A DNA stretch of 64,000 nucleotides from an uncultured Candidatus Saccharibacteria bacterium (GCA_964399865.1 CAYNRJ010000001.1:475984-539983); one strand, 5' to 3'; shown: positions 1-64,000, counted from the stretch's first letter. The notes: a model not told the origin generated them from the letters alone. Made by a program: numbers and translations.

Positions 1-507
1 TCCTACGAGTGCGAGAAGTAACACGAATAACTGCATACGAGACCCTTTCGTAATTCGTGCGCTCTCCTTAAGAGCTTCGATAGGACCAAGGTTCCTATCA
101 ATAATTATGTACTGTCCGAACTGGTAGGTGAGGATAATGATGATACCTGGGACAATGAGAAGGATAAAACCGATGACCGCAGCAACACCTAACACTATTG
201 AGGATACGAGATAGCTGACGAAAGATTGTGGGTGCCACAATAAATTAATCTTTGCGGATTCAATTGAGTCATGCGCCTTAAGAAGAAACGCTGTGGTTCC
301 CATCCCGAGCAAGGTCGAAGCACCGAAGCTAACGAGAAAGCCTAAGAGACCTCCCATTCCTTCTGTGCCAAACAGACCTGCAACATAATTTATAACTGCA
401 CTCACAATGAACGTTACGATAAGTACGCCGATCAAGAACCATGGGCGTTTCTTGAAGGTTTCCCAACCGAAACGAAAGCACTCACCTACAGAGAGTTTGT
501 TTTGCAT
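1..507 (-). CDS. Multi-pass membrane protein, 3'-partial, running off the window start; tandem paralog of the next gene
   Basis: Reverse-strand reading from ATG (complement 505-507) gives MQNKLSVGECFRFGWETFKKRPWFLIGVL..., near-identical at the N-terminus to the 517-1221 product; hydrophobic throughout. Not in the ORF track because it is partial. Confidence 0.6.
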   Translation of the reverse strand, partial: MQNKLSVGECFRFGWETFKKRPWFLIGVLIVTFIVSAVINYVAGLFGTEGMGGLLGFLVSFGASTLLGMGTTAFLLKAHDSIESAKINLLWHPQSFVSYLVSSIVLGVAAVIGFILLIVPGIIIILTYQFGQYIIIDRNLGPIEALKESARITKGSRMQLFVLLLALVG

Positions 508-516
508 ATGCCATTA

Positions 517-1221
517 CTATACTACGACTGCGGGCGATGGAATTGACTCATCCCCACCCCTCCCCTGAAGCGTCTTGTACGCGTGCGCAAGAGCTATCAT
601 GGAAACCGGAGCACTCACGAGGACACCCACAAAGAGACAAAGAACCCCGTGGAAGTTAATAAGTACTACAAGAATAAGTAGTCCGAATAAAGGAAGGCGG
701 TTTCCCTTTGTTAGACCCCAGCTCTCCTTAAGGGCTGCAATCGGGCGCATTCCTTTATCAATAACAAAGAGACATGCAAACATCCACGCAACAGCGAAGA
801 TAAATCCAGGAATAATGAACAATGCTAGTCCCAGGAGGATCCCCAGGCCCGAGAGGAGGGTTACTCCAACGTATTTCCAGAAATGTGTTGGCGCCCACAT
901 GTCGCCAAGCTGGACAGTCGATACATCTGAAGCAGCCTTAAGAGACACGTTTGTCAAACCGATCTGCACAAGGAAACTAATTGCAAAGACGGCTACGAAA
1001 AGTGCTGCAAACGCCACGACCGTAAACAAAGCACCTACAGCGTCTGGCAGCAGGAACATTGTTAAAAAGGTGACAATCAGGATAACGAATTGGAATACCA
1101 ATCCAACTACTTGATTCGCGGCCATTCCGAGAAGCTGAGTCGCGATAAGAAACCAGGGGCGTTTCTTGAAGGTCTCCCACCCAAACCGGACGCACGCGGA
1201 CGCAGAGAGTTTATTTTGCAT
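517..1221 (-). CDS. Multi-pass membrane protein (DUF-like, FKKRPWF motif)
   Basis: ORF 517..1302(-); start trimmed to the internal Met (MQNKLSASACVRFGWETFKKRPWF) that matches the upstream paralog's start; several hydrophobic helices. Confidence 0.6.
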   Translation of the reverse strand: MQNKLSASACVRFGWETFKKRPWFLIATQLLGMAANQVVGLVFQFVILIVTFLTMFLLPDAVGALFTVVAFAALFVAVFAISFLVQIGLTNVSLKAASDVSTVQLGDMWAPTHFWKYVGVTLLSGLGILLGLALFIIPGFIFAVAWMFACLFVIDKGMRPIAALKESWGLTKGNRLPLFGLLILVVLINFHGVLCLFVGVLVSAPVSMIALAHAYKTLQGRGGDESIPSPAVVV

Positions 1222-1243
1222 ATGCCACCACTCTAGCGAGACT

Positions 1244-2926
1244 TCATGAAGACTGCAACACATCGAGGAGTCTAAGTGCCAGCCCTCCGCGGTATGAATC
1301 ACGCTCGAGCGTGCCTAGAATTCGAGCTTCTCCGCCGGAGGCGGGAGTATGCGTAAAAGTTTCGACAGAACGGAAGAAATCAAACGCGCGAATACGGGTG
1401 CGGGAGCTTCGACTTTCGAGCTGTATTTCCACGTGAGCGCTCTCTTTCCCAAATCGTTTTACACCTGAAACTATCGCATCTGATACAAGAAATACTGGCT
1501 TTGGATTCCCTACTCCAAATGGTGCAAGACGCGAGATATCTGCAAACAATGCCTCCGATGCTTCCGGGAGTGCAATAAGAAAATCTGATTCGCGCATAGC
1601 AACCTCGCGCGAATTCCCCTCAAGTTCTTTTGCCGCCGCTGTGAACACTTCCCCAAGATGATGCACCTTCTCGTTTGAGACAGAAAAACCGCCCGAGTGA
1701 GCATGACCACCGAATTCTTCGAGAACGTCTTTTGCTTTCGTAAAGAGTTCAACTATAGAAAGACTACCGTCTGAACGACACGAGCCCTTGAGGCGTCCGT
1801 TCGCATCCCTTCCCCACATACACACGATGCCACCACGATCTCCCATGATCGAATTTGCAGCGAGTCCCATGAGCGCAGGCTTCCATTCTGGATTTCCGAG
1901 GACCACAACCTTTTCGCCGGCCTGATATCTATCTCGTACCGCTTTGCGTGCTTGCTTCACGACTCCAGCTACAACTCCTTTTCTTTGCGCGTTCAACTCT
2001 TCAAGGTGAGCTGCTAATTTTTCTCCCTCATTTGGATCTTTTGTCGTGAGAAGAGAGAGGGCGAGTTGCGGTTCATCCATTCTCGAGGCCGCATTAATTC
2101 GAGGGCCGATCGAAAATCCGATGTCATCTTCAGTGAGCCTTGCGCGTGGAATGCGGAGACGATTGCAGAGCGCCATAATTCCCGGACGGGGGGATTTTCT
2201 TAAGACTCTTAGACCAAAGTGTACGAGCGCGCGATTCTCTCCGACGAGTGGCACCATATCAGCGACCGTCGCGATCGCGACGAGATCAAGTAACCACTTC
2301 TCCCACCCATCTTGGACCGCGGTGAAACCATCTAGCCCCCTCTTCTTCCCTTCTCGAAGAGTTGCTTGTGCGAGCTTGAACGCCATACCCGCACCGCAAA
2401 GATCACGGAACGGATACGCGCCCAGTTTTGGATTAAGTACAGCAACAGCGTCGGGAAGTGCGCCCGTGATCTCATGATGGTCGGTGACAATCACATCAAC
2501 ACCAAGTTTTTTCGCGTATTTTACTGACTCGATCGCCGTCGTTCCCACGTCGACCGTAATAATGAGTGAAACGCCTCGCTCCGAGAGTTGCTTAATTGCT
2601 TCCTGATGGAAGCCGTATCCTTCACGATCCCGGTGTGGGAGATACACTTCAAAATTTTTATATCCAACTTTCGTAAGAAAATCCGAGAGAACTGACGCTC
2701 CCGGGATACCGTCACAATCAAAATCAGCATACACAGCGATGCGCTCGCCTCCGGTAAGAGCGGCAAGGAAGCGTGTAACCGCCCGCTCCATTCCCTCTAT
2801 AAGGAACGGGTCGTGGGTATCGCGCTCGTAGTCAGGTGTTAAAAAACGCTCTACATCCTTATCCTCTGTGATTCCTCTCTTTCCGAGCAGGGTCCGAACT
2901 ACTTCTGAAACACTCATTCTGCCCAT
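1244..2926 (-). CDS. recJ: Single-stranded-DNA-specific exonuclease RecJ (DHH/DHHA1 family)
   Basis: 560 aa; DHH motif 'VDVIVTDHHE', 'IITVDVG', 'GGHAHSGGF' DHHA1-like segment; typical RecJ length. Confidence 0.85.
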   Translation of the reverse strand: MGRMSVSEVVRTLLGKRGITEDKDVERFLTPDYERDTHDPFLIEGMERAVTRFLAALTGGERIAVYADFDCDGIPGASVLSDFLTKVGYKNFEVYLPHRDREGYGFHQEAIKQLSERGVSLIITVDVGTTAIESVKYAKKLGVDVIVTDHHEITGALPDAVAVLNPKLGAYPFRDLCGAGMAFKLAQATLREGKKRGLDGFTAVQDGWEKWLLDLVAIATVADMVPLVGENRALVHFGLRVLRKSPRPGIMALCNRLRIPRARLTEDDIGFSIGPRINAASRMDEPQLALSLLTTKDPNEGEKLAAHLEELNAQRKGVVAGVVKQARKAVRDRYQAGEKVVVLGNPEWKPALMGLAANSIMGDRGGIVCMWGRDANGRLKGSCRSDGSLSIVELFTKAKDVLEEFGGHAHSGGFSVSNEKVHHLGEVFTAAAKELEGNSREVAMRESDFLIALPEASEALFADISRLAPFGVGNPKPVFLVSDAIVSGVKRFGKESAHVEIQLESRSSRTRIRAFDFFRSVETFTHTPASGGEARILGTLERDSYRGGLALRLLDVLQSS

Positions 2927-2974
2927 TGTACCTCAGTGCTTGATACCGAATACTTCATGGGCCATACTGAACCT

Positions 2975-3385
2975 ATGGCTGACTGCATATTTTGCAAGAT
3001 CGTTAAGGGAGAGCTACCGACAAGCAAGGTCTACGAAAACGACAGGGTGTTCGCCTTCTTAGATATCCATCCGGTGAATGCAGGGCACACTCTCGTGATC
3101 CCAAAAAAACATTCAAAGAACGTCTTTGATGTTGCGCCCGAGGATTGGGCTGCGATGACTGAAGCAGTGCGTATGCTTTCAGAGGTTATCGAAAAAGCAG
3201 TTGGCGCAAACGGCATTAATATCGGCATGAACAATCGCGAACACGCAGGGCAAGTCGTGGATCATGCGCACATGCACATCATCCCGCGTTTCAAAGGAGA
3301 TGGTTTTAAATTATTTCCTCAAAGAATGTACGAGGATAAAGAGGCGGAGACAACGCTTCAGAAAATACACGCTGCCCTAAGGTAA
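2975..3385 (+). CDS. HIT-family (histidine triad) nucleotide hydrolase
   Basis: 'CIFCKIV...', 'HTLVIPKKH', histidine triad 'HAHMHIIPR'. An alternative upstream start at 2936 is possible. Confidence 0.8.
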   Translation: MADCIFCKIVKGELPTSKVYENDRVFAFLDIHPVNAGHTLVIPKKHSKNVFDVAPEDWAAMTEAVRMLSEVIEKAVGANGINIGMNNREHAGQVVDHAHMHIIPRFKGDGFKLFPQRMYEDKEAETTLQKIHAALR

Positions 3386-3401
3386 CGGGTGGCTTAAGTG
3401 A

Positions 3402-5117
3402 CTATTGGCACACAAACTGACAATTTGGACCAGTTCTTCCTACCCATGAACCATCCGAGCACTGCATAGCATCAGCAGTACAAGCAACTGACCCTGTGCT
3501 GCACGCACCTTCATACTTGAACACGGCATTCTCTGCATTCATTGCACAGCGATTTGAATATGTTTTTCCGTACTGACATTCTGCGGGATAGCTTCCTGGA
3601 GCGAATTTAGATATGAGGCAGTAATACGGTGTCGCACATACTGGAGAGTACTCCATTGTGCAGGCTGTAACTGCATTTCCTACCTTTACTGTTGTCGTCG
3701 TTTTCGTTTCCGCACCACCTGCGTCACGCACAACGATTGTTACCTTGTATGTACCCGCGATCGAATACGTATGTGAGAAGGTTGTAGTCTGCACGAATGA
3801 TTCCGCGCGCATACCTGCTGACATAGTTGGCACGGCATAGTACTCATCCCCCCAGGTTATCTGATAACTAAGCTGCTGATTCTCTGGGTCGCTCGCGGAT
3901 ATTGTCCATGTGCCTGCCTGATTCACTGAAAGCGTTGTTGGACCAGAGAACGTAGAAACAACTGGTGGTTTATTTGTTGTGACCGTTCGGTCAAAGTAAC
4001 TAGTGCAGTATGCTTTCTGTGCGATATCGCCCGGCGCACATGCTTTGAGCGTGCACATCCCAGGACCTCCCGGTGTGCCACGTGAGCAAGAATTGCAACC
4101 GTCGTACCACGTTTTGCACTGCGGATCAGACGCAGGGTCGGTTGTTATTGTCTTACATTGTCCTTCGTGTACGAACATCGCGCCTGCAGCGAGCATCTCG
4201 CAGCGGTTACCGTACGTCTGCTGCACAGGATTGCATGGCGCTGTGATGCAGTAGACCTGAGTCTGTCCGCAGACTGGCATATATTCTTTCGTGCACGCCA
4301 TCTGATCTCCGACGATGATCTGCACTTTTCCTACAGTTTCCTGTTGAATTGCTGCGCGGCATGCAACTTGCCCGGCACATGGATCAATAGTGTGAGTAAG
4401 CGTTGCGGTATATGTGCCATTTGCCGTATAGGTGTGAGTGTTTACTCCTGGACCGGTGCACGCATCCGCTGGTGCTGGACAATTTGTCGCAGCCTCGCTT
4501 GATCCATCTCCGAAATTAATTGTGTATGTGTGTCCCGGAGCGCGGAAACCACTGAGCCACGTGTTGAACTTCACTGTAAGCGGTGCAGTTCCCCTCTGAG
4601 GATTTGCAGTAAATCGCTGCGCTGAATTACCGCCTCCGCACCAGATCTTAATTCGTTCACGACTTAGTGGACCGAATGTTCCTATACTCTGAACGCCTTG
4701 TGCAGCTTGCCACTTTGCAACAGCCTGCGCAGTGACGGGCCCAAAGTATCCTGTCGCATTCGCTGAAAAATATCCCTCTTGATTCAAAAATTCTTGCAGA
4801 CTCATCACGTCGTCACCCTGCGCACCAACAGAAAGCGAGCGAGTTAACCGCTCACATACGCGATGCTTTTGGGGATTAGCAGATGGGTTATTGAAGGAGT
4901 CCAGAATGATACTGCTACCGGTAACTGTAGCGTTAGAAGATCCCTGGAGGCCATTCAATTGCTTCGTAAGTTCTGCAACTTTGGCGAGAAGCTCCCTTAT
5001 CTGTGACTGGATCTGCTCGACGGAAGTTACTTGAGCCTCTACTGGACTCGCGAGAAAACTCCCCGAGACGATGAGGATACCTGCGATCCCTATACTGGCC
5101 AAAATTCGCTTATGCAT
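3402..5117 (-). CDS. Secreted protein with a peptidoglycan-binding (PG_binding_1-like) domain plus Cys-rich/PKD-like domains
   Basis: Signal peptide 'MHKRILASIGIAGILIVSGSFLASPVEA'; coiled-coil; 'DDVMSLQEFLNQEGYF...GYFGPVTAQAVAKWQAAQGV' PG-binding motif; many paired Cys. Confidence 0.6.
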   Translation of the reverse strand: MHKRILASIGIAGILIVSGSFLASPVEAQVTSVEQIQSQIRELLAKVAELTKQLNGLQGSSNATVTGSSIILDSFNNPSANPQKHRVCERLTRSLSVGAQGDDVMSLQEFLNQEGYFSANATGYFGPVTAQAVAKWQAAQGVQSIGTFGPLSRERIKIWCGGGNSAQRFTANPQRGTAPLTVKFNTWLSGFRAPGHTYTINFGDGSSEAATNCPAPADACTGPGVNTHTYTANGTYTATLTHTIDPCAGQVACRAAIQQETVGKVQIIVGDQMACTKEYMPVCGQTQVYCITAPCNPVQQTYGNRCEMLAAGAMFVHEGQCKTITTDPASDPQCKTWYDGCNSCSRGTPGGPGMCTLKACAPGDIAQKAYCTSYFDRTVTTNKPPVVSTFSGPTTLSVNQAGTWTISASDPENQQLSYQITWGDEYYAVPTMSAGMRAESFVQTTTFSHTYSIAGTYKVTIVVRDAGGAETKTTTTVKVGNAVTACTMEYSPVCATPYYCLISKFAPGSYPAECQYGKTYSNRCAMNAENAVFKYEGACSTGSVACTADAMQCSDGSWVGRTGPNCQFVCQ

Positions 5118-5254
5118 ACGTAGTAAAAAACTTAGTCTTTAAATAATGATTTTAGTGTAGCACTGGATGAGACGTGCGAGCGGCCAACTTCTTTCCGTTG
5201 CATATCTCCGATTTCGTGGTTAAGTATTCGAAGTCAGAACGCCAGGAGGGCACG

Positions 5255-6037
5255 ATGACAGAAACGTTGAGCATTGAGGCTGCCGAGTCAGATCTGAAGC
5301 AGATTTGGGGACGCATCTACGGCCTCTTATATGGACGAATCGGGTCCAGCACGTTCGAGACGTGGTGTAGGTCCCTCGACTTCCACTCGCGCCAGGGTGC
5401 GACGGTATATTTGTCCGTCCCCACGCGATCGCTGCGTCATTGGATTGCCGGGCATTACGTTTCCGACCTCCTCGACTTGTGGAAGGAGTACGGGATCGAG
5501 AAAGTGGAGATAGTGCTGCGGGGCGTTGAACGCGCTCCCCCGGCGCCACAGATCGAAAAGCCGCGCCGAGTTCCGAGACGAGGAGTCATGTCGAGAGTGG
5601 CTCTAGAGGACCCGCCAAGCGAGCGAGAGGACACAGAAGTACGGGCACGGAAGCCCGCCCGGACTATCGCGAATCGGGACCTGCCGAAGCTCCCGCTCCT
5701 GCCGTCACTCGCGGCCGAGGAGATCGCCGGACTGCGGCAGAGGTACCCTGAGCGCTTTACGATCGATAACGTAGCGAACAAGGTGGCGGCCGCGTTCAAA
5801 ACGACGGAACTGGACATGATCCATCGCAACGAGCAGATCATGCTGCTCGCTCTTCGCATCACCATGCTGATCGCAGTCGAGTTACTGGGGATGGATAAGC
5901 GAGATGTTGCGGACGCACTCCGCATCAACTACATGCGCGTGGCATCTGGACTGAGCCACCTCGAGCGACAGATCACGGCGAATCCGCCCCTGCAGGACGT
6001 GATCGACCGACTGAAGGTGTTCATCCTCCGCGGCTAG
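5255..6037 (+). CDS. DnaA-like protein with an N-terminal domain-I-like region and a C-terminal domain-IV (DnaA box-binding HTH) but no AAA+ ATPase domain
   Basis: ORF 5174..6037 trimmed to MTETLS (strong SD 'aggaggg' 8 nt upstream). N-term 'FETWCRSLDF...VYLSVPTRSLRHWIAGHYVSDLLDLW' resembles DnaA_N. C-term 'FTIDNVANKVAAAF...IMLLALRITMLIAVELLGMDKRDVADALRINYMRVASGLSHLERQI' resembles DnaA domain IV. No Walker A/B. Local GC about 57-58 %. Confidence 0.55.
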   Translation: MTETLSIEAAESDLKQIWGRIYGLLYGRIGSSTFETWCRSLDFHSRQGATVYLSVPTRSLRHWIAGHYVSDLLDLWKEYGIEKVEIVLRGVERAPPAPQIEKPRRVPRRGVMSRVALEDPPSEREDTEVRARKPARTIANRDLPKLPLLPSLAAEEIAGLRQRYPERFTIDNVANKVAAAFKTTELDMIHRNEQIMLLALRITMLIAVELLGMDKRDVADALRINYMRVASGLSHLERQITANPPLQDVIDRLKVFILRG

Positions 6038-6055
6038 TGCCGCCGAAGAATGCGA

Positions 6056-6084
6056 GAGGGCGCCCCATGGGTGCCCTCCTTTTT
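6056..6084. terminator. Bidirectional rho-independent terminator between convergent genes
   Basis: GAGGGCGCCCC-atg-GGGTGCCCTC hairpin followed by TTTTT; lies between the DnaA-like (+) stop and the pgk (-) stop. Confidence 0.6.
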
Positions 6085-7219
6085 ACTTGAGCGCTTCCAC
6101 GCCCGGGAGTGTCCCTTTCAATAGATATTCGAGCATTGCGCCTCCTCCTGTAGATAGAAACCCAAGTTTTTCTTGCGGCACTCCTGTTGCTTCGATAGCA
6201 GCGATGGTGTCTCCTCCTCCAATCACTACCTTTGCTCCTCGCGCGTGGGCGTTTGCTATAAGCTCAGCGATTTGATGCGTGTACGTAATATATCCTTTCT
6301 CGTACATACCTGTTGGACCACTCCACAAAATACTTTTTGCTTCCGCGATGAATGGCGCGAGCATCGCCACTGTCTCGGGTCCAATGTCCACTATCTTGTC
6401 ATCCTCTGTCACACCTTCAGGCTTCTTAACTCCCGCATGTCCATCTGATGTCTCCCCTGTCACATCGATAGGTGCAAGGAACTTTGGATTCGAAAGAATA
6501 TCTTCGCCAGGAAGTTCCTTTGATATGAGCGATCGTCCTACTGGAAGCCCGCGCGCTTTGAATACGTCATTTGCGAGCGCGCCTGTGATGAAGAGATGAT
6601 CATACGCACTAAGGAGTGCATTAATGAGAGGTGCTTTCGTTTCGAATTTTGCGCCGCCAAGGATAGCAAACGAGGGTGATTCTGGAGTGCGTGCTTTATT
6701 TAATTGTTCAACTTCTTCTTTCATAAGAAGTCCCGCGTACGACGGCAAGAACTTTGGAATACCAACCATTGATGCACTCTCACGGTGAGCGCTCGGGAAT
6801 GCGTCACTCACATATAGTTCAGCGAGCGATGCGACCTCGCGCGCAAATGATTCATCGCCCGCTACCTCACGAGCGTCCTGCTGTAAATTCTCCAGAAGGA
6901 TGACGTCGCCTTCTCGCATCGCACTAATCGCACTAGTCACCGCCGGTCCCGATAATGCAGGAACATAAAAGACCGGGAGAAATGCTTTCATCGCCTCCGC
7001 AACTGGCTTCGTGGTGTCCTTCACATCGCGACCGATCTTTGCGATGACTATCACGCGTGCGCCATTTTTCGAGAGGAATTCAATTGTTGCGAGAGAACGC
7101 TTGAGTCGGAATATATCCGATACCTGCCCCTTATCATTGAGTGGAAGATCGAGCCCTGCACGAAGAAGTACACGTTTACCTTTAAGATCACCCGCCGGGA
7201 TTTCGTTGATGCATTTCAT
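6083..7219 (-). CDS. pgk: Phosphoglycerate kinase
   Basis: 378 aa; N-term 'KRVLLRAGLDLPL', 'GGGDTIAAI', 'STGGGAMLEYL' conserved PGK motifs. Confidence 0.9.
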   Translation of the reverse strand: MKCINEIPAGDLKGKRVLLRAGLDLPLNDKGQVSDIFRLKRSLATIEFLSKNGARVIVIAKIGRDVKDTTKPVAEAMKAFLPVFYVPALSGPAVTSAISAMREGDVILLENLQQDAREVAGDESFAREVASLAELYVSDAFPSAHRESASMVGIPKFLPSYAGLLMKEEVEQLNKARTPESPSFAILGGAKFETKAPLINALLSAYDHLFITGALANDVFKARGLPVGRSLISKELPGEDILSNPKFLAPIDVTGETSDGHAGVKKPEGVTEDDKIVDIGPETVAMLAPFIAEAKSILWSGPTGMYEKGYITYTHQIAELIANAHARGAKVVIGGGDTIAAIEATGVPQEKLGFLSTGGGAMLEYLLKGTLPGVEALK

Positions 7220-7225
7220 AAGGCG

Positions 7226-7972
7226 TTATTTTAATGCATCGAGGAGCGCACCAAATTCTGATGCGTGGATACTCGCACGACCGACAAGAAAGCCCGACGT
7301 GTCGCCGTGCGCGAGCATCGCAACTGCGTTCGTTGAATCTACTGAACCTCCATATAAAATTTTCATTTTGTGTCCGATCTCACCATGCAATTCAACAACA
7401 GTTTTGCGTATAAAAATTGCCATCTCATGCATGTCCCTTGGAGCCATCGCGGTCGCTCCCCCAATCGCCCAGAGCGGTTCGTACGTGACGATCACGCGAT
7501 TCACTCGAGCAGAAACATCAGTGAGACCGACACGTAATTGTTCACGAACGATCCCAAAATGTTCTGCGCCTTGGGTCCGTACTTTTTCACCGACGCACAG
7601 AATAGGAATTAGTTTCGTAAAAAGTGCGGCCGTTACTTTTCTTCGAGTATCATCATTTGATTCCCCCATCTCCCTCCTTTCCGCATGACCGATTATGACG
7701 TAGGAAGCTCCTGCCTCTTTTGCTTGTTGCATTGAGATCTCCCCTGTATGAGCTCCGCTTGGTTCAAAATGTGCGTTCTGCGCTGCAAATAAGACTTTTC
7801 CTCCGCGAATTTCTTTCGCGAGCTGACGTAGATACAGAGCAGGCGGAGCAACGACAATCGTCGTATGACTAGCCATACTCGCGAGATGCTTCGTCTCTTC
7901 AAGGAGTCGCTTTGCTTCTCGCCACGAGGGAGGGTTCATCTTCCAGTTCGCGACCACAAGCGATTTTGCCAT
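7226..7972 (-). CDS. tpiA: Triosephosphate isomerase
   Basis: ORF 7226..8284 trimmed to 'MAKSLVVANWKMNP'; 'GHAERR', 'YEPLWAIGG' TIM signatures; 249 aa matches TIM length. The upstream 105-codon extension crosses intergenic repeat A and is taken as spurious. Confidence 0.85.
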   Translation of the reverse strand: MAKSLVVANWKMNPPSWREAKRLLEETKHLASMASHTTIVVAPPALYLRQLAKEIRGGKVLFAAQNAHFEPSGAHTGEISMQQAKEAGASYVIIGHAERREMGESNDDTRRKVTAALFTKLIPILCVGEKVRTQGAEHFGIVREQLRVGLTDVSARVNRVIVTYEPLWAIGGATAMAPRDMHEMAIFIRKTVVELHGEIGHKMKILYGGSVDSTNAVAMLAHGDTSGFLVGRASIHASEFGALLDALK

Positions 7973-8024
7973 TGCCGCGATTGTACCATGCTGCTTCTTC
8001 CCTACCTCAAGCGAGGGACGATGC

Positions 8025-8103
8025 CTCTTGAGGGTCTTCGCAGGCGCGGCGGCGCCGAGACCGAGCGCTGCGCCAGCAGGCGCAGATAGCGACCCGAAAG
8101 AGG
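8025..8103. repeat. GC-rich ~80-nt intergenic element, copy A (second copy at 13253-13333)
   Basis: Direct repeat with about 4 mismatches over ~75 nt; 5' CCTCTT pairs with 3' AAGAGG, forming the terminal stem; lies between tpiA and the PilX-like gene. Confidence 0.7.
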
Positions 8104-8117
8104 TATCGTTCCAAGCG

Positions 8118-9563
8118 TTAATTCTCTCTCCAAAGCGCAAACTTATAGTCCGTCGAAATAATTGGCGTAAACGGTGGCGGAGAAAAGGCGAGCAATTGAT
8201 CGTAGTAATCGTATCGTTGCAAATAACCCGATATCGTAACCCCGCCCGAGACCCACGCTGTTCCCGTGCGGCCATTCGAGACAACTGTCCCTACTGTTGT
8301 GAGTTCGCTTTGTGTCACATACGACGCGTACGATGACCCCACCCTTTGGCTGTTATCGTATGAAGAGCTGTTCGTAAAGAAGTCGCGACCATAGTGCCCA
8401 CTTTGTGCGACGAAGACCCCATGTATTTCCATATCGTCAGGAGACACGAGCGGGATAAGAACGTTGCGCTCGGCAATCACCGTGAGGCCATCCGTTCCAT
8501 CATTTGATGCGTATAAAATGTCATCGCGTAGATATGCGTCCGGACTCGTACTGGAATTATCCGGAGTCGCGGCAACAACGGTTACTTTCCCATTTACTGT
8601 ACCTTCTATCCATACGCGGTCCTCGAAGAAAAGGAGACTGCAGTCAGACGGAATTGCGTATGTTCCAAGGAGCGACTGATTACTAATAGTGCTGTACTCT
8701 GTTCCCCACCCGTACTGACTAGAGGAACTTGGGTGCCCGACGGTCGCAGACACTCTATATATAGTCACTGTGCCATTAGAATTGAAGATAAGATGGTACC
8801 CGCGATTATTCACAGTGCCGGAGGCAGCTGCTCGATAAATTCCTCCCTCGTTTTGAGCTTTAGTCCTAAGGTCCGTAAAATTTACTCCGATTGCAGCGAA
8901 ATTCACATTCGGAACCGGATAGGTCCAGAGCGCTGGGTTACTTCCACTTCCAACGACACCCGGCGCATTTGATTGCGTAGGAGAACAATTGTAGTTCGAG
9001 TCACAGCTCCAAGTCGCTACAGCACTCATGACATCGGAGTTGTGTGTTGCATCCATTCGGACTCCACCGTTCGAGTGATACGGTCCTCGAATGTTTCTGT
9101 CCGGACCCGCCCATACGTTGCTATTTAATAGGTATGAATATTCAGCAACCGAGGGCATCATGTACCGTGCTGAAAGCGTGCGCTTAAATCCTACGCCGGC
9201 GTTCGATCTCCCTTCCGACACAAGATCCACCCATTGCACCGCATCGCATTGAAGATTTGCAGTTGCGGTCACCGTGGCATCCCCTATCTCTCCTCCCTCA
9301 GGATCATCCACATCATAGTCGTATGGACTTACGAGCCCAGTACCGTCATCAAGGATCTCAGGATTATGCGCAAGGAACCATCGATAATATTCAAGACCTG
9401 CTTCCGCAACATGGAGTGCCTGCTCTCTCGCATACAGAGCGCGTCCATATTTAGATTGTGTAAGCGCGTAACTCGAGATCGTTCCAAGAATTAGGCCGAA
9501 CACACCGATGAATGCTACGACGAGCATGACAGTGATCCCTGATTCTGATGTTCTTTTTGTCAT
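8118..9563 (-). CDS. Large type IV pilin-like / PilX-like minor pilin protein
   Basis: N-terminal hydrophobic helix 'ITVMLVVAFIGVFGLILG' followed by a PilX_N-like 'ALYAREQALHVAEAGLE'; 481 aa, Ser/Thr/Asn-rich extracellular part. Confidence 0.55.
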   Translation of the reverse strand: MTKRTSESGITVMLVVAFIGVFGLILGTISSYALTQSKYGRALYAREQALHVAEAGLEYYRWFLAHNPEILDDGTGLVSPYDYDVDDPEGGEIGDATVTATANLQCDAVQWVDLVSEGRSNAGVGFKRTLSARYMMPSVAEYSYLLNSNVWAGPDRNIRGPYHSNGGVRMDATHNSDVMSAVATWSCDSNYNCSPTQSNAPGVVGSGSNPALWTYPVPNVNFAAIGVNFTDLRTKAQNEGGIYRAAASGTVNNRGYHLIFNSNGTVTIYRVSATVGHPSSSSQYGWGTEYSTISNQSLLGTYAIPSDCSLLFFEDRVWIEGTVNGKVTVVAATPDNSSTSPDAYLRDDILYASNDGTDGLTVIAERNVLIPLVSPDDMEIHGVFVAQSGHYGRDFFTNSSSYDNSQRVGSSYASYVTQSELTTVGTVVSNGRTGTAWVSGGVTISGYLQRYDYYDQLLAFSPPPFTPIISTDYKFALWREN

Positions 9564-9566
9564 AGA

Positions 9567-10163
9567 TTAATGACCGACGAGATTTCGGATTGCAGCAGAT
9601 GAACTGAGTACGAACTGATTCGGAAGTACTGCGACGTTCACGTTCACCGCGAGACTGACCTTTACGAATCGAACGCTTGTCCAGTTGGCGAAATTCGTTA
9701 TCTCAGAGCCGAGCTCATCATAGTACCTGAACGTGGCGAGTCCTTGTGCGGTGTTGCGAACATATTGTCCAAGAACTGATGCGGATTCAACGCCGGTGTA
9801 ATCAGGTGGATTTCCCGTTGGCTCCAGAACTCCTCGCATGAGGTTTGTTCCTGAGATGTAGTAGTGCACACGTTCAATCGTCGGATCATTGTCTATGTCC
9901 GCGTAAAAAATGAAATCGTTCGCGCCGATCGAATGAATCGGGAATGCGCCCTGACTTGAGTATGCCGCTTCGCGAATTGTTCTCACCGACTGCTCGAGTG
10001 CACGCTGACCTGTTGTGACCGCTTCTGCTTGTTCGATCGTGTATGCATTCGTTCGATAGAAATATAAGAGCGTCGAAACTATCGCGAGCATCACCATTGT
10101 GAATACTGAGATCCATACTAAGACTTCAATGAATGTCATCCCTCGCTCGTGTTCGTATCTCAT
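9567..10163 (-). CDS. Prepilin-type N-terminal cleavage/methylation domain protein (pseudopilin)
   Basis: 'GMTFIEVLVWISVFTMVMLAI' is a class III signal (G-FTLIE-like); 198 aa. Confidence 0.7.
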   Translation of the reverse strand: MRYEHERGMTFIEVLVWISVFTMVMLAIVSTLLYFYRTNAYTIEQAEAVTTGQRALEQSVRTIREAAYSSQGAFPIHSIGANDFIFYADIDNDPTIERVHYYISGTNLMRGVLEPTGNPPDYTGVESASVLGQYVRNTAQGLATFRYYDELGSEITNFANWTSVRFVKVSLAVNVNVAVLPNQFVLSSSAAIRNLVGH

Positions 10164-11923
10164 AGCGAAGGCAACACTACTGATAATTGGGACTCATTAG
10201 ATACAGTGACCGCACTACTCTCGTACGTCTGATAGCCGGCCTTCGAAACGCTGATCGAATAGGTTGCCGTTTCGAGATCATTAAAGAATGTTTGCCCGCA
10301 TGACGAGGTGGTGAGTGTCGTGTCATATCCTGTTTTGTATAGTCGTACAGATGCTCCTTCGAGAAGGCTTCCCGTATTTGAACGTACATCTACTAGTAGA
10401 GTGTTATCCGTGTATGGGAGGAGGTACAGACGCGTGGTCTGAGAGCCTCCTGGCGTCAAAACTTCTGGCTGAGGGTTACACGAGCCCGCGAGATTGAAGC
10501 CTGTTGTTGTCGCAATTCCGAGTTGGTATGTATCCGCTTCGATACCAGAGAGGACAATCGATGCGCCTGCACCACTGTCATGCGTCGTATTGTATTTGTA
10601 CACGGTCGGACTATTCCCGATCGTCTTCGATCCTCGCATAGAGAATGACTGATTTGGAAGAGCCTCTGGCCCTGACCTGTAGGAAACACTCCACGACTCA
10701 AGTGAAGGTGTAACATCTGGATCATCTGTAAGTAACTCTGCACCAAATCGCAGACTCGTATACGTCCCATGTGGGATCGCGGAGATGTCGATCGGCGAAG
10801 TACTGAAGCCCGCACTATTTCCCGACAAGACCGCGTCCGGAATGAGATTGTCGGTGGTATCGTACACGCGGTACAAAATATCTGTCTGTGCGGGAGTTGT
10901 ATCTTCAAATGAAATAGAATCCCAACCTACGAGCAAATTAGGTGTGAGTGTTACCGAACGCACAGAGCCAGGTGAAACGTATGGAGCCCCACCTGCCAAG
11001 ACCACTTCCCCACCTGAAATATCCGCGCTTGTTGTTGCGGAGACCAAACTCGCATCAGCAAATGAATCATCCCAAGTTCGCACAACATATTGCATGTATG
11101 TCTCGATCGTTTTCGTCGCGGTGAGATCAATTGTAAATGTTGCCGATGTTGTTTGATCATTCACGACAGTCACGTGACGCGGAGTTGGATTTGGGTTTGA
11201 AACACTTACTGGATATGTTTGCGCTGTTGAATATCCTGGCTTTGAAACGGTAATCTGATAATTACTTGCCGCGGGGGCCCCGATGAATGAAACAATTCCT
11301 GCGACATTCGTATACGTCCTGATACTTATCGGGGGTACGGTCCCTGTGTTGATGATATCGATCTGCGCACTTGAAACCGGAATCGCTGCTTCATTTACCA
11401 CACTCACCGTAAGGACTCCCCCCGCAACCGCTGTCTCAACGCCAACAGGTGAAACACGTCCCACGAGTTCCAGGCTTCTCTCACCATTCCTAGAGGTCCA
11501 GGAAACATCGACGCGAATCGTCTTGTAGTCAGCAATAATATCGTTCTCATCAAGAGCCCCGAGACCATCGGCAGGGTCGTCTGAATAAATGACAGAGGTG
11601 CGTCTTGTGTAGGGCACTTCGTTCCACGTAACTGTTTCAGTCTGAGGAACTATGCCCGCGGGAATACCTCCAACGACTCCAATCTGAGGATACGAAAGTG
11701 AACGAAGATACTCCATGCGCTCATTTAATAGAGCAATGGCGCCAGCACGCGTTTTGTTATTCGTAACAACCTCAAGAGAATATTGGAATACCGCCGTTAT
11801 GCCCGCAAAGACTACGAGCATGAGAGCGATCGCAACCATCGAGTCGAGGAGCGTTGCACCTTTTTCTCCAGAGTCCGCAGGAATTATTTTGAATTTCTTT
11901 TGCATAGCTAGGAGCGTACGCAC
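10160..11923 (-). CDS. Large pilin-like protein with a prepilin-like N-terminus and beta-rich extracellular domains
   Basis: 'GATLLDSMVAIALMLVVFAGI' pilin-like N-terminal helix; 587 aa, Thr/Ser/Val-rich; 4-nt overlap with the downstream pseudopilin gene (operon coupling). Confidence 0.55.
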   Translation of the reverse strand: MRTLLAMQKKFKIIPADSGEKGATLLDSMVAIALMLVVFAGITAVFQYSLEVVTNNKTRAGAIALLNERMEYLRSLSYPQIGVVGGIPAGIVPQTETVTWNEVPYTRRTSVIYSDDPADGLGALDENDIIADYKTIRVDVSWTSRNGERSLELVGRVSPVGVETAVAGGVLTVSVVNEAAIPVSSAQIDIINTGTVPPISIRTYTNVAGIVSFIGAPAASNYQITVSKPGYSTAQTYPVSVSNPNPTPRHVTVVNDQTTSATFTIDLTATKTIETYMQYVVRTWDDSFADASLVSATTSADISGGEVVLAGGAPYVSPGSVRSVTLTPNLLVGWDSISFEDTTPAQTDILYRVYDTTDNLIPDAVLSGNSAGFSTSPIDISAIPHGTYTSLRFGAELLTDDPDVTPSLESWSVSYRSGPEALPNQSFSMRGSKTIGNSPTVYKYNTTHDSGAGASIVLSGIEADTYQLGIATTTGFNLAGSCNPQPEVLTPGGSQTTRLYLLPYTDNTLLVDVRSNTGSLLEGASVRLYKTGYDTTLTTSSCGQTFFNDLETATYSISVSKAGYQTYESSAVTVSNESQLSVVLPSL

Positions 11924-11930
11924 GTACCAG

Positions 11931-13151
11931 CTATCCGATGTTTTCCGACAAAGAGTAGATAGGCGAAATCATCGATATCGCGAAGAACCCGACAGCGCCT
12001 CCGATGAAAAGCATGAGGAGGGGTTCAACAATTGTTGAGAGATCTTTTGTTTTTCGATCTACCTCATCTTCGTAGAAGCCTGCAAGACGTTTCAACATTT
12101 CAGTTACTTCTCCGGTCTCTTCTCCGACTGCCATCATCTCCCCCACGAACGCAGGGTAGAGATCTTCGCGACGCGTGAATGCAGTAGAGAGCGGCTGACC
12201 TTGCGAGACATTTGTGCGAGCCGTTTTGATAACCTCTCTGAAGTAAGAATTTTGGACAACTTCGCCTGCGATATCAAGGGAGGCTAGAACATCGACTCCA
12301 GATGAGAGCAGGGATGCGAGCGTGCGAGCAGTGCGGGCTGCATTCACTTCGCGCACCATTGGACCTATGAGTGGCATTTTCAAAAAGAAAATATCTTTAA
12401 TCCGCTTCCCGATAACGGTGCGGCCGCCCATATAGAACGCGCCGCAAAAGGTGACGAGACCAAAAAGTGCGAGCACTGTGTATTCAACGAGAATATTACT
12501 GATCGTAATGATGAGTTGAGTCGAGGCTGGCAATTCCGCATTCATTTCTGCAAAAGTCTGCGCAAGCGTTGGCACGACGTTCACCATCATGAACGCGCCG
12601 ATACCAAAAATCGCAACGACAACAACTGCTGGATACATGAGAGCGCTGCGAATTTTTTTCTTTAACTGATACATGCGCTCCATCTGATCGCCGATTGTCG
12701 CAAGCGCGCCCGAGAGGTCTCCGCTCTCTTCCCCTGCTCGCACCATGGCGACGAACAACTTACTGAACACGTGCGGGAATTTACCGAGTGATTGATGGAG
12801 AGTATCTCCTCGCCGCACATTGGCCGCGATCTCGGAGATGACATGCCCGAGTTTCGGATTCTTCATTTGTCGCTCGAGAACGGAAAGCGCACGCGCGAGA
12901 GCAAGTCCGGCAGCGAGCATTGCGCCTAGATTGCGCGCAAATAATATTTTGTCGTACTCCTTAACACTCCCGATCCTCGAACTCCAGTATGCGAGGCTCC
13001 ACATCTTCTGCCCACCTTCTTCGGACATCGCGACGAGTCGTCCACCCTCTTTTCTCAAAACTTCGTACAACTCAAAACGATCACGTGCTTCCGCGACACC
13101 TTTATATACTTCACCGTCCGTCTTTTCGGCGGTATAGACGTACCGAGTCAT
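11931..13151 (-). CDS. pilC: Type IV pilus assembly platform protein PilC / GspF family
   Basis: 406 aa; two GspF repeats and polytopic membrane regions (e.g. 'PLSTAFTRREDLYPAFVGEMMAVGEETG', 'DLSGALATIGDQMER'). Confidence 0.8.
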   Translation of the reverse strand: MTRYVYTAEKTDGEVYKGVAEARDRFELYEVLRKEGGRLVAMSEEGGQKMWSLAYWSSRIGSVKEYDKILFARNLGAMLAAGLALARALSVLERQMKNPKLGHVISEIAANVRRGDTLHQSLGKFPHVFSKLFVAMVRAGEESGDLSGALATIGDQMERMYQLKKKIRSALMYPAVVVVAIFGIGAFMMVNVVPTLAQTFAEMNAELPASTQLIITISNILVEYTVLALFGLVTFCGAFYMGGRTVIGKRIKDIFFLKMPLIGPMVREVNAARTARTLASLLSSGVDVLASLDIAGEVVQNSYFREVIKTARTNVSQGQPLSTAFTRREDLYPAFVGEMMAVGEETGEVTEMLKRLAGFYEDEVDRKTKDLSTIVEPLLMLFIGGAVGFFAISMISPIYSLSENIG

Positions 13152-13252
13152 TCAATTAATTATAGCGCGCAAAATCTCAAAGAAATGTCTGATGCAAAAT
13201 AAATGTGCAAACATTGAAATGCATTTTCAAATTCAAAAGCGAGGGGTACTGC

Positions 13253-13333
13253 TCTCTGAGGGTCTTCGCAGGCGCGACGGCGCCGAGACCGAGCGCTGCA
13301 CCAGCAGGCGCAGATAGCGACCCGAGGAGAGTA
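13253..13333. repeat. GC-rich ~80-nt intergenic element, copy B
   Basis: Near-identical to 8025-8103; terminal stem here is CTCTC/GAGAG, a compensatory change relative to copy A; lies between pilC and pilB. Confidence 0.7.
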
Positions 13334-13350
13334 GTACTCTGAGCGCCCCC

Positions 13351-15120
13351 CTATTCAGAAATAACGCGGAGCACCTCTTCAATCGAAGTAAGGCCTTGTG
13401 CTGCTTTGAAGATTCCGTCTTCTGCCATTGTGAGCATCCCTTCGCTCTTCGCTTGCTTCTCGACTTCCGCCGCAGTTGCACTCTTCATCACGAGCTCTCG
13501 AATGGTTGGAGTGACTGATAGAATTTCGTAAATACCCTTTCGTCCTGCGTATCCTGTTGGACTTTGCGCACTTTCCTTTGGACGATAGAACGGTACGTTT
13601 TTCCATGTCGCATCTTTTGAAACAACTTTTTCTTCCTTGAGCGCACGAAGAACCGCACCTGTATCTATCATCTTTTCTAAATGAGCCTGCTCGTCGCGCG
13701 AGAGTTCGTACTTCTCTTTCTCGGGAGTAAGGACTCGCACAAGACGCTGACCAATTGCGATGCGGAGAGTTGAGACCAAGAGAAATGGCTCGACTCCCAT
13801 ATCTAGTAGACGCGGTATAGCTCCCGCAGCGGAGTTCGTGTGGAGTGTCGAGAGGACGAGGTGACCTGTGAGGGCGGCGTTAATAGCAAGAGAGGCAGTC
13901 TCCTTATCGCGGATTTCTCCCACCATCACGATGTCTGGGTCCTGACGCACGAGAGAGCGGAGACCGTTGGCAAATGTGAATCCGATCTCAGGACGAACTT
14001 GCGTCTGATTTATTCGTTTCATCTGGTATTCGATAGGATCCTCGATCGTTGAGATGTTTACGTTCGGCGTATTTACGATATCGAGGAGCGTGTAGAGCGT
14101 CGTTGATTTACCAGCGCCTGTCGGACCACAGGCGAGCACCATTCCTGTCGTTGCGCGCATCGCTTCGTGCATGCGATCGAGTCCTACCCCATGAATACCT
14201 ATAGATTCCAATGTGAAACCTGAGATCGAGTCCCGCAGGAGTCGCATGACGATTTTCTCTCCGTAATACGTTGGAAGGACAGAAACACGGAACGAAATTT
14301 TCTCGCCAGCGGACTCTGCTCCGAAACGTCCGTCCTGTGGCAGGCGATGCTCGTCGAGACGCATGCTCGCTAACACTTTTATGCGCGCAGTGATCGCGGC
14401 GGCAGCATGCTTCGGCAGCTCCATTGCGTCGTGAAGAATGCCGTCGATGCGGTAGCGTATAAGTAGAGCGGTTTCCATCGGCTCAATATGTATATCTGAT
14501 GCACCTTGGGCATTCGCGTGACGGATAAGAGTATCAACGACACGCACCGCCGACGCACCCTCAGCCATCTGACGGAGGTCTTCTTCTTTTGTCGGCGCTC
14601 CTCCTTTCTCAAGTGCGGCCATTTCGCGCTCGATCACAGAGCCAAGATTATCCTTGAGCCCCTGCTGATACTGCTTCAGCGCGTATTTGATACTCGCATC
14701 ATCCGTAAGACGTGGGAGGATCTTGAGCCGTGTCTTCTTTTTTATGAAATCGATCGCGGCAAGATCATCGGTATCAAGCATCGCAACCTCAAGCTCATCG
14801 CCGCGGTGACTGTACGCGATGATGTTGTTACGTCGTGCGATAGGCTCGGGAACTAAAGAAAGTGTTTCGTATTTGATGTCAGTTCCCGTGAGAGCGACGA
14901 AAGGAATTCCGAGAATGTACGCGTACGTTCGGCGGAGTTCATCCTCCCCTATTACATTGTGCGCCTTTAAAATGTCGCCAACTGGTTTACCAGATTCTTT
15001 TGCCTCTTTTTCTGCGCTATCAAATGCTTTTGCAGAAACTAACCCTGCATCAGAGAGAAATGATTTGAGATGAGTGTCGCTTATATACATAGCGCTGGTT
15101 TCATTAAAAGTATACCTCAT
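13351..15120 (-). CDS. pilB: Type IV pilus assembly ATPase PilB (GspE family) with N-terminal GSPII_E_N domain
   Basis: 589 aa; Walker A 'GPTGAGKSTT', 'DIVMVGEIRD' Walker B/Asp box, His box, C-terminal tetracysteine-like region. Confidence 0.85.
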   Translation of the reverse strand: MRYTFNETSAMYISDTHLKSFLSDAGLVSAKAFDSAEKEAKESGKPVGDILKAHNVIGEDELRRTYAYILGIPFVALTGTDIKYETLSLVPEPIARRNNIIAYSHRGDELEVAMLDTDDLAAIDFIKKKTRLKILPRLTDDASIKYALKQYQQGLKDNLGSVIEREMAALEKGGAPTKEEDLRQMAEGASAVRVVDTLIRHANAQGASDIHIEPMETALLIRYRIDGILHDAMELPKHAAAAITARIKVLASMRLDEHRLPQDGRFGAESAGEKISFRVSVLPTYYGEKIVMRLLRDSISGFTLESIGIHGVGLDRMHEAMRATTGMVLACGPTGAGKSTTLYTLLDIVNTPNVNISTIEDPIEYQMKRINQTQVRPEIGFTFANGLRSLVRQDPDIVMVGEIRDKETASLAINAALTGHLVLSTLHTNSAAGAIPRLLDMGVEPFLLVSTLRIAIGQRLVRVLTPEKEKYELSRDEQAHLEKMIDTGAVLRALKEEKVVSKDATWKNVPFYRPKESAQSPTGYAGRKGIYEILSVTPTIRELVMKSATAAEVEKQAKSEGMLTMAEDGIFKAAQGLTSIEEVLRVISE

Positions 15121-15160
15121 TGAATCTCTCTATCTTTTTCCACATGGCATACTAGTGGGT

Positions 15161-16459
15161 ATGTACGAAGGACCTGAGAAATCTTTTCCAAAGAAGACCG
15201 GGAAAGAGCACTTGCGAGGCCTTCCGAAAGTAGGTGTCCGAGGCATCGTCAGTAAAGTCGCCTCTCCTCTCTTACTTAAAGCGATTAATAAACATCGAGA
15301 AAAGGCTGCAAAAGCCCTCAAGGAGGGCCAGCGTTTCCCGGACCAATCGGAGCGGGCGCTTATTGATGCCGTTAACGAGATGCTTGCAGGAGAATTCGCT
15401 CGCTTAAGGCGCACGTCGGAAGGCATGGGACGTTACGAACCTTTGCAATATGAACAGGTTCACGTCGTGAGTGGAACTGAGGCGCTTGGAGAAGATTTTT
15501 TCTCGAAGACATACGGTCTCCACCACTCACTTACAGATGTCATTACCCTCGCAGAAAAGACAGAGCTAGAAAGTAAACTCCACTTCCTCACGCATGAGGC
15601 GGTGCATTCCTCGGCATTTGTAACTCACGGTGTCACCCCCCCTTGGGGTTCCAAGGAAAGGAAGAAAGCCGATATGAGTTCGCGAAGCGGATACAACATC
15701 GATGACGCTCGGCAGCGCGGCATGCTCTCCGCCTCAGACGGATCATTTTTGAGCTTTAATGAAGCCGTCGTCGAATCTATCACCCAGAGATTGCTCGCGC
15801 AGCATGCGCAAAAGCTTGCGGGCATCATTCCGAGCATCGATCTACAGAAATTACTACAAGCCGGCGAAAATACATATCGAACTGAGCGCAAAATCCTCGA
15901 CGTATTCATTGAAGAGACGGCAAAAAGAACAGGGGAGGACACCTCTCTCATACGCGAGCGAATTGAGCGGGAGCATTTTGGCGGACACATGATGCACATT
16001 CGCACCATCGAACGCGCCTGCGGCGAGAATTCCGTACTATTACTCTCTCTCTTTAACGGGTACTTTTCGAACAAAGAGGAAGCCCCGGAGCAAGTTAGAC
16101 AATTTTTAGCGACTCCAGTCCCTCGAAAGCGCTATCGCCTCGCGCGATCAATACTCCTAATTGATGATTTTGCCGACTATGTCGAACGAGCTGATTGGAG
16201 AAGCATACGTGCATTTTTGCGACGTCCTCTGCCCACTATGAAAGATGGGGGGTTCGAACGGGATTCCCGGGATACCATCGAGCGGATATATGCAAAACTT
16301 CAGGCCGTAGAGGTGCTAATGGATGGGGAAGTAAGAAAATCGGATGAGCTATTCCGAGCTGTTCGCAACGATGAAGCCGAGGTAATGTCTAAAGTCCGAG
16401 CCTACGAAGCCGTCTTTGGACCAATCGAGCTGCCCGAGCGCCCCTTGCTTGACTTTTAA
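15161..16459 (+). CDS. Hypothetical cytoplasmic protein with an HExxH (HEAVH) motif
   Basis: ORF 15074..16459 trimmed to MYEGPEK to avoid overlap with the pilB start; 'LTHEAVHSSAF' could be a zinc-metallopeptidase-like motif; no other recognisable domain. Confidence 0.4.
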   Translation: MYEGPEKSFPKKTGKEHLRGLPKVGVRGIVSKVASPLLLKAINKHREKAAKALKEGQRFPDQSERALIDAVNEMLAGEFARLRRTSEGMGRYEPLQYEQVHVVSGTEALGEDFFSKTYGLHHSLTDVITLAEKTELESKLHFLTHEAVHSSAFVTHGVTPPWGSKERKKADMSSRSGYNIDDARQRGMLSASDGSFLSFNEAVVESITQRLLAQHAQKLAGIIPSIDLQKLLQAGENTYRTERKILDVFIEETAKRTGEDTSLIRERIEREHFGGHMMHIRTIERACGENSVLLLSLFNGYFSNKEEAPEQVRQFLATPVPRKRYRLARSILLIDDFADYVERADWRSIRAFLRRPLPTMKDGGFERDSRDTIERIYAKLQAVEVLMDGEVRKSDELFRAVRNDEAEVMSKVRAYEAVFGPIELPERPLLDF

Positions 16460-16549
16460 AAAACTTTACCTATACTAATCTCATTCGTTCCGGCTCCAGC
16501 CGGAATTTTCATTAGATAGCTAGGTAAATCTGGAAAACAACACAATAAT

Positions 16550-17815
16550 ATGGCACTTTTTGACCTCAAATCATTGAATTCAGCCCTCGACGAGCTCCAG
16601 CAGGAGCGCGGCATCTCGCGCGATAGCGTTGTGGATGCTCTCGCAACTGCACTCGCAGCCGCATACCGCCGTGAGTACGGAAAGCGCGGTCAAATCATTC
16701 GCGCAACCTTTAATCCTCAGACGGGCGACATGGAATTCCGTCAGGCAAAGATCGTCGTCGACAAGACTCTTGTTCGCGGTGAAGACGAGGAAGCAACAGG
16801 CGATGACGATCATCGCTCACGCTTCAATCCAGAACAGCACATCATGATCGAAGACGCTCGCCGCATTAAAAAGGATGCAGAGCTCGACGAAGAGATCTCC
16901 TTCCCACTCGAAACCCAAGAGGATTTCGGCCGTATCGCAGCTCAGGCCGCAAAACAGGTCATCATGCAGAAAGTCCGCGAAGCGGAGCGTGCATCCATCA
17001 TTTCTGAGTACGGTCAGCGCGAAGGCGAGATCGTCACCGGTCACGTGCAGCGCTTTGAACGCGGCAATCTCTATGTAGACCTCGGCCGCGCTACCGCTAT
17101 CCTCCCCTACGACGAACAGATCCCGGGCGAGAGATACCGACAAGGTGAGCGTGTGCGCGCACTCCTTCTCCGTGTTGACGAAGGACTTCGCGGCACATTC
17201 ATCCGCCTCACTCGCTCTCATCCGCGCTTCCTCGTGAAGCTTTTCGAGACTGAAGTTCCAGAAATGGCAAACGGTATCGTTGAAGCAAAGGGCGTCGTAC
17301 GCGAGCCAGGTAGCCGCGCTAAGATCGCGGTGCACTCTAAAGACGAACACGTTGATCCTGTGGGAGCTCTCGTTGGTCAGCGCGGTGTCCGCGTTGCCGT
17401 TGTGACTTCAGAACTTGGCGGAGAGAAGATCGACGTCATTGAATGGTCTGAGAATACTGGCGATTTCGTCAAAGAAGCCTTGAAGCCAGCGCAGGTTCTC
17501 AGCATCGAACTTCACGAAGACGAGAGTCGCGCAGTGGTTACAGTTGCCGAAGACCAGCAGTCTCTTGCGATTGGTCGCGGAGGCCAGAACGTGCGTCTCG
17601 CCGCTCGTCTCACAGGATGGAAGATTGATATCCGTTCAAATGGTGGCGAACAAGTTGCCGCTGCGGAAGCTGCAGGAGACGTAAAAGTCATGGAGAAAAC
17701 TGAAGAAAAGCTTGCGGATATTGCCGAATTAAAAGGTGAGATGGAAGACGAGATGGATGCAGCTGTTCCAACTCCAGCAGAAGAAAAACCTGCAGAAGAG
17801 CCTACAAAAGAATAA
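16550..17815 (+). CDS. nusA: Transcription termination/antitermination factor NusA
   Basis: 421 aa; NusA N-terminal domain, S1 domain ('GEIVTGHVQRFERGNLYVDLG'), two KH domains, acidic C-terminal tail. Confidence 0.9.
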   Translation: MALFDLKSLNSALDELQQERGISRDSVVDALATALAAAYRREYGKRGQIIRATFNPQTGDMEFRQAKIVVDKTLVRGEDEEATGDDDHRSRFNPEQHIMIEDARRIKKDAELDEEISFPLETQEDFGRIAAQAAKQVIMQKVREAERASIISEYGQREGEIVTGHVQRFERGNLYVDLGRATAILPYDEQIPGERYRQGERVRALLLRVDEGLRGTFIRLTRSHPRFLVKLFETEVPEMANGIVEAKGVVREPGSRAKIAVHSKDEHVDPVGALVGQRGVRVAVVTSELGGEKIDVIEWSENTGDFVKEALKPAQVLSIELHEDESRAVVTVAEDQQSLAIGRGGQNVRLAARLTGWKIDIRSNGGEQVAAAEAAGDVKVMEKTEEKLADIAELKGEMEDEMDAAVPTPAEEKPAEEPTKE

Positions 17816-17836
17816 ACGTTTGTATTAAAAGTCTTT

Positions 17837-17874
17837 GCGATGCGCGCGCCTCAGGTGCGCGCATCGCTTTTTTG
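17837..17874 (+). terminator. Rho-independent terminator downstream of nusA
   Basis: GCGATGCGCGCGCC-tcag-GTGCGCGCATCGC stem followed by TTTTTT. Confidence 0.8.
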
Positions 17875-17899
17875 GATCGCCCCTCGGAAGAAATCCACC

Positions 17900-18304
17900 T
17901 CATTCCCTCGCAGCTCGCCTAGCTTTACGCTCCGCTTCCGCTGCTAACTCGAGCTTCCTCTCGTCAGCCATGAGGGACAATTCGCTTGTCGTACTGATTG
18001 CCGCCCCGATCCCATAACCGACGCCGAGCAGCACCACATTCACCACCCCGAGGACAAGAAGAGAAACCTCGACTGGGGGCTCGGCAGCCCAAACACCGAT
18101 CGCAGCCCAAGTAGTGCAGACAGCGTTAGTTACCGCCAAGAGGATGACCGCAGACCACCACTTCAATCGCGATGGCGCGCCCTTCCTCAATTTCTTGGCG
18201 CTCGTACTTTCGCTCGGATCAGCACGCCTTGCATACTGCCTTGCGTACCAGAAGCCGATAGCTAATGCCGCGACGAACATCACTGCATGCGGGAGAAAAT
18301 TCAT
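17900..18304 (-). CDS. Small membrane protein (3 predicted helices, charged C-terminal tail) in a high-GC islet
   Basis: ORF 17900..18355 trimmed to MNFLPHAVMFVAALAIGFWY; local GC about 58 %, well above the flanking genes. Confidence 0.45.
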   Translation of the reverse strand: MNFLPHAVMFVAALAIGFWYARQYARRADPSESTSAKKLRKGAPSRLKWWSAVILLAVTNAVCTTWAAIGVWAAEPPVEVSLLVLGVVNVVLLGVGYGIGAAISTTSELSLMADERKLELAAEAERKARRAARE

Positions 18305-18380
18305 TGGGCGATCCTCCGTGTGCCTACCAACAGCAAACACTCTTCCTCGATTCACGTCAATCTGCTACACTCTCAGGCAT

Positions 18381-18917
18381 ATGAATCTTTGGCACGATAT
18401 ACCACTCGGCGATAACGCTCCGGAAGAATTTAATGCGATCATCGAGATCCCAAAAGGGAGTCCTAATAAGTATGAGGTGGATAAAGAAACAGGTCTCATT
18501 AAGCTCGACCGAGCCAACTATTCCTCTGCTCCATACCCATTCGATTACGGATTTGCTCCACAAACGTACTGGGAAGATAAAGACCCACTCGATGTCATCG
18601 TTCTCACCACGTTCCCTCTCGCACCAGGCATCCTTGTCACAGTCAGACCCGTTGCTGTCATCGACATGGTTGATGATGGTGATTCTGACTACAAGATCAT
18701 CGCGGTTCCTGTAAATGACAGACGCTGGGACGATGTGCGCGAACTCAAAGACCTCAATAAACATGCTCTCAAGGAATATCAGCACTTTTTCGAGACCTAT
18801 AAGCAGCTTAAGGGTAAGCCTGCCCCTGTAGAGATCCGCGGCATACTAGGAAAAGATGAGGCAATCGCAGCGGTAAAGAAATCGGTGAAGCTCTACAAGG
18901 AGAAATTCAACAAATAA
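18381..18917 (+). CDS. ppa: Inorganic pyrophosphatase (family I)
   Basis: ORF 18114..18917 trimmed to MNLWHDIP; 'NAIIEIPKGSPNKYE', 'DPLDVIVL', 'DGDSDYKIIAVPV' PPase signatures; 178 aa. Confidence 0.85.
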   Translation: MNLWHDIPLGDNAPEEFNAIIEIPKGSPNKYEVDKETGLIKLDRANYSSAPYPFDYGFAPQTYWEDKDPLDVIVLTTFPLAPGILVTVRPVAVIDMVDDGDSDYKIIAVPVNDRRWDDVRELKDLNKHALKEYQHFFETYKQLKGKPAPVEIRGILGKDEAIAAVKKSVKLYKEKFNK

Positions 18918-19042
18918 GCCTGTTTTCTGGATGTCCCCAAAGGGTAATAAGGAGCTGAATTGAACGTCATATAGGGTGTAGGATAAACACTGTATTTCAG
19001 GAGTTTCTCCTTATTACCATTAGATATCTCAATTCAATACAT

Positions 19043-19819
19043 ATGCAATTAACACTACAGCGGACGCTTCTTGTTGCCTTAGGTGTATTACTCATTGCCT
19101 TCGGGACCGTAAGCTTCGCCCACGCAGAGGATGATGCAACGGTGCAGGTTTCTGCAGAGACAACCGTACAGGTAGACGTGCGTACTGCGACAGGGACCCC
19201 TCCGAAGTTTCGTCCTGGCGCACCATTCCAAAACAAACAGCTAAAAGAGTTCAAAGAAAACGCAAAAGATGCAATTAAAGATGTCTCGGCAAAAGCACGA
19301 ATCGAGATGAGAGCAGCAAGTTCTTCAGGAGAGAAAAAGAACATCATGGAGAACCTCCGTGAGAAAAAAGAAGACTTAAAGAATGATCGTAAGGAAAAGA
19401 TGCAAAGCTTTAAGGAGCGCATTCAATTATTGGCACGAACGCACATCGGCGCGTCGATAAACCGCTTCACTGCAGCCATCAACCACTTCGAGAATATCGC
19501 GGAACGAATTGAGTCCCGCATCGATAAGCTTAACGATCGCGGCATCAATACCGTTAACGTCGAAGCTTCTCTTAAAACAGCAGTCGATCTCACGGCAACA
19601 GCTAAAGCGGACGTCGCCGCACTCAAGACTCTCCTAAATTCCGTAACTGACACAAGTGATCCTGCTACAGTAAAGGCTCAGATCCGCGCTGCTATCGAGA
19701 AAGCAACGGCAAGCATAAAGGCTGCGCACCAGGCTCTTATGAAAACCGCTCGGGAGCTCTCCGCGCTCGTGCGTGCCTCTGGAGGAATCAACAGTACAAC
19801 TACAGTTGACGTGCAATAA
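19043..19819 (+). CDS. Secreted coiled-coil protein, unknown function
   Basis: Signal peptide 'MQLTLQRTLLVALGVLLIAFGTVSFAHA'; Lys/Glu/Ala-rich helical body. Confidence 0.55.
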   Translation: MQLTLQRTLLVALGVLLIAFGTVSFAHAEDDATVQVSAETTVQVDVRTATGTPPKFRPGAPFQNKQLKEFKENAKDAIKDVSAKARIEMRAASSSGEKKNIMENLREKKEDLKNDRKEKMQSFKERIQLLARTHIGASINRFTAAINHFENIAERIESRIDKLNDRGINTVNVEASLKTAVDLTATAKADVAALKTLLNSVTDTSDPATVKAQIRAAIEKATASIKAAHQALMKTARELSALVRASGGINSTTTVDVQ

Positions 19820-19838
19820 GTAGGGTACAATATCCTTC

Positions 19839-20189
19839 ATGGAGCAGGCACCGTACACCTCGCCAATCGATCCAGTTCCTAACACCGAACCCGTATCGAA
19901 GTCATCTGCCGGGCCCGTGATCGGAGCAGTTATCGTCATCATAATTCTAGCTCTCGGGGGATTGTATTTCTGGGGAGCAGAGTTGAATGAAGGTCCTGCA
20001 GAACAGCTTCCATTCATTCCAGGAGATGACGGAGCCGTAGTGGAGAGCGAGAGTGATGCCGCGTGGCTTCCCCCTTCAAATGATTCTGATGACGCAGCAG
20101 CGATAGAGGCAGAGCTTGAGGCGACCAACATGAGCGCCTTCGAGAACGAAACTAACGCAGACATGAGTGCAGCTGAATCAAGCTTCTAA
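19839..20189 (+). CDS. Small membrane-anchored protein with an acidic C-terminal tail
   Basis: One TM segment 'GPVIGAVIVIIILALGGLYFWG' then a Glu/Asp/Ala-rich tail. Confidence 0.45.
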   Translation: MEQAPYTSPIDPVPNTEPVSKSSAGPVIGAVIVIIILALGGLYFWGAELNEGPAEQLPFIPGDDGAVVESESDAAWLPPSNDSDDAAAIEAELEATNMSAFENETNADMSAAESSF

Positions 20190-20207
20190 CAAACATCGTA
20201 TTTCAAG

Positions 20208-20244
20208 AAACGCCCGAGGCTATTTTGCCTCGGGCGTTTCGTTT
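20208..20244 (+). terminator. Rho-independent terminator
   Basis: AAACGCCCGAGGC-tatttt-GCCTCGGGCGTTT followed by a T-rich tract. Confidence 0.75.
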
Positions 20245-20258
20245 GCTATGCTCTCGCG

Positions 20259-21326
20259 ATGACACATGACATCAAGAACGTAAAAGTCACCAGGGATGAG
20301 AAGAACTGGGAGGCTGAGATCACAGGAGAGATCCCGGCAGAGGTGCTTAGCAACTATCGCACTGAAACCCTAAAAGAGATGCAGAAGACTGCAAAGCTCG
20401 ACGGCTTCAGGCCGGGTATGGCACCACTCGATCGCATTATCGCGATATACGGCGAGGGAGAGATACTTAAACATGCTGCGGAACACGCGATTCAGCATGA
20501 ATTACCAGAACTTCTTGCTACAGAGAAGATCCTCGCGATCGAAGCTCCTCACGTCACGATCGGAGTCCCTGAAGCTGGTAAACCCCTCCCCTTTACCGCT
20601 CGTGCAGCTCTCGCACCAAAAGTAGAACTTCCTGATTTCAAAAAGATTGCAAAGAAATATCCAGCTCCTGAAAAATCCGAAGTCTCAGATGCCGAGCATC
20701 AAGAAGCTCTCACGCATCTTCGCCGCGAGCGCGCACGCATAGAAAGAATGGAAACTGGCGTGGAGCCAGAAAAGGCCGCGGAGGAGTCGAAAAAGATAGA
20801 GGAAAAAGATCTACCAGCTCTTGATGACGCATTTGTGCAATCTCTCGGCTATGAAAACGCTGAAGCGTTCTCAAATGCACTCCGAGAAAACATTCAAAAG
20901 GAGAAAGACACGCAGGCGCGTGACAAGCGTCGCCAAGGAATTCTGGATGAGCTTGTTAAGGAAGCAAAGATCTCCTACCCAACACTTCTTCGTGAATATG
21001 AATTGAATGACATGGAAGCGCGCCTCCGCGAAGATTTGAGCAGAATAAATCACACGCTTGAACAATACCTTGGTGAAATCAAAAAGACTCGTGAGGCCAT
21101 TAGAGAGGAGTGGAAAGATGCGGCAGATAAGCGCACAAAGATTCGATTAGTGCTTACAGAAATTGCCCGAAAAGAAAACATCGATGCGCCTGCTGAGGAA
21201 CTCGCACACCAAATGGATCATGCAAAGAAACGCTTCCCAGAAGCAGAGGAAGATATGCTTCGAGCGAACATCGCTCACGCAATGAGGAATGAGGCGGTTC
21301 TAAATTTCCTAGAGTCGATCAAGTAA
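20259..21326 (+). CDS. tig: Trigger factor, short form (the PPIase domain appears reduced or absent)
   Basis: N-terminal ribosome-binding domain with 'KLDGFRPGMAPLDRI' (the GFRxGxxP signature); 355 aa versus about 430 aa canonical; a clpP gene follows after an inserted islet. Confidence 0.6.
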   Translation: MTHDIKNVKVTRDEKNWEAEITGEIPAEVLSNYRTETLKEMQKTAKLDGFRPGMAPLDRIIAIYGEGEILKHAAEHAIQHELPELLATEKILAIEAPHVTIGVPEAGKPLPFTARAALAPKVELPDFKKIAKKYPAPEKSEVSDAEHQEALTHLRRERARIERMETGVEPEKAAEESKKIEEKDLPALDDAFVQSLGYENAEAFSNALRENIQKEKDTQARDKRRQGILDELVKEAKISYPTLLREYELNDMEARLREDLSRINHTLEQYLGEIKKTREAIREEWKDAADKRTKIRLVLTEIARKENIDAPAEELAHQMDHAKKRFPEAEEDMLRANIAHAMRNEAVLNFLESIK

Positions 21327-21357
21327 AGGAAGCTCCTGATAGCTCTTAGGAGTTTCA

Positions 21358-21756
21358 CTAGATAAGACCGAAGCCGATAGCAGCTAAATACCCTCCCAAA
21401 ACTACGGCCATAAAGCCGCCGGAGATATACCACTGCGATTTGTTAAACATTCGTATGAGGCGACGCATCCCTGCAAATGGGAGCGAGATGTAGATAATGC
21501 TCTCTAAGATCATGAGCCAACCCATGAGTGTAATCAGTCCTCGCCAATCTGGTGTCCAAATCGGGTGTGCTATTGCGATCGCGAGACCACCCATCAATTC
21601 AACAAGAGCAATTATTAAAATAAGTGCTCTGTTATCGATAAATTCATACACAACTGGTATGAGAGATTTCCGGCGATACATGATGATAAGGCCGGCGATC
21701 AAAAAATAGAGTCCGAGTAATTGCGCAAGAAAAATTGAGAGATCATCCATGTGCAC
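21358..21756 (-). CDS. Integral membrane protein (4 predicted helices), unknown function
   Basis: 132 aa, strongly hydrophobic. Confidence 0.5.
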   Translation of the reverse strand: MHMDDLSIFLAQLLGLYFLIAGLIIMYRRKSLIPVVYEFIDNRALILIIALVELMGGLAIAIAHPIWTPDWRGLITLMGWLMILESIIYISLPFAGMRRLIRMFNKSQWYISGGFMAVVLGGYLAAIGFGLI

Positions 21757-21929
21757 TAGTCTATACTCCTTCGTGCAAAAAATAGGTTTTTATTTTATTA
21801 CTTGTGGATAAAAACGTTTCCACAAGCCTTAACTCGTCACCTTCTCCCATACGGAGGGAGATATTTAAAACAAGAAGCCGCCCACACTATAGAAGTGTCG
21901 CACTGAGCGGACTTCCTTGTGGTGAGCGG

Positions 21930-22247
21930 CTAGCGCTTGATGGCTTCGAGTCGATTCCATTCCTCGGTGAGAGCGAGGGCTATTTTGGCCCGGACCTTTG
22001 GCGACTGACCGATTGCCATACTGACCATGAGGCAGTAGTCGGCCTGGTCACTACGCTCCATCTTGAACTCGGCTTCGGGAGCCACCTGAGCAGCGATCAC
22101 CTCCATCTGCGCATAGGTCTGAGGCGCGTTGAGGCGAGCTGTCTTGAGTTCACCTCCTGGGTACGTGTCGGTGAGAAACCAGCGCGACCTCTTCTTGCGA
22201 TCAATTCCCTTCCACCGCCAGTCATAACTAAGCTTCAAATTCCGCAC
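21930..22247 (-). CDS. Hypothetical small protein in a high-GC islet
   Basis: 105 aa; GC about 58 %; no recognisable motif. The overlapping plus-strand ORF 21804..22394 looks like low-complexity noise. Confidence 0.35.
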   Translation of the reverse strand: MRNLKLSYDWRWKGIDRKKRSRWFLTDTYPGGELKTARLNAPQTYAQMEVIAAQVAPEAEFKMERSDQADYCLMVSMAIGQSPKVRAKIALALTEEWNRLEAIKR

Positions 22248-22432
22248 GGCTTACCTCCCGATTTGAGCGGCCAATACAATACATCATCCTTCCCCATTGG
22301 GGAAGGCCGCAAAAGGTACGTCATCCAAGGAGGGAGAATTGGTCGGTTCTTAAAGCCTTTGCGAACAAGAACCCCGCGTCAAACCATTATTTGACCCATC
22401 TTTTATACTGACGTAGATTATCGGCGGCGCAA

Positions 22433-22708
22433 TTGTGCTGCCTGATGGAGGAAGTCGTGACTGAGCGCCTGGATAAGCGGCATAGCAAGATGGTCGATGG
22501 GCTCGTCAAAAGCCTCAAGAAGCGGAGACTCATCAAGAAGATCCTCCACAAGCAAGGACTCACGGTCCCGGAACCGCCCCCAACTATCGTTGGAATGGTT
22601 CAGCAGGACTACGACCTCTTCAAGTTCAAGGAGCTCGTGGAGAATCTGGCAACCCTGACAATCAAGCGACTCCGCGATGCTCTACAGATGGAGCGAGTTC
22701 CTGGTTGA
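22433..22708 (+). CDS. Hypothetical small basic protein in a high-GC islet
   Basis: 91 aa (possibly about 72 aa from MVDGL); Lys/Arg-rich; followed by a terminator-like hairpin. Confidence 0.35.
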   Translation: MCCLMEEVVTERLDKRHSKMVDGLVKSLKKRRLIKKILHKQGLTVPEPPPTIVGMVQQDYDLFKFKELVENLATLTIKRLRDALQMERVPG

Positions 22709-22746
22709 CTGCCCATTCTACTTAACCGTCCGTTCGAGAACGAAAG

Positions 22747-22790
22747 GTCGCCCTTCGCTCCTCGTCGGGCGGCTTTCGTTTTTTGCTCTT
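22747..22790 (+). terminator. Putative rho-independent terminator at the end of the high-GC islet
   Basis: GTCGCCC...GGGCGGC stem (one G:U pair) followed by TTTCGTTTTTT. Confidence 0.4.
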
Positions 22791-22834
22791 CTGCCAATGT
22801 AGACATCATATTTACGTCATCATTTGCGCGAGAA

Positions 22835-23452
22835 ATGAAAATTGATACACTGCGCCCTATGAATACTCCAACTGCTCAGATGCTTGTGCCAATGGTTATA
22901 GAGAAAACCTCTATGGGCGAACGCGCCTATGACATTTACTCGCGTCTTCTTAAGGAACGCATTATTTTCCTTGGAGGACCGATAGACAGCGACGTTGCGA
23001 ACCTCGTCATCGCTCAACTCCTCTTCCTCCAGTCAGAAGATCCGAAAAAAGATATCTCTTTCTACATTAACTCCCCTGGTGGACACGTATCTGCAGGTCT
23101 CGCCATCCTCGACACCATGAATCACATCCAGCCGAACGTATCTACTGTATGTGTCGGTATGGCAGCTTCTATGGCAGCAATTCTTCTTTCCGCGGGAGAG
23201 AAGGGAAAGCGCTTTGCCCTTCCAAACGCTGAAGTGATGATCCACCAGCCATCAGGCGGCGCTGAAGGAATGGCATCAGATATTGAAATAACGGCAAAAC
23301 AGATATTGAAACTCCGCGAACGCCTAAATAAGATACTCGCCAAGAACACTGGCCAGAAAGTTGAGAAAATTGCGGAGGATGTAGACCGTGATTTCTTCAT
23401 GGATGCTGCAGAAGCAGTGAAATACGGCATTGTGGATAAGGTTCTAAGCTAG
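22835..23452 (+). CDS. clpP: ATP-dependent Clp protease proteolytic subunit ClpP
   Basis: '[33 protein letters not shown]', 'INSPGG', catalytic Ser/His/Asp context ('GMAASMAA'); the true start may be an internal Met (22859 or 22880). Confidence 0.9.
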
Positions 23453-23682
23453 GGTTTAAGCCATATTTTCAGGAAAAAGAGCAGTAAATACCGCCCGACT
23501 ACCCCGTCGGTTGGCGGTCGTGTACTTTGGGGGTATACTGCGAATACACCAGATTAGTATTTATGAAATTTACATTTTCCAGCGCGCAAAGTGCTATGAA
23601 CGCGAGTCTCTTTCTTAACAAGAAACTGAATAGGACAGCCGTTTTTTCGCGTACGTAAAGCTTGGCGTGGAAAACCACGCGT

Positions 23683-25212
23683 ATGTCATTACAAACAATT
23701 CTTATCTTACTCGCAGTAGCGGGTGTTTTCGGTGTCGGATTTGGATATTTCCTCCGCTGGATAATCAGCTTAGGAAAACGAGGTTCGATGGAGCTCGAGA
23801 TCCGTCAGATGCAGATGGACGCAGCCGAGAAAGCAAAACGCATCGTCGAGGAGGCAGAACAGAAGGCAAAAGAAAAAGGAGAGAAGGCTGAAAGTGAACA
23901 CAAAGAACTCGAGCGAGAACTTAAAACACGTGAAGAGCGCCTCGTTCGAAAAGAAGAACTTCTCGACAAGAGACAGGTCAATCTAGACTCTGAGCAAGAA
24001 AATCTTTCGAAAAAGCAGGATGAAGTACAGGTGCTGAGACAAAAAGGCGAAGAACTGATCAAAGCGCAGCAGGAAAAGTTGGAGAAGGTCGCAGGACTTT
24101 CTGCTGAAGAAGCAAAAACAGATCTCCTTAAATCAATCGAGAGACAGTATGAGAACGACCTCGAAGGTCGTATGCGTAAATTAGAGATCGGCACAAATGA
24201 ACGTCTCGAAAAGCGCGCACAAGAAATTCTCACGACCGCGGTGCATCGCCTCGGGAACTCTGTCGTTTCCGACGTTCTCGCAACTACAATCTCTCTCCCT
24301 AGCGATGAAATAAAGGGAAAGATAATCGGAAAAGAGGGCCGTAACATTAGAGCTTTTGAACGTGCTACAGGAGTTGATGTCATCGTCGACGACACCCCAG
24401 GTACGATCACTCTCTCCTCATACGACCCAATGCGCCGCCAAATCGCGCGAATCGCTCTCGAGAATTTGATCCTCGATGGTCGCATCCAACCAGCAAAGAT
24501 CGAAGAGGCTGTGCAAAAAGCTGAGGCAGAAATAAATACCATCATTAAAAAGAAAGGTACTGAAGCAGCGTTCGAAGCTCGTGTACCAAACTTGGATCCA
24601 AAACTCTTAATGATCCTTGGACGTCTCTACTTCCGCACAAGCTACGGACAGAACGTTCTCGATCACTCAGTTGAAGTCGCTCACCTCGCAGGAATGCTTG
24701 CAGAAGAATTGGGCGCAGACCCAGCCGTCGCTCGCGCTGGCGCACTCTTCCATGACATTGGTAAAGCAGTTGACCATGAAGTGCCTGGTACTCACGTAGA
24801 GATCGGACGACGTATTCTGCAAAAGTTCGGCGTAGGAGAACCAGTCATAAAAGCGATGCAGGCACATCATGAAGAGTATCCGTACGAAACTCCTGAATCG
24901 ATGATCGTGCAAGTCGCAGACGCGATTTCCGGTGGTCGCCCAGGCGCACGTCGTGATTCCGTTGAGAATTACATCAAACGCCTTGAAGACCTCGAAGCTA
25001 TTGCAAATAGAGAGCCTGGCGTCGAAAAGACGTATGCAATCGCTGCAGGACGTGAAGTTAGGGTTATCGTTAAGCCTGAAGAGATCAGCGATCTTGATGC
25101 GCGTAAGATGGCACGCGATATCGCGGATAAGATAGAGAAAGAGCTCCAGTACCCTGGAGAGATTAAGGTGAGCGTCATACGAGAAACTCGCGTTATCGAG
25201 TACGCGAAATAG
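23683..25212 (+). CDS. rny: Ribonuclease Y
   Basis: N-terminal TM, long coiled-coil, KH domain ('IIGKEGRNIRAFE'), HD domain ('LFHDIGKAVDHE'); ORF 23662..25212 trimmed to MSLQTIL. Confidence 0.85.
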   Translation: MSLQTILILLAVAGVFGVGFGYFLRWIISLGKRGSMELEIRQMQMDAAEKAKRIVEEAEQKAKEKGEKAESEHKELERELKTREERLVRKEELLDKRQVNLDSEQENLSKKQDEVQVLRQKGEELIKAQQEKLEKVAGLSAEEAKTDLLKSIERQYENDLEGRMRKLEIGTNERLEKRAQEILTTAVHRLGNSVVSDVLATTISLPSDEIKGKIIGKEGRNIRAFERATGVDVIVDDTPGTITLSSYDPMRRQIARIALENLILDGRIQPAKIEEAVQKAEAEINTIIKKKGTEAAFEARVPNLDPKLLMILGRLYFRTSYGQNVLDHSVEVAHLAGMLAEELGADPAVARAGALFHDIGKAVDHEVPGTHVEIGRRILQKFGVGEPVIKAMQAHHEEYPYETPESMIVQVADAISGGRPGARRDSVENYIKRLEDLEAIANREPGVEKTYAIAAGREVRVIVKPEEISDLDARKMARDIADKIEKELQYPGEIKVSVIRETRVIEYAK

Positions 25213-25244
25213 GATTCCCCTACCCGCTTAATAAACGGCTCTAT

Positions 25245-25270
25245 AGAGCGCCAGACACCTCTGGCGCTCT
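25245..25270 (+). terminator. Hairpin (putative terminator) after rny
   Basis: AGAGCGCCAGA-cacc-TCTGGCGCTCT, an 11-bp perfect stem; the downstream U-tract is weak. Confidence 0.4.
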
Positions 25271-25419
25271 AGGTGTTTAAATTGTGCAGTATTTAAGCCA
25301 AAATAGGATGAAAAAACGACTTCTGCGCAAGTTGACATCGCTAAAATACGGCTCAAAATGGGCTTGTTAGGTCGAGCGTAGATGTTTACATCAATTACAA
25401 AAACAAAAACAATATCATT

Positions 25420-25695
25420 ATGGCAAACAAGATGGATTTGGTAGAGAAAGTGGCAGCAACTATAAACTGCACAAAGGCGGACGCTGAACGAGCTGTTGAA
25501 TCTGTTATCGCAACAATTACTGCATGCCTCAAGAAAGGAGAAGAGGTATCGATCGCAGGCCTTGGTATCTTTGAGGCAAAGACTCGCGCAGGACGCATGG
25601 GCAGAAACCCACGCACAGGTGCAACTATTGAGATAAAGGCAATGAAAGTACCTAAGTTCCGCGCTTCAAAGACTTTGAAGGACGCAATAAAGTAA
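25420..25695 (+). CDS. hup: DNA-binding protein HU
   Basis: 91 aa; 'GLGIFEAKTRAGRMGRNPRTGATIEI...VPKFRASKTLK' HU/IHF signature. Confidence 0.9.
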   Translation: MANKMDLVEKVAATINCTKADAERAVESVIATITACLKKGEEVSIAGLGIFEAKTRAGRMGRNPRTGATIEIKAMKVPKFRASKTLKDAIK

Positions 25696-25714
25696 TTTCT
25701 TTAAATCCCTTACA

Positions 25715-25741
25715 AAAATCCCGCTCGAAGCGGGATTTTTG
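25715..25741 (+). terminator. Rho-independent terminator after hup
   Basis: AAATCCCGC-tcgaa-GCGGGATTT followed by TTTT. Confidence 0.75.
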
Positions 25742-25752
25742 CATATATACCA

Positions 25753-25771
25753 GTGCGGGATGGGAGAATCG
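25753..25771. repeat. 19-nt exact duplicate of the tRNA-Gly(TCC) 3' end (acceptor/T-arm segment), a pseudo-tRNA fragment
   Basis: gtgcgggatgggagaatcg is identical to 25840-25858 (the tRNA 3' terminus plus one flanking nt), 87 bp away in the same orientation. Confidence 0.6.
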
Positions 25772-25840
25772 CCCTAACCTCTCGCCTTCGCATCAAGACG
25801 CACTCATGCGCACTACTTATCCCCTCTTCGTTACACTCTG

Positions 25841-25911
25841 TGCGGGATGGGAGAATCGAACTCCCGACCTCAGTTTGGAAAACTGACGTTTTACCATTAA
25901 ACTAATCCCGC
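25841..25911 (-). tRNA. tRNA-Gly (anticodon TCC)
   Basis: Manual cloverleaf: acceptor GCGGGAT/ATCCCGC, D-stem GTTT/AAAC, anticodon stem TCAGT/ACTGA with loop TTTCCAA, T-arm GGGAG-TTCGATT-CTCCC; no encoded CCA. Coordinates +/-1. Confidence 0.8.
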
Positions 25912-25961
25912 GCTCAAGAAGGACAGCATACACTGAATTTCTTTGGAGAGAAACTGGAAGA

Positions 25962-27194
25962 GTGTCAGAATACAAAAGACCTTCTTTCATATCCATGTTT
26001 CTATATATTAAATCCTTACTCGCTCATGTAGTCGCCATAGCGGTCATAGGAGGTGCTGTATTCCTCTTTGTTCGTTCGTACGAGGATTTCGCGAGGAGTT
26101 CGACGACAGCCGTAGTGCAAAAAGTAGCTACCACCTCGATCCAAACTGCGACTTCTTCCGTAGCGGTAATAGCCGAGCCACAAGAGGAGGAAGTAGTCCC
26201 CGCACCTAAGGAAATAGCCCCAATTTCGAAAAAACCAGAGCCTTCCATAGCAGTAGAAGAGCAGATCGCCACTCAACCGACCGCTGAAGAGGAAGACGAT
26301 AGCGTCCGGCGAATACAAAACCCCTACCCTACACCCCCTCTCTCGTTTGAGACCGTAAACATAGAGACGCGGGCGGCTCTCGTTAATATTGCGTGCACAA
26401 CAAGCGTGCGCGGAGTTAAGTCCGTAACTGCGAGCGGCATTATCATCGATCCACGCGGCGTTATTCTCACCAACGCGCATGTCGCCCAGTACGTTCTACT
26501 CGCGCAAAGCCCTCAATCTGGCCTTACGTGCACGATTCGCCAAGGCTCACCTGCGAGATCAGTCTGGAGAGCTGAGATCCTCTATTTTCCACCTATTTGG
26601 ATAGAGAAGCATGCAGAGGACATCACGAAGGACCGCTCAACGGGTACAGGAGAACACGACTACGCATTTCTACTCATAACAAAGCGAGTCGACGGCTCCC
26701 CTCTTCCTCCCTCATTCCCTGCGATCACTCCAGATATCCGTGAAGGCATAGGGTTCTTAGATGATTCTGTACTCAGCGCAAGCTACCCTGCGGAATTTAT
26801 CAGTGGTACGGCCGCCCAATTTGATCTGTACCCTCTTTCAACAGTTACAAAAATCCAAGAATTACTCACCTTCTACGTGGGTAACGTTGACCTCATTTCT
26901 CTTGGAGGTACTGCTGGAGCACAGGCAGGCTCTTCTGGAGGAGCCATCGTTAACGCTTGGAATCGCCTAGTGGGCCTTATCACGACCACAAAAGAGGGAG
27001 AAACGACCGCAGACAGAGACCTGCGAGGTATTACTCTCAATTACATCGACAGGGACCTGACAGCACGAAGCGGACAAAGCCTATCCTCCCTACTTAGCGG
27101 TGATCTATCTAAAAAAGCAGCTGATTACAGGACAAATGAAGCGCCTGCGCTTATAGAACTCCTATTGACTGAGATCGCAAATCATACGATCTAA
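25962..27194 (+). CDS. Membrane-anchored trypsin-like (S1 family) serine protease
   Basis: N-terminal TM 'LLAHVVAIAVIGGAVFLFV'; catalytic-triad contexts 'TNAHV' (His), 'DYAFLLI' (Asp), 'GSSGGAI' (Ser). Confidence 0.65.
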   Translation: MSEYKRPSFISMFLYIKSLLAHVVAIAVIGGAVFLFVRSYEDFARSSTTAVVQKVATTSIQTATSSVAVIAEPQEEEVVPAPKEIAPISKKPEPSIAVEEQIATQPTAEEEDDSVRRIQNPYPTPPLSFETVNIETRAALVNIACTTSVRGVKSVTASGIIIDPRGVILTNAHVAQYVLLAQSPQSGLTCTIRQGSPARSVWRAEILYFPPIWIEKHAEDITKDRSTGTGEHDYAFLLITKRVDGSPLPPSFPAITPDIREGIGFLDDSVLSASYPAEFISGTAAQFDLYPLSTVTKIQELLTFYVGNVDLISLGGTAGAQAGSSGGAIVNAWNRLVGLITTTKEGETTADRDLRGITLNYIDRDLTARSGQSLSSLLSGDLSKKAADYRTNEAPALIELLLTEIANHTI

Positions 27195-27445
27195 TAATAA
27201 TTTCGGGGCGCCGAGAATCGAACTTAAGCCTACTTCCCCTTCGGGGCCACGGATGTGCCCCGCACATCCGGTCAGTTTCTTTGTCGGGCTGCTGGGAATT
27301 TCCCTCGACCTAAGGCTCGCCGTCGCTCACCTTAGTCTGGGCACCGCCTCGCGGTTCGTCCTTCTGGCCTCACATCGCTCCGGCGTTCAATTCCAGACGC
27401 AGGCAAAGTGGGTTTGCCTGCTCACCCCTCATTCACTTCGTTCAA
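27195..27445 (-). ncRNA. GC-rich highly structured non-coding region downstream of tRNA-Pro (possible unclassified ncRNA, or the remnant of an integrated element)
   Basis: No ORF; several strong hairpins on the minus strand (GGATGTGCGGGGCACATCC, CCCCGAAGGGG, GCAGGCAAACCCACTTTGCCTGC); contains a 17-nt tRNA-Pro 3'-end duplicate. The scan excluded RNase P RNA and SRP RNA motifs and did not resolve a tmRNA fold. Confidence 0.3.
27282..27298. repeat. 17-nt exact duplicate of the tRNA-Pro 3' end
   Basis: tcgggctgctgggaatt is identical to 27446-27462; on the minus strand the copy folds as a T-arm/acceptor-like minihelix (GTCGAGGGAAATTCCCAGCAGCCCGAC). Confidence 0.6.
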
Positions 27446-27516
27446 TCGGGCTGCTGGGAATTGAACCCAGTCTACTTGCTCCCAAAGCAAGCGTACTACC
27501 GGTATACGACAGCCCG
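27446..27516 (-). tRNA. tRNA-Pro (anticodon TGG)
   Basis: Manual fold: acceptor CGGGCTG/CAGCCCG (C1:G72, typical of bacterial tRNA-Pro), D-stem GTAT/GTAC, anticodon stem CTTGC/GCAAG with loop TTTGGGA, T-arm CTGGG-TTCAATT-CCCAG; no encoded CCA. Confidence 0.8.
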
Positions 27517-27587
27517 TGCGTCGAGTAAGCATACTAGCACACTCTTAAAGGACATTCCTCCCCTCTCCATGTCCTTTATGATGTCCT

Positions 27588-27989
27588 TTAGATCTCCCCA
27601 TCCAATACCTGTTCAAACAGGCGGCAGCGGGCCGTTTTAGTCGATTCAGACAGTATTACTCCGACCACATCGATTTGGTATTCTCGATCATCACCTGAAG
27701 CCTCCATATATAGGGTCGCCGTTCTGGCAACCTTCCTTAACTTTGACGCATGGACCAATTCCTCAGGCCTGTAGTCCATTTCACGTGAAATGTCGGGCAG
27801 AATTTCACGTGAAATAGCCTTTACCTCTATAAAACGCACCTGGTTATGTATCTCGGCTATTATATCAATCTCTCCCCAGGGCTTTCGGTAGTTCCTCTCA
27901 ATGATCTTGTATCCCTTACCCTCAAGGAACTGACAGGCAATGCTTTCACCTAAGTTGCCGACTTGCCTTCTGTCAGTCCCAACCTTCAT
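27588..27989 (-). CDS. YraN/UPF0102-family putative endonuclease
   Basis: 133 aa; 'GNLGESIACQFLEGKGYKIIERNYR...GEIDIIA...VRFIEVKA' matches the UPF0102 pattern; the CDS itself contains two copies of a 14-bp palindrome. Confidence 0.65.
   Translation of the reverse strand: MKVGTDRRQVGNLGESIACQFLEGKGYKIIERNYRKPWGEIDIIAEIHNQVRFIEVKAISREILPDISREMDYRPEELVHASKLRKVARTATLYMEASGDDREYQIDVVGVILSESTKTARCRLFEQVLDGEI
27778..27815. promoter_or_regulatory. Two copies of the perfect palindrome ATTTCACGTGAAAT (27778-27791 and 27802-27815) inside the yraN-like CDS
   Basis: Each encodes the ISRE(I/M) peptide in-frame; a third copy lies at 28049-28062 in the upstream intergenic region. Confidence 0.5.
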
Positions 27990-28048
27990 ACGTGCATTAT
28001 ATATGCGAAATATGCGGGTTAGCCGCAGATATGGGTACTATTGTGGCT

Positions 28049-28062
28049 ATTTCACGTGAAAT
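28049..28062. promoter_or_regulatory. Third copy of the ATTTCACGTGAAAT palindrome, about 60 bp upstream of the yraN-like start; candidate operator
   Basis: Exact 14-bp palindrome with a CACGTG core, in a 420-bp AT-rich ORF-free region. Confidence 0.45.
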
Positions 28063-28410
28063 GTAGCAAATATCGTAACTACGTAACATAAAATATTCAT
28101 GGACAAGGTAACGCCGCTCTGTGGGCATTATCTCTATATTTCAAGCCATTTTTCTAGGAATATACTCAAATCCCTATAGGATAAAGACACCTAAGGTACG
28201 TATTTTCATGTCCTTTATCCCCATATCCACAGACTTTTCCACAGTTTCTAAGGCTTTTTCATGGTTATTAGTTCCAAAGAGTCTGTTAGATCGGTAGTTC
28301 TCGAGACAATTCGTCCTTGATGTCCTTTAGAAAACAACTCCGGTGATTTGTCAATACTGGAACACAATTTATCCTTGACCGAAAGACTCGTGATGTACTA
28401 GGTTTGCATC

Positions 28411-29448
28411 ATGATCCAAAAAGCAGCGAGACGATCACGATTCGGAGCTGTAACTCTCATTTCAGCGATCTTTTGCGTGGGACTCGCAATGTTTCCAACT
28501 AGCATTTCCGCGGATATTGTTTCCGTACAAACAAGTCAGCTTGGACAGGCGGGAAGTGGCTCTTGTGTTCCGCTCTCAGCCTATGGATTCACACCATATA
28601 TCTACGAAGGATCCCTCCATTCATTCGAATTTACGCTGCCTGACAGCTCGTACGTAGCTATTAGCGGCACGGTAGGGGACTCGTCCATCCCATTCCAACA
28701 AATGACCCGTGGAGGGACTCCTGACGCCCTTCGTATACATGTTGATATAGACAGTACGAGAGTATCAGCATCACTCCCTATCTCTGTCACTTTGCTTTCT
28801 GCTAAGGGAGGCCCTGTATGTATGTCCGTTATACTCATGACCGTCGCGGGCACGGGAAGCGAGCTGCCGCCAGTTATCCCACAGCAGCCAGAACCAGAAA
28901 CCGTACCGCCTGTGGTCACAGTTCCTCCCGTTGTAGTAGAGGAGCCAGAAGAAGTTGAAGGGGAAATCGGTACGGGTACATCTACTCCAGAAATCACCGA
29001 GGAAGAAGGGGGCACGGTGCCGTTCACGATAGCTGGCCTACAGAACAAGATTGTGGATATGTGCCTCGCCGGGAACGCTCCTCGTCTCTGGATCCTCCTC
29101 GTTGCTGTCTATGCCGTCATCGTAATAGTCGCCGTATTTGCTCGACTACCAGCTCCGCAAACGTATTCACTCGGTCAGCGTGCAGCTACCGTATTAGTGC
29201 CATTTGCGCTACTCGCAGCATTCTGGTTCTTTAGCGAAGCTTGCAGAACTGGTATTTGGGCACCGATAGTATCGATCTTGATCGCAATCGCAGGCCTCAT
29301 CGGAATATACTGGAATGATCCTCGCTTCACTGTGTACACGACATGGATCAAAAGCCGTGTCATGAAAACAGAAACACAGAAGCGACTTCCTATCCCAAGC
29401 AGCAAAGCTATCGTCACGCCACCACCGACGAAGAAACCGGGCGCGTGA
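28411..29448 (+). CDS. Secreted/membrane protein with signal peptide, Pro/Val/Glu-rich linker and C-terminal TM helices
   Basis: 'MIQKAARRSRFGAVTLISAIFCVGLAMFPTSISA' signal peptide; 'PPVIPQQPEPETVPPVVTVPPVVVEEPEE'; three C-terminal hydrophobic helices. Confidence 0.55.
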   Translation: MIQKAARRSRFGAVTLISAIFCVGLAMFPTSISADIVSVQTSQLGQAGSGSCVPLSAYGFTPYIYEGSLHSFEFTLPDSSYVAISGTVGDSSIPFQQMTRGGTPDALRIHVDIDSTRVSASLPISVTLLSAKGGPVCMSVILMTVAGTGSELPPVIPQQPEPETVPPVVTVPPVVVEEPEEVEGEIGTGTSTPEITEEEGGTVPFTIAGLQNKIVDMCLAGNAPRLWILLVAVYAVIVIVAVFARLPAPQTYSLGQRAATVLVPFALLAAFWFFSEACRTGIWAPIVSILIAIAGLIGIYWNDPRFTVYTTWIKSRVMKTETQKRLPIPSSKAIVTPPPTKKPGA

Positions 29449-29453
29449 TAGGT

Positions 29454-29480
29454 TTGCCGCAATCAAGAGCTACTGTATAA
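29454..29480 (+). promoter_or_regulatory. Putative sigma70-type promoter for the tRNA-Gly/tRNA-Arg (and cca) transcription unit
   Basis: TTGCCG-16 nt-TATAAT located about 18 nt upstream of the tRNA-Gly 5' end. Confidence 0.45.
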
Positions 29481-29497
29481 TCCCACGCTAGATATAA

Positions 29498-29568
29498 GCG
29501 GGTATGGTTTAGTGGTAGAACGCGTCCTTGCCAAGGACGAGAGCGGAGTTCGATTCTCCGTACCCGCA
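29498..29568 (+). tRNA. tRNA-Gly (anticodon GCC)
   Basis: Manual fold: acceptor GCGGGTA/TACCCGC, anticodon stem CGTCC/GGACG with loop TTGCCAA, T-arm CGGAG-TTCGATT-CTCCG. Confidence 0.85.
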
Positions 29569-29624
29569 CAAAGGAGGAGGAAAAGTAGTAGGAGAAAGGA
29601 GGAATGTTATTTATTATAGGCGGA

Positions 29625-29696
29625 CGCTCCCGTGGTGAAACGGATATCACAGCAGTCTTCGGAACTGCTATTCCAGGTTCGAATCCTGGCGGGAGC
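29625..29696 (+). tRNA. tRNA-Arg (anticodon TCG)
   Basis: Acceptor GCTCCCG/CGGGAGC, D-stem GTGA/TCAC, anticodon stem GCAGT/ACTGC with loop CTTCGGA, T-arm CCAGG-TTCGAAT-CCTGG. Confidence 0.85.
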
Positions 29697-29717
29697 ACAC
29701 GATGCTAAAATGCCGTC

Positions 29718-31184
29718 ATGACTGAGAAGCTCTCGACTCCAAAAGAAATTCTCGAAATCCACACTGCACTTCTTACTGCAGGTTTTGAGTCATACCTTGT
29801 CGGAGGATGTGTGCGTGATCTCATTATTGGACGAGAGCCAAAAGATTGGGACCTAACGACCAATGCAAAGCCCGAAGAAATCCAGGCATTATTTGAAGAG
29901 ACTTTCTATGAAAACGATTACGGCACTGTCGGAGTCGTAACGAAAGCCACCGACCCAAGAATGAAAGTGGTGGAGATAACGCCGTACCGCATAGAAGGGA
30001 AGTACTCGAACGCGAGACATCCGGATGAAGTGCGTTTTAGCGATAATATCCGAGATGATCTGAAGCGACGTGATTTCACAATCAACGCGCTCGCGTATGC
30101 GCCAGACACGAATACTTTAGTAGACGAACATGGTGGTAAGGAAGATATCGCGAGAAAACTTGTAACTACTGTAGGGGAGGCGAGTGAGCGATTCAAAGAG
30201 GACGCACTTCGAATGTTACGTGCCGTGCGGCTTTCTGCGGAATTGGATTTTGCTATCGAAACAAAAACAGCAGCCGCGATCCATGAGTCGGCGTCTCTCC
30301 TCGAAAAAATATCTCGCGAACGAGTGCGCGATGAGTTTATCCGTATAATAGAAAGCCCGCGCCCAATGCAGGCGCTCTACATTTCGCAAAAGCTCGGCAT
30401 CTTAAAATTCATTATTCCTGAACTCGAAGAGGGAATTGGTTGTGCGCAAAACCAAGCGCATGCGTACGACGTGTTCGAACACCTGCTCCGCGCACTTCAA
30501 GGCGCTGCAGATAAAGAATGGTCACTAGAGGTGCGTATCGCAGCACTCCTCCACGATGTAGGAAAGCCAGCTACGAGACGGTGGTCTGACGAAAAGAAAG
30601 ATTGGACGTTCCACGGGCACGAAGTAGTGAGTGCACGCATGGCAAAAAAAATACTCACTGATCTAAGGATGCCGAAAGAAATGATAGAAAAAATTGAAGC
30701 ACTCATTCGGACACATATGTTCTTCTCTGATCCAGATACTGTGACCCTCTCTGCTGTCAGACGCACGATCCGAAACGTCAGTCCTGCAAACATAAAAGAT
30801 CTATTGAATTTGCGTATATGCGATCGCATAGGAACGGGACGACCCAAAGAACAACCATTTCGTCTCCGCAAATATATGTCCATGGTAGACGAGGCACTGC
30901 GCGATCCCGTTTCAGTTTCTATGCTCAAGATCGATGGAACTAGGCTTATGGAGTTGGGGGAGAAAGCGGGACCTCGTATCGGATGGATACTGCACGCTCT
31001 TCTTGAGGAAGTGCTGGATGACCCAAAAAAGAACACGGAAGACTATTTGGAGAAGATGGTTGGGGAATATTCAAAGCTCTCAGACCCCGAATTAAAGAAA
31101 CTTGGTGAGGCAGGGAAAGACCGCCGTACTGAAGAGGAAGAAGCTGCAGTCCGACTGCTTAGAGAAAAACACCACGTCTCCTAA
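29718..31184 (+). CDS. cca: CCA-adding tRNA nucleotidyltransferase (polymerase-beta head) with a C-terminal HD domain
   Basis: 'GGCVRDLIIGREPKDWDLTT', 'RRDFTINALA' nucleotidyltransferase motifs; HD motif 'LLHDVGKP'; immediately downstream of two CCA-less tRNA genes. Confidence 0.85.
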   Translation: MTEKLSTPKEILEIHTALLTAGFESYLVGGCVRDLIIGREPKDWDLTTNAKPEEIQALFEETFYENDYGTVGVVTKATDPRMKVVEITPYRIEGKYSNARHPDEVRFSDNIRDDLKRRDFTINALAYAPDTNTLVDEHGGKEDIARKLVTTVGEASERFKEDALRMLRAVRLSAELDFAIETKTAAAIHESASLLEKISRERVRDEFIRIIESPRPMQALYISQKLGILKFIIPELEEGIGCAQNQAHAYDVFEHLLRALQGAADKEWSLEVRIAALLHDVGKPATRRWSDEKKDWTFHGHEVVSARMAKKILTDLRMPKEMIEKIEALIRTHMFFSDPDTVTLSAVRRTIRNVSPANIKDLLNLRICDRIGTGRPKEQPFRLRKYMSMVDEALRDPVSVSMLKIDGTRLMELGEKAGPRIGWILHALLEEVLDDPKKNTEDYLEKMVGEYSKLSDPELKKLGEAGKDRRTEEEEAAVRLLREKHHVS

Positions 31185-31704
31185 CCAATGCAATAAAACA
31201 CCTAGGAGGCTCGCTTGGGCATGTGTTCAACGGGGCCTAGCGAGCACGGCGGTGCGAGCTCGAGGAAATTTTCAGCAGAAAATTATCCGTGCCCTGGGGA
31301 ATACATGCCCAAAAAGAGCCGAACTACAGCGACAAAAGAAAAAGGCCGTTCCCACGGATAGACACGGATTCAATGATAATCTGTGCCCGTCCGTAAGAAC
31401 GGCCTCTACTTAACGTTCGGTTTAGGATCTAACGTAGGCACTAAACTAAATTTTTGGGATGCTTTGCAATCCCTTGATTACGTAGTGTGCCTGTCGGATT
31501 CCCTGAGTCTTGCGACTCATCTTGCTCTTTTTTCTCTTTTGGCAAGAACGTAGTCCCTGCTTGATGAGTAAGAGGAAGAATTAAAGATCTAGAACGTGTA
31601 AGTTAGGGTCCAAAGCTGTGCTCTGAACTCCCTGTCCTATAGGATAGTTTACTAATGGACAATGTAAAGGACAGGGTGTGGATATCTTTCCCCTTACGTG
31701 TCCT

Positions 31705-32499
31705 TTATACCTCAAGGGATATAGGGCAGTGATCAGAGCCCATCATCTCGGGGTGGATAGCTGCAGCTTTAATACGCTTGGAAAGTGCTTTGGACACAAA
31801 AAAGTAGTCTATCCGCCATCCTATGTTTCTAGCCCTAGAGTTTGCAAAGTTAGTCCACCACGTGTAATACCCCTTTCCCTTAGTAAATAGACGGAAAGTG
31901 TCTATATAACCCTCACTTAGGATCTTATCGACCCCCTCACGCTCTTCCTTGGTAAACCCATGTTCACCCTCGTTCTGTTTCGGGTTTGCGAGATCGTCTT
32001 CTGTATGTGCAACGTTCAAATCTCCGCAGAAAATAACGGGTTTTTGGGCCTCCAAGCGTTTGCAGAACTCCAAAAACGCTGGGTCCCACTGCATATGCCT
32101 TAAAGAAAGGCGACTTAAGTCAGGTTTTGAGTTTGGAGTATAGGCGGTAACGACGAAAAAGTCCTTAAATTCAGCCGTTATTACTCTCCCTTCAATATTT
32201 GGGTTTCCATACTCATCACGCACGAGGTCATATTTCTCCACTATATCTTCTGGAATATCAAAAATGACACTCAGGGGTTTAATTTTTGTGAAAATAGCAG
32301 TACCACTGTATCCCTTACGCCCTTTTGAGGAATTCCAGAACTCCTCGTACTCCGGAAGGTCGATCTCTGCTTGACCTCTCTCCGCTTTCGTCTCTTGCAG
32401 GCAGATAACATCTGGTTTCAGGGTTTCAATCACGGGAAGAAATGCACCTTTCTTATGTACGCTTCGAATACCGTTCACATTCCATGAAACGAGTTTCAT
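31705..32499 (-). CDS. xth: Exodeoxyribonuclease III (AP endonuclease, Xth family)
   Basis: ORF 31705..32532 trimmed to 'MKLVSWNVNGIRS'; 'CLQETK', 'GDLNVAH', 'RIDYFFVS', 'SDHCPI' EEP-family signatures. Confidence 0.85.
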   Translation of the reverse strand: MKLVSWNVNGIRSVHKKGAFLPVIETLKPDVICLQETKAERGQAEIDLPEYEEFWNSSKGRKGYSGTAIFTKIKPLSVIFDIPEDIVEKYDLVRDEYGNPNIEGRVITAEFKDFFVVTAYTPNSKPDLSRLSLRHMQWDPAFLEFCKRLEAQKPVIFCGDLNVAHTEDDLANPKQNEGEHGFTKEEREGVDKILSEGYIDTFRLFTKGKGYYTWWTNFANSRARNIGWRIDYFFVSKALSKRIKAAAIHPEMMGSDHCPISLEV

Positions 32500-32827
32500 C
32501 TGCACACGATACCATTTGATCTCTTCACACAAAAACCAGCCTTAGAAGCATATTCTGTAACGAGCAGACGAGCAGCTTCGTCTTAGCTCTGTACACGAGC
32601 GGTCGTTTACGAGTCTAATTTCTAAAATCACGTATGAAAATTCCAACAAACGTTTTTGGAGAACCGCAAGAAAAGGGCGCGGGGGAGTGGAGTGCGTTCG
32701 ATGTAGTACGTGACGACACTGTGAGCCTATTCCGCGTAAAACTTCCTGATCATCCGCTTGTCCTGAGAGAAAGCGGACACATTCTTCGTATCGTCTATCC
32801 GTTCAATCGAACTCTAAGCGCGGCAAA

Positions 32828-33742
32828 CTAAGAGCGACGTCTTTTGCCGTGAAATGCTTTGTGCACTTCGCGAAGATGTTTGTCTGTGACGTGCGTATAA
32901 ATTTGTGTTGTCGCGATATTCGCGTGTCCTAAAAGTGCTTGGACTGAACGCAGGTCAGCACCTCCTTCGAGTAGATCAGTCGCAAATTGGTGGCGAATAA
33001 TGTGGGGGCTCACTTTTCGCGTGATGCCGGCTTTCACTGCATATCTTTTTACGATCCTTTGCACTGTTCGGACACTCAGGCGTGGAGCATCTTTATCATT
33101 TTTTCCAGGTGCTCCGCTCCCCACGAATAACGCTTCGCCCATATCGCTTCGCTTCTTTAGATATTCAGCGACTGCTTTCTTTGCTGAGGGAGAAAGAAAC
33201 ACTACACGAACTTTCTCACCCTTGCCTCGGACAGAAAATTCATCTCGCGTAAGATCAATGTCTGCATTCAGGGAACATAGTTCCGAGACGCGGAGCCCGG
33301 TCGAGAATAAAAGCTCGAGTATCGCACGGTCCCTAAGCGCAGAGTCGGATTCTCCAACGGGCGCTTTCATCAGACGCTCAAGCTCGTCGGAGGTAATAAG
33401 ATCCAAGTCTCTCGAACCTACTTTCGCGAGCTCGATCTTTTCTGGTTGAAGAGAAACGACATCGATCTTGCGTAAATATTTTAAGAACGCACGAATAGCG
33501 ATCATGTAGTAATTCTGCGTTTTCTTTTTCATTCCTCCTCCTACGCCCGCTTGTCGATTAAGCCACATGCGAAATTCGCGCACAGCAGATTCTGTTACCT
33601 TCGCTGGAGAGGTTATCTTTGTCTGTGCAAGAAAACGGGTGATGTAATGATCATAATTCTCAACAGTCTTTATACTCCTACCTTTTTCTATCTCGAGATA
33701 TTCGAGGAATTGAGTTTTGAGCGCCTTAAGATCCGTTGCCAT
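32828..33742 (-). CDS. Tyrosine site-specific recombinase (XerC/XerD-like)
   Basis: ORF 32828..33835 trimmed to MATDLKALK; catalytic region 'HIIRHQFATDLLEGGADLRSVQALLGHANIATTQIYTHV' (R...H-x-x-R...Y). Confidence 0.8.
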   Translation of the reverse strand: MATDLKALKTQFLEYLEIEKGRSIKTVENYDHYITRFLAQTKITSPAKVTESAVREFRMWLNRQAGVGGGMKKKTQNYYMIAIRAFLKYLRKIDVVSLQPEKIELAKVGSRDLDLITSDELERLMKAPVGESDSALRDRAILELLFSTGLRVSELCSLNADIDLTRDEFSVRGKGEKVRVVFLSPSAKKAVAEYLKKRSDMGEALFVGSGAPGKNDKDAPRLSVRTVQRIVKRYAVKAGITRKVSPHIIRHQFATDLLEGGADLRSVQALLGHANIATTQIYTHVTDKHLREVHKAFHGKRRRS

Positions 33743-33847
33743 TCCTCTAAGTATGCCATGTCGCACAACATAGATTGTCCCGACACATGTCTGTGTCGGA
33801 AAATCTGACGATATTGTGCAACATATACGTCGCACAATATCGACTCC

Positions 33848-34993
33848 TTATTTTAAATATTTTTTCTTTTTAATCTTATCGGGCAGATACGATTCTTTGT
33901 CATAGAGTTTGTACCCCTTGTGATATCCGAGCTCTTTCATTAATTTTGTTGGCGCATTTCGAACTTTCATTGGGATGGGGAGATTGCCGTGCTCTTTTAC
34001 ATCCTCGACTGCTTCAAAATACGCATCGTATGAGGCGCGGCTTTTCTCTGCTTTCGCTAAGTAAGCAACTCCGTGCGCGAGATTAATCGCACACTCTGGA
34101 TATCCGATCGTCTCGCACGCGCGAAAAACTGCGTTCGCAACAACAAGCGCTGTGGGTTGTGCGAGCCCGATATCCTCGCTCGCAAACACAACCATGCGAC
34201 GAGCGATAAATAGCGGATCTTCTCCTGAGTCCACCATACGAGCGAGATAGTAAAGTGCCGCGTCCGGCTGTGACGCGCGCATCGACTTAATAAACGCAGA
34301 GATGGTGTTGTAATGCTCCTCTCCTTTTTTATCGTAGCGTAAATGTTTCGATTGAATTGCTTCTTTAAGAGTCTCGATATTTATTTTTCCGTACAATTTC
34401 TGAGTAGTCTCAAGTGTCGTAATCGCTTGCCGCGCGTCGCCATCTGCCATCCTGATAAGCCAGTCTCTCGCATCTTTTGGTATTTTAAGATTCGTGCGTT
34501 TCAGAATCTTTTCCATCTCAGTTTCCGAATGCATATTCAAAACAAACACACGACAACGTGACAGAAGGGGAGCAATGATCTCAAACGAAGGATTTTCGGT
34601 TGTCGCTCCGACCAGAGTTACGTCTCCTCGCTCCACGAAGGGGAGGAGGAAATCTTGCTGCGCTTTATTGAAACGATGAATTTCATCAATGAAAAGTACT
34701 TTTGGCTTCTCGAACCCAAGAGTTTTTTCGCCACGCCTGTCACCGAGCACCTTTTTTATGTCATCCTTCCCCGAATCAACCGCTGAAAGTTCATGAAATT
34801 CCGCGCCTACGGCACTCGCATATATACGAGCAAGCGTAGTCTTCCCTGAGCCTGGAGGACCCCACAAAATGAACGAAAAAAGCTCTTTTTTATCAATCGC
34901 AACCCGAAGAGGCTTATTTTTAGCGGTCAAATGCTCTTGTCCAACGAATTCATCGATAGTTTTCGGCCTTATTTGTGACGCGAGTGGCTCCAT
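33848..34993 (-). CDS. rarA: Replication-associated recombination protein A (RarA/MgsA AAA+ ATPase)
   Basis: '[14 protein letters not shown]' Walker A, '[16 protein letters not shown]' Walker B/sensor, MgsA C-terminal domain. Confidence 0.85.
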
Positions 34994-35063
34994 GCAGTGC
35001 AGTATACTCCTTAGCCCTTTCTAAAAAGTTGCGCATTCTTTCATATGCGTTATCCTTTCTCTT

Positions 35064-35549
35064 ATGACTAAAATTATTTTGGGTATCATCGTTCTCATCG
35101 CACTCGGTGCGGGAGGATATTACATTTACAAAAATTACTCGCCAGCAGCGCCAGTCGAAGAGACTGCACAGCAAGATACTGTTCAGATCCAAGAAGTTAC
35201 TGCAGGAACAGGAGCAGAGGCAACACCTGGCTCTATTGTTTCCGTGCTGTACATAGGACGTCTTGAGGACGGCACAGTTTTCGACAGCTCAGAAGCATAT
35301 GGTAATGAACCATTAACATTCGTTCTTGGGGCTCCGGGACTTATCCCTGGCTTCCAAATCGGTATAAATGGTATGAAGGTAGGCGGTGAACGAGCAATCG
35401 CAGTCCCAGCATCGCTTGCATATGGAGCAGAGGAAGTGAAGGACGCTACAGGAAAGGTGGTTGTACCTGCAAATTCCAACCTAATCTTCAATATAGGGCT
35501 CGTAAACGTGCAGGCTTCGACTTCGACAGCTACAAGTACGGCGCAGTAA
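35064..35549 (+). CDS. Membrane-anchored FKBP-type peptidyl-prolyl cis-trans isomerase
   Basis: N-terminal TM 'IILGIIVLIALGAGGYYIY'; FKBP core 'VLYIGRLEDGTVFDSS', 'LIPGFQIGINGMKVGGERAIAVPASLAYG'. Confidence 0.8.
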   Translation: MTKIILGIIVLIALGAGGYYIYKNYSPAAPVEETAQQDTVQIQEVTAGTGAEATPGSIVSVLYIGRLEDGTVFDSSEAYGNEPLTFVLGAPGLIPGFQIGINGMKVGGERAIAVPASLAYGAEEVKDATGKVVVPANSNLIFNIGLVNVQASTSTATSTAQ

Positions 35550-35612
35550 TTAACGCCAAATAAGGGCTAAAAAGCTCTTGCGTAAGAGAGGATATTATGC
35601 TATTCTTCTCAA

Positions 35613-35879
35613 ATGCTGACCAAACGCAAGAAACAGCTTGCAATATCAAAGGCAAAGCGCCACGACACTGACACAGGGTCACCTGAAGTGCAGGTTGCGG
35701 TCCTCACTCGCCGCATTGAGGAGCTTTCCGCTCATTTGGATAAAAATCGCAAGGACAAGCACTCACGTCGAGGCCTCCTCGGACTTGTAGCAGATCGCCG
35801 CAAACACCTTAAGTACCTCGAGGGTACGAACAAGCGCGCGTACGGAAGCATCGTAAAGAAGCTCGGGCTTAAGAAATAG
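35613..35879 (+). CDS. rpsO: 30S ribosomal protein S15
   Basis: 88 aa; 'TGSPEVQVAVLTRRIEELSAHL...HSRRGLLGLVADRRKHLKYL' S15 signature; followed by pnp as in many bacteria. Confidence 0.9.
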   Translation: MLTKRKKQLAISKAKRHDTDTGSPEVQVAVLTRRIEELSAHLDKNRKDKHSRRGLLGLVADRRKHLKYLEGTNKRAYGSIVKKLGLKK

Positions 35880-36005
35880 GCCTTCCTCTTTTCGGCAACA
35901 TTTTACGAGAACTCCTTTAAGGAGTACACTCCAGCAAGTTGCATTATAAATTTTAATACGTTTTTGTTTCAATTTTATAGCTCTACAGCTATGAAATGAC
36001 CTTTT

Positions 36006-36602
36006 ATGGCTATCATTAAGCATCCAGAACAACGTGTCGGTGTATTCATCGACACACAGAACCTCTATCACAGTGCGAAAAACATCTATCATTCTCGCGT
36101 GAACTTCGGCAACGTGCTGAAAGATTCAGTTGCCGGACGTCGACTTATTCGAGCTCGCGCGTACGCAGTAACCACAGAAAGTGGCGAGGAAAAAGGATTT
36201 TTTGACGCTCTCGCTAAGATCGGAGTCGAAATGCGAACGAAAGACCTTCAGATATTTGCTGGGGGCGCCAAGAAAGCAGACTGGGACGTGGGTCTCGCTG
36301 TGGATGCAATTACTGCATCTCCCAAACTCGACACTGTTATCCTCGCGACCGGGGATGGCGATTTCGTTCCTCTCGTGCAATACCTTCAAACTCACGGCGG
36401 ATGCCAAGTGGAGGTTGTTTCCTTTGGGCGTTCGAGTTCTGCAAAACTTAAAGAGGCTGCAGACGACTTCCTAGATCTAGACCTAGACCCTCGTCGCTAT
36501 CTCATTAACTACAAAGCTGCGGGAAGCCGCAGAATGCCTTCTAATTCACGCTCGGAGGAAGGGGACGCTCCTGACGTCGGCAAGATAACGGGAGTCGAGT
36601 AG
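36006..36602 (+). CDS. NYN-domain (LabA/DUF88-like) putative ribonuclease
   Basis: 'VGVFIDTQNLY', 'VILATGDGDFVPLV' NYN/LabA motifs; inserted between rpsO and pnp. Confidence 0.7.
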   Translation: MAIIKHPEQRVGVFIDTQNLYHSAKNIYHSRVNFGNVLKDSVAGRRLIRARAYAVTTESGEEKGFFDALAKIGVEMRTKDLQIFAGGAKKADWDVGLAVDAITASPKLDTVILATGDGDFVPLVQYLQTHGGCQVEVVSFGRSSSAKLKEAADDFLDLDLDPRRYLINYKAAGSRRMPSNSRSEEGDAPDVGKITGVE

Positions 36603-36740
36603 GAAATACGTATTTCTTTCCAAGACTTCGTGGTGTGCTATAGTGCCCGCATTAGTCATAACTAGTGGCGGGCGGATAGACAGTTTTGGACCTAGTAGTT
36701 TGTAAGGCCCAATGCTGAAATCCGAACGTCACTCAAAAAA

Positions 36741-38945
36741 GTGATGAAGAAAAAAGAATATTCCGTCGAAATAGGCGGGAAAACGATGACCGCCGAGTTC
36801 AACGACTGGGCGGATCAGGCAAGTGGATCCGTTCTGCTTCGCTACGGAAACAGCGCGGTGTTCGCGACAGTTGTGATGGGGAGCAAGGAGTCAGCTCTCG
36901 ATTATTTCCCACTCTCCGTTGAATACGAAGAGAAGTTCTACGCAGCAGGAGCTATTCTTGGTTCTCGCTTTATGCGTCGCGAAGGACGTCCATCTGACGA
37001 AGCGGTGCTTTCAGGCCGCATTGTAGACCGCACGATTCGTCCGCTTTTCCCGAAAGGACTGAAGCGCGATGTGCAGGTCATTATTTCCGTTCTCGCTATT
37101 GATGATTACGATACAGACATCCTTGCGGTGAATGCAGCATCTCTTGCAATCGCAACCTCAAACATTCCGTGGAATGGACCGGTATCCGCTGTGCGCATTG
37201 GAACAGAAGAGGGAAATGACTCCCTCATCGTCAATCCTACCTACGGACAAAGAAGCGAGGAGTTGCCTCCGAAAGCAAACTTGGATCTTACGGTTTCTGG
37301 AAAAGATGGCCTCGTAAACATGATCGAAGTAAACGCGCGCGAGGTTACGGAATCTGTTCTCGAAACAGCACTCAAGCGTGCGAGCGAAGAGATCGAAAAG
37401 ATCCAGGAGTGGCAGAAAATGATAATTAAGGAAGAGGGTGTTCCTAAGGCAGAATTCAAAAGAGCAGATGATCATCCAGAAATCCCACCAGTATTCGAGG
37501 AATTGGTCACACCAAAACTGAAAGCAACAGGAGGCCTGCTTGATAAGGCAATCCTCGGCGAACTGAAATCAACATGGATGAAAGAGGCCGCACTGAAACT
37601 CCCGGAAACTCTTCCAGGTAAACTCGATCAATACTTTGAGATACGTCTCGACGAGTACGTGCATGAACTTGCAATCAAAGAAGGCAAGCGTGTTGACGGT
37701 CGTGCGCTCGATCAGATCCGCCCACTCTTTGCGCAAGCAGGAGGAATTTCTCCAATGATCCATGGCACCGGACTCTTCTATCGCGGACAGACACACGTCC
37801 TAGCGGCGCTTACACTCGGTGGCCCAGGCGACGCACAGCTGATCGACACGATTGAGTTCCAGGAGAAAAAGAAGACCTTCATGCTCCACTACAACTTCCC
37901 ACCATTCTCCGTCGGAGAAACAGGACGTGTTGGAAGTGCGAACCGTCGCATGATCGGACACGGTGCACTCGCAGAGAAATCTTTGCGCGCAGTGCTTCCT
38001 CCTAAAGAAGTATTTCCGTATACGATCCGTATCGTTGCGGACTGTCTCGCTTCAAACGGTTCGACCTCTATGGCCTCAGTATGTGCGGGGACACTCGCCA
38101 TGATGGATGCCGGAGTTCCAATTTCGAAACCTGTCGCAGGTATCGCAATGGGAATGATGTCCGACTCTTCAAAAAACATTTACAAAGTACTTACCGACAT
38201 CCAGGGTCCAGAAGATCATCACGGGGACATGGACTTCAAAGTTGCGGGCACCGCAGATGGTGTGACCGGAGTACAGATGGACGTGAAAGTAGATGGTATA
38301 CCGATACCAGTTCTCGTACAGGCATTCGCACAAGCGAAAAAGGCACGTCTTGAGATCCTCGAGGTCATCAAGGGAGCAATCGCCGCACCACGTACGGACA
38401 TCTCACCACGCGCTCCAAAGATCCTCTCCACGAAAGTGAAAGTAGATCAGATCGGTCTCGTTATCGGTCCTGGAGGCAAGATGATCAACGGCATCAAGGA
38501 GCGATCAAAGTGTGATGATATTACGATCGAAGATGATGGTTCTGTATTCGTCACCGGTAAAAACGGTGCGGCAGAAGCAGCAATGAAAGAGATCATGGAC
38601 CTCACCCGTGAGTACATGCCGGGCGAGAAGTTCGAAGGCACAGTTACTCGTATGATGGACTTCGGAGCATTCGTAAAAATAGGTGCGAACACAGAAGGCT
38701 TGGTGCACGTTTCAGAAGTCGCACCGTTTAGAATCGAGAACATCGCAGATGCTGTTGCCCTAGGAGATGTTGTACCTGTGTTACTCAAAGAAATAGATGA
38801 GAAAGGACGGTATAATCTTTCTATCAAAGCTGCCGATCCGGAGTGGGCAACCCGAAAAGGTCTCACACCGTCGACTGGTGGTGGAGGAAACAATCATGCC
38901 GGACGATCGAACAGAGGGGACAGGGGTGAACACCGCCGCTTCTAA
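36741..38945 (+). CDS. pnp: Polyribonucleotide nucleotidyltransferase (PNPase)
   Basis: 734 aa; two RNase PH domains, KH ('IGLVIGPGGKMINGI') and S1 ('GEKFEGTVTRMMDFGAFVKI') domains; Gly/Arg-rich C-terminal tail. Confidence 0.9.
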   Translation: MMKKKEYSVEIGGKTMTAEFNDWADQASGSVLLRYGNSAVFATVVMGSKESALDYFPLSVEYEEKFYAAGAILGSRFMRREGRPSDEAVLSGRIVDRTIRPLFPKGLKRDVQVIISVLAIDDYDTDILAVNAASLAIATSNIPWNGPVSAVRIGTEEGNDSLIVNPTYGQRSEELPPKANLDLTVSGKDGLVNMIEVNAREVTESVLETALKRASEEIEKIQEWQKMIIKEEGVPKAEFKRADDHPEIPPVFEELVTPKLKATGGLLDKAILGELKSTWMKEAALKLPETLPGKLDQYFEIRLDEYVHELAIKEGKRVDGRALDQIRPLFAQAGGISPMIHGTGLFYRGQTHVLAALTLGGPGDAQLIDTIEFQEKKKTFMLHYNFPPFSVGETGRVGSANRRMIGHGALAEKSLRAVLPPKEVFPYTIRIVADCLASNGSTSMASVCAGTLAMMDAGVPISKPVAGIAMGMMSDSSKNIYKVLTDIQGPEDHHGDMDFKVAGTADGVTGVQMDVKVDGIPIPVLVQAFAQAKKARLEILEVIKGAIAAPRTDISPRAPKILSTKVKVDQIGLVIGPGGKMINGIKERSKCDDITIEDDGSVFVTGKNGAAEAAMKEIMDLTREYMPGEKFEGTVTRMMDFGAFVKIGANTEGLVHVSEVAPFRIENIADAVALGDVVPVLLKEIDEKGRYNLSIKAADPEWATRKGLTPSTGGGGNNHAGRSNRGDRGEHRRF

Positions 38946-40521
38946 CGGAGCTAACAACAATACTCCTCCAAAACAGAGTGCAAACTTAAGTGATAGCGTT
39001 GAAGAAGCGCGCATTATTGAGGAAACGGTAACACCGGCAAGTAAGCCGGTGCCGCCCTCTATTACTCCGCCACCTGTGGTGCCGCCGCGGCCACTACCTC
39101 CAGTTACAAAGATCGTCCCTCCAGCACCGTCCGTGCCTCCATTAGCTACACCCCAAACCACTGCTCCAAGAGATCAGGTCGTTGCGCCTGAATTAAGAGT
39201 ACCGCAGACTCCGCCAGCAGTACCCCCTATTACTCCTAAAGAAGAGCTCGGTAAACGGGGGATGATTGTGCCCCCTGCATCTTTCGGCTCTTTCGTTCCT
39301 AAACCTGCGGAAGCAATTGGAGAAAAGAAGGTCGTTGCGCCTTCACCTATCGCGGAAACGCGTGTTACCCCGCCACCTTTCACGACTCCTCCCCTCACAC
39401 CTCAACCAGAAAAAGTAACGCCTGCACCCCTAAATGCGCTGACGCCTTCTGAGCCAATCCCAGACGTAGGATTAATGCTGAAAAGTATAAAGCTTCCGGA
39501 AAGACGCGAGGTGCCAGGTAAAGAGGCGCCTGAAATAAAACCAAAAGCGTATGACACTTCGCTTGCCGCAGCAGTATCCGATACTGCAAAAAAAATAGAG
39601 GAAGCTCCAGCAGCAGCCGCCCCAATCCCGAAATCGAGTGTCATGCCACTCCGAACCCTCAAGAATGACTTCCAAGATATCGTGCGAGACCAGAAGATAT
39701 CGCTCGTGCGGGCAGCCTCGATGGAACAAGACAAACAACGAAATGCTAGCCGCCTTACGGGAGAAATTGAACAGAAAGTCGTAAAAAGTCACAGAACATT
39801 TAAAATTGTTGCCGCGACCGTTCTCTTTGTGATTCTCGGTATCGCGGTTTTCGTTGGTGTTCTACTCATTCAGGCTGAGAGAAGCGCTACAACGAACGCA
39901 CCTTCCAACAGCTCAATTCTATTTGCTGAGTCAACCACTCCACTACCGCTCTCAAACCGCTCTTCATTCGACATCAAGAGCGCACTCTCTCAAATGCGTC
40001 GTGGTGAAAGTGCTCTCGGGTCCATTACACGAGTCGTTCCGGTCATAGCAACTGCCCCAGCGGAAGGAAGTACTGCTCCGGGAGCGAGAGAAGCGACGCT
40101 CGAAGAATTCCTTTCTTCTTTGGGGACTTCCGCTTCATCAAATCTCGTTCGCGCACTTGGAGGTCAATTCTTCTTCGGCATTCATACCGTCGACGAAAAT
40201 GCGCCTGTATTCGTGATCCCTGTCACTTCATACGAGCGCGCATTCGCCGGAATGCTTGAGTGGGAGGGCTCGATGAACGCCGACCTATCTCCCGTATTCA
40301 CCTCAGTTCCAAATACGATTGTAGGGGAGGACGGACTTCTTCAAAGGCGTGCATTCGAGGATCTCATTATGCGAAACTATGATACTCGGGCTCTTAAAGA
40401 TAACGCCGGCGTTATCCAGCTTTTCTACGCGTTCCCAACAAGGAACATCCTCATTATCGCTGAAAGTCCCTATTCCTTCGTAGAAGTGCTCGCACGCCTC
40501 AGGGCCGAGAGGAGGATATAG
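38896..40521 (+). CDS. Proline-rich membrane protein, unknown function
   Basis: ORF 38797..40521 trimmed to MPDDRTEG (SD 'ggagg' upstream); long (V/T)PPxxP tracts; one TM 'FKIVAATVLFVILGIAVFVGVLLI'; globular C-terminal domain. Overlaps the pnp 3' end by 50 nt. Confidence 0.5.
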   Translation: MPDDRTEGTGVNTAASNGANNNTPPKQSANLSDSVEEARIIEETVTPASKPVPPSITPPPVVPPRPLPPVTKIVPPAPSVPPLATPQTTAPRDQVVAPELRVPQTPPAVPPITPKEELGKRGMIVPPASFGSFVPKPAEAIGEKKVVAPSPIAETRVTPPPFTTPPLTPQPEKVTPAPLNALTPSEPIPDVGLMLKSIKLPERREVPGKEAPEIKPKAYDTSLAAAVSDTAKKIEEAPAAAAPIPKSSVMPLRTLKNDFQDIVRDQKISLVRAASMEQDKQRNASRLTGEIEQKVVKSHRTFKIVAATVLFVILGIAVFVGVLLIQAERSATTNAPSNSSILFAESTTPLPLSNRSSFDIKSALSQMRRGESALGSITRVVPVIATAPAEGSTAPGAREATLEEFLSSLGTSASSNLVRALGGQFFFGIHTVDENAPVFVIPVTSYERAFAGMLEWEGSMNADLSPVFTSVPNTIVGEDGLLQRRAFEDLIMRNYDTRALKDNAGVIQLFYAFPTRNILIIAESPYSFVEVLARLRAERRI

Positions 40522-40563
40522 GGAAACTTGTCGTCTGTACTCTATCGCTGATAGAATACTCCT

Positions 40564-40923
40564 ATGAAACATTTATCTGAAGAACAGCTAGAAGAACTAC
40601 GGGCAGCGCTCGATGGTGAACAAATAGATATCGAGGAGCAGCTTGCTGAGCATGGCAAGAAAGTAGGCGGTGATTGGCAGGGAACTCCAAAAGGTTTTGC
40701 TCCGGGTGAAGCGGATGAAAGCGAGACAGCTGACCGCATGGAAGAACTCACGATCAATGTGCCCCTAGTTGAAGAATTGGAGCGCCGTCTCAAGGATGTT
40801 AAGGACGCAATCACAAAGTTAGACGAGGGAACATACGGCATATGTGAGAAAAGCGGTGAAGAGATACCGTTTGATCGACTTGAAGCTGACCCAGCCGCAC
40901 GTACGTGCATAAAACACGCGTAG
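40564..40923 (+). CDS. DksA/TraR-family C4 zinc-finger protein
   Basis: 119 aa; acidic coiled-coil N-terminus and C-terminal 'CEKSGEEIPFDRLEADPAARTC' zinc-finger. Confidence 0.6.
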   Translation: MKHLSEEQLEELRAALDGEQIDIEEQLAEHGKKVGGDWQGTPKGFAPGEADESETADRMEELTINVPLVEELERRLKDVKDAITKLDEGTYGICEKSGEEIPFDRLEADPAARTCIKHA

Positions 40924-40942
40924 GCTAGGGTACAATCGTGGT

Positions 40943-42505
40943 GTGTCGAAAGAGCAAAAGATAAAATCAGGATTTGCTCGAGTCTTCGGAGCCCAACCAT
41001 CCTTACCAAAAGGGGTAGTCGTCACTGTTGAATGTGACATCGCAAAGGGTCTCCACGCTTTTACTATCGTTGGACTTCCAGATAAATCAGTGGAGGAGGC
41101 GAAAGATCGTATTTCATCTGCAATAAAAAATACTGAGAAACTTGATTCTCCGAAGAAAAGTAATAAGAAAATTGTCCTATCGCTCGCCCCGGCTGGACTC
41201 AAGAAAGAGGGCGCAGTTTTTGATCTACCGCTCGCGCTATCTTTCCTCCTCGCATCGGAACAAGTGAAATTTAACCCTGAGAAGAAGATGTTCGCAGGAG
41301 AACTTGGTCTAAATGGGGATGTGCGAGGCATTTTGGGAGTACTTTCTATAGCGGTCGCCGCGCGTGACCGCGGATTCACGGATATCTACGTGCCCGAGGA
41401 GAATGTTGAGGAGGCACTCCTTGTGAGCGAGCTGCGTGTGCACGCAGTCTCCTCGCTCGAGCATCTGATATCGGTCCTTAGTAAACCAGAGAAGGATACT
41501 TCTGCCCTAAAGATACTAAAAAGTAATCCGAGCTCTTCTAAAAATGAACAGCAAGATGATTTCGTCCTCGACGAGATCCGCGGACAGGAGTCTGCTAAGC
41601 GCGGCCTCATCATTGCTGCAGCAGGCGCTCACAATATTGCGCTTTACGGACCACCGGGAACGGGAAAGACATTGCTCGCTCGCGCGACTCGTTCAATTCT
41701 CCCCGATCTTTCCGAGGAAGACATGCTTGAAGTGACAAGTATTCATTCTCTCGCAGGAATTTTACAAGGCGGTCCCGTGTTCCGACCTCCATTCCGATCT
41801 CCACACCACACGTCCTCGTACGCATCACTTATCGGAGGCGGGTCGGCATCGCCACGTCCGGGGGAAGCGACTCTCGCACATCGAGGAGTTCTCTTTGCTG
41901 ACGAATTCCCGGAATTTCATAGAGATGTTATCAACGCCCTTCGGGAGCCACTCGAAGACCGTGTCGTTTCAATTTCCAGATCAAAAGGTTCTGCAGTGTT
42001 TCCCGCAAATTTTATGCTAATTGCCGCACTTAATCCGTGCCCGTGCGGATTTTGGGGTACCCCAAGATGCGAATGCATGCCACATCTTGTAGAAAAATAT
42101 CGACGCAAGATCTCGGGACCAGTCGCAGATCGAATTGATATGTGGGTTTCAGTTGGGGAGATGCCTCCCGAAGCACTTCGAGGCATAAAGAGAACAACGA
42201 ACGAGACCGCACTCGCTCGTCGGGCTATTCGCTCTGCGCGTGATTTGCAGCGCAAGCGATACGCAGGGGTATCCGGGGTATCGACGAACGCAGATATGCG
42301 CCCAAAGCACATTGAGCTATTCGCAAATCTATCAGCAAAAGCAGAAGATGCACTTGTTGGGGCTGCAAAGGCAATGAAACTATCGGCTCGCGGCTATCAC
42401 CGCACCATTAAACTGGCGCGAACAATCGCGGACCTCTCGGAGAGCGTAAAAATTGAGCCTTCGCACATGCTCGAAGCACTCCAGTATCGCGCACGTGAGC
42501 TATAA
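40943..42505 (+). CDS. Mg-chelatase-like AAA+ ATPase (YifB/ComM family)
   Basis: 520 aa; Lon-like N-terminal domain, 'LYGPPGTGKTLLA' Walker A, 'VLFADEFPEF' Walker B, C-terminal ChlI domain. Confidence 0.8.
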   Translation: MSKEQKIKSGFARVFGAQPSLPKGVVVTVECDIAKGLHAFTIVGLPDKSVEEAKDRISSAIKNTEKLDSPKKSNKKIVLSLAPAGLKKEGAVFDLPLALSFLLASEQVKFNPEKKMFAGELGLNGDVRGILGVLSIAVAARDRGFTDIYVPEENVEEALLVSELRVHAVSSLEHLISVLSKPEKDTSALKILKSNPSSSKNEQQDDFVLDEIRGQESAKRGLIIAAAGAHNIALYGPPGTGKTLLARATRSILPDLSEEDMLEVTSIHSLAGILQGGPVFRPPFRSPHHTSSYASLIGGGSASPRPGEATLAHRGVLFADEFPEFHRDVINALREPLEDRVVSISRSKGSAVFPANFMLIAALNPCPCGFWGTPRCECMPHLVEKYRRKISGPVADRIDMWVSVGEMPPEALRGIKRTTNETALARRAIRSARDLQRKRYAGVSGVSTNADMRPKHIELFANLSAKAEDALVGAAKAMKLSARGYHRTIKLARTIADLSESVKIEPSHMLEALQYRAREL

Positions 42506-42522
42506 ATACTTGTTCAGGAGAT

Positions 42523-43527
42523 CTAGATTCGATCTTTGTGTTCGGAGAAAAATACCCTGGTCTTTGGAATGCCGAAGGATTTTAAACGTTTCAGTACAAA
42601 ATCGGTCAAAGCTTTTTCATTTTTAAATGGGACAACTTCTCCTTCATCTATAACCGCCCATTGTCCTACTGTCCGAAGCACATCAACTTTATTAAAAACG
42701 ATATGCGTTACACCATTTAAACGCACTGCACGCTCGAGTGTTTGCATGTTCATCCAGTTTGTCTGGCGGCGGCGCCCTGTTGTTGAGCCAAACTCTTCAC
42801 CAACATCCCCAATCTTATCGAACACCTCACCCTCTGGCTGGAATTTCTTGCTCCCAACGTACGTTTCGTAGATCTTTGCAACACCCCACACATCCTCTAC
42901 GGCTTGCGCAGGAAGTCCATTGAGGAGCGCTCCTGCGGTAGTGCAGTGAGACGAAGTGACGAATGGATAATCGCCCCAATCAATATCGAGTCCGAATCCC
43001 TGAGCACCCTCTCCGAGGATATGTATGTTCTTCCCGCTGTACCATTCCTCGTAAAGATCAATGAGGTAGGGCTTCAGTTCAGGAATAGTTTCTGCGCGAA
43101 CTCCGGTACGCCCATACTTATCACGATACGCCGGACCGTTTCCTCGACCTGTTGTACCTACTTTCTTTTCATTATGATCCTCAGCTTTGTGGGCCTCTGT
43201 AATAACGTGTGCATTTTTCGCAATAAAAATCTTTCCAGTAGTTGAAACGCCACCTTCCTCCAACATTTTAATCTCGCGGAAGAATTGCTCGGGGTCTACG
43301 ACACATCCTGACCCGATAATACTTTTTACCCCGAAGAAAACCCCGGCAGGGATATGGTGGGTGACGAATTTCTTTCCCTTGTGGAATATCGTATGCCCTG
43401 CATTGCACCCTCCGTTATAACGGAGGACGTGAGTGTATTTCTTGGTGTTCGACAAATAGTGAGCAACTTTGCCCTTACCGCAATCTCCGTACTGGAGATC
43501 AACGATGACGTCCGTAGTTACAGACAT
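42523..43527 (-). CDS. Adenylosuccinate synthetase-like protein (short, 334 aa)
   Basis: 'GDCGKGKV' (GDEGKGK-like P-loop), 'GGCNAGHTI', 'TTGRGNGPAY' PurA signatures; about 90 aa shorter than canonical PurA. Confidence 0.6.
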   Translation of the reverse strand: MSVTTDVIVDLQYGDCGKGKVAHYLSNTKKYTHVLRYNGGCNAGHTIFHKGKKFVTHHIPAGVFFGVKSIIGSGCVVDPEQFFREIKMLEEGGVSTTGKIFIAKNAHVITEAHKAEDHNEKKVGTTGRGNGPAYRDKYGRTGVRAETIPELKPYLIDLYEEWYSGKNIHILGEGAQGFGLDIDWGDYPFVTSSHCTTAGALLNGLPAQAVEDVWGVAKIYETYVGSKKFQPEGEVFDKIGDVGEEFGSTTGRRRQTNWMNMQTLERAVRLNGVTHIVFNKVDVLRTVGQWAVIDEGEVVPFKNEKALTDFVLKRLKSFGIPKTRVFFSEHKDRI

Positions 43528-43629
43528 GACTGGCCTATGATACCCGCGAACACGAATGAATGCAACGCACCACTAGATGAAAATGCGGACCAAGTTTATG
43601 AAAGCTCGTACGAGATGAATATCCATACC

Positions 43630-44772
43630 TTAGAATGGGTTTCGAGGACCGTTACGTATTTCGAAGTGGACGTGGGGACCCGTGGTCTTTCCGGTAAGAC
43701 CTACGTAGGCGATCACCTCGCCTTTAGCAACAGATTGTCCTACTGACACGACTACACTTGAAGCGTGTGCATAGAGGGTCTGGCTACCGTTGCTGTGACG
43801 AATTACAACATATGCACCATAACCACCGTTCCAACCTGAGTTACGAGCTACGATGACATCGCCATCGGCGGAAGCGAGAATTGGCGTACCGATAGGAGCA
43901 GCGAGGTCAACACCGTTGTATCCATGGATACCCTGAGTGCGGACACCACCGGAGAGAGGGCGCATGTAATAGCCGGCAGATATTGAACTGTTTACGCTTC
44001 CTCCTCCAGAGACTGAGGTTGAGCGTGGAGCAACGGCAACCTTTACTTCGCCGTCCGGAATGATTATTTGAAGCCCCACAGCGAGAGCTGATTCATCAGA
44101 AAGACCGTTGAAACTCGCGATTTCCTGAGCATCACCGCTAAAGTTCTTCGCAATTGATGCAAGAGTATCGTTCTTCTTAACGATGTATTTAACCCCTGTT
44201 ACAGGGAGAATTGTTAGGGTTTGACCAACGCGGATAGTGTCTCGAACTGGGATGTCGTTCGCCCAACGGATGGTGTTTGCGGATACTCCAAACATCTGGG
44301 CAATACCGGAAATCGTGTCTCCCTCTCGTACCACATAGATACTGATAGTGGAGTTTTTAGCTTTCTCGATGTCGGCCATGGTGCCTGATGGGCCTTCTTC
44401 GGGTACAAGAGCTGAATTGTCTACGATTGTGATCTCTCCACCACCTCGAGCTGGAGTTGGGGATATGTTCATCGCGGGTCGCAGAAGCGCCATCGTTTGC
44501 ACGTTGCCGGAGGCCGCCGAATGAAGCTCGCCGCCCTTATTACCCTTGATTGTAGCCACAATACCGCCAAAAAGACTGGCCCGCGTGGTCGCGGGCATAA
44601 AGGTTCCAGCTATAAGAATGAGGGAAACGAGCACTACGAAATAGGTACGCAAGTTTCCCGCAATTGCGGAATTTCGGGGTTTCTTTGTCGTTCTATAGGA
44701 GCTTGCCGGGCTCGGATAGAAGTCTTGTGGGATGTTTTCGATAAGCCATTTAGGCCTTCCTCCATAGCTCAC
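43630..44772 (-). CDS. LysM-domain M23-family peptidase (cell-wall hydrolase/activator)
   Basis: N-terminal TM; two LysM repeats ('YVVREGDTISGIAQMFGVSANTIRWAND', 'YIVKKNDTLASIAKNF'); C-terminal M23 domain with 'HVHFEIR'. Confidence 0.8.
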   Translation of the reverse strand: MSYGGRPKWLIENIPQDFYPSPASSYRTTKKPRNSAIAGNLRTYFVVLVSLILIAGTFMPATTRASLFGGIVATIKGNKGGELHSAASGNVQTMALLRPAMNISPTPARGGGEITIVDNSALVPEEGPSGTMADIEKAKNSTISIYVVREGDTISGIAQMFGVSANTIRWANDIPVRDTIRVGQTLTILPVTGVKYIVKKNDTLASIAKNFSGDAQEIASFNGLSDESALAVGLQIIIPDGEVKVAVAPRSTSVSGGGSVNSSISAGYYMRPLSGGVRTQGIHGYNGVDLAAPIGTPILASADGDVIVARNSGWNGGYGAYVVIRHSNGSQTLYAHASSVVVSVGQSVAKGEVIAYVGLTGKTTGPHVHFEIRNGPRNPF

Positions 44773-44940
44773 CCCAGCCCTGTCGGACTGACGATTATAG
44801 CTATATTGTAAGCCAATATATAACAGTGGCAGAGAGAACAGTAACTATCCAGGAAGGGCTGTGCGTCCACCGTCCCATTCACACTACCTTCAGGAATGAG
44901 TAGCGTCAATCGACCAGAAATGGCGACAGGGGATAACGTT

Positions 44941-44972
44941 TTTGTCAATTTTTCAGTTGTCGCATGCTATAG
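44941..44972 (+). promoter_or_regulatory. Putative sigma70 promoter for uvrD/pcrA
   Basis: TTGTCA-17 nt-TGcTATAGT (extended -10), about 10 nt upstream of the proposed start; coordinates +/-1. Confidence 0.4.
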
Positions 44973-44979
44973 TTCGCTG

Positions 44980-46875
44980 ATGAATCCTCCAGGACAGCAA
45001 AATGGCTTAAATACTGCACAAAATGAGGCGGTTTTACATACAGATGGACCCCTTCTTATCATCGCCGGGGCGGGAGCAGGCAAAACGAGGACTATAGCGC
45101 ATCGGATTGCACATCTAATAGAGAAAGGTGTCCACCCCTCTCGGATACTTGCGGTAACTTTCACCAATAAAGCCGCCCATGAGATGCGAGACAGGGTCAA
45201 TCTTCTAGTTCCAAAAACAGGAGAAATGCCAATGGTAACCACCTTCCACGCCCTTGGTGTACGCATTTTGAGAGAGTTTCATGCCGAAGCCGGAATCCCA
45301 AAAGGTTTCACTATCTGGGATCGTGATGACAGCGTGAAAGCGGTAAAGCGTGCTCTTGAGGCACTTGATATGGGGGATGTGACCCCAAGACAGGTGCTTT
45401 CAGCGATCTCAAGTGCAAAAAGTGATTGCATTTCCGGTAGCGAGTATGCAGCGGATGCAAAGGACTTCCGCGCGCAACGAATTGCACGAGTGTGGGATCT
45501 GTATGAGAAAGCCCTCAGGGAAGAGAGCGCTCTCGATTTCGATGACCTTATCGATCGAACGCTCAGATTATTCGAGACCTCCCCAGAAACTCTTTCGAAA
45601 CTACAAGCCAGGTGGAGCCATGTCCATATTGACGAGTATCAGGACACGAACAAGGTGCAGTACGAGATCGCGCGACTCCTTGCAGGGGAGAGAATGAATC
45701 TGTGCGTCGTTGGAGACCTCGATCAGGCAATCTATACGTGGAGGAATGCTCGACTAGAGAACCTGCTCGAATTTGAGCATGCATTTCCGAACACAAAGAT
45801 CGTTACATTGGAGCAGAACTACCGCTCGACGCGAACAATACTCACAGCAGCAAATGGTGTTATAGAAAAGAACTTGAGACGAAAGCCAAAAAGACTCTTC
45901 ACGGAAAAGGGTATCGGTGAAGCAATAGTCGTCTACGGCGCACAAAACGAAGCAGACGAAGCGTGGTTCATTGCACAAAATGTTCAAAAACTTCTCGAGC
46001 AGGGTACGAAGGCGAGTGAAATTGCAATTCTTTATCGAGAGAATTTCCAATCCCGCGCAATTGAAGAGGCTTTTCTCCACCTCGCACTTCCATACCGCGT
46101 CCTCGGTACACGGTTCTTCGAACGTAAGGAGGTGAAAGACACGCTTAGTTATCTCCGCGCGGGAAGAAATGAGTCTGCGCGCGGAGATTTGGTACGTATT
46201 GCTGCTGTTCCCCCTCGCGGCATAGGTAAAGTGACTCTTGAAAAAATGCTAAAGGGGGAGACGGTAACGGGAGCTTCGGCACTCAAGATCAATACGTTCC
46301 GGCAAACACTCGCAGAAATTAAACACGCGCTCGAAGTACTGCCAGCGTCCGAAGCGATACGATTTACACTGGAGCGCAGCGGAATGGAGACGTTCCTCAA
46401 GAAAGATCTCGAGGAAGGTCCCGAGCGACTCGAGAACGTGCGCGAGCTTGTGAACCTTGCAACAAGGTACGACGACATGATGCCTCCTGAGGGAATAGAT
46501 AAAATCCTAGAGGAAGCCGCTCTTCAGAGCGATCAAGATGAACTGCAGAAACCAATGGACGCAGTGTCACTCATGACAATCCACGCTGCGAAAGGACTCG
46601 AGTTCGACATAGTTTTCATAACAGGACTTGAGCAGGGACTTTTCCCATCAATTCGCGCCGATGATTCCACCCGCGACCCAGAAGAAGAGCGCCGTCTTTT
46701 CTATGTAGCTCTCACGCGCGCACGAGAGAGACTCTTTCTTTCATACGCCAGAGACCGAATGCGATACGGAGAACGAAACCAGACGATGCCTTCAGAATTT
46801 TTCGACGATATTGATGCAAGACTCATGATAGCTCCGAGGAAAGAAGCTCCCGAGAGTGAGGGCATAATCTATTAA
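44980..46875 (+). CDS. uvrD: ATP-dependent DNA helicase UvrD/PcrA (SF1)
   Basis: ORF 44896..46875 trimmed to MNPPGQQNGLNTAQNEAV; 'LIIAGAGAGKTRTIAHRIAHLI' motif I, 'DEYQDTN' motif II, and other SF1 motifs. Confidence 0.85.
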   Translation: MNPPGQQNGLNTAQNEAVLHTDGPLLIIAGAGAGKTRTIAHRIAHLIEKGVHPSRILAVTFTNKAAHEMRDRVNLLVPKTGEMPMVTTFHALGVRILREFHAEAGIPKGFTIWDRDDSVKAVKRALEALDMGDVTPRQVLSAISSAKSDCISGSEYAADAKDFRAQRIARVWDLYEKALREESALDFDDLIDRTLRLFETSPETLSKLQARWSHVHIDEYQDTNKVQYEIARLLAGERMNLCVVGDLDQAIYTWRNARLENLLEFEHAFPNTKIVTLEQNYRSTRTILTAANGVIEKNLRRKPKRLFTEKGIGEAIVVYGAQNEADEAWFIAQNVQKLLEQGTKASEIAILYRENFQSRAIEEAFLHLALPYRVLGTRFFERKEVKDTLSYLRAGRNESARGDLVRIAAVPPRGIGKVTLEKMLKGETVTGASALKINTFRQTLAEIKHALEVLPASEAIRFTLERSGMETFLKKDLEEGPERLENVRELVNLATRYDDMMPPEGIDKILEEAALQSDQDELQKPMDAVSLMTIHAAKGLEFDIVFITGLEQGLFPSIRADDSTRDPEEERRLFYVALTRARERLFLSYARDRMRYGERNQTMPSEFFDDIDARLMIAPRKEAPESEGIIY

Positions 46876-46878
46876 GAT

Positions 46879-47655
46879 ATGGGAAGAAAACTCGGCCAGC
46901 ATTTCTTGAAGGGCACATGGGCAGCTCGCGCTCTCGTCAACGCGGCTAAGATAACCCCGGACGATGTCGTTCTTGAAATCGGACCTGGAAAAGGCGCGCT
47001 CACAAAGGAACTTTTGCAGACCGGTGCAAAGGTAGTCGCGGTAGAGAAAGATGGATCTCTCGTAGAAATTCTTTCTAACACATTTCCATCAGAGATCTCC
47101 TCGGGCGCGCTTTCAATCATCTCTGGAGATATTCGCGACTTCGATCCGACGGCGCATGGACTTCAAAGCGGAAAGTATGTTCTCGCCGCAAACATTCCTT
47201 ACTACATAACAGGGGAGATACTCCGAGCATTTCTTTCTACCGACTCCCAGCCCCGCACCATAGCGCTTCTAATTCAGAAGGAAGTTGCACAAAGAATTAT
47301 TTCTAAACAGGAGTCGATTCTTTCTTTGTCCGTCAAAGCATATGGGAACCCAAAGATCGCGGTCAAAGTTCCGCGTGGAAATTTCTCTCCACCTCCTGCA
47401 GTAGATTCGGCGATACTTGTAGTCGAAAACATCTCAAAATCTTTCTTCTCCGATATACAAGAAGGGGACTTCTTCAAGATCGTACGACTGGGATTCTCTT
47501 CAAAGAGAAAACTGCTCAGTGGAAACCTCGCGCACGGTGGCTACGAAAAATCTGCAATCGCTGATGCATTCACGAGCTGCGAGATCCCAGAGAAAGCGCG
47601 CGCAGAAACTGTTCCGCTCGCTAAATGGAAGTTGCTGGTGCAGAGATTGCGCTAA
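46879..47655 (+). CDS. rsmA: 16S rRNA (adenine1518/1519-N6)-dimethyltransferase RsmA/KsgA
   Basis: 'LGQHFL', 'VLEIGPGKGALT' SAM-binding motif, 'ANIPYYIT' KsgA signature. Confidence 0.85.
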   Translation: MGRKLGQHFLKGTWAARALVNAAKITPDDVVLEIGPGKGALTKELLQTGAKVVAVEKDGSLVEILSNTFPSEISSGALSIISGDIRDFDPTAHGLQSGKYVLAANIPYYITGEILRAFLSTDSQPRTIALLIQKEVAQRIISKQESILSLSVKAYGNPKIAVKVPRGNFSPPPAVDSAILVVENISKSFFSDIQEGDFFKIVRLGFSSKRKLLSGNLAHGGYEKSAIADAFTSCEIPEKARAETVPLAKWKLLVQRLR

Positions 47656-47845
47656 ATGTTGCTTTCTACGTCACAAATAATTTCTATTTGTTACTTCGAA
47701 GCCACCGTCACTAAGCATTTTGTTCGCGCTACACGCTCCAAAATACTAAGTGCGCCGGCCCGACCTCAGGATTTTGCTCATCTAATGAGCAAAATATCCT
47801 TCCGGTTCAGTAGCGCATATCGCAGAGTACGCAGGTACTCTGCGA

Positions 47846-48184
47846 TTATTTACTACTGCCCATCATTGTAATGATCGTGCCCGAGTACGTGATGATAGGA
47901 CGAACACTAAAGAAGCAGTAATACGGAGCGCCCGATAGGCCGAGCACCCACTGCCCAGCGTGACGCGGCGGACCGTACTCATATGTTTTTGTTCTCACGG
48001 TCCACACATACGCGCCGCCCCGTGGCGGTCCCAAGCGAGCGTAAATGGTTGAGTTATGAATACAGGGAAGTACAATCCTTGCCTGGCCCCCGACGGGAAA
48101 CGCGTGAGTAATATAGGGGATTGCAGAAAAAATAATGGTGAATGCGACGATACATGTCCGCAAGCGGAGTGACATATTGCGCAT
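47846..48184 (-). CDS. Doubtful small ORF (possible small secreted protein) in a 580-bp region with raised GC and palindromes
   Basis: 112 aa with an N-terminal hydrophobic stretch; overlapped by other small ORFs on both strands; no motif. May be non-coding. Confidence 0.2.
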   Translation of the reverse strand: MRNMSLRLRTCIVAFTIIFSAIPYITHAFPVGGQARIVLPCIHNSTIYARLGPPRGGAYVWTVRTKTYEYGPPRHAGQWVLGLSGAPYYCFFSVRPIITYSGTIITMMGSSK

Positions 48185-48234
48185 TGTACCACCGCACTAC
48201 TGTTCATTGACGAGGGTTCCTGTAAACTTTCTTT

Positions 48235-49125
48235 ATGAAATTACTTCGTGCTCATTTCATTCTTTTTCTCATTGGAGTTACCGCACTACTCCTTGTGATC
48301 GGTGCGTTCGCACTAAAAGAATATTCGCCAGCTCAAAATACACCTAGGACAATCGCATGGGGAGGCCTTGGAGGCACCCCGTATTATCCACTTTCGGGCG
48401 AAAGAGCGATCGAAAGTAATCCTGCAGAGGAGAATATCTACAGCTCAATTCAAAGCGGGCCGCCGTTCTATTATTCAACGACTAACTCGGAAGCGGCGGA
48501 TGAGGAAGATGACACGTTCGACGTCGACGCGTTTCTTGCATATCTCAAGGGAGAAACGAGGACATCAGAAACTGCGGTCGAGGAGGAAAAACCGCTTTCG
48601 TTTCTTGAGAATCCATACTCATTTATCACAAATGGGGTCTCCTTCCCGAGTAGCTCCCTTACGAAAGAACGCACACCAATACAGCAGGCTTTATATGAGT
48701 ACGGAAATAAGGCTGGAAAGATCATTCAGACATTTGAAGACTCGAATCAAAACATGGCTGATGTAGTGCAGGCACAATCTGAAGATCCGGAAGACCCTCT
48801 TAAGGTCGCTGCCCTTATAAAACTAGCGGACTCTCTAGCAGATGTAGGGGTTTCACTAGAAGAACTCTCCTCTGTTCCAGCAGAAGCGGCCAATCAGAAC
48901 GCCAAACTTGCGACAAGCTATAAAGATATGGGTGCAAAACTTGCGCTCGTGCCTAACGCCATGACCGAAGACAGTAGGGTAGAGACAATGCTTACCTATA
49001 ATGCTGCCGCCGAATCGTTCGTCACAAATTACGTGGCTATCGTCACTCTTTTCTCGATCATGGAGGTCACATTTTCTCCTGATGAGCCGGGTAGTGTGTT
49101 CACTTTCACGATGACAGGGTTTTAA
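48235..49125 (+). CDS. Bitopic membrane protein (N-terminal TM plus ~260-aa extracytoplasmic domain); first gene of the T4SS-like operon, possibly VirB8-like
   Basis: 'MKLLRAHFILFLIGVTALLLVIGAFALK' TM anchor; the architecture (short N-terminus, 1 TM, ~230-260 aa domain) matches VirB8-type proteins, but no sequence signature was recognised. Confidence 0.5.
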   Translation: MKLLRAHFILFLIGVTALLLVIGAFALKEYSPAQNTPRTIAWGGLGGTPYYPLSGERAIESNPAEENIYSSIQSGPPFYYSTTNSEAADEEDDTFDVDAFLAYLKGETRTSETAVEEEKPLSFLENPYSFITNGVSFPSSSLTKERTPIQQALYEYGNKAGKIIQTFEDSNQNMADVVQAQSEDPEDPLKVAALIKLADSLADVGVSLEELSSVPAEAANQNAKLATSYKDMGAKLALVPNAMTEDSRVETMLTYNAAAESFVTNYVAIVTLFSIMEVTFSPDEPGSVFTFTMTGF

Positions 49126-49185
49126 GCCTCGACTGTCCACTCATTGTCCCCACGAAATCCCCAGGAAGCGGTTATACTTTATGCA

Positions 49186-50001
49186 ATGAAAGTAAGCGCG
49201 TTGAAGGGCGTGAGTTTTTCGCGTATGGCGATAACTGCAACACTGTCGATCGCAGCTGTTATTGGAGTTTCTGCGTGGCAACTAACAGCCCCTCTCCGGA
49301 GCGGGGGTGAAGAACTCGCTACCGGGAGTAACGATTCCACTATCACGATGGGTCGGACTGGAGATCCGGATCGTCAGTTTGATTGGCAGAAAAGTCTTGA
49401 GGGAATCTCGTCCGACGATCCAGATGGACTTTCAAATATCGGTGAAAATGTTGTTGAAACTTTGGTTGGTTCATACGTCGCGCTAAAAGACGCGGGAGTG
49501 TATACGCCAGAACAAGGGGCACAAATAGCTGGTGTAATTGCAACAGATCTCAAGGCCGATATTTCATTCCGTCTCTATGACACTGACGACATTAAGACCG
49601 ACACAAGCACTTCTTTCACTCGTTCGCTCGCATATCGAAGCGATATGCGCATCGCCCTCGAGCCTCTTTTGGAAAATCCTACGTATGAACTCGAGATACT
49701 CGGAGGATATATGGAGACTAAGGACCCAAAGTATCTCGCTGAACTGGAGAACATGGTCCGAAATTACAATGTTGCTATCGAGAATGCCGCACAAGTAGTC
49801 GTTCCGAAAGACGCGATCACATACCATATCAGTGTTCTGAACGCACTCTCTGAATTCGGCGCGACACTCGCACAAATGGTTAAGCACATTGACGATCCCT
49901 TCGCTTCTGCGGCGCTCCTTCGGACATTCAATGGCGCAGAGGCAAAAATGTTTACTTCGTTTGATGAGCTCGCAGACTATTTCCGTAAATCTACCTCATG
50001 A
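49186..50001 (+). CDS. Bitopic membrane protein, distant paralog-like of the upstream gene
   Basis: ORF 49144..50001 trimmed to MKVSALKG; TM 'MAITATLSIAAVIGVSAW'; same architecture as the 48235 gene. Confidence 0.5.
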   Translation: MKVSALKGVSFSRMAITATLSIAAVIGVSAWQLTAPLRSGGEELATGSNDSTITMGRTGDPDRQFDWQKSLEGISSDDPDGLSNIGENVVETLVGSYVALKDAGVYTPEQGAQIAGVIATDLKADISFRLYDTDDIKTDTSTSFTRSLAYRSDMRIALEPLLENPTYELEILGGYMETKDPKYLAELENMVRNYNVAIENAAQVVVPKDAITYHISVLNALSEFGATLAQMVKHIDDPFASAALLRTFNGAEAKMFTSFDELADYFRKSTS

Positions 50002-51593
50002 AAACAAGCTCCCTCATTTTCATACCGTTTAAGTTTGCTATCGCAACAATTACTCTGTTTCTCTTACTGACCTCTTTCGCTCAAGCTCAAACAGATACCT
50101 CAACCACCACTGCAGGATTATCGAGCTCAGGTATATTCGACTGCAACAGTAAAGCCGGAGCTGAGGCGATGAGCAGTGTCGGAACAAAAAGCACGATTCA
50201 AAGCTTATATGTCCCAGTTTCTGACGCAGGAGTAACCTTAAACACCGGATCTTTGGTCTACAAGGAATGTGTTCTCGACCCTATAAACACGCGCATGCGA
50301 GAGAACGCTGCTTTCTCGCACGTTCAACTCGGCATAAAGGCGTTTAACAAGGGGGCTGATGGTGAACCAATGTTTATAAAAGATTACATCGCGAAAGTTT
50401 CGGAGCGCAGCGACAAAACATTCCTACGTACATTTGAAGAAGGGGAGCTTGATACACTCAATCCAGCCTTTAAGGATGAAGTTAAGCGCGCGATCGCTGA
50501 AGATTATAAAACTCAGACCCGTGAGCCGAACAAGGTACTAGAATGTTCGTACAAAGGCGATCTCGCAAAAGTATACGCAGGACAACCGGAAGATATTTGG
50601 GGAGCTATCATGGCCATTGCAGAGCCAGCATGTAATCCGGTTGGAGCTTACAATCTCGCGCAAGAATATATTATAGACAATATCGCATCAGATAAGGAAG
50701 AGATGCTCTTCCGCCTTAATAACAGCAACGCCATCAAAGATGTCCAAACATACAACGAGGAGACCGGGCGATACGAGACCCTCACTCCAGGTATCATCGT
50801 TGCTGAAAATGTTCAGCAACTTATAACATCCGGCTTCCGGCAACTTGAGAACGCCGACGAGATAGGTCAAATGGTTGATGCGCTATATTCTGGCCTCTCC
50901 ACACAAGTAGTTTCCGATACTCGAGGACTCGCGGGAGTAACCGAAGGATTCGCTGGCCAGCCTTCTTATCTCGACCAAATTGGTGACACGCTCCGCAAAA
51001 ACCTTCGCGATGCAGCGGTTAATATAGCTTTGGGAATTCTAAAAGGCGCGAAGCAAACCGAGATTACCTATTTCAATGCATTGAATTCGATTGCACTTAC
51101 CCTAACGGCAACGATAGGGGATCTTCGCCAGGCAGAAGCACTATGTTGGGCAGAAGTAGTACCAAAAGCTCAAGTCTATGCAAGTGCAAATAATATTCAA
51201 ATAACCGTTGCTACTTCAACCCAATTTTCACAAGCGGTTATCAATGCACAGATAACATCTCTCGCTTCAACAACGATAACGGATATACGAAAGAGTGAGA
51301 CCGCTCTCTCCCTCATAGATCATTTAATAGAGGGCATTACGAACACGACTTCTCCGGATGCCCAGCGTGTAGCTCTTCAACAGTTAGATTCTCTCGTGGC
51401 ACAAGGAGCCCTACACGGAGAATACGATGCCCAGCAGGCAGTGAAGCGAAGAGATGAGATAAAGCCGGCAATGGAAAATCTCGTGGAAGATACGGTTGTA
51501 GCATGGGCTGATTCTGCTGACGTAAATGTCGGCTGGTGTAACGTCAATAATCCTGCGGTCGCCCAAAAATGGGTCGAGGAGTGGAGAAACTGA
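49998..51593 (+). CDS. Secreted protein (signal peptide), unknown function, T4SS-like operon
   Basis: 'MKTSSLIFIPFKFAIATITLFLLLTSFAQA' signal peptide; 531 aa; 4-nt overlap with the upstream gene. Confidence 0.55.
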   Translation: MKTSSLIFIPFKFAIATITLFLLLTSFAQAQTDTSTTTAGLSSSGIFDCNSKAGAEAMSSVGTKSTIQSLYVPVSDAGVTLNTGSLVYKECVLDPINTRMRENAAFSHVQLGIKAFNKGADGEPMFIKDYIAKVSERSDKTFLRTFEEGELDTLNPAFKDEVKRAIAEDYKTQTREPNKVLECSYKGDLAKVYAGQPEDIWGAIMAIAEPACNPVGAYNLAQEYIIDNIASDKEEMLFRLNNSNAIKDVQTYNEETGRYETLTPGIIVAENVQQLITSGFRQLENADEIGQMVDALYSGLSTQVVSDTRGLAGVTEGFAGQPSYLDQIGDTLRKNLRDAAVNIALGILKGAKQTEITYFNALNSIALTLTATIGDLRQAEALCWAEVVPKAQVYASANNIQITVATSTQFSQAVINAQITSLASTTITDIRKSETALSLIDHLIEGITNTTSPDAQRVALQQLDSLVAQGALHGEYDAQQAVKRRDEIKPAMENLVEDTVVAWADSADVNVGWCNVNNPAVAQKWVEEWRN

Positions 51594-51601
51594 TCTTGCA
51601 T

Positions 51602-54142
51602 ATGGAATACCTAAAACGAATGCTAGGACATCATAAAATAGGAATACTTGCGTCACTCTTCATCGCAATCGTGTTCTCCCCCTTTGTATTCAGTAATAAC
51701 AGCTTCGAGGTAAGCAGCGCGCTGGCAGCAACTCCTGAGGAAATCGCCGCAAGCGAAGGATTTCAAGCAATAATGGCAAACGTTCCGGCAGAAAATCTTG
51801 CCGCCTTCAACGGGTGCTTACAAAACCCTCCAAGTGGTCCATCGATCAATGAAAAACCTAAAGAGGGGCTCGCACTTTTTGCGAGCTATTGTTATGACCT
51901 CACTGTGGGCGAGCTACCTGACGAGTTAGTGCCGGGTTTTAAGCCACCCGAAGGCTATGTGGGCGGATGTGGCCTCAACTTTGGTTGTTATTGGAAAAAA
52001 CTCGTTGCAACCATTGCTTGGATACCGTCTGGACCAAGCGCATGGCTCCTTACTACTGTAGGGCAGTTCTTCAATTACCTCGTCGATCATACTATTATTG
52101 ACTTCAAGGGGACCTTAGAACAAATGGGGGAGAGTATTGATAATGCATGGACTGCATTCCGAGATATTGCGAACATTGTCATCATCGGAATGTTTGTATT
52201 CATTGCTCTCTCTCTAATCCTCGGGCTCAAGGAATACGGCGAGCGGAAAATGATAGCGCGCGTACTCATTGTTGCGGTGTTAATCAACTTCAGCTTACTT
52301 TTCACAAAGTTAATTATCGACGCTTCACACTTTACTGCGTATCAGTTCTACAATGCAGCTGGGAATATTGGTGGCCCCGTTGCCGACGAGGCCAGAGCTG
52401 CGGTTGACATTGAAGACGAAACAATTCCTGCGGCGGAGCCAGGTATCGCAGGTCAATTCTTAGCTGCTATGAGTATTACCCGGGTTGGGGAGATACATAA
52501 CATACTTTTTCAGATGCAGCAGAATGGTAATGGGATGTGGAACACAATACTCTTTGGCTTTTTTATGGGCGTTATGTTTCTCCTTGCTGCACTTGTGCTC
52601 TTATACGGCTGTTTCTTACTGATTGCACGGGGGCTACTCTTAGTATTTCTGATGATGACGGCACCTCTTGCTTTCGCGAGTTGGCTCATCCCCAAATTCG
52701 CAGGAGATGGTTGGAGCAAATGGTGGGATTCACTCTTACGCACTGCGATATTTGCACCTCTTCTGATGATTTTCTTGTGGGCTTCTCTCACTATAGCGAC
52801 TCAAATCAACGAGGCAGGCGAGGGACTGGGAGCGCTGATCGATCATCCTGAAAACGGCATCGGTATCGGGGCTCTTTTCAACTATGTCTTCGTGCTTGGG
52901 TTGCTTTTCATGTCCATAAAACTTGCAAGCAAATTCTCCGGCACAATTGCAGGATTCAGCGTCGCTGCAATGGCTACTGCCGCACCAATCACTCTCGGAT
53001 CGCGAGCGCTCGCAGCTCCACTCCGCGGTATCGGAGGTAAATATGCAACCAAATATCAAGAAAGTCGTATGGATCAAGCAAAGGCCGCTAGAAGGAACGT
53101 CGGGGTCGCTACTGGACTTAGAACGAACGCGTTGAAAGCTGCGCACGATTTCCGAGAAGCTGGTCTGCATGGCTTTGCAGATAGGGAACAGGCGGAGGCT
53201 AAGAAACAACAAAAGATTGCGGAGGAACAGAAGAAAATTGCGGCAATCAAAACAAAACGCGCGATGCGAGGTGCGACAGTTGCCGGGAACAAGATGAATC
53301 TTATGAATACTGAGACCGCTAAGAAGGTGCTCGGGGCAGTGGGGGTTACAGGGTTCATGGCTGGAGCGACGCCAAAGGAAGTACAGAGTTATCACGGAAA
53401 AATTGAAGAGAGAGCCAAGGCGGCGGAGAAAATTGCATCAAAACTTGCTCCAAAGCAAGAAGAAATCGATAAAGCGCGGGATCTTGCGGGAGACAGAATG
53501 AAAGAACAGCGCAAAATTGAAGAGGCACAACTGGAGGCAACAAGAAGGGTGGCTGAGGAGGAGGCCAATAACACAAAGGCTCTTGAGTATTTGCCTGAGC
53601 AATTGGAAACTGCCATTCGAGAATCTACACGAGTTAAGGCAGACGCTGCACGAAATAAGACTGCGATCGATGCCAGTAGGAGGGCAGGCACTATAAGCGC
53701 AGATGAACATCAACGACAATTAAGGATCGAGAATGATCGTGTTAAAGCCGCAGACGCCGCCGTAAAAACTGTTAAAGATCGCATTGACGTTATCGATCAG
53801 CCCGTGAAAGATATTGCAAAAAATATCGAAAAGTTCCGTGGAGAAACAAAAGGTGCAATCGAGAAAGCCAAACATGAAGGGGGTCAGGCTGTTGTAGAGA
53901 GCGGAGCCGGGGTAGCCGAAGTAATCGGTCGACGGTACGGAGGTACTCTGACTCGTATAGCTGGAGCCCTTACTGGAGCCAATGCTCACGTCGCTCACGA
54001 AACGAGAGAAATGTACCTTAAGAATCGCGGTGCGATGAATAAATTAAAGGATATTCTTAAGGGTGCAGGTGTTACGGAGGGAGAAGCTGCGCATGGAGGG
54101 GGCTCAGCACCTGCAGGGGGCGGGGGAGGCGATCATCACTAA
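51602..54142 (+). CDS. Polytopic membrane protein, VirB6/TrbL-like, with a long Lys/Ala/Glu-rich coiled-coil C-terminal tail
   Basis: ORF 51569..54142 (start 51569 or 51602); at least 8 hydrophobic helices in residues ~200-480; an extracytoplasmic Cys-containing loop (GGCGLNFGCYWKK); C-terminal ~350 aa of KAA/EEQ coiled-coil ending GGGSAPAGGGGGDHH. Sits two genes upstream of the VirB3-like + VirB4 pair, as in Gram-positive T4SS. Confidence 0.55.
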   Translation: MEYLKRMLGHHKIGILASLFIAIVFSPFVFSNNSFEVSSALAATPEEIAASEGFQAIMANVPAENLAAFNGCLQNPPSGPSINEKPKEGLALFASYCYDLTVGELPDELVPGFKPPEGYVGGCGLNFGCYWKKLVATIAWIPSGPSAWLLTTVGQFFNYLVDHTIIDFKGTLEQMGESIDNAWTAFRDIANIVIIGMFVFIALSLILGLKEYGERKMIARVLIVAVLINFSLLFTKLIIDASHFTAYQFYNAAGNIGGPVADEARAAVDIEDETIPAAEPGIAGQFLAAMSITRVGEIHNILFQMQQNGNGMWNTILFGFFMGVMFLLAALVLLYGCFLLIARGLLLVFLMMTAPLAFASWLIPKFAGDGWSKWWDSLLRTAIFAPLLMIFLWASLTIATQINEAGEGLGALIDHPENGIGIGALFNYVFVLGLLFMSIKLASKFSGTIAGFSVAAMATAAPITLGSRALAAPLRGIGGKYATKYQESRMDQAKAARRNVGVATGLRTNALKAAHDFREAGLHGFADREQAEAKKQQKIAEEQKKIAAIKTKRAMRGATVAGNKMNLMNTETAKKVLGAVGVTGFMAGATPKEVQSYHGKIEERAKAAEKIASKLAPKQEEIDKARDLAGDRMKEQRKIEEAQLEATRRVAEEEANNTKALEYLPEQLETAIRESTRVKADAARNKTAIDASRRAGTISADEHQRQLRIENDRVKAADAAVKTVKDRIDVIDQPVKDIAKNIEKFRGETKGAIEKAKHEGGQAVVESGAGVAEVIGRRYGGTLTRIAGALTGANAHVAHETREMYLKNRGAMNKLKDILKGAGVTEGEAAHGGGSAPAGGGGGDHH

Positions 54143-54147
54143 TAGGT

Positions 54148-54723
54148 ATGGATACAAAAATGACTCAAGAAGAATTAAATCAGAAATTGCGCGAGCGATT
54201 TCAAGAGATTCCTAAAGTACTCCAAGAGGCTATTACCTCTGCAAACGTAGAGAAACAGTTACGAGAACTCGCCACAAAACATAAGTTGCATGTGGACATG
54301 TGGCAATTACTCGAGAATGAGGTCATCGTTACACTCCTCGGTCTTCAGCCAGCAGATGACCTCGCCGCCAACCTCCAAAACGACCTCGGCCTACCCAAAG
54401 AAGCATCGATTGCGCTCGCAAGAGATGTATCTACGATAGTTTTCGCGCCAGTAAGACAAGAGCTCGAGCGGACACTGGAACATCCTGAGGCAAAGTCCGA
54501 AGAGGAGAGTGACGTTGATACCGTAAGGACACAAATACTTGAGCAAAAGCCTACACCAACTAGTACTTCACTGCCTCCGTTGGTAAAACCAGCGACCCCA
54601 CCCCCACAACCACCCACTCAAAAGATTGAAAGAGGTCCTGCGTCGGGCGCATATGTGCCCGGAGAAGTATCGAGCGCGCGAAAATCGATCGTGGATGATC
54701 CGTACAGAGAAGCGCCGCAATGA
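54148..54723 (+). CDS. Hypothetical protein with a Pro-rich C-terminal region, T4SS-like operon
   Basis: 191 aa; no TM; 'PPLVKPATPPPQPPTQ'. Confidence 0.45.
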   Translation: MDTKMTQEELNQKLRERFQEIPKVLQEAITSANVEKQLRELATKHKLHVDMWQLLENEVIVTLLGLQPADDLAANLQNDLGLPKEASIALARDVSTIVFAPVRQELERTLEHPEAKSEEESDVDTVRTQILEQKPTPTSTSLPPLVKPATPPPQPPTQKIERGPASGAYVPGEVSSARKSIVDDPYREAPQ

Positions 54724-54852
54724 AAAACTAATTTAATTCACTCTGGCGTCAATACGCTAAGAGCTTGCGTGTTATAATTCTGCCACGGGAGACTGGAAAC
54801 TAGCGCTCGTTTTCTCCTCGAAGCTAGCTGCTAGTCCCTGGCAGCTATTTAT

Positions 54853-55353
54853 ATGCAATTTCAGGTACCACAATTCATCGAGGTGGAGGATAAAATCTTC
54901 GGTCCTCTCACATTCAAGCAATTTGTGTATGTCGCAGGAGGAGCCGGGGCAGCCTATCTTTTTTGGCGAACCCTCCCATTCTTTTTTTCCGTCCCCCTCA
55001 TCATGGGGATTGGAGCCCTTGCCGCAAGCTTAGCCTTCTTTAAATACAACGGGCGCCCTTTTATTCTCGCGATGGAGCATGGCTTCTACTATCTTGTACG
55101 AACAAAACTATATTTGTGGAACAACGCGGCAAAAACTGCAAAACCTAGGAAATTAGCGACGAAAGCGACACTACCTACTAGTCAGGTATATGTGCCTACA
55201 CTTTCACAAAGCAAATTACACGAACTGGCATGGAGTTTGGACATTAAAGAACGTATTGCAGGAGGCACCGTTTCAAGCGAAGAGCGAGAAGCGGCCGCCC
55301 CGACAGATAGCATCGTCGCTCCAATACGCACCGCCCGCGATGCGAGAGTATAA
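54853..55353 (+). CDS. Small two-TM protein, VirB3/PrgI-like (directly precedes the VirB4 homolog)
   Basis: 166 aa; 'FKQFVYVAGGAGAAYLFWRTLPFFFSVPLIMGIGALAASLAFF' hairpin of two helices; position and topology as for VirB3-family proteins. Confidence 0.5.
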   Translation: MQFQVPQFIEVEDKIFGPLTFKQFVYVAGGAGAAYLFWRTLPFFFSVPLIMGIGALAASLAFFKYNGRPFILAMEHGFYYLVRTKLYLWNNAAKTAKPRKLATKATLPTSQVYVPTLSQSKLHELAWSLDIKERIAGGTVSSEEREAAAPTDSIVAPIRTARDARV

Positions 55354-55358
55354 AATCT

Positions 55359-56045
55359 ATGCCACCAGGACTTGAAAACTTACGCGACAGAAAGAAATCC
55401 ACTCAAGATTTCGTGCCCGTGCGTGAAGTGCGGGATGGAGTCGTCGTACTTAAGGATGGAGGATTACGCGCAATTCTTCTCGCATCTTCTCTTAACTTCG
55501 CACTGAAATCAGAAGACGAACAGACTGCGTTCATCACGCAATTCCAAAGCCTTCTAAACTCACTGGATTTTTCTGTGCAGATTTTCATAGAGTCTCGCAT
55601 GCTCGATATAAGACCTTACATTGCAACTCTCGAGGAAGCATATAAAAAGCAGCTCGACGATCTGATGCGAATCCAGATCCGTGAATATATAGAATTCATC
55701 AAGAGCTTTACTGAAGCTGCAAATGTCATGACAAAGAACTTCTTCGTCGTCGTGCCGTATTCCGGCGGTCCACAGATCGGCAAGAGTGGGGGAGGGCCCT
55801 CACTCCCATGGAGCAAAAAAAAGAACAGCACTGAGGAGGCGAACAAGAGCTTCGAAGAGCAGGTGACTCAGCTCGAACAAAGAGTATCTGTCGTGCAGCA
55901 AGGTCTGATCCGCACAGGTGTCCGCACTGTTCAGTTAGGAACCGAGGAGGCAATCGAGCTTCTCTACAAAATGTTCAACCCTGGCGAAGAAGGGAAACCG
56001 ATGTCACTTAACAATACCGAAGAGGCGCCCGCGACCAGCCAATAA
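55359..56045 (+). CDS. VirB4/TraC/TrsE-family protein, N-terminal portion (ends at an in-frame TAA)
   Basis: 'QDFVPVREVRDGVVVLKDGGLRAILLASSLNFALKSEDEQ' matches the conserved N-terminal region of VirB4/TrsE-type ATPases; the ORF stops at TAA 56043-56045 and the next ORF starts 3 nt later in the same frame. Confidence 0.65.
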   Translation: MPPGLENLRDRKKSTQDFVPVREVRDGVVVLKDGGLRAILLASSLNFALKSEDEQTAFITQFQSLLNSLDFSVQIFIESRMLDIRPYIATLEEAYKKQLDDLMRIQIREYIEFIKSFTEAANVMTKNFFVVVPYSGGPQIGKSGGGPSLPWSKKKNSTEEANKSFEEQVTQLEQRVSVVQQGLIRTGVRTVQLGTEEAIELLYKMFNPGEEGKPMSLNNTEEAPATSQ

Positions 56046-56048
56046 TGT

Positions 56049-57998
56049 ATGGGATTTAAAGACTTACTGCCATTTGGAAAGAAACCAACGCCGCCCGAGG
56101 CGCGAGTTCTTCCTGTGTTACCTGAGGAAATATACGAAACGGGAGTTCTTGACCTCCAGGATGTCATCGCACCGCACGCACTCCGTGTTAATTCACGTGA
56201 GCTCGACCTCGGCGAGAAGATCGCGCGAACTTTTTTCGTGATCTCTTACCCCCGCTTCCTCACGACAGGATGGTTCGCCCCGATCATCAACATGGACAAG
56301 GTCTTGGATATTGCCATCTACGTCCACCCGATGGACACAAATGAGATGCTTCGAAAGTTCCAGAAAAAAGTGGCTGAGGTGCAGAGTCAGATATCGACAC
56401 GTGAAGAGAAGGGGATGGTGCGAGACCCTATGCTCGATACTGCATACAGCGACTTGGAAACTTTGCGTGACTCTCTGCAGCAGGCACAGGAGCGTATTTT
56501 CGAAGTGGGATTGTACTTAACAATTTACGGTAATACCCGCGAGGAAATCGATAAGGTGGAATCTGAGGTGCGTTCAATTCTCGAATCGCGTCTCGTATAC
56601 ATTCGTCCTGCACTATTCCAACAGGAGAGTGGGTTCAGAAGTGTCTTGCCGCTCGCTACCGATGAGCTTGATGTCCATACAAAACTCAACTCCGCTCCTC
56701 TCTCTTCGATCTTTCCATTCATATCATTCGACCTTACGAGCGATCGCGGCATCCTCTATGGCGTCAACCGCCACAATTCTTCTCTCATTCTCTTCGATCG
56801 TTTCTCGATGGAAAACTACAACTCGGTCACCTTCGCAAAATCCGGTGCCGGCAAGTCGTACATGACCAAGCTCGAGATATTGCGATCTCTCATGTTCGAA
56901 ACCGAGGTTATCGTAATCGACCCAGAACGCGAGTACGAATATCTCGCAGAAACAGTGGGCGGGCGATACTTCAACATCTCACTCTCCTCTGAGCACCACA
57001 TAAATCCATTCGATCTTCCTGTCCCTCGCGAGGATGAAAACCCATCAGATATTTTGCGCAGTAACATCATTACTCTCGTAGGACTTTTCCGCATTATGCT
57101 CGGGGGCCTTACGCCTGAAGAAGATGCGATCATTGATAAAGCCATAACCGAAACCTACGCATTGAAAGACATCACACCGGACGCGAACTTTGCCGCAATA
57201 GAGCCACCGCTTCTCTCTGACTTTGAACTGGTACTTTCCGGACTAGAAGGATCGGAGTCGCTCGTCGCTCGTCTTTCTAAATATACGAAAGGAACTTGGT
57301 CGGGATTCATGAATAGACCAACGAACGTCGACATGAATAAGAGATTGATTGTTTTCTCGGTCCGCGACATGGAGGATGACTTGAAACCAATTGCGATGTA
57401 CATCATCACACATCACATTTGGAATGCGGTTAGGAAAGAATTGCGTAAACGTCTTCTCGTCATCGATGAGGCGTGGTGGATGATGCGTTCAGAAGATACC
57501 GCATCATTTCTCTATTCCGTTGCTAAACGAGGACGTAAATACTATCTCGGAATTTCAACCATTACCCAAGACGTATCCGACTTCCTCAATTCGCCGTATG
57601 GAGTTCCGATGATAACTAACTCTTCTATCCAAATACTTCTACGCCAATCTCCGACATCCGTTGACCTCGTGCAATCAACATTTAAATTATCCGATGAGGA
57701 AAAATACCTCCTGCTTGAATCCGATGTGGGGGAGGGAATATTCTTTGCGGGCCTTAAACACGTAGCGGTAAAAGTTATCGCATCATACACAGAAGATCAA
57801 ATCATCACGTCCGATCCATCTCAGGTTCTCGCGATCAGGAAAGCTAAGAGGGATCTTGAAGATGCAAATTCAGGTGAAGCACCCCCGCTTCCAGAGGTCA
57901 AAAAAATCCCTGAAATGCCGGATCGCCCAGTTGCGCCCCAAACCCCAGCCGTTCCACCCGCACCAAACATCGCGCCACCCAAAGACATGGCAATATGA
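56049..57998 (+). CDS. VirB4/TraC/TrsE-family T4SS ATPase, central and ATPase portion
   Basis: 649 aa; Walker A 'TFAKSGAGKSYMTKLEI', Walker B 'RLLVIDEAWWMM', 'GISTITQDVSDF' helicase-like motif; in frame with and contiguous to the 55359 ORF, the two together being about 877 aa (typical VirB4 length). Confidence 0.75.
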   Translation: MGFKDLLPFGKKPTPPEARVLPVLPEEIYETGVLDLQDVIAPHALRVNSRELDLGEKIARTFFVISYPRFLTTGWFAPIINMDKVLDIAIYVHPMDTNEMLRKFQKKVAEVQSQISTREEKGMVRDPMLDTAYSDLETLRDSLQQAQERIFEVGLYLTIYGNTREEIDKVESEVRSILESRLVYIRPALFQQESGFRSVLPLATDELDVHTKLNSAPLSSIFPFISFDLTSDRGILYGVNRHNSSLILFDRFSMENYNSVTFAKSGAGKSYMTKLEILRSLMFETEVIVIDPEREYEYLAETVGGRYFNISLSSEHHINPFDLPVPREDENPSDILRSNIITLVGLFRIMLGGLTPEEDAIIDKAITETYALKDITPDANFAAIEPPLLSDFELVLSGLEGSESLVARLSKYTKGTWSGFMNRPTNVDMNKRLIVFSVRDMEDDLKPIAMYIITHHIWNAVRKELRKRLLVIDEAWWMMRSEDTASFLYSVAKRGRKYYLGISTITQDVSDFLNSPYGVPMITNSSIQILLRQSPTSVDLVQSTFKLSDEEKYLLLESDVGEGIFFAGLKHVAVKVIASYTEDQIITSDPSQVLAIRKAKRDLEDANSGEAPPLPEVKKIPEMPDRPVAPQTPAVPPAPNIAPPKDMAI

Positions 57999-59059
57999 AA
58001 AAGGCAGCAGCGCCATTCCTATTTCTTGCGCTTATTTTTTTCTCACTGCTAGTGCCCAGCACTCCTGCCCACGCTCAATTAGTGTTCCCCGGGACAACAC
58101 CAGATCTCGCTCTTGAAGCAGTGCCCGAAAACCCTCGACCGAATTCAAACATTACTCTTCGGATAAGAAGTGTGCTGCTCGACCTCACCCAAAGCGAGAT
58201 CACGTGGTACGTGAATGGCACTGTTACAAGTACTGGTATTGGGATTACTGAAACTAGCGTAGCAACGGGAGCGCTGGGAACAGAGACCCGGGTGCGTGTT
58301 GAAGCAATTGGAGAAGCAGGGAGCGCTTTTGCCGTTGGGGTATTTCGTCCTACTGACATAGATCTTCTGTGGGAGGCTGATTCGTATGTGCCCCCATTTT
58401 ATCGAGGTCGCGCGCTTCCATCTGCGGGAAGTACCGTTCGCTTATTTGCGGTACCTCGATTTACGAGAGTCGGATCTACTTCCTTTTTACCATCGAGTGA
58501 ACTCATGTATACCTGGAAAAGGAACGATCAAACTATTCCAAAGGCATCTGGCTTCGGAAAAGACACGGTCCAAATTGAAACGTCCATTATATCGAGCGGC
58601 GACGTTATATCCGTAGAAATAGCAACCGCAGACGGGATACTGGAAGGATCTGCTTCGGTACGGTTACCTTCGGTAGAACCTTCTCTCGTGTTATACGAAA
58701 ATCATCCAGTCTTCGGGGTTCTGTATCACCGTGGATTGCAGAGCCCTGCCTCAGTCACTGAGTCCGAAACAACATTTATAGCTGTTCCGTATTTCGCGCC
58801 TACTCGAAATCCTGATAACGGGTCACTCATTTATAAATGGCGGGTTGGTAACTCATCTATACCAAGCAGTTTTACGAAACCTAGCGCAATCACAATCAAC
58901 GCAGAGGGAACAAATGGTGTAGCTCTCATACAGCTCGCCGTTACACACGCGTCGAATTTCTTACTGAACATACAGAACGCATGGGCCGTGACTCTCGCTG
59001 GAACAGACACATCAACCACTGTGAGTCCTTTCACGGACCCTTTCACAAGTGGTGAATAA
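57995..59059 (+). CDS. Secreted beta-rich protein (signal peptide, Ig-like repeats), T4SS-like operon
   Basis: 'MKKAAAPFLFLALIFFSLLVPSTPAHA' signal peptide; 4-nt overlap with the VirB4 stop. Confidence 0.55.
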   Translation: MKKAAAPFLFLALIFFSLLVPSTPAHAQLVFPGTTPDLALEAVPENPRPNSNITLRIRSVLLDLTQSEITWYVNGTVTSTGIGITETSVATGALGTETRVRVEAIGEAGSAFAVGVFRPTDIDLLWEADSYVPPFYRGRALPSAGSTVRLFAVPRFTRVGSTSFLPSSELMYTWKRNDQTIPKASGFGKDTVQIETSIISSGDVISVEIATADGILEGSASVRLPSVEPSLVLYENHPVFGVLYHRGLQSPASVTESETTFIAVPYFAPTRNPDNGSLIYKWRVGNSSIPSSFTKPSAITINAEGTNGVALIQLAVTHASNFLLNIQNAWAVTLAGTDTSTTVSPFTDPFTSGE

Positions 59060-60317
59060 TACTATGCGTATACGTATACCGACATCACTCCTCCGTTACA
59101 CTCTGATACTTCTTGTTGTTTTACTATTTGGCATCCTCTTGTGGTGGTATTTCTTCCTCGGAGCCAAACAGGATTCACTGGAAGCGACTGATGACGGAAG
59201 GGGAGCAGGAGTAGAGGCGCCTTCTTTCGGAAATGCGATCGGGAGCACGTACGGCAATATTGTTTCAAGCATAGGAGCGGCCATATCAAACACGAGCGAG
59301 GAAGAGCCTGCCGCTCCACAAACAACCCCGCCTTTATGGCATGCGGCGAAAAGCCCTGTGGCAGGCGCAAGCTTTATTTTAAATGGAACTACGACCGCAA
59401 TCCGCTTCGTAGAACGAGGTACGGGATACGTTCTGGAGGCAAATCCTGAAACAGGGGAGCTTACTCGCATCACGAACACCCTCATACCACGCGTATACGA
59501 AGCTTACGTAGGAGCTAATGGAAGTCTTATTTTGCGAAGCCTGGATGAGGCTGACAATATCGTAACGAGTGCCGGACAAATAGTTGCAACAACTTCTGAA
59601 GATGTCGCACCAAAGCCCCTAGCTTTGCGTCAATTACCCTTAAACATTCGTACGATCGCTCTGCACCCCGAAGGAGAAGAGGTTTTTTATATTGAACCCG
59701 GATACTCTGTGGAAGACGAGTATTCCATTGTTCGGGCCGCATGGAACGGCACCGCGGTTAAACGTATCGGTACGGTGGGTATTTCGGGTTGGCAAGCAAA
59801 GTGGCTCTCCGACGATCGAATAATATTGACACAGAATGCAGGCGGCACATCGAATTATGCATATGAATTAGCGGCAAACGGATCACTCGTGCGCCTCGCA
59901 AATCCCGCAGGCGGACTAGTAGTACTACCTCGTCCAAACTCTAAAGCGTTACTCTATGGCAGTGCCTCGAACGGCTTCCTCCTTTCAGTTCTCACAGATG
60001 CAAACGCGGATCCCAAGACACTTTCTATCCGCACCACCGCTGATAAGTGCGTATGGTCGCCTAGCGCTGTTCTAATTGTGTACTGCGCAGTCCCACAAAC
60101 TCTACCAGGAGCAGATTTCCTAACCGCTAGAGCGCAGGGGACAGAACATACTGCCGACACCTGGTGGAAAATCGATATACGAACAGGTAGAGCAGAAATT
60201 TTACCCGTCGAAACTATGCCTCAAGTGGATGTCGAGAATCCTATAATGGATCCGTCTGGGAAATACCTACTATTTACGAACAGTCGCGATAAATCGCTTT
60301 GGTTGGTACGTATCTAA
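59049..60317 (+). CDS. Membrane-anchored protein with a beta-propeller-like (TolB-like) extracytoplasmic domain
   Basis: TM 'LLRYTLILLVVLLFGILLWWYFF'; repeated beta-strand blades ('GTGYVLEANPETGELTRITN', 'GKYLLFTNSRDKSLWLVRI'); the start may be at 59064. Confidence 0.5.
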   Translation: MVNNTMRIRIPTSLLRYTLILLVVLLFGILLWWYFFLGAKQDSLEATDDGRGAGVEAPSFGNAIGSTYGNIVSSIGAAISNTSEEEPAAPQTTPPLWHAAKSPVAGASFILNGTTTAIRFVERGTGYVLEANPETGELTRITNTLIPRVYEAYVGANGSLILRSLDEADNIVTSAGQIVATTSEDVAPKPLALRQLPLNIRTIALHPEGEEVFYIEPGYSVEDEYSIVRAAWNGTAVKRIGTVGISGWQAKWLSDDRIILTQNAGGTSNYAYELAANGSLVRLANPAGGLVVLPRPNSKALLYGSASNGFLLSVLTDANADPKTLSIRTTADKCVWSPSAVLIVYCAVPQTLPGADFLTARAQGTEHTADTWWKIDIRTGRAEILPVETMPQVDVENPIMDPSGKYLLFTNSRDKSLWLVRI

Positions 60318-63300
60318 AGTATATGAGCACGACACTTACTCTGAAGAAAATATTGGTCGGCGGCGCTCTTGTACTACCGTGTCTCATTAGCACGTTCACC
60401 CTCTCCCTTCCTTCTGTCGAGGCAGCGGACATATCTCCTTCGTGTGCTGATCGAGCAGACGGATTCATCCCGCTTGCGTGTGTCGATAATACTGTACTTG
60501 GAGATTTATACGCCACGGGTGATGTTGCGCCCGATGCGGAATTTAGTGGAAATCTTACCGACTACGTTGGAAGAATATTCTTCTTCGCTATCACAATCGG
60601 GGGAGTGCTTGCAGTCCTTCGTGTTGCCTGGGCTGGGTTCTTATACATAACAAGTGATCTGTGGCACACAAAGGAACGCGCGAAAGAGATGCTACGGGAA
60701 ACCGTACTCGGACTCTGTCTTTTGCTTTCAGTCTGGCTTATCTTGAACCAGATCAACCCGCGGATTCTAAGTCTCGACTTTAATTTCACACCGCCTGCGG
60801 AAGATGTCGGGGCAGATGATCCTGATTCACCTGGACCTGCCACTCCACAGCCAACCCAGGCACAGATGCGAGTGATGCAGACCTTGGGGACCTACCGATC
60901 TTCGTGGAACCTCTCACCACTACCAGCTCAGAGTTGCGCCTCTCCAACTTCACTATCGATGGGTAATTACCTTTGTTTCGAAAGCTGGCATCACTGCGAA
61001 GCGGTTGCTGAGGTAGAAGGCGCTAGCTGCACATTTACGCCGACCGCCGAGATCCCAAGCCCATTTTTTGATCCTACCCTCGGACCGAACGGGGGATACT
61101 GGCGCCCAACTATAGTCATTTGGAACGGTGACAGATACCATTCTGAAGAGGATTGTCTTGCGGCTAGACCCCAATACAACGAATGCGAATCTGTCGCATA
61201 TGATGCTCCCATAGGCACATACTACCCGAACGCCGAAACCCCACCTGGCTGGTGTTATTTAGATACATGGTTACCAGATGGCAAATATTGTGACCCTTCG
61301 TGGACTGAAGATGCGTGCCGCGCAGCAGGGAATGCTTACGGCTCAAACATCGGAAGCCGGTGCGATGAGTCTGGCACCGAAAATTCTTATGTTAGTACAT
61401 ACACCGAGATACAAAATGATTCACTAACTTCGGGCGCGCCGCGATATTGCATTCTAGAGTCCGGTGCATACCGCTGCTTCCTTTCCTCAGAGAGCTGTAA
61501 CGAGGCAGGCGATGACTGCTATAGAATCGGGAATTGGGAAGTGAAGCTTAATGGAGTTACGGCCATTCTCGATACGAGAGGTACTGTGAACCGATTTCAG
61601 ACCGCAGCGCTTAGTTGGGAGCCGTCCGTTGGGGCGGATCCGTCTGTAATTGAAGACGCTCGTGAATCTTTTAGAAATTACTGCGAGACTAGGGCAAGCG
61701 CTACGTACGTTGCGGCTGAGGGAAATGAAACCCGTGACTTCTGCCCAGTCTCCATTCCTGGTCCGAATACCGAAAATTTCTACACCTCATGGAATGCGGT
61801 TCCCGAAAACAAGTGGTGCTACAACCCTGTCGGCACTGAATTTTATTGCCCCGGTAACGAAAATGCGTGTATAGCTGCGGTCGCAGAAATTGGATATACA
61901 GACGTTTCCTGTGAATACAAACCTGCGAGATCAACAATAACTCAACCTGGCTTTGTATGCGGACAAGGCGGGCCAAACCAATTCTATTGCGGATTTAAAA
62001 ACGTCGCAGCATGCGCCGCATACGACACTCCACCTCTTTCTAATTGCGCACTAATACCAGAAATTCCTGACCCTACCTACACATACGCGCCGGCAAATCC
62101 AAATCAAACTGATCCGCCACAGACAAATACCCCAGAAGAAGTGGGGGCCGACCCAGCAGTCACCTATGACAGTAACGTTATACATGACACCCCGATTCTC
62201 GGATACACATGCTACCTACTATCAACCTCAAGATACCAATGTTATCGAGGAGGACCGATTGCTAACCCACCACCGCACTCACAGGCATTCAGTCCGGGAC
62301 CGCTGACTGGGTATTACTGCTTCTCGATGAACAACACATCGTCTCCGTATTACAGTTGTTACACGGGAGCGATAACGTGCGCTCAAGCTGCACAAGCAGT
62401 TGGTAAAACATGCGCCCTCGCATCTCTCCTGCGAGAACCAGGTCCGACTTTACAATGGAGTCAATCGCCGCGCTTAGAACAATATTGTTTCGCAGCAAAT
62501 GAGGGCGGATATGGATGTGTCGCAAATGAAGCGGCATGTAACACTTTCGCTGTCAGGGAAGGGAAAACCTGTACCCTTGCGACATTAAGAAATCAAAATG
62601 GTAGTACGGTGAGCACGCCCGCATCACAACCCGGAGTAGGATTACCTCCTCCAACGAGAACGGGGGCTACGTCCGTAATTCCATCGGCGGAAACGCCAAC
62701 CGAAACACTTGATGAATTACCTCCAAAAGACAACGTGTCGTTGTGGGGTCGCGCAATACAACGTCTTTTTGAGCTATGGGAATTACTACGACATCCTTCC
62801 GAATGGACGGCTGAATTCCGACAAATGGTGGAAGGTTTCCTAGGTCGGGAAGAGGAAACAACTATTGAAGCTGAGGTTGTAAATCCTCCAGCGGAGCAAC
62901 CTGTTGCTCAAATATCCACGCCGCCTAACACTCCTGTTGCTCAAACATATCCCTATTTCCAGCTCCCGGCAGGACAGTGGTGTCATAGGGTAGAGGGAAG
63001 TAATCCTCGCGCATATCAATGTTCCGGGGTGCGCGCCGCCTGTGAGGAAGGCGGCCAAACCTGTTTCCGAGCGGATGCGGCATCAACAATCCGTTCCGCA
63101 TCAGGAGGATCCGTGAGCTCTGCGATTGCGGCGGGCGGAGGGTATTGCACCGTACTTACTAGAGGAGTAAGCAACGCGATGTACTGTGGTTTCGCATCTG
63201 CCGAATCCTGTACTGAGTTTGTTCTAAATTCGAGCAGCCAAACTCAGACGACGACATCTTGTGACACTTATTGTCCAGCAGAGCTTCAAGCAGGGGCCGC

Positions 63301-63514
63301 ATCTCAAGGGGCAACGTATCAATGCAATATTACAGTCGGATCCTGGTGTTATGAAATATCGAAACCGACAAGCGCAACAACATTTGGCAGACGATATCAT
63401 TGCGCCGTAAATGAAAATATCTGTAACACTGCTCGCTCAGCGAACAATCCCGCGCCGATCAATAACAGCACCTGTCTTCAGTTTGGACCTTACGGACCTA
63501 CCCTTACGTCTTGA
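60299..63514 (+). CDS. Giant cell-surface protein: N-terminal VirB2/TrbC-like pilin module (signal peptide plus 2 TM helices) fused to a ~900-aa ectodomain made of about 10 cysteine-rich repeat modules
   Basis: Signal peptide '...LPCLISTFTLSLPSVEA'; 'YVGRIFFFAITIGGVLAVLRVAWAGFLYITS...RAKEMLRETVLGLCLLLSVWLILNQI' matches TrbC/VirB2 hairpin topology; repeats of the form [YWF]-x-C-x(7-11)-C-x(4-6)-C-x(7-14)-C (e.g. YLCFESWHHCEAVAEVEGASC, QYCFAANEGGYGCVANEAACNTFAVREGKTC). An alternative start lies at 60323. Confidence 0.6.
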   Translation: MVGTYLKYMSTTLTLKKILVGGALVLPCLISTFTLSLPSVEAADISPSCADRADGFIPLACVDNTVLGDLYATGDVAPDAEFSGNLTDYVGRIFFFAITIGGVLAVLRVAWAGFLYITSDLWHTKERAKEMLRETVLGLCLLLSVWLILNQINPRILSLDFNFTPPAEDVGADDPDSPGPATPQPTQAQMRVMQTLGTYRSSWNLSPLPAQSCASPTSLSMGNYLCFESWHHCEAVAEVEGASCTFTPTAEIPSPFFDPTLGPNGGYWRPTIVIWNGDRYHSEEDCLAARPQYNECESVAYDAPIGTYYPNAETPPGWCYLDTWLPDGKYCDPSWTEDACRAAGNAYGSNIGSRCDESGTENSYVSTYTEIQNDSLTSGAPRYCILESGAYRCFLSSESCNEAGDDCYRIGNWEVKLNGVTAILDTRGTVNRFQTAALSWEPSVGADPSVIEDARESFRNYCETRASATYVAAEGNETRDFCPVSIPGPNTENFYTSWNAVPENKWCYNPVGTEFYCPGNENACIAAVAEIGYTDVSCEYKPARSTITQPGFVCGQGGPNQFYCGFKNVAACAAYDTPPLSNCALIPEIPDPTYTYAPANPNQTDPPQTNTPEEVGADPAVTYDSNVIHDTPILGYTCYLLSTSRYQCYRGGPIANPPPHSQAFSPGPLTGYYCFSMNNTSSPYYSCYTGAITCAQAAQAVGKTCALASLLREPGPTLQWSQSPRLEQYCFAANEGGYGCVANEAACNTFAVREGKTCTLATLRNQNGSTVSTPASQPGVGLPPPTRTGATSVIPSAETPTETLDELPPKDNVSLWGRAIQRLFELWELLRHPSEWTAEFRQMVEGFLGREEETTIEAEVVNPPAEQPVAQISTPPNTPVAQTYPYFQLPAGQWCHRVEGSNPRAYQCSGVRAACEEGGQTCFRADAASTIRSASGGSVSSAIAAGGGYCTVLTRGVSNAMYCGFASAESCTEFVLNSSSQTQTTTSCDTYCPAELQAGAASQGATYQCNITVGSWCYEISKPTSATTFGRRYHCAVNENICNTARSANNPAPINNSTCLQFGPYGPTLTS

Positions 63515-63523
63515 GGTTTGCCT

Positions 63524-64000
63524 TTATTCAGCAGCGTACTTGATAACGACGCGGCGATTTCGTCCCTCACCTTGAGATTCCGTTTTGATATTTGGTGCGC
63601 CAGAGAGAGTTGAGTGGATGATGAGACGTTCGTATGAACTCATCGGTGTAAGCTCCACATCGTATTGAAATGACCGCGCTCTTTCTGCCATCATCAGCGC
63701 TTTTGTCTGGAGATCCTTTATCTGTTTCGTCTTATACTCATTAACATCAACGAGGAAGTGGAGAGGTCCGCCCCCGTGTGAATCTGCCCCTTCGGAAGGA
63801 GCCGGGGCTGCAGCCTCTTTATTCTTAGGGAATAGCTGTTTCTCTGCGATCTTTTTAACTAGCATATCGAGCGCCTGCAACGTGTCTCCACGCATACCGA
63901 TAAGCGCACGGCCGTCTCCCGCCTCTATGGAAAAGATAACCTGACCTGCTATTTCACTCTTTGTAATACCAGAGAAGGGGACACCGAGCGCAGTGAGAAG
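63524..64000 (-). CDS. khpB: KhpB/Jag (EloR) RNA-binding protein, KH plus R3H domains; 5'-partial (N-terminus beyond the window end)
   Basis: C-terminal R3H 'LTPMSSYERLIIHSTLSG...IKTESQGEGRNRRVVIK'; reading the frame upstream of the listed Met gives a KH-like 'ALIGMRGDTLQALDMLV' with no stop up to the window edge. Confidence 0.65.
   Translation of the reverse strand, partial: LLTALGVPFSGITKSEIAGQVIFSIEAGDGRALIGMRGDTLQALDMLVKKIAEKQLFPKNKEAAAPAPSEGADSHGGGPLHFLVDVNEYKTKQIKDLQTKALMMAERARSFQYDVELTPMSSYERLIIHSTLSGAPNIKTESQGEGRNRRVVIKYAAE

Follow-up and report, generated by a model that had tools for sequence, protein, structure and literature searches.

What may a protein of 1071 aa be doing at the place of a T4SS pilin? 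The question is raised by an operon found in the 64-kb stretch of DNA of an ultra-small Patescibacteria bacterium analysed here, denominated the window in the following. Patescibacterial T4SSs feature essential VirB2-like pilins of undefined role (PMC10633639, PMC12102498, PMC12857230), and related pilins normally measure 115-275 aa. In size the protein departs from the small stand-alone pilins (about 115-210 aa) of its family. The product is probably the VirB2-like PF18895 pilin of a chromosomal, origin-proximal Patescibacterial T4SS, carrying outside the cell a string of mini-domains which most likely serve host contact. Its parts, and the genes around it, are listed in the Table.

Table. 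Parts of the 1071-aa protein and neighbouring genes; positions are counted from the first nucleotide of the window, bit scores refer to the module profile.
Feature	Position	Strand	Remarks
Whole ORF	60299..63514	+	1071 codons from TTG, stop included; frame intact
Sec-type signal peptide, aa 9-42	60323..60424	+	MSTTLTLKK / hydrophobic core / SVEA↓AD; hydropathy, sequence reading, ortholog N-termini
Mature N-terminal extension, aa 43-84	60425..60550	+	Cys49/Cys61 pair; conserved GF[IV]PLA motif
Pilin core, aa 85-171	60551..60811	+	PF18895 match, own pilin profile, AlphaFold hairpin
Acidic Pro-rich linker 1, aa 172-204	60812..60910	+	
Four-Cys module 1, aa 205-250	60911..61048	+	42.0 bits
Degenerate module, aa 266-302	61094..61204	+	only Cys3/Cys4 (C286, C296) kept
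Four-Cys module 2, aa 311-361	61229..61381	+	40.0 bits
Four-Cys module 3, aa 376-413	61424..61537	+	27.3 bits
Non-repeat insert, aa 414-498	61538..61792	+	one Cys pair (C462/C482); no family match
Four-Cys module 4, aa 499-544	61793..61930	+	39.7 bits
Four-Cys module 5, aa 546-589	61934..62065	+	30.1 bits
Pro/Thr-rich linker, aa 590-629	62066..62185	+	
Half-module, aa 630-653	62186..62257	+	Cys1/Cys2 only (C638, C648); 7.9 bits, profile positions 2-23
Four-Cys module 6, aa 666-711	62294..62431	+	42.6 bits
Four-Cys module 7, aa 722-764	62462..62590	+	copy modelled by AlphaFold; 42.2 bits
Pro/Thr/Ser linker and acidic amphipathic segment, aa 765-886	62591..62956	+	no family match
Four-Cys module 8, aa 887-928	62957..63082	+	35.0 bits
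Four-Cys module 9, aa 942-994	63122..63280	+	26.2 bits
Four-Cys module 10, aa 1002-1065	63302..63493	+	extra Cys pair (C992/C1009) precedes; 31.8 bits
VirB6-like polytopic membrane protein, coiled-coil tail	51569..54142	+	sequence; syntenic in all loci
PrgI / VirB3-like protein	54853..55353	+	PF12666, E 5.8e-11
TrsD-like protein (free-standing VirB4 N-terminal domain)	55359..56045	+	NF041427, E 6e-8
VirB4 ATPase	56049..57998	+	PF19044, E 1e-24; AAA_10
Two conserved secreted/anchored proteins (354 aa, 422 aa)	57995..60317	+	no known family
jag (R3H), convergent	63524..63895	-	

The reading frame is as given in the preliminary description: it is uninterrupted, and the 1071-aa protein is recorded identically on three contigs (NCBI and Logan), one Logan contig yielding exactly this protein when retranslated. 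The likely true start is the ATG at 60323 (1063 aa), located 5 nt past the stop of the upstream gene. From this codon the N-terminus reads MSTTLTLKKILVGG...SVEA↓AD, in agreement with that of the ortholog. A search of 5.8 billion clusters gave no full-length homolog of similar length, as would be expected of an artefact, be it a mis-assembly, a pseudogene in decay, or a frameshift that fused a pilin to the gene downstream. Such an origin is nonetheless improbable in the extreme. The identical records come from two sources, the frame extends over 3.2 kb without interruption, GC and GC3 of the tail are like those of the neighbouring genes, the pilin-jag interval of relatives hosts no separate gene, and the four-Cys module described below recurs as a pilin fusion in many other assemblies.

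By position, the protein is the product of the single pilin gene of the operon. A common order, g49998, VirB6-like, g54148, PrgI, TrsD-like, VirB4, g57995, g59049, pilin, jag, is kept by 33 species-level loci to the extent that their contigs reach, and exactly one pilin is found in each. L035 and L036 feature the same order, continuing to yidC, rnpA, dnaA and dnaN, and bring the related loci to 35. In positional terms the 1071-aa ORF is therefore orthologous to the one pilin of these operons and, as inferred from the genes that follow jag in relatives, lies some 2 kb away from the origin region. The composition of the operon is the same as in relatives with short pilins. The two secreted/anchored proteins sit directly upstream of the pilin; the TrsD-like protein matches NF041427 and VirB4 models, in each case below cut-off, and its ortholog matches PF26593 TraC-like. 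No second, tail-less pilin was found within the window, and no protease gene was found associated with the operon.

The protein is a member of the Patescibacterial VirB2-like pilin family PF18895 (T4SS_pilin), scoring 31.5 bits as a whole against a gathering score of 26.6, and 36.1 bits when the core alone (aa 39-164) is searched. The core also matches at 121.5 bits (E 1e-36) a profile built on 24 short relatives, 38-59% identical (homologs of 116-207 aa). Hydropathy places the signal peptide at aa 12-40 and two further hydrophobic segments at aa 88-118 and 130-154, the latter two separated by the basic loop SDLWHTKERAKEMLRE. AlphaFold models the core as a helical hairpin (pLDDT 80-88), made of helix 1 (86-118), the basic loop (119-121 plus flanks, HTKERAK) and helix 2 (122-152). 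The conserved LNQINPxILxLD follows helix 2 and closes the core, in which 24 columns, LNQINP included, are invariant (alignment A2). The GF[IV]PLA motif is common to P0006 and P0028-P0030. The signal peptide noticed at the outset is found by hydropathy, and the two hydrophobic helices with a short basic loop by hydropathy and modelling alike. The designation of the hairpin as TrbC/VirB2-like holds in one sense only. The match to PF18895, suggested as a check, is above the gathering score, and the gene occupies the pilin position in the operon. In contrast, homology to PF04956 (TrbC/VirB2), the other suggested check, is not demonstrable: the whole protein gives no match at E up to 1, only three of 18 relatives match weakly (best E 0.059), and hhalign against five VirB2/TrbC sequences returns a probability of 1.6%. 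No pilin was matched in the PDB by sequence search with the pilin. A Foldseek search of the PDB with the hairpin gave helical hairpins of a generic kind (best E 1.9), a result that speaks neither for nor against a shared fold. The prepilin-peptidase site of class III signal peptides (G↓F/M-T-L-x-E) is absent from the N-terminus. T4P genes are present elsewhere in the window.

The tail extends for 917 residues C-terminal to the hairpin, and is acidic and rich in Cys. Cys number 52 in the protein (4.9%); the genes around it have 0-1.1%. Ten complete four-Cys modules are detected by regular expression, and the module HMM has 11 matches, one of which is a half-module. In 2000 shuffles the loose pattern occurred 2.0 +/- 1.1 times (maximum 6; 10 observed), the strict pattern 0.085 times on average (maximum 2; 8 observed), so the number of modules is far beyond chance. 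In the degenerate module, R and H can be read at the positions of Cys1 and Cys2. The linkers contain 27-37% P+T+S, the ectodomain 92 D+E and 47 K+R, and an acidic helix-prone segment spans approximately aa 800-860. The about ten repeats, the Pro/Thr-rich linkers and the acidic amphipathic segment of the preliminary description are all recovered. The protein ends in ...GPTLTS, and no sorting signal is found at the C-terminus.

All four Cys are invariant across 24 modules from at least 9 proteins, while their spacings vary widely (8-17, 6-8 and 6-17 residues). The novelty claimed for the repeats is supported. With E up to 1, PF18895 is the sole Pfam family detected in the whole protein, NCBIfam and PHROG have no significant match for the Cys repeats, and the tail has no match among PDB sequences even with E up to 10. 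The modelled module has no significant fold match in the PDB by Foldseek; the best rows are Greglin, SPINK1 and ovomucoid. EGF, TNFR and Kazal were considered among known Cys-rich domains, and none gave a significant profile, sequence or fold match. Of the two outcomes that would have counted against the preliminary description, an ordinary signal-anchor and a well-known Cys domain, neither was obtained. The model is EEHE (pLDDT 79.8); strands 1, 2 and 3 carry Cys1, Cys2 and Cys4, respectively, and Cys3 lies in the helix. In predicted topology (hairpin, helix, strand) it resembles small disulfide-rich beta-beta-alpha-beta domains, for instance Kazal-type inhibitors. A different, secreted protein encoded in the same genome has Kazal domains, which are classical disulfide domains. 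Each module may be pictured as a mini-domain of about 40 residues, fastened by two disulfide staples. Cys1-Cys2 and Cys3-Cys4 are probably paired. The pairing is supported by the half-modules, which retain either Cys1 and Cys2 (aa 638/648) or Cys3 and Cys4 (aa 286/296). No Dsb- or VKOR-type oxidoreductase was seen within the window. That the Cys bind metal instead, as in a Zn(Cys)4 mini-domain, is very improbable: the modules lack CxxC knuckles, the spacings are very variable, half-modules with two Cys would not bind Zn, the location is extracytoplasmic, and the Kazal protein of the same genome is of the disulfide type.

The search of protein collections proposed in the preliminary description found credible module matches only on pilins: among 1.84 billion representatives all are pilin fusions (P0027-P0030). 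No module was found in non-pilin ORFs of the window or of 94 loci. Among credible matches in the data searched, the module is confined to pilin tails. These are usually short, of about 10-30 residues; in 85 related pilins the median length is 26 aa and the maximum 270. Tail-less orthologs stop 8-20 residues beyond the NQINP motif, and NQINPxILxL[DN] is strictly conserved directly before every tail, regardless of its content. In the closest relative, L035, the g57995 and g59049 products are 64% identical to those described here and the pilin core 65%, but its tail gives no BLAST alignment with the 917-aa tail. Tail content and length differ sharply between relatives, and look fast-diverging. 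On the corresponding pilin, some relatives feature, unannotated, one to five such modules. The 917-aa array is therefore the extreme of a series; the architecture, as had been supposed, is not described in the T4SS literature searched, but is not unique.

Plausibly, the signal peptide is cleaved and the pair of helices is inserted so that the basic loop lies in the cytoplasm (the lumen side in a pilus), which would leave the N-terminus and the entire tail outside. The loop residues that carry positive charge in T- and N-pili point into the lumen (bioRxiv 10.1101/2022.04.28.489814). Should the core assemble like VirB2, TraM or TraA, the tails would radiate as strings of beads, forming a brush around the conduit. 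Polymerisation, retention of the tail and adhesion are all putative, as is the disulfide-knotted adhesin on a filament of the preliminary description. The tail would most likely contact or recognize the surface of the host cell, as architecture and variability suggest; it might also be a spacer or a shield. The occurrence of credible module matches only on pilins suggests that the outer end of the pilin is the part meeting the host. A broader view can be offered tentatively. The single pilin of the Paceibacteria/Kaiserbacteria-type lineage might, through its exposed C-terminus, provide a general platform for display ('modular VirB2-like pilins'), the tails ranging from none, via one to five four-Cys mini-domains or other, uncharacterised domains of about 170 aa, to the 917-aa array. 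If so, tails would be the host-specificity determinant of an essential, functionally unexplained T4SS, and the locus described here would encode a bottle-brush pilus or sheath having as bristles a previously undescribed disulfide mini-domain.

The hairpin could instead be only a membrane anchor, or a non-polymerising T4SS accessory subunit, the tail working as a coat or adhesin beside the machine. Packing gives some weight to this alternative. By estimate, a tail of about 97 kDa per subunit would account for some 90% of the filament mass, and T-pilus geometry leaves about 690 square angstroms of outer surface per subunit, which makes dense packing on a VirB2-type filament questionable. Pili, moreover, are normally absent from monoderm T4SSs, which employ surface adhesins (PMC12102498), and a pilus of Patescibacterial T4SSs has not yet been imaged. 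A mere surface protein is still unlikely, since the core shows the same conservation as that of orthologs lacking a tail, which argues that it keeps the ancestral job, and no other pilin gene is found in an operon composed as in short-pilin relatives. Less probable again is that the pilin is a carrier, the tail being cleaved after export, either to be released as a soluble Cys-rich protein or to yield the mature pilin. Classical TrbC and VirB2 do undergo C-terminal trimming, and here an acidic Pro-rich linker comes right after the strictly conserved boundary motif. The same motif is however found in orthologs that have no tail to lose, and is therefore part of the core rather than a dedicated cleavage site; nor does the operon include a protease gene.

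The pilin with an exposed tail, the reading favoured here, is best compared with other Patescibacterial VirB2-like pilins, for instance the essential pilin array in the T4SS locus of Southlakia epibionticum (PMC10633639; survey in PMC12102498). Pilins of the same PF18895 family, with signal peptide and two-helix hairpin, are encoded in both beside PrgI/VirB3, TrsD, VirB4 and a VirB6-like gene, in chromosomal clusters near the origin lacking relaxase and coupling protein. Known Patescibacterial pilins are small, and Saccharimonadia and Microgenomatia often have arrays of 2-11 divergent paralogs; in the operon described here there is one pilin gene, and variation resides in the C-terminal tail. 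Long pilin tails are not mentioned in the Patescibacterial T4SS literature searched. Classical VirB2/TrbC/TraM/TraA pilins share the order signal peptide, helix, basic loop, helix, and the operon partners VirB3, VirB4 and VirB6. In solved structures of classical pili the basic loop lines the lumen, an arrangement that would put the present tail outside. Unlike the present protein, to which they have no significant sequence relationship, they lack an ectodomain, and the envelope here is of the monoderm type. In bimodular type IV pilins (e.g. Streptococcus sanguinis PilB/PilC) and in FimH, the tip adhesin of type 1 pili with its two domains, a polymerising pilin similarly carries a functional module on the exposed end. 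Design is shared, but pilin folds and assembly machines are unrelated, the prepilin-peptidase motif is missing here, and one globular domain is grafted there in place of a long tandem array. The role proposed here, contact with the target cell on behalf of a T4SS, is that of VirB5/TraC tip proteins in diderms and PrgB-type adhesins in monoderms; PrgB-like adhesins have not been reported in Patescibacteria (PMC12102498). VirB5/TraC and PrgB-type proteins are separate polypeptides of unrelated folds, whereas the putative contact domain is fused here to the pilin itself. What is new is a 917-aa four-Cys array on a known pilin family, of which shorter, hitherto undescribed relatives exist.

The protein encoded by the pilin ORF has a single Pfam match, PF18895 (T4SS_pilin), which spans aa 85-150 and scores above the gathering threshold (31.5 vs 26.6 bits), upholding the pilin assignment made in the preliminary description. 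The isolated core, i.e. the two-helix hairpin preceding the C-terminal tail, scores 36.1 bits. Searching with aa 39-164 retrieved 24 proteins (E 2e-22 to 6e-16, 38-59% identity), all 116-207 aa long, from Candidatus Kaiserbacteria, Paceibacterota, Minisyncoccia and 'Patescibacteria group' assemblies. The profile derived from these homologs matches the ORF with 121.5 bits and nothing else within the window, where no second pilin gene was found. Hydrophobic stretches are located at aa 12-40, 88-118 and 130-154, the last two being separated by SDLWHTKERAKEMLRE. AlphaFold, supplied with the alignment of the 24 homologs, places two long helices at aa 86-118 and 122-152 (pLDDT 80-88). The suggested arrangement, two hydrophobic helices and a basic loop behind a signal peptide, is thus seen both by hydropathy and in the predicted model. 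Begun at TTG, the frame shares 19 nt with the upstream gene. From an alternative start, ATG 60323, located 5 nt past the stop of that gene, the N-terminus reads MSTTLTLKKILVGGALVLPCLISTFTLSLPSVEA|AD, a standard signal peptide that agrees with how the nearest ortholog begins. The protein belongs to PF18895 on profile, topology and context alike, and misses only the expectation of a small, stand-alone product.

Features of the T4SS cluster and of the rest of the window
Feature	Position	Strand	Remarks
VirB6-like polytopic protein	51569-54142	+	upstream of pilin
PrgI/VirB3		+	PF12666; upstream of pilin
TrsD-like, VirB4 N-domain protein	55359-56045	+	228 aa, free-standing; NCBIfam VirB4/TrsD N-part matches, all below cut-off
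VirB4	56049-57998	+	PF19044 and AAA_10
g57995 and g59049, secreted/anchored proteins between VirB4 and pilin	57995-60317	+	354 aa with signal peptide; 422 aa with N-terminal anchor
Pilin	60299-63514	+	TTG-initiated frame, 1071 aa
jag		-	R3H; downstream of pilin, convergent
LysM/Peptidase_M23 protein	43630-44772	-	two LysM domains; 3.5 kb upstream of T4SS block
Type IV pilus block	8118-15120	-	
PilB-like ATPase	13351-15120	-	in type IV pilus block
PilC-like platform	11931-13151	-	in type IV pilus block
DnaA N-terminal domain ORF	5174-6037	+	287 aa; sole Pfam match, E 1e-11
Kazal protein	3402-5117	-	secreted, 571 aa, 28 Cys (4.9%)

A scan with the pilin alignment, retaining one genome per species, yielded 33 loci. 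Within contig reach all keep the order g49998, VirB6-like, g54148, PrgI, TrsD-like, VirB4, g57995, g59049, pilin, jag, and each features exactly one pilin ORF. Beyond jag, the identical Logan contig continues with yidC and rnpA. Two relatives that bear modules have the gene order of the 33 loci on their contigs as well, and there it runs on to yidC, rnpA, dnaA and dnaN. This organization agrees with the origin-proximal placement reported for Patescibacterial T4SSs (PMC12102498). The 1071-aa ORF thus stands where relatives have a small pilin and is its positional ortholog, rather than an unrelated two-helix protein; the reservation that the helices form an ordinary anchor was not borne out. VirB4 appears to be split, as in MPF_FATA systems, and the TrsD-like ortholog in the related locus L035 is called PF26593 TraC-like. 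Neither Pfam nor NCBIfam has a family matching the products of g57995 and g59049. These proteins, syntenic in every locus, are candidate uncharacterised envelope components of the T4SS. Neither a relaxase nor a coupling protein was found in the T4SS cluster. The remaining window is ordinary core chromosome (RecJ, PGK, TIM, NusA, ClpP, RNase Y, PNPase, UvrD, RsmA, T4P genes). The type IV pilus block also includes a 587-aa CarboxypepD_reg/SpaA-like protein and two ORFs without match, and the ORF with the DnaA N-terminal domain lacks the ATPase and DNA-binding domains. LysM and Peptidase_M23 domains, combined in the protein upstream of the T4SS block, are frequent in VirB1-like proteins of Patescibacteria (PMC12102498).

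The pilin contains 52 Cys (4.9%), vs 0-1.1% in the other genes of the T4SS cluster. Ten non-overlapping units fitting C-x(6-18)-C-x(4-9)-C-x(5-18)-C were found in the tail by regular expression, vs 2.0 +/- 1.1 (maximum 6) in 2000 tail shuffles; a stricter pattern including flanking aromatics occurs 8 times, vs a shuffle mean of 0.085. Of the 11 copies identified by the module profile, ten are complete and one is a half-module. Linkers in the tail are 27-37% Pro+Thr+Ser, and acidic residues prevail (D+E 92 vs K+R 47). The ORF, Cys modules, Pro/Thr-rich linkers and acidic segment had all been reported correctly. When 24 modules of at least 9 proteins are aligned, exactly four columns, the four Cys, are invariant; aromatics adjoin Cys1 and come before Cys2, and Cys3 lies within a small/Ala-rich stretch. 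One half-module (aa 638/648) retains Cys1 and Cys2, and another (aa 286/296) Cys3 and Cys4, with R and H at the Cys1 and Cys2 positions, a pattern that would be expected for Cys pairs 1-2 and 3-4. Modules are 13-37% identical to each other, and DNA repeats within the ORF are at most chance matches of 15-24 nt. Recent tandem duplication was therefore rejected as the source of the array.

The profile of the ten modules was run exhaustively on 1.84 billion representative proteins. Besides the query, it matched P0027 (350 aa), P0028 (405 aa), P0029 (215 aa) and P0030 (287 aa), in each of which the same pilin hairpin is followed by 1-5 modules. P0008, P0012, P0020 and P0024, all among the 24 short homologs, likewise have one or two modules at the C-terminal end. 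No match was detected in non-pilin ORFs of the window or of any fetched locus. P0026 and P0031, two further matches, lack a pilin domain and consist of near-perfect tandem repeats; regarded as unrelated or doubtful, they were left out of the family. In P0026 (477 aa; module profile E 1e-19) a 53-aa unit with C-x11-C-x8-C-x7-C recurs nine times almost unchanged. A word-indexed search with the whole protein returned only the protein itself, and one with the 24-module alignment nothing usable, a word index being ill-suited to short divergent modules. Pfam gave PF18895 alone and a PDB sequence search with the tail was empty, so the repeats do stand apart from well-known domains. The four-Cys unit represents a previously undescribed, unannotated family of Cys-rich mini-domains. 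A second Cys-rich product, the secreted Kazal protein, has PG_binding_1, PKD, Kazal_1, a Pacifastin-like stretch, PKD_4 and a second Kazal-like segment, and no relation to the pilin module. Its domain content shows that the organism exports classical disulfide domains, possibly protease inhibitors. Within the window, to which this result is confined, no Dsb or VKOR genes were seen.

Tail length was compared in a partly redundant set of 85 related pilins, drawn from genomes and metagenomes. In this set the median length past the conserved QINP motif is 26 aa, vs 917 aa here; 28 pilins have at least 60 aa, and the longest tails among relatives measure 270 aa (L035/P0028) and 224 aa (L036/P0027). 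VirB4 is 84-92% identical in nearly all related loci (L002-L094), and is therefore a poor clock; over these loci the identities are about 35-69% for the pilin core and about 28-64% for g59049. On these figures, the ATPase is unusually frozen relative to the extracellular parts. Judged by the faster-evolving neighbours, L035 is the closest relative (g57995 and g59049 64%, pilin core 65%, VirB6-like 50% identical), and BLAST gave no alignment with it past aa 171. Modules are present in all the loci nearest by g59049 identity (L035, L005/L056, L036), which suggests a lineage-specific expansion. Pilin tails of other lineages (L046/L047, L051, L055, L048) are different, about 170-185 aa long with 4-8 Cys; that of L046/L047 is part of the pilin ORF 4833-5717. 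Pfam and PDB searches with these tails were empty, apart from a weak VanY match in L048 (E 0.016, below cut-off). The ends of L051 and L055 (H.PGNSVVDI...HWHV) resemble, as we read the sequence, motifs of LAS-type peptidases. Foreign insertion of the tail was rejected, as its GC and GC3 are like those of the neighbours. A diversity-generating retroelement target was also rejected for this window, since no template-like repeat of the ORF is found elsewhere in the window; a reverse transcriptase was not matched among roughly 45 larger ORFs scanned there.

In solved T- and N-pili the positively charged loop residues are turned towards the lumen (bioRxiv 10.1101/2022.04.28.489814). By this comparison and the positive-inside rule, the HTKERAK loop would be cytoplasmic or luminal and the tail extracytoplasmic, a location that agrees with its Cys content. 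VirB2 packs as five subunits per 13.9-angstrom rise in a filament 80 angstroms in diameter (bioRxiv 10.1101/2022.04.28.489814); if packing is VirB2-like, each subunit would have by our own arithmetic about 690 square angstroms of outer surface. Such a patch would take a single bead of about 40 residues at the base, with more space at larger radius. Strings of beads radiating from the filament as a brush are therefore conceivable, whereas a compact globular 97-kDa domain on each subunit would not fit; tandem mini-domains with flexible linkers suit this limit. Rapid divergence and changes in copy number, on a surface organelle of an obligate epibiont, speak for a part in touching or recognising the host; service as a spacer or shield comes second. 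We infer this working as a whole, next to firm observations on family membership, operon orthology, tail composition, restriction of the module to pilins and tail variability.

Other readings start from the same data. The hairpin might be a non-polymerising anchor, which is rather unlikely. Cleavage of the tail, the pilin being a mere carrier, is improbable. Slightly less probable still is metal binding by the modules. That the long ORF is an artefact is hardly credible; public records of the identical protein come from three contigs (NCBI and Logan), and one Logan contig, read back, translates into exactly the same protein.

Functional modules grafted on pilins are familiar from type IV pili and chaperone-usher pili. 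On VirB2-like T4SS pilins, no description was found in the literature searched; to this extent the architecture may be called undescribed, as had been claimed, although shorter module-bearing relatives are present, unannotated, in databases. If the lineage varies the pilin tail rather than keeping paralogous pilin arrays, the outer end of the pilin would be the surface under selection. The defined 40-residue module and the predicted disulfide map offer experimental handles, and natural variants with 0, 1, 3, 5 and 10 copies allow a test of pilin-mediated host contact and of cargo on a VirB2-type assembly. The Patescibacterial T4SS is conserved, located beside the origin and essential in the one species tested, its function being open (PMC10633639, PMC11665869, PMC12857230); the variant series makes the role of the pilin testable.

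The likeness to TrbC/VirB2 holds for topology and context; sequence homology could not be shown with PF04956, which has no match on this protein and weak matches in only three of 18 relatives (best E 0.059). The pilin profile picked out no pilin from the PDB sequences, and Foldseek of the hairpin, without power to test VirB2 likeness, returned generic hairpins alone. By hhalign, PF18895-type pilins and five annotated VirB2/TrbC proteins of MPF_T plasmids align helix 1 on helix 1 with a probability of 1.6%, too little to claim homology to classical VirB2. What supports the VirB2-like label is topology, operon context and published structure-based annotation (PMC10633639, PMC12102498). The protein would work like classical VirB2/TrbC, membership being beyond what sequence can tell, and it is by its VirB2-like pilins that the Patescibacterial T4SS is set apart from the T4SSs of other monoderms.
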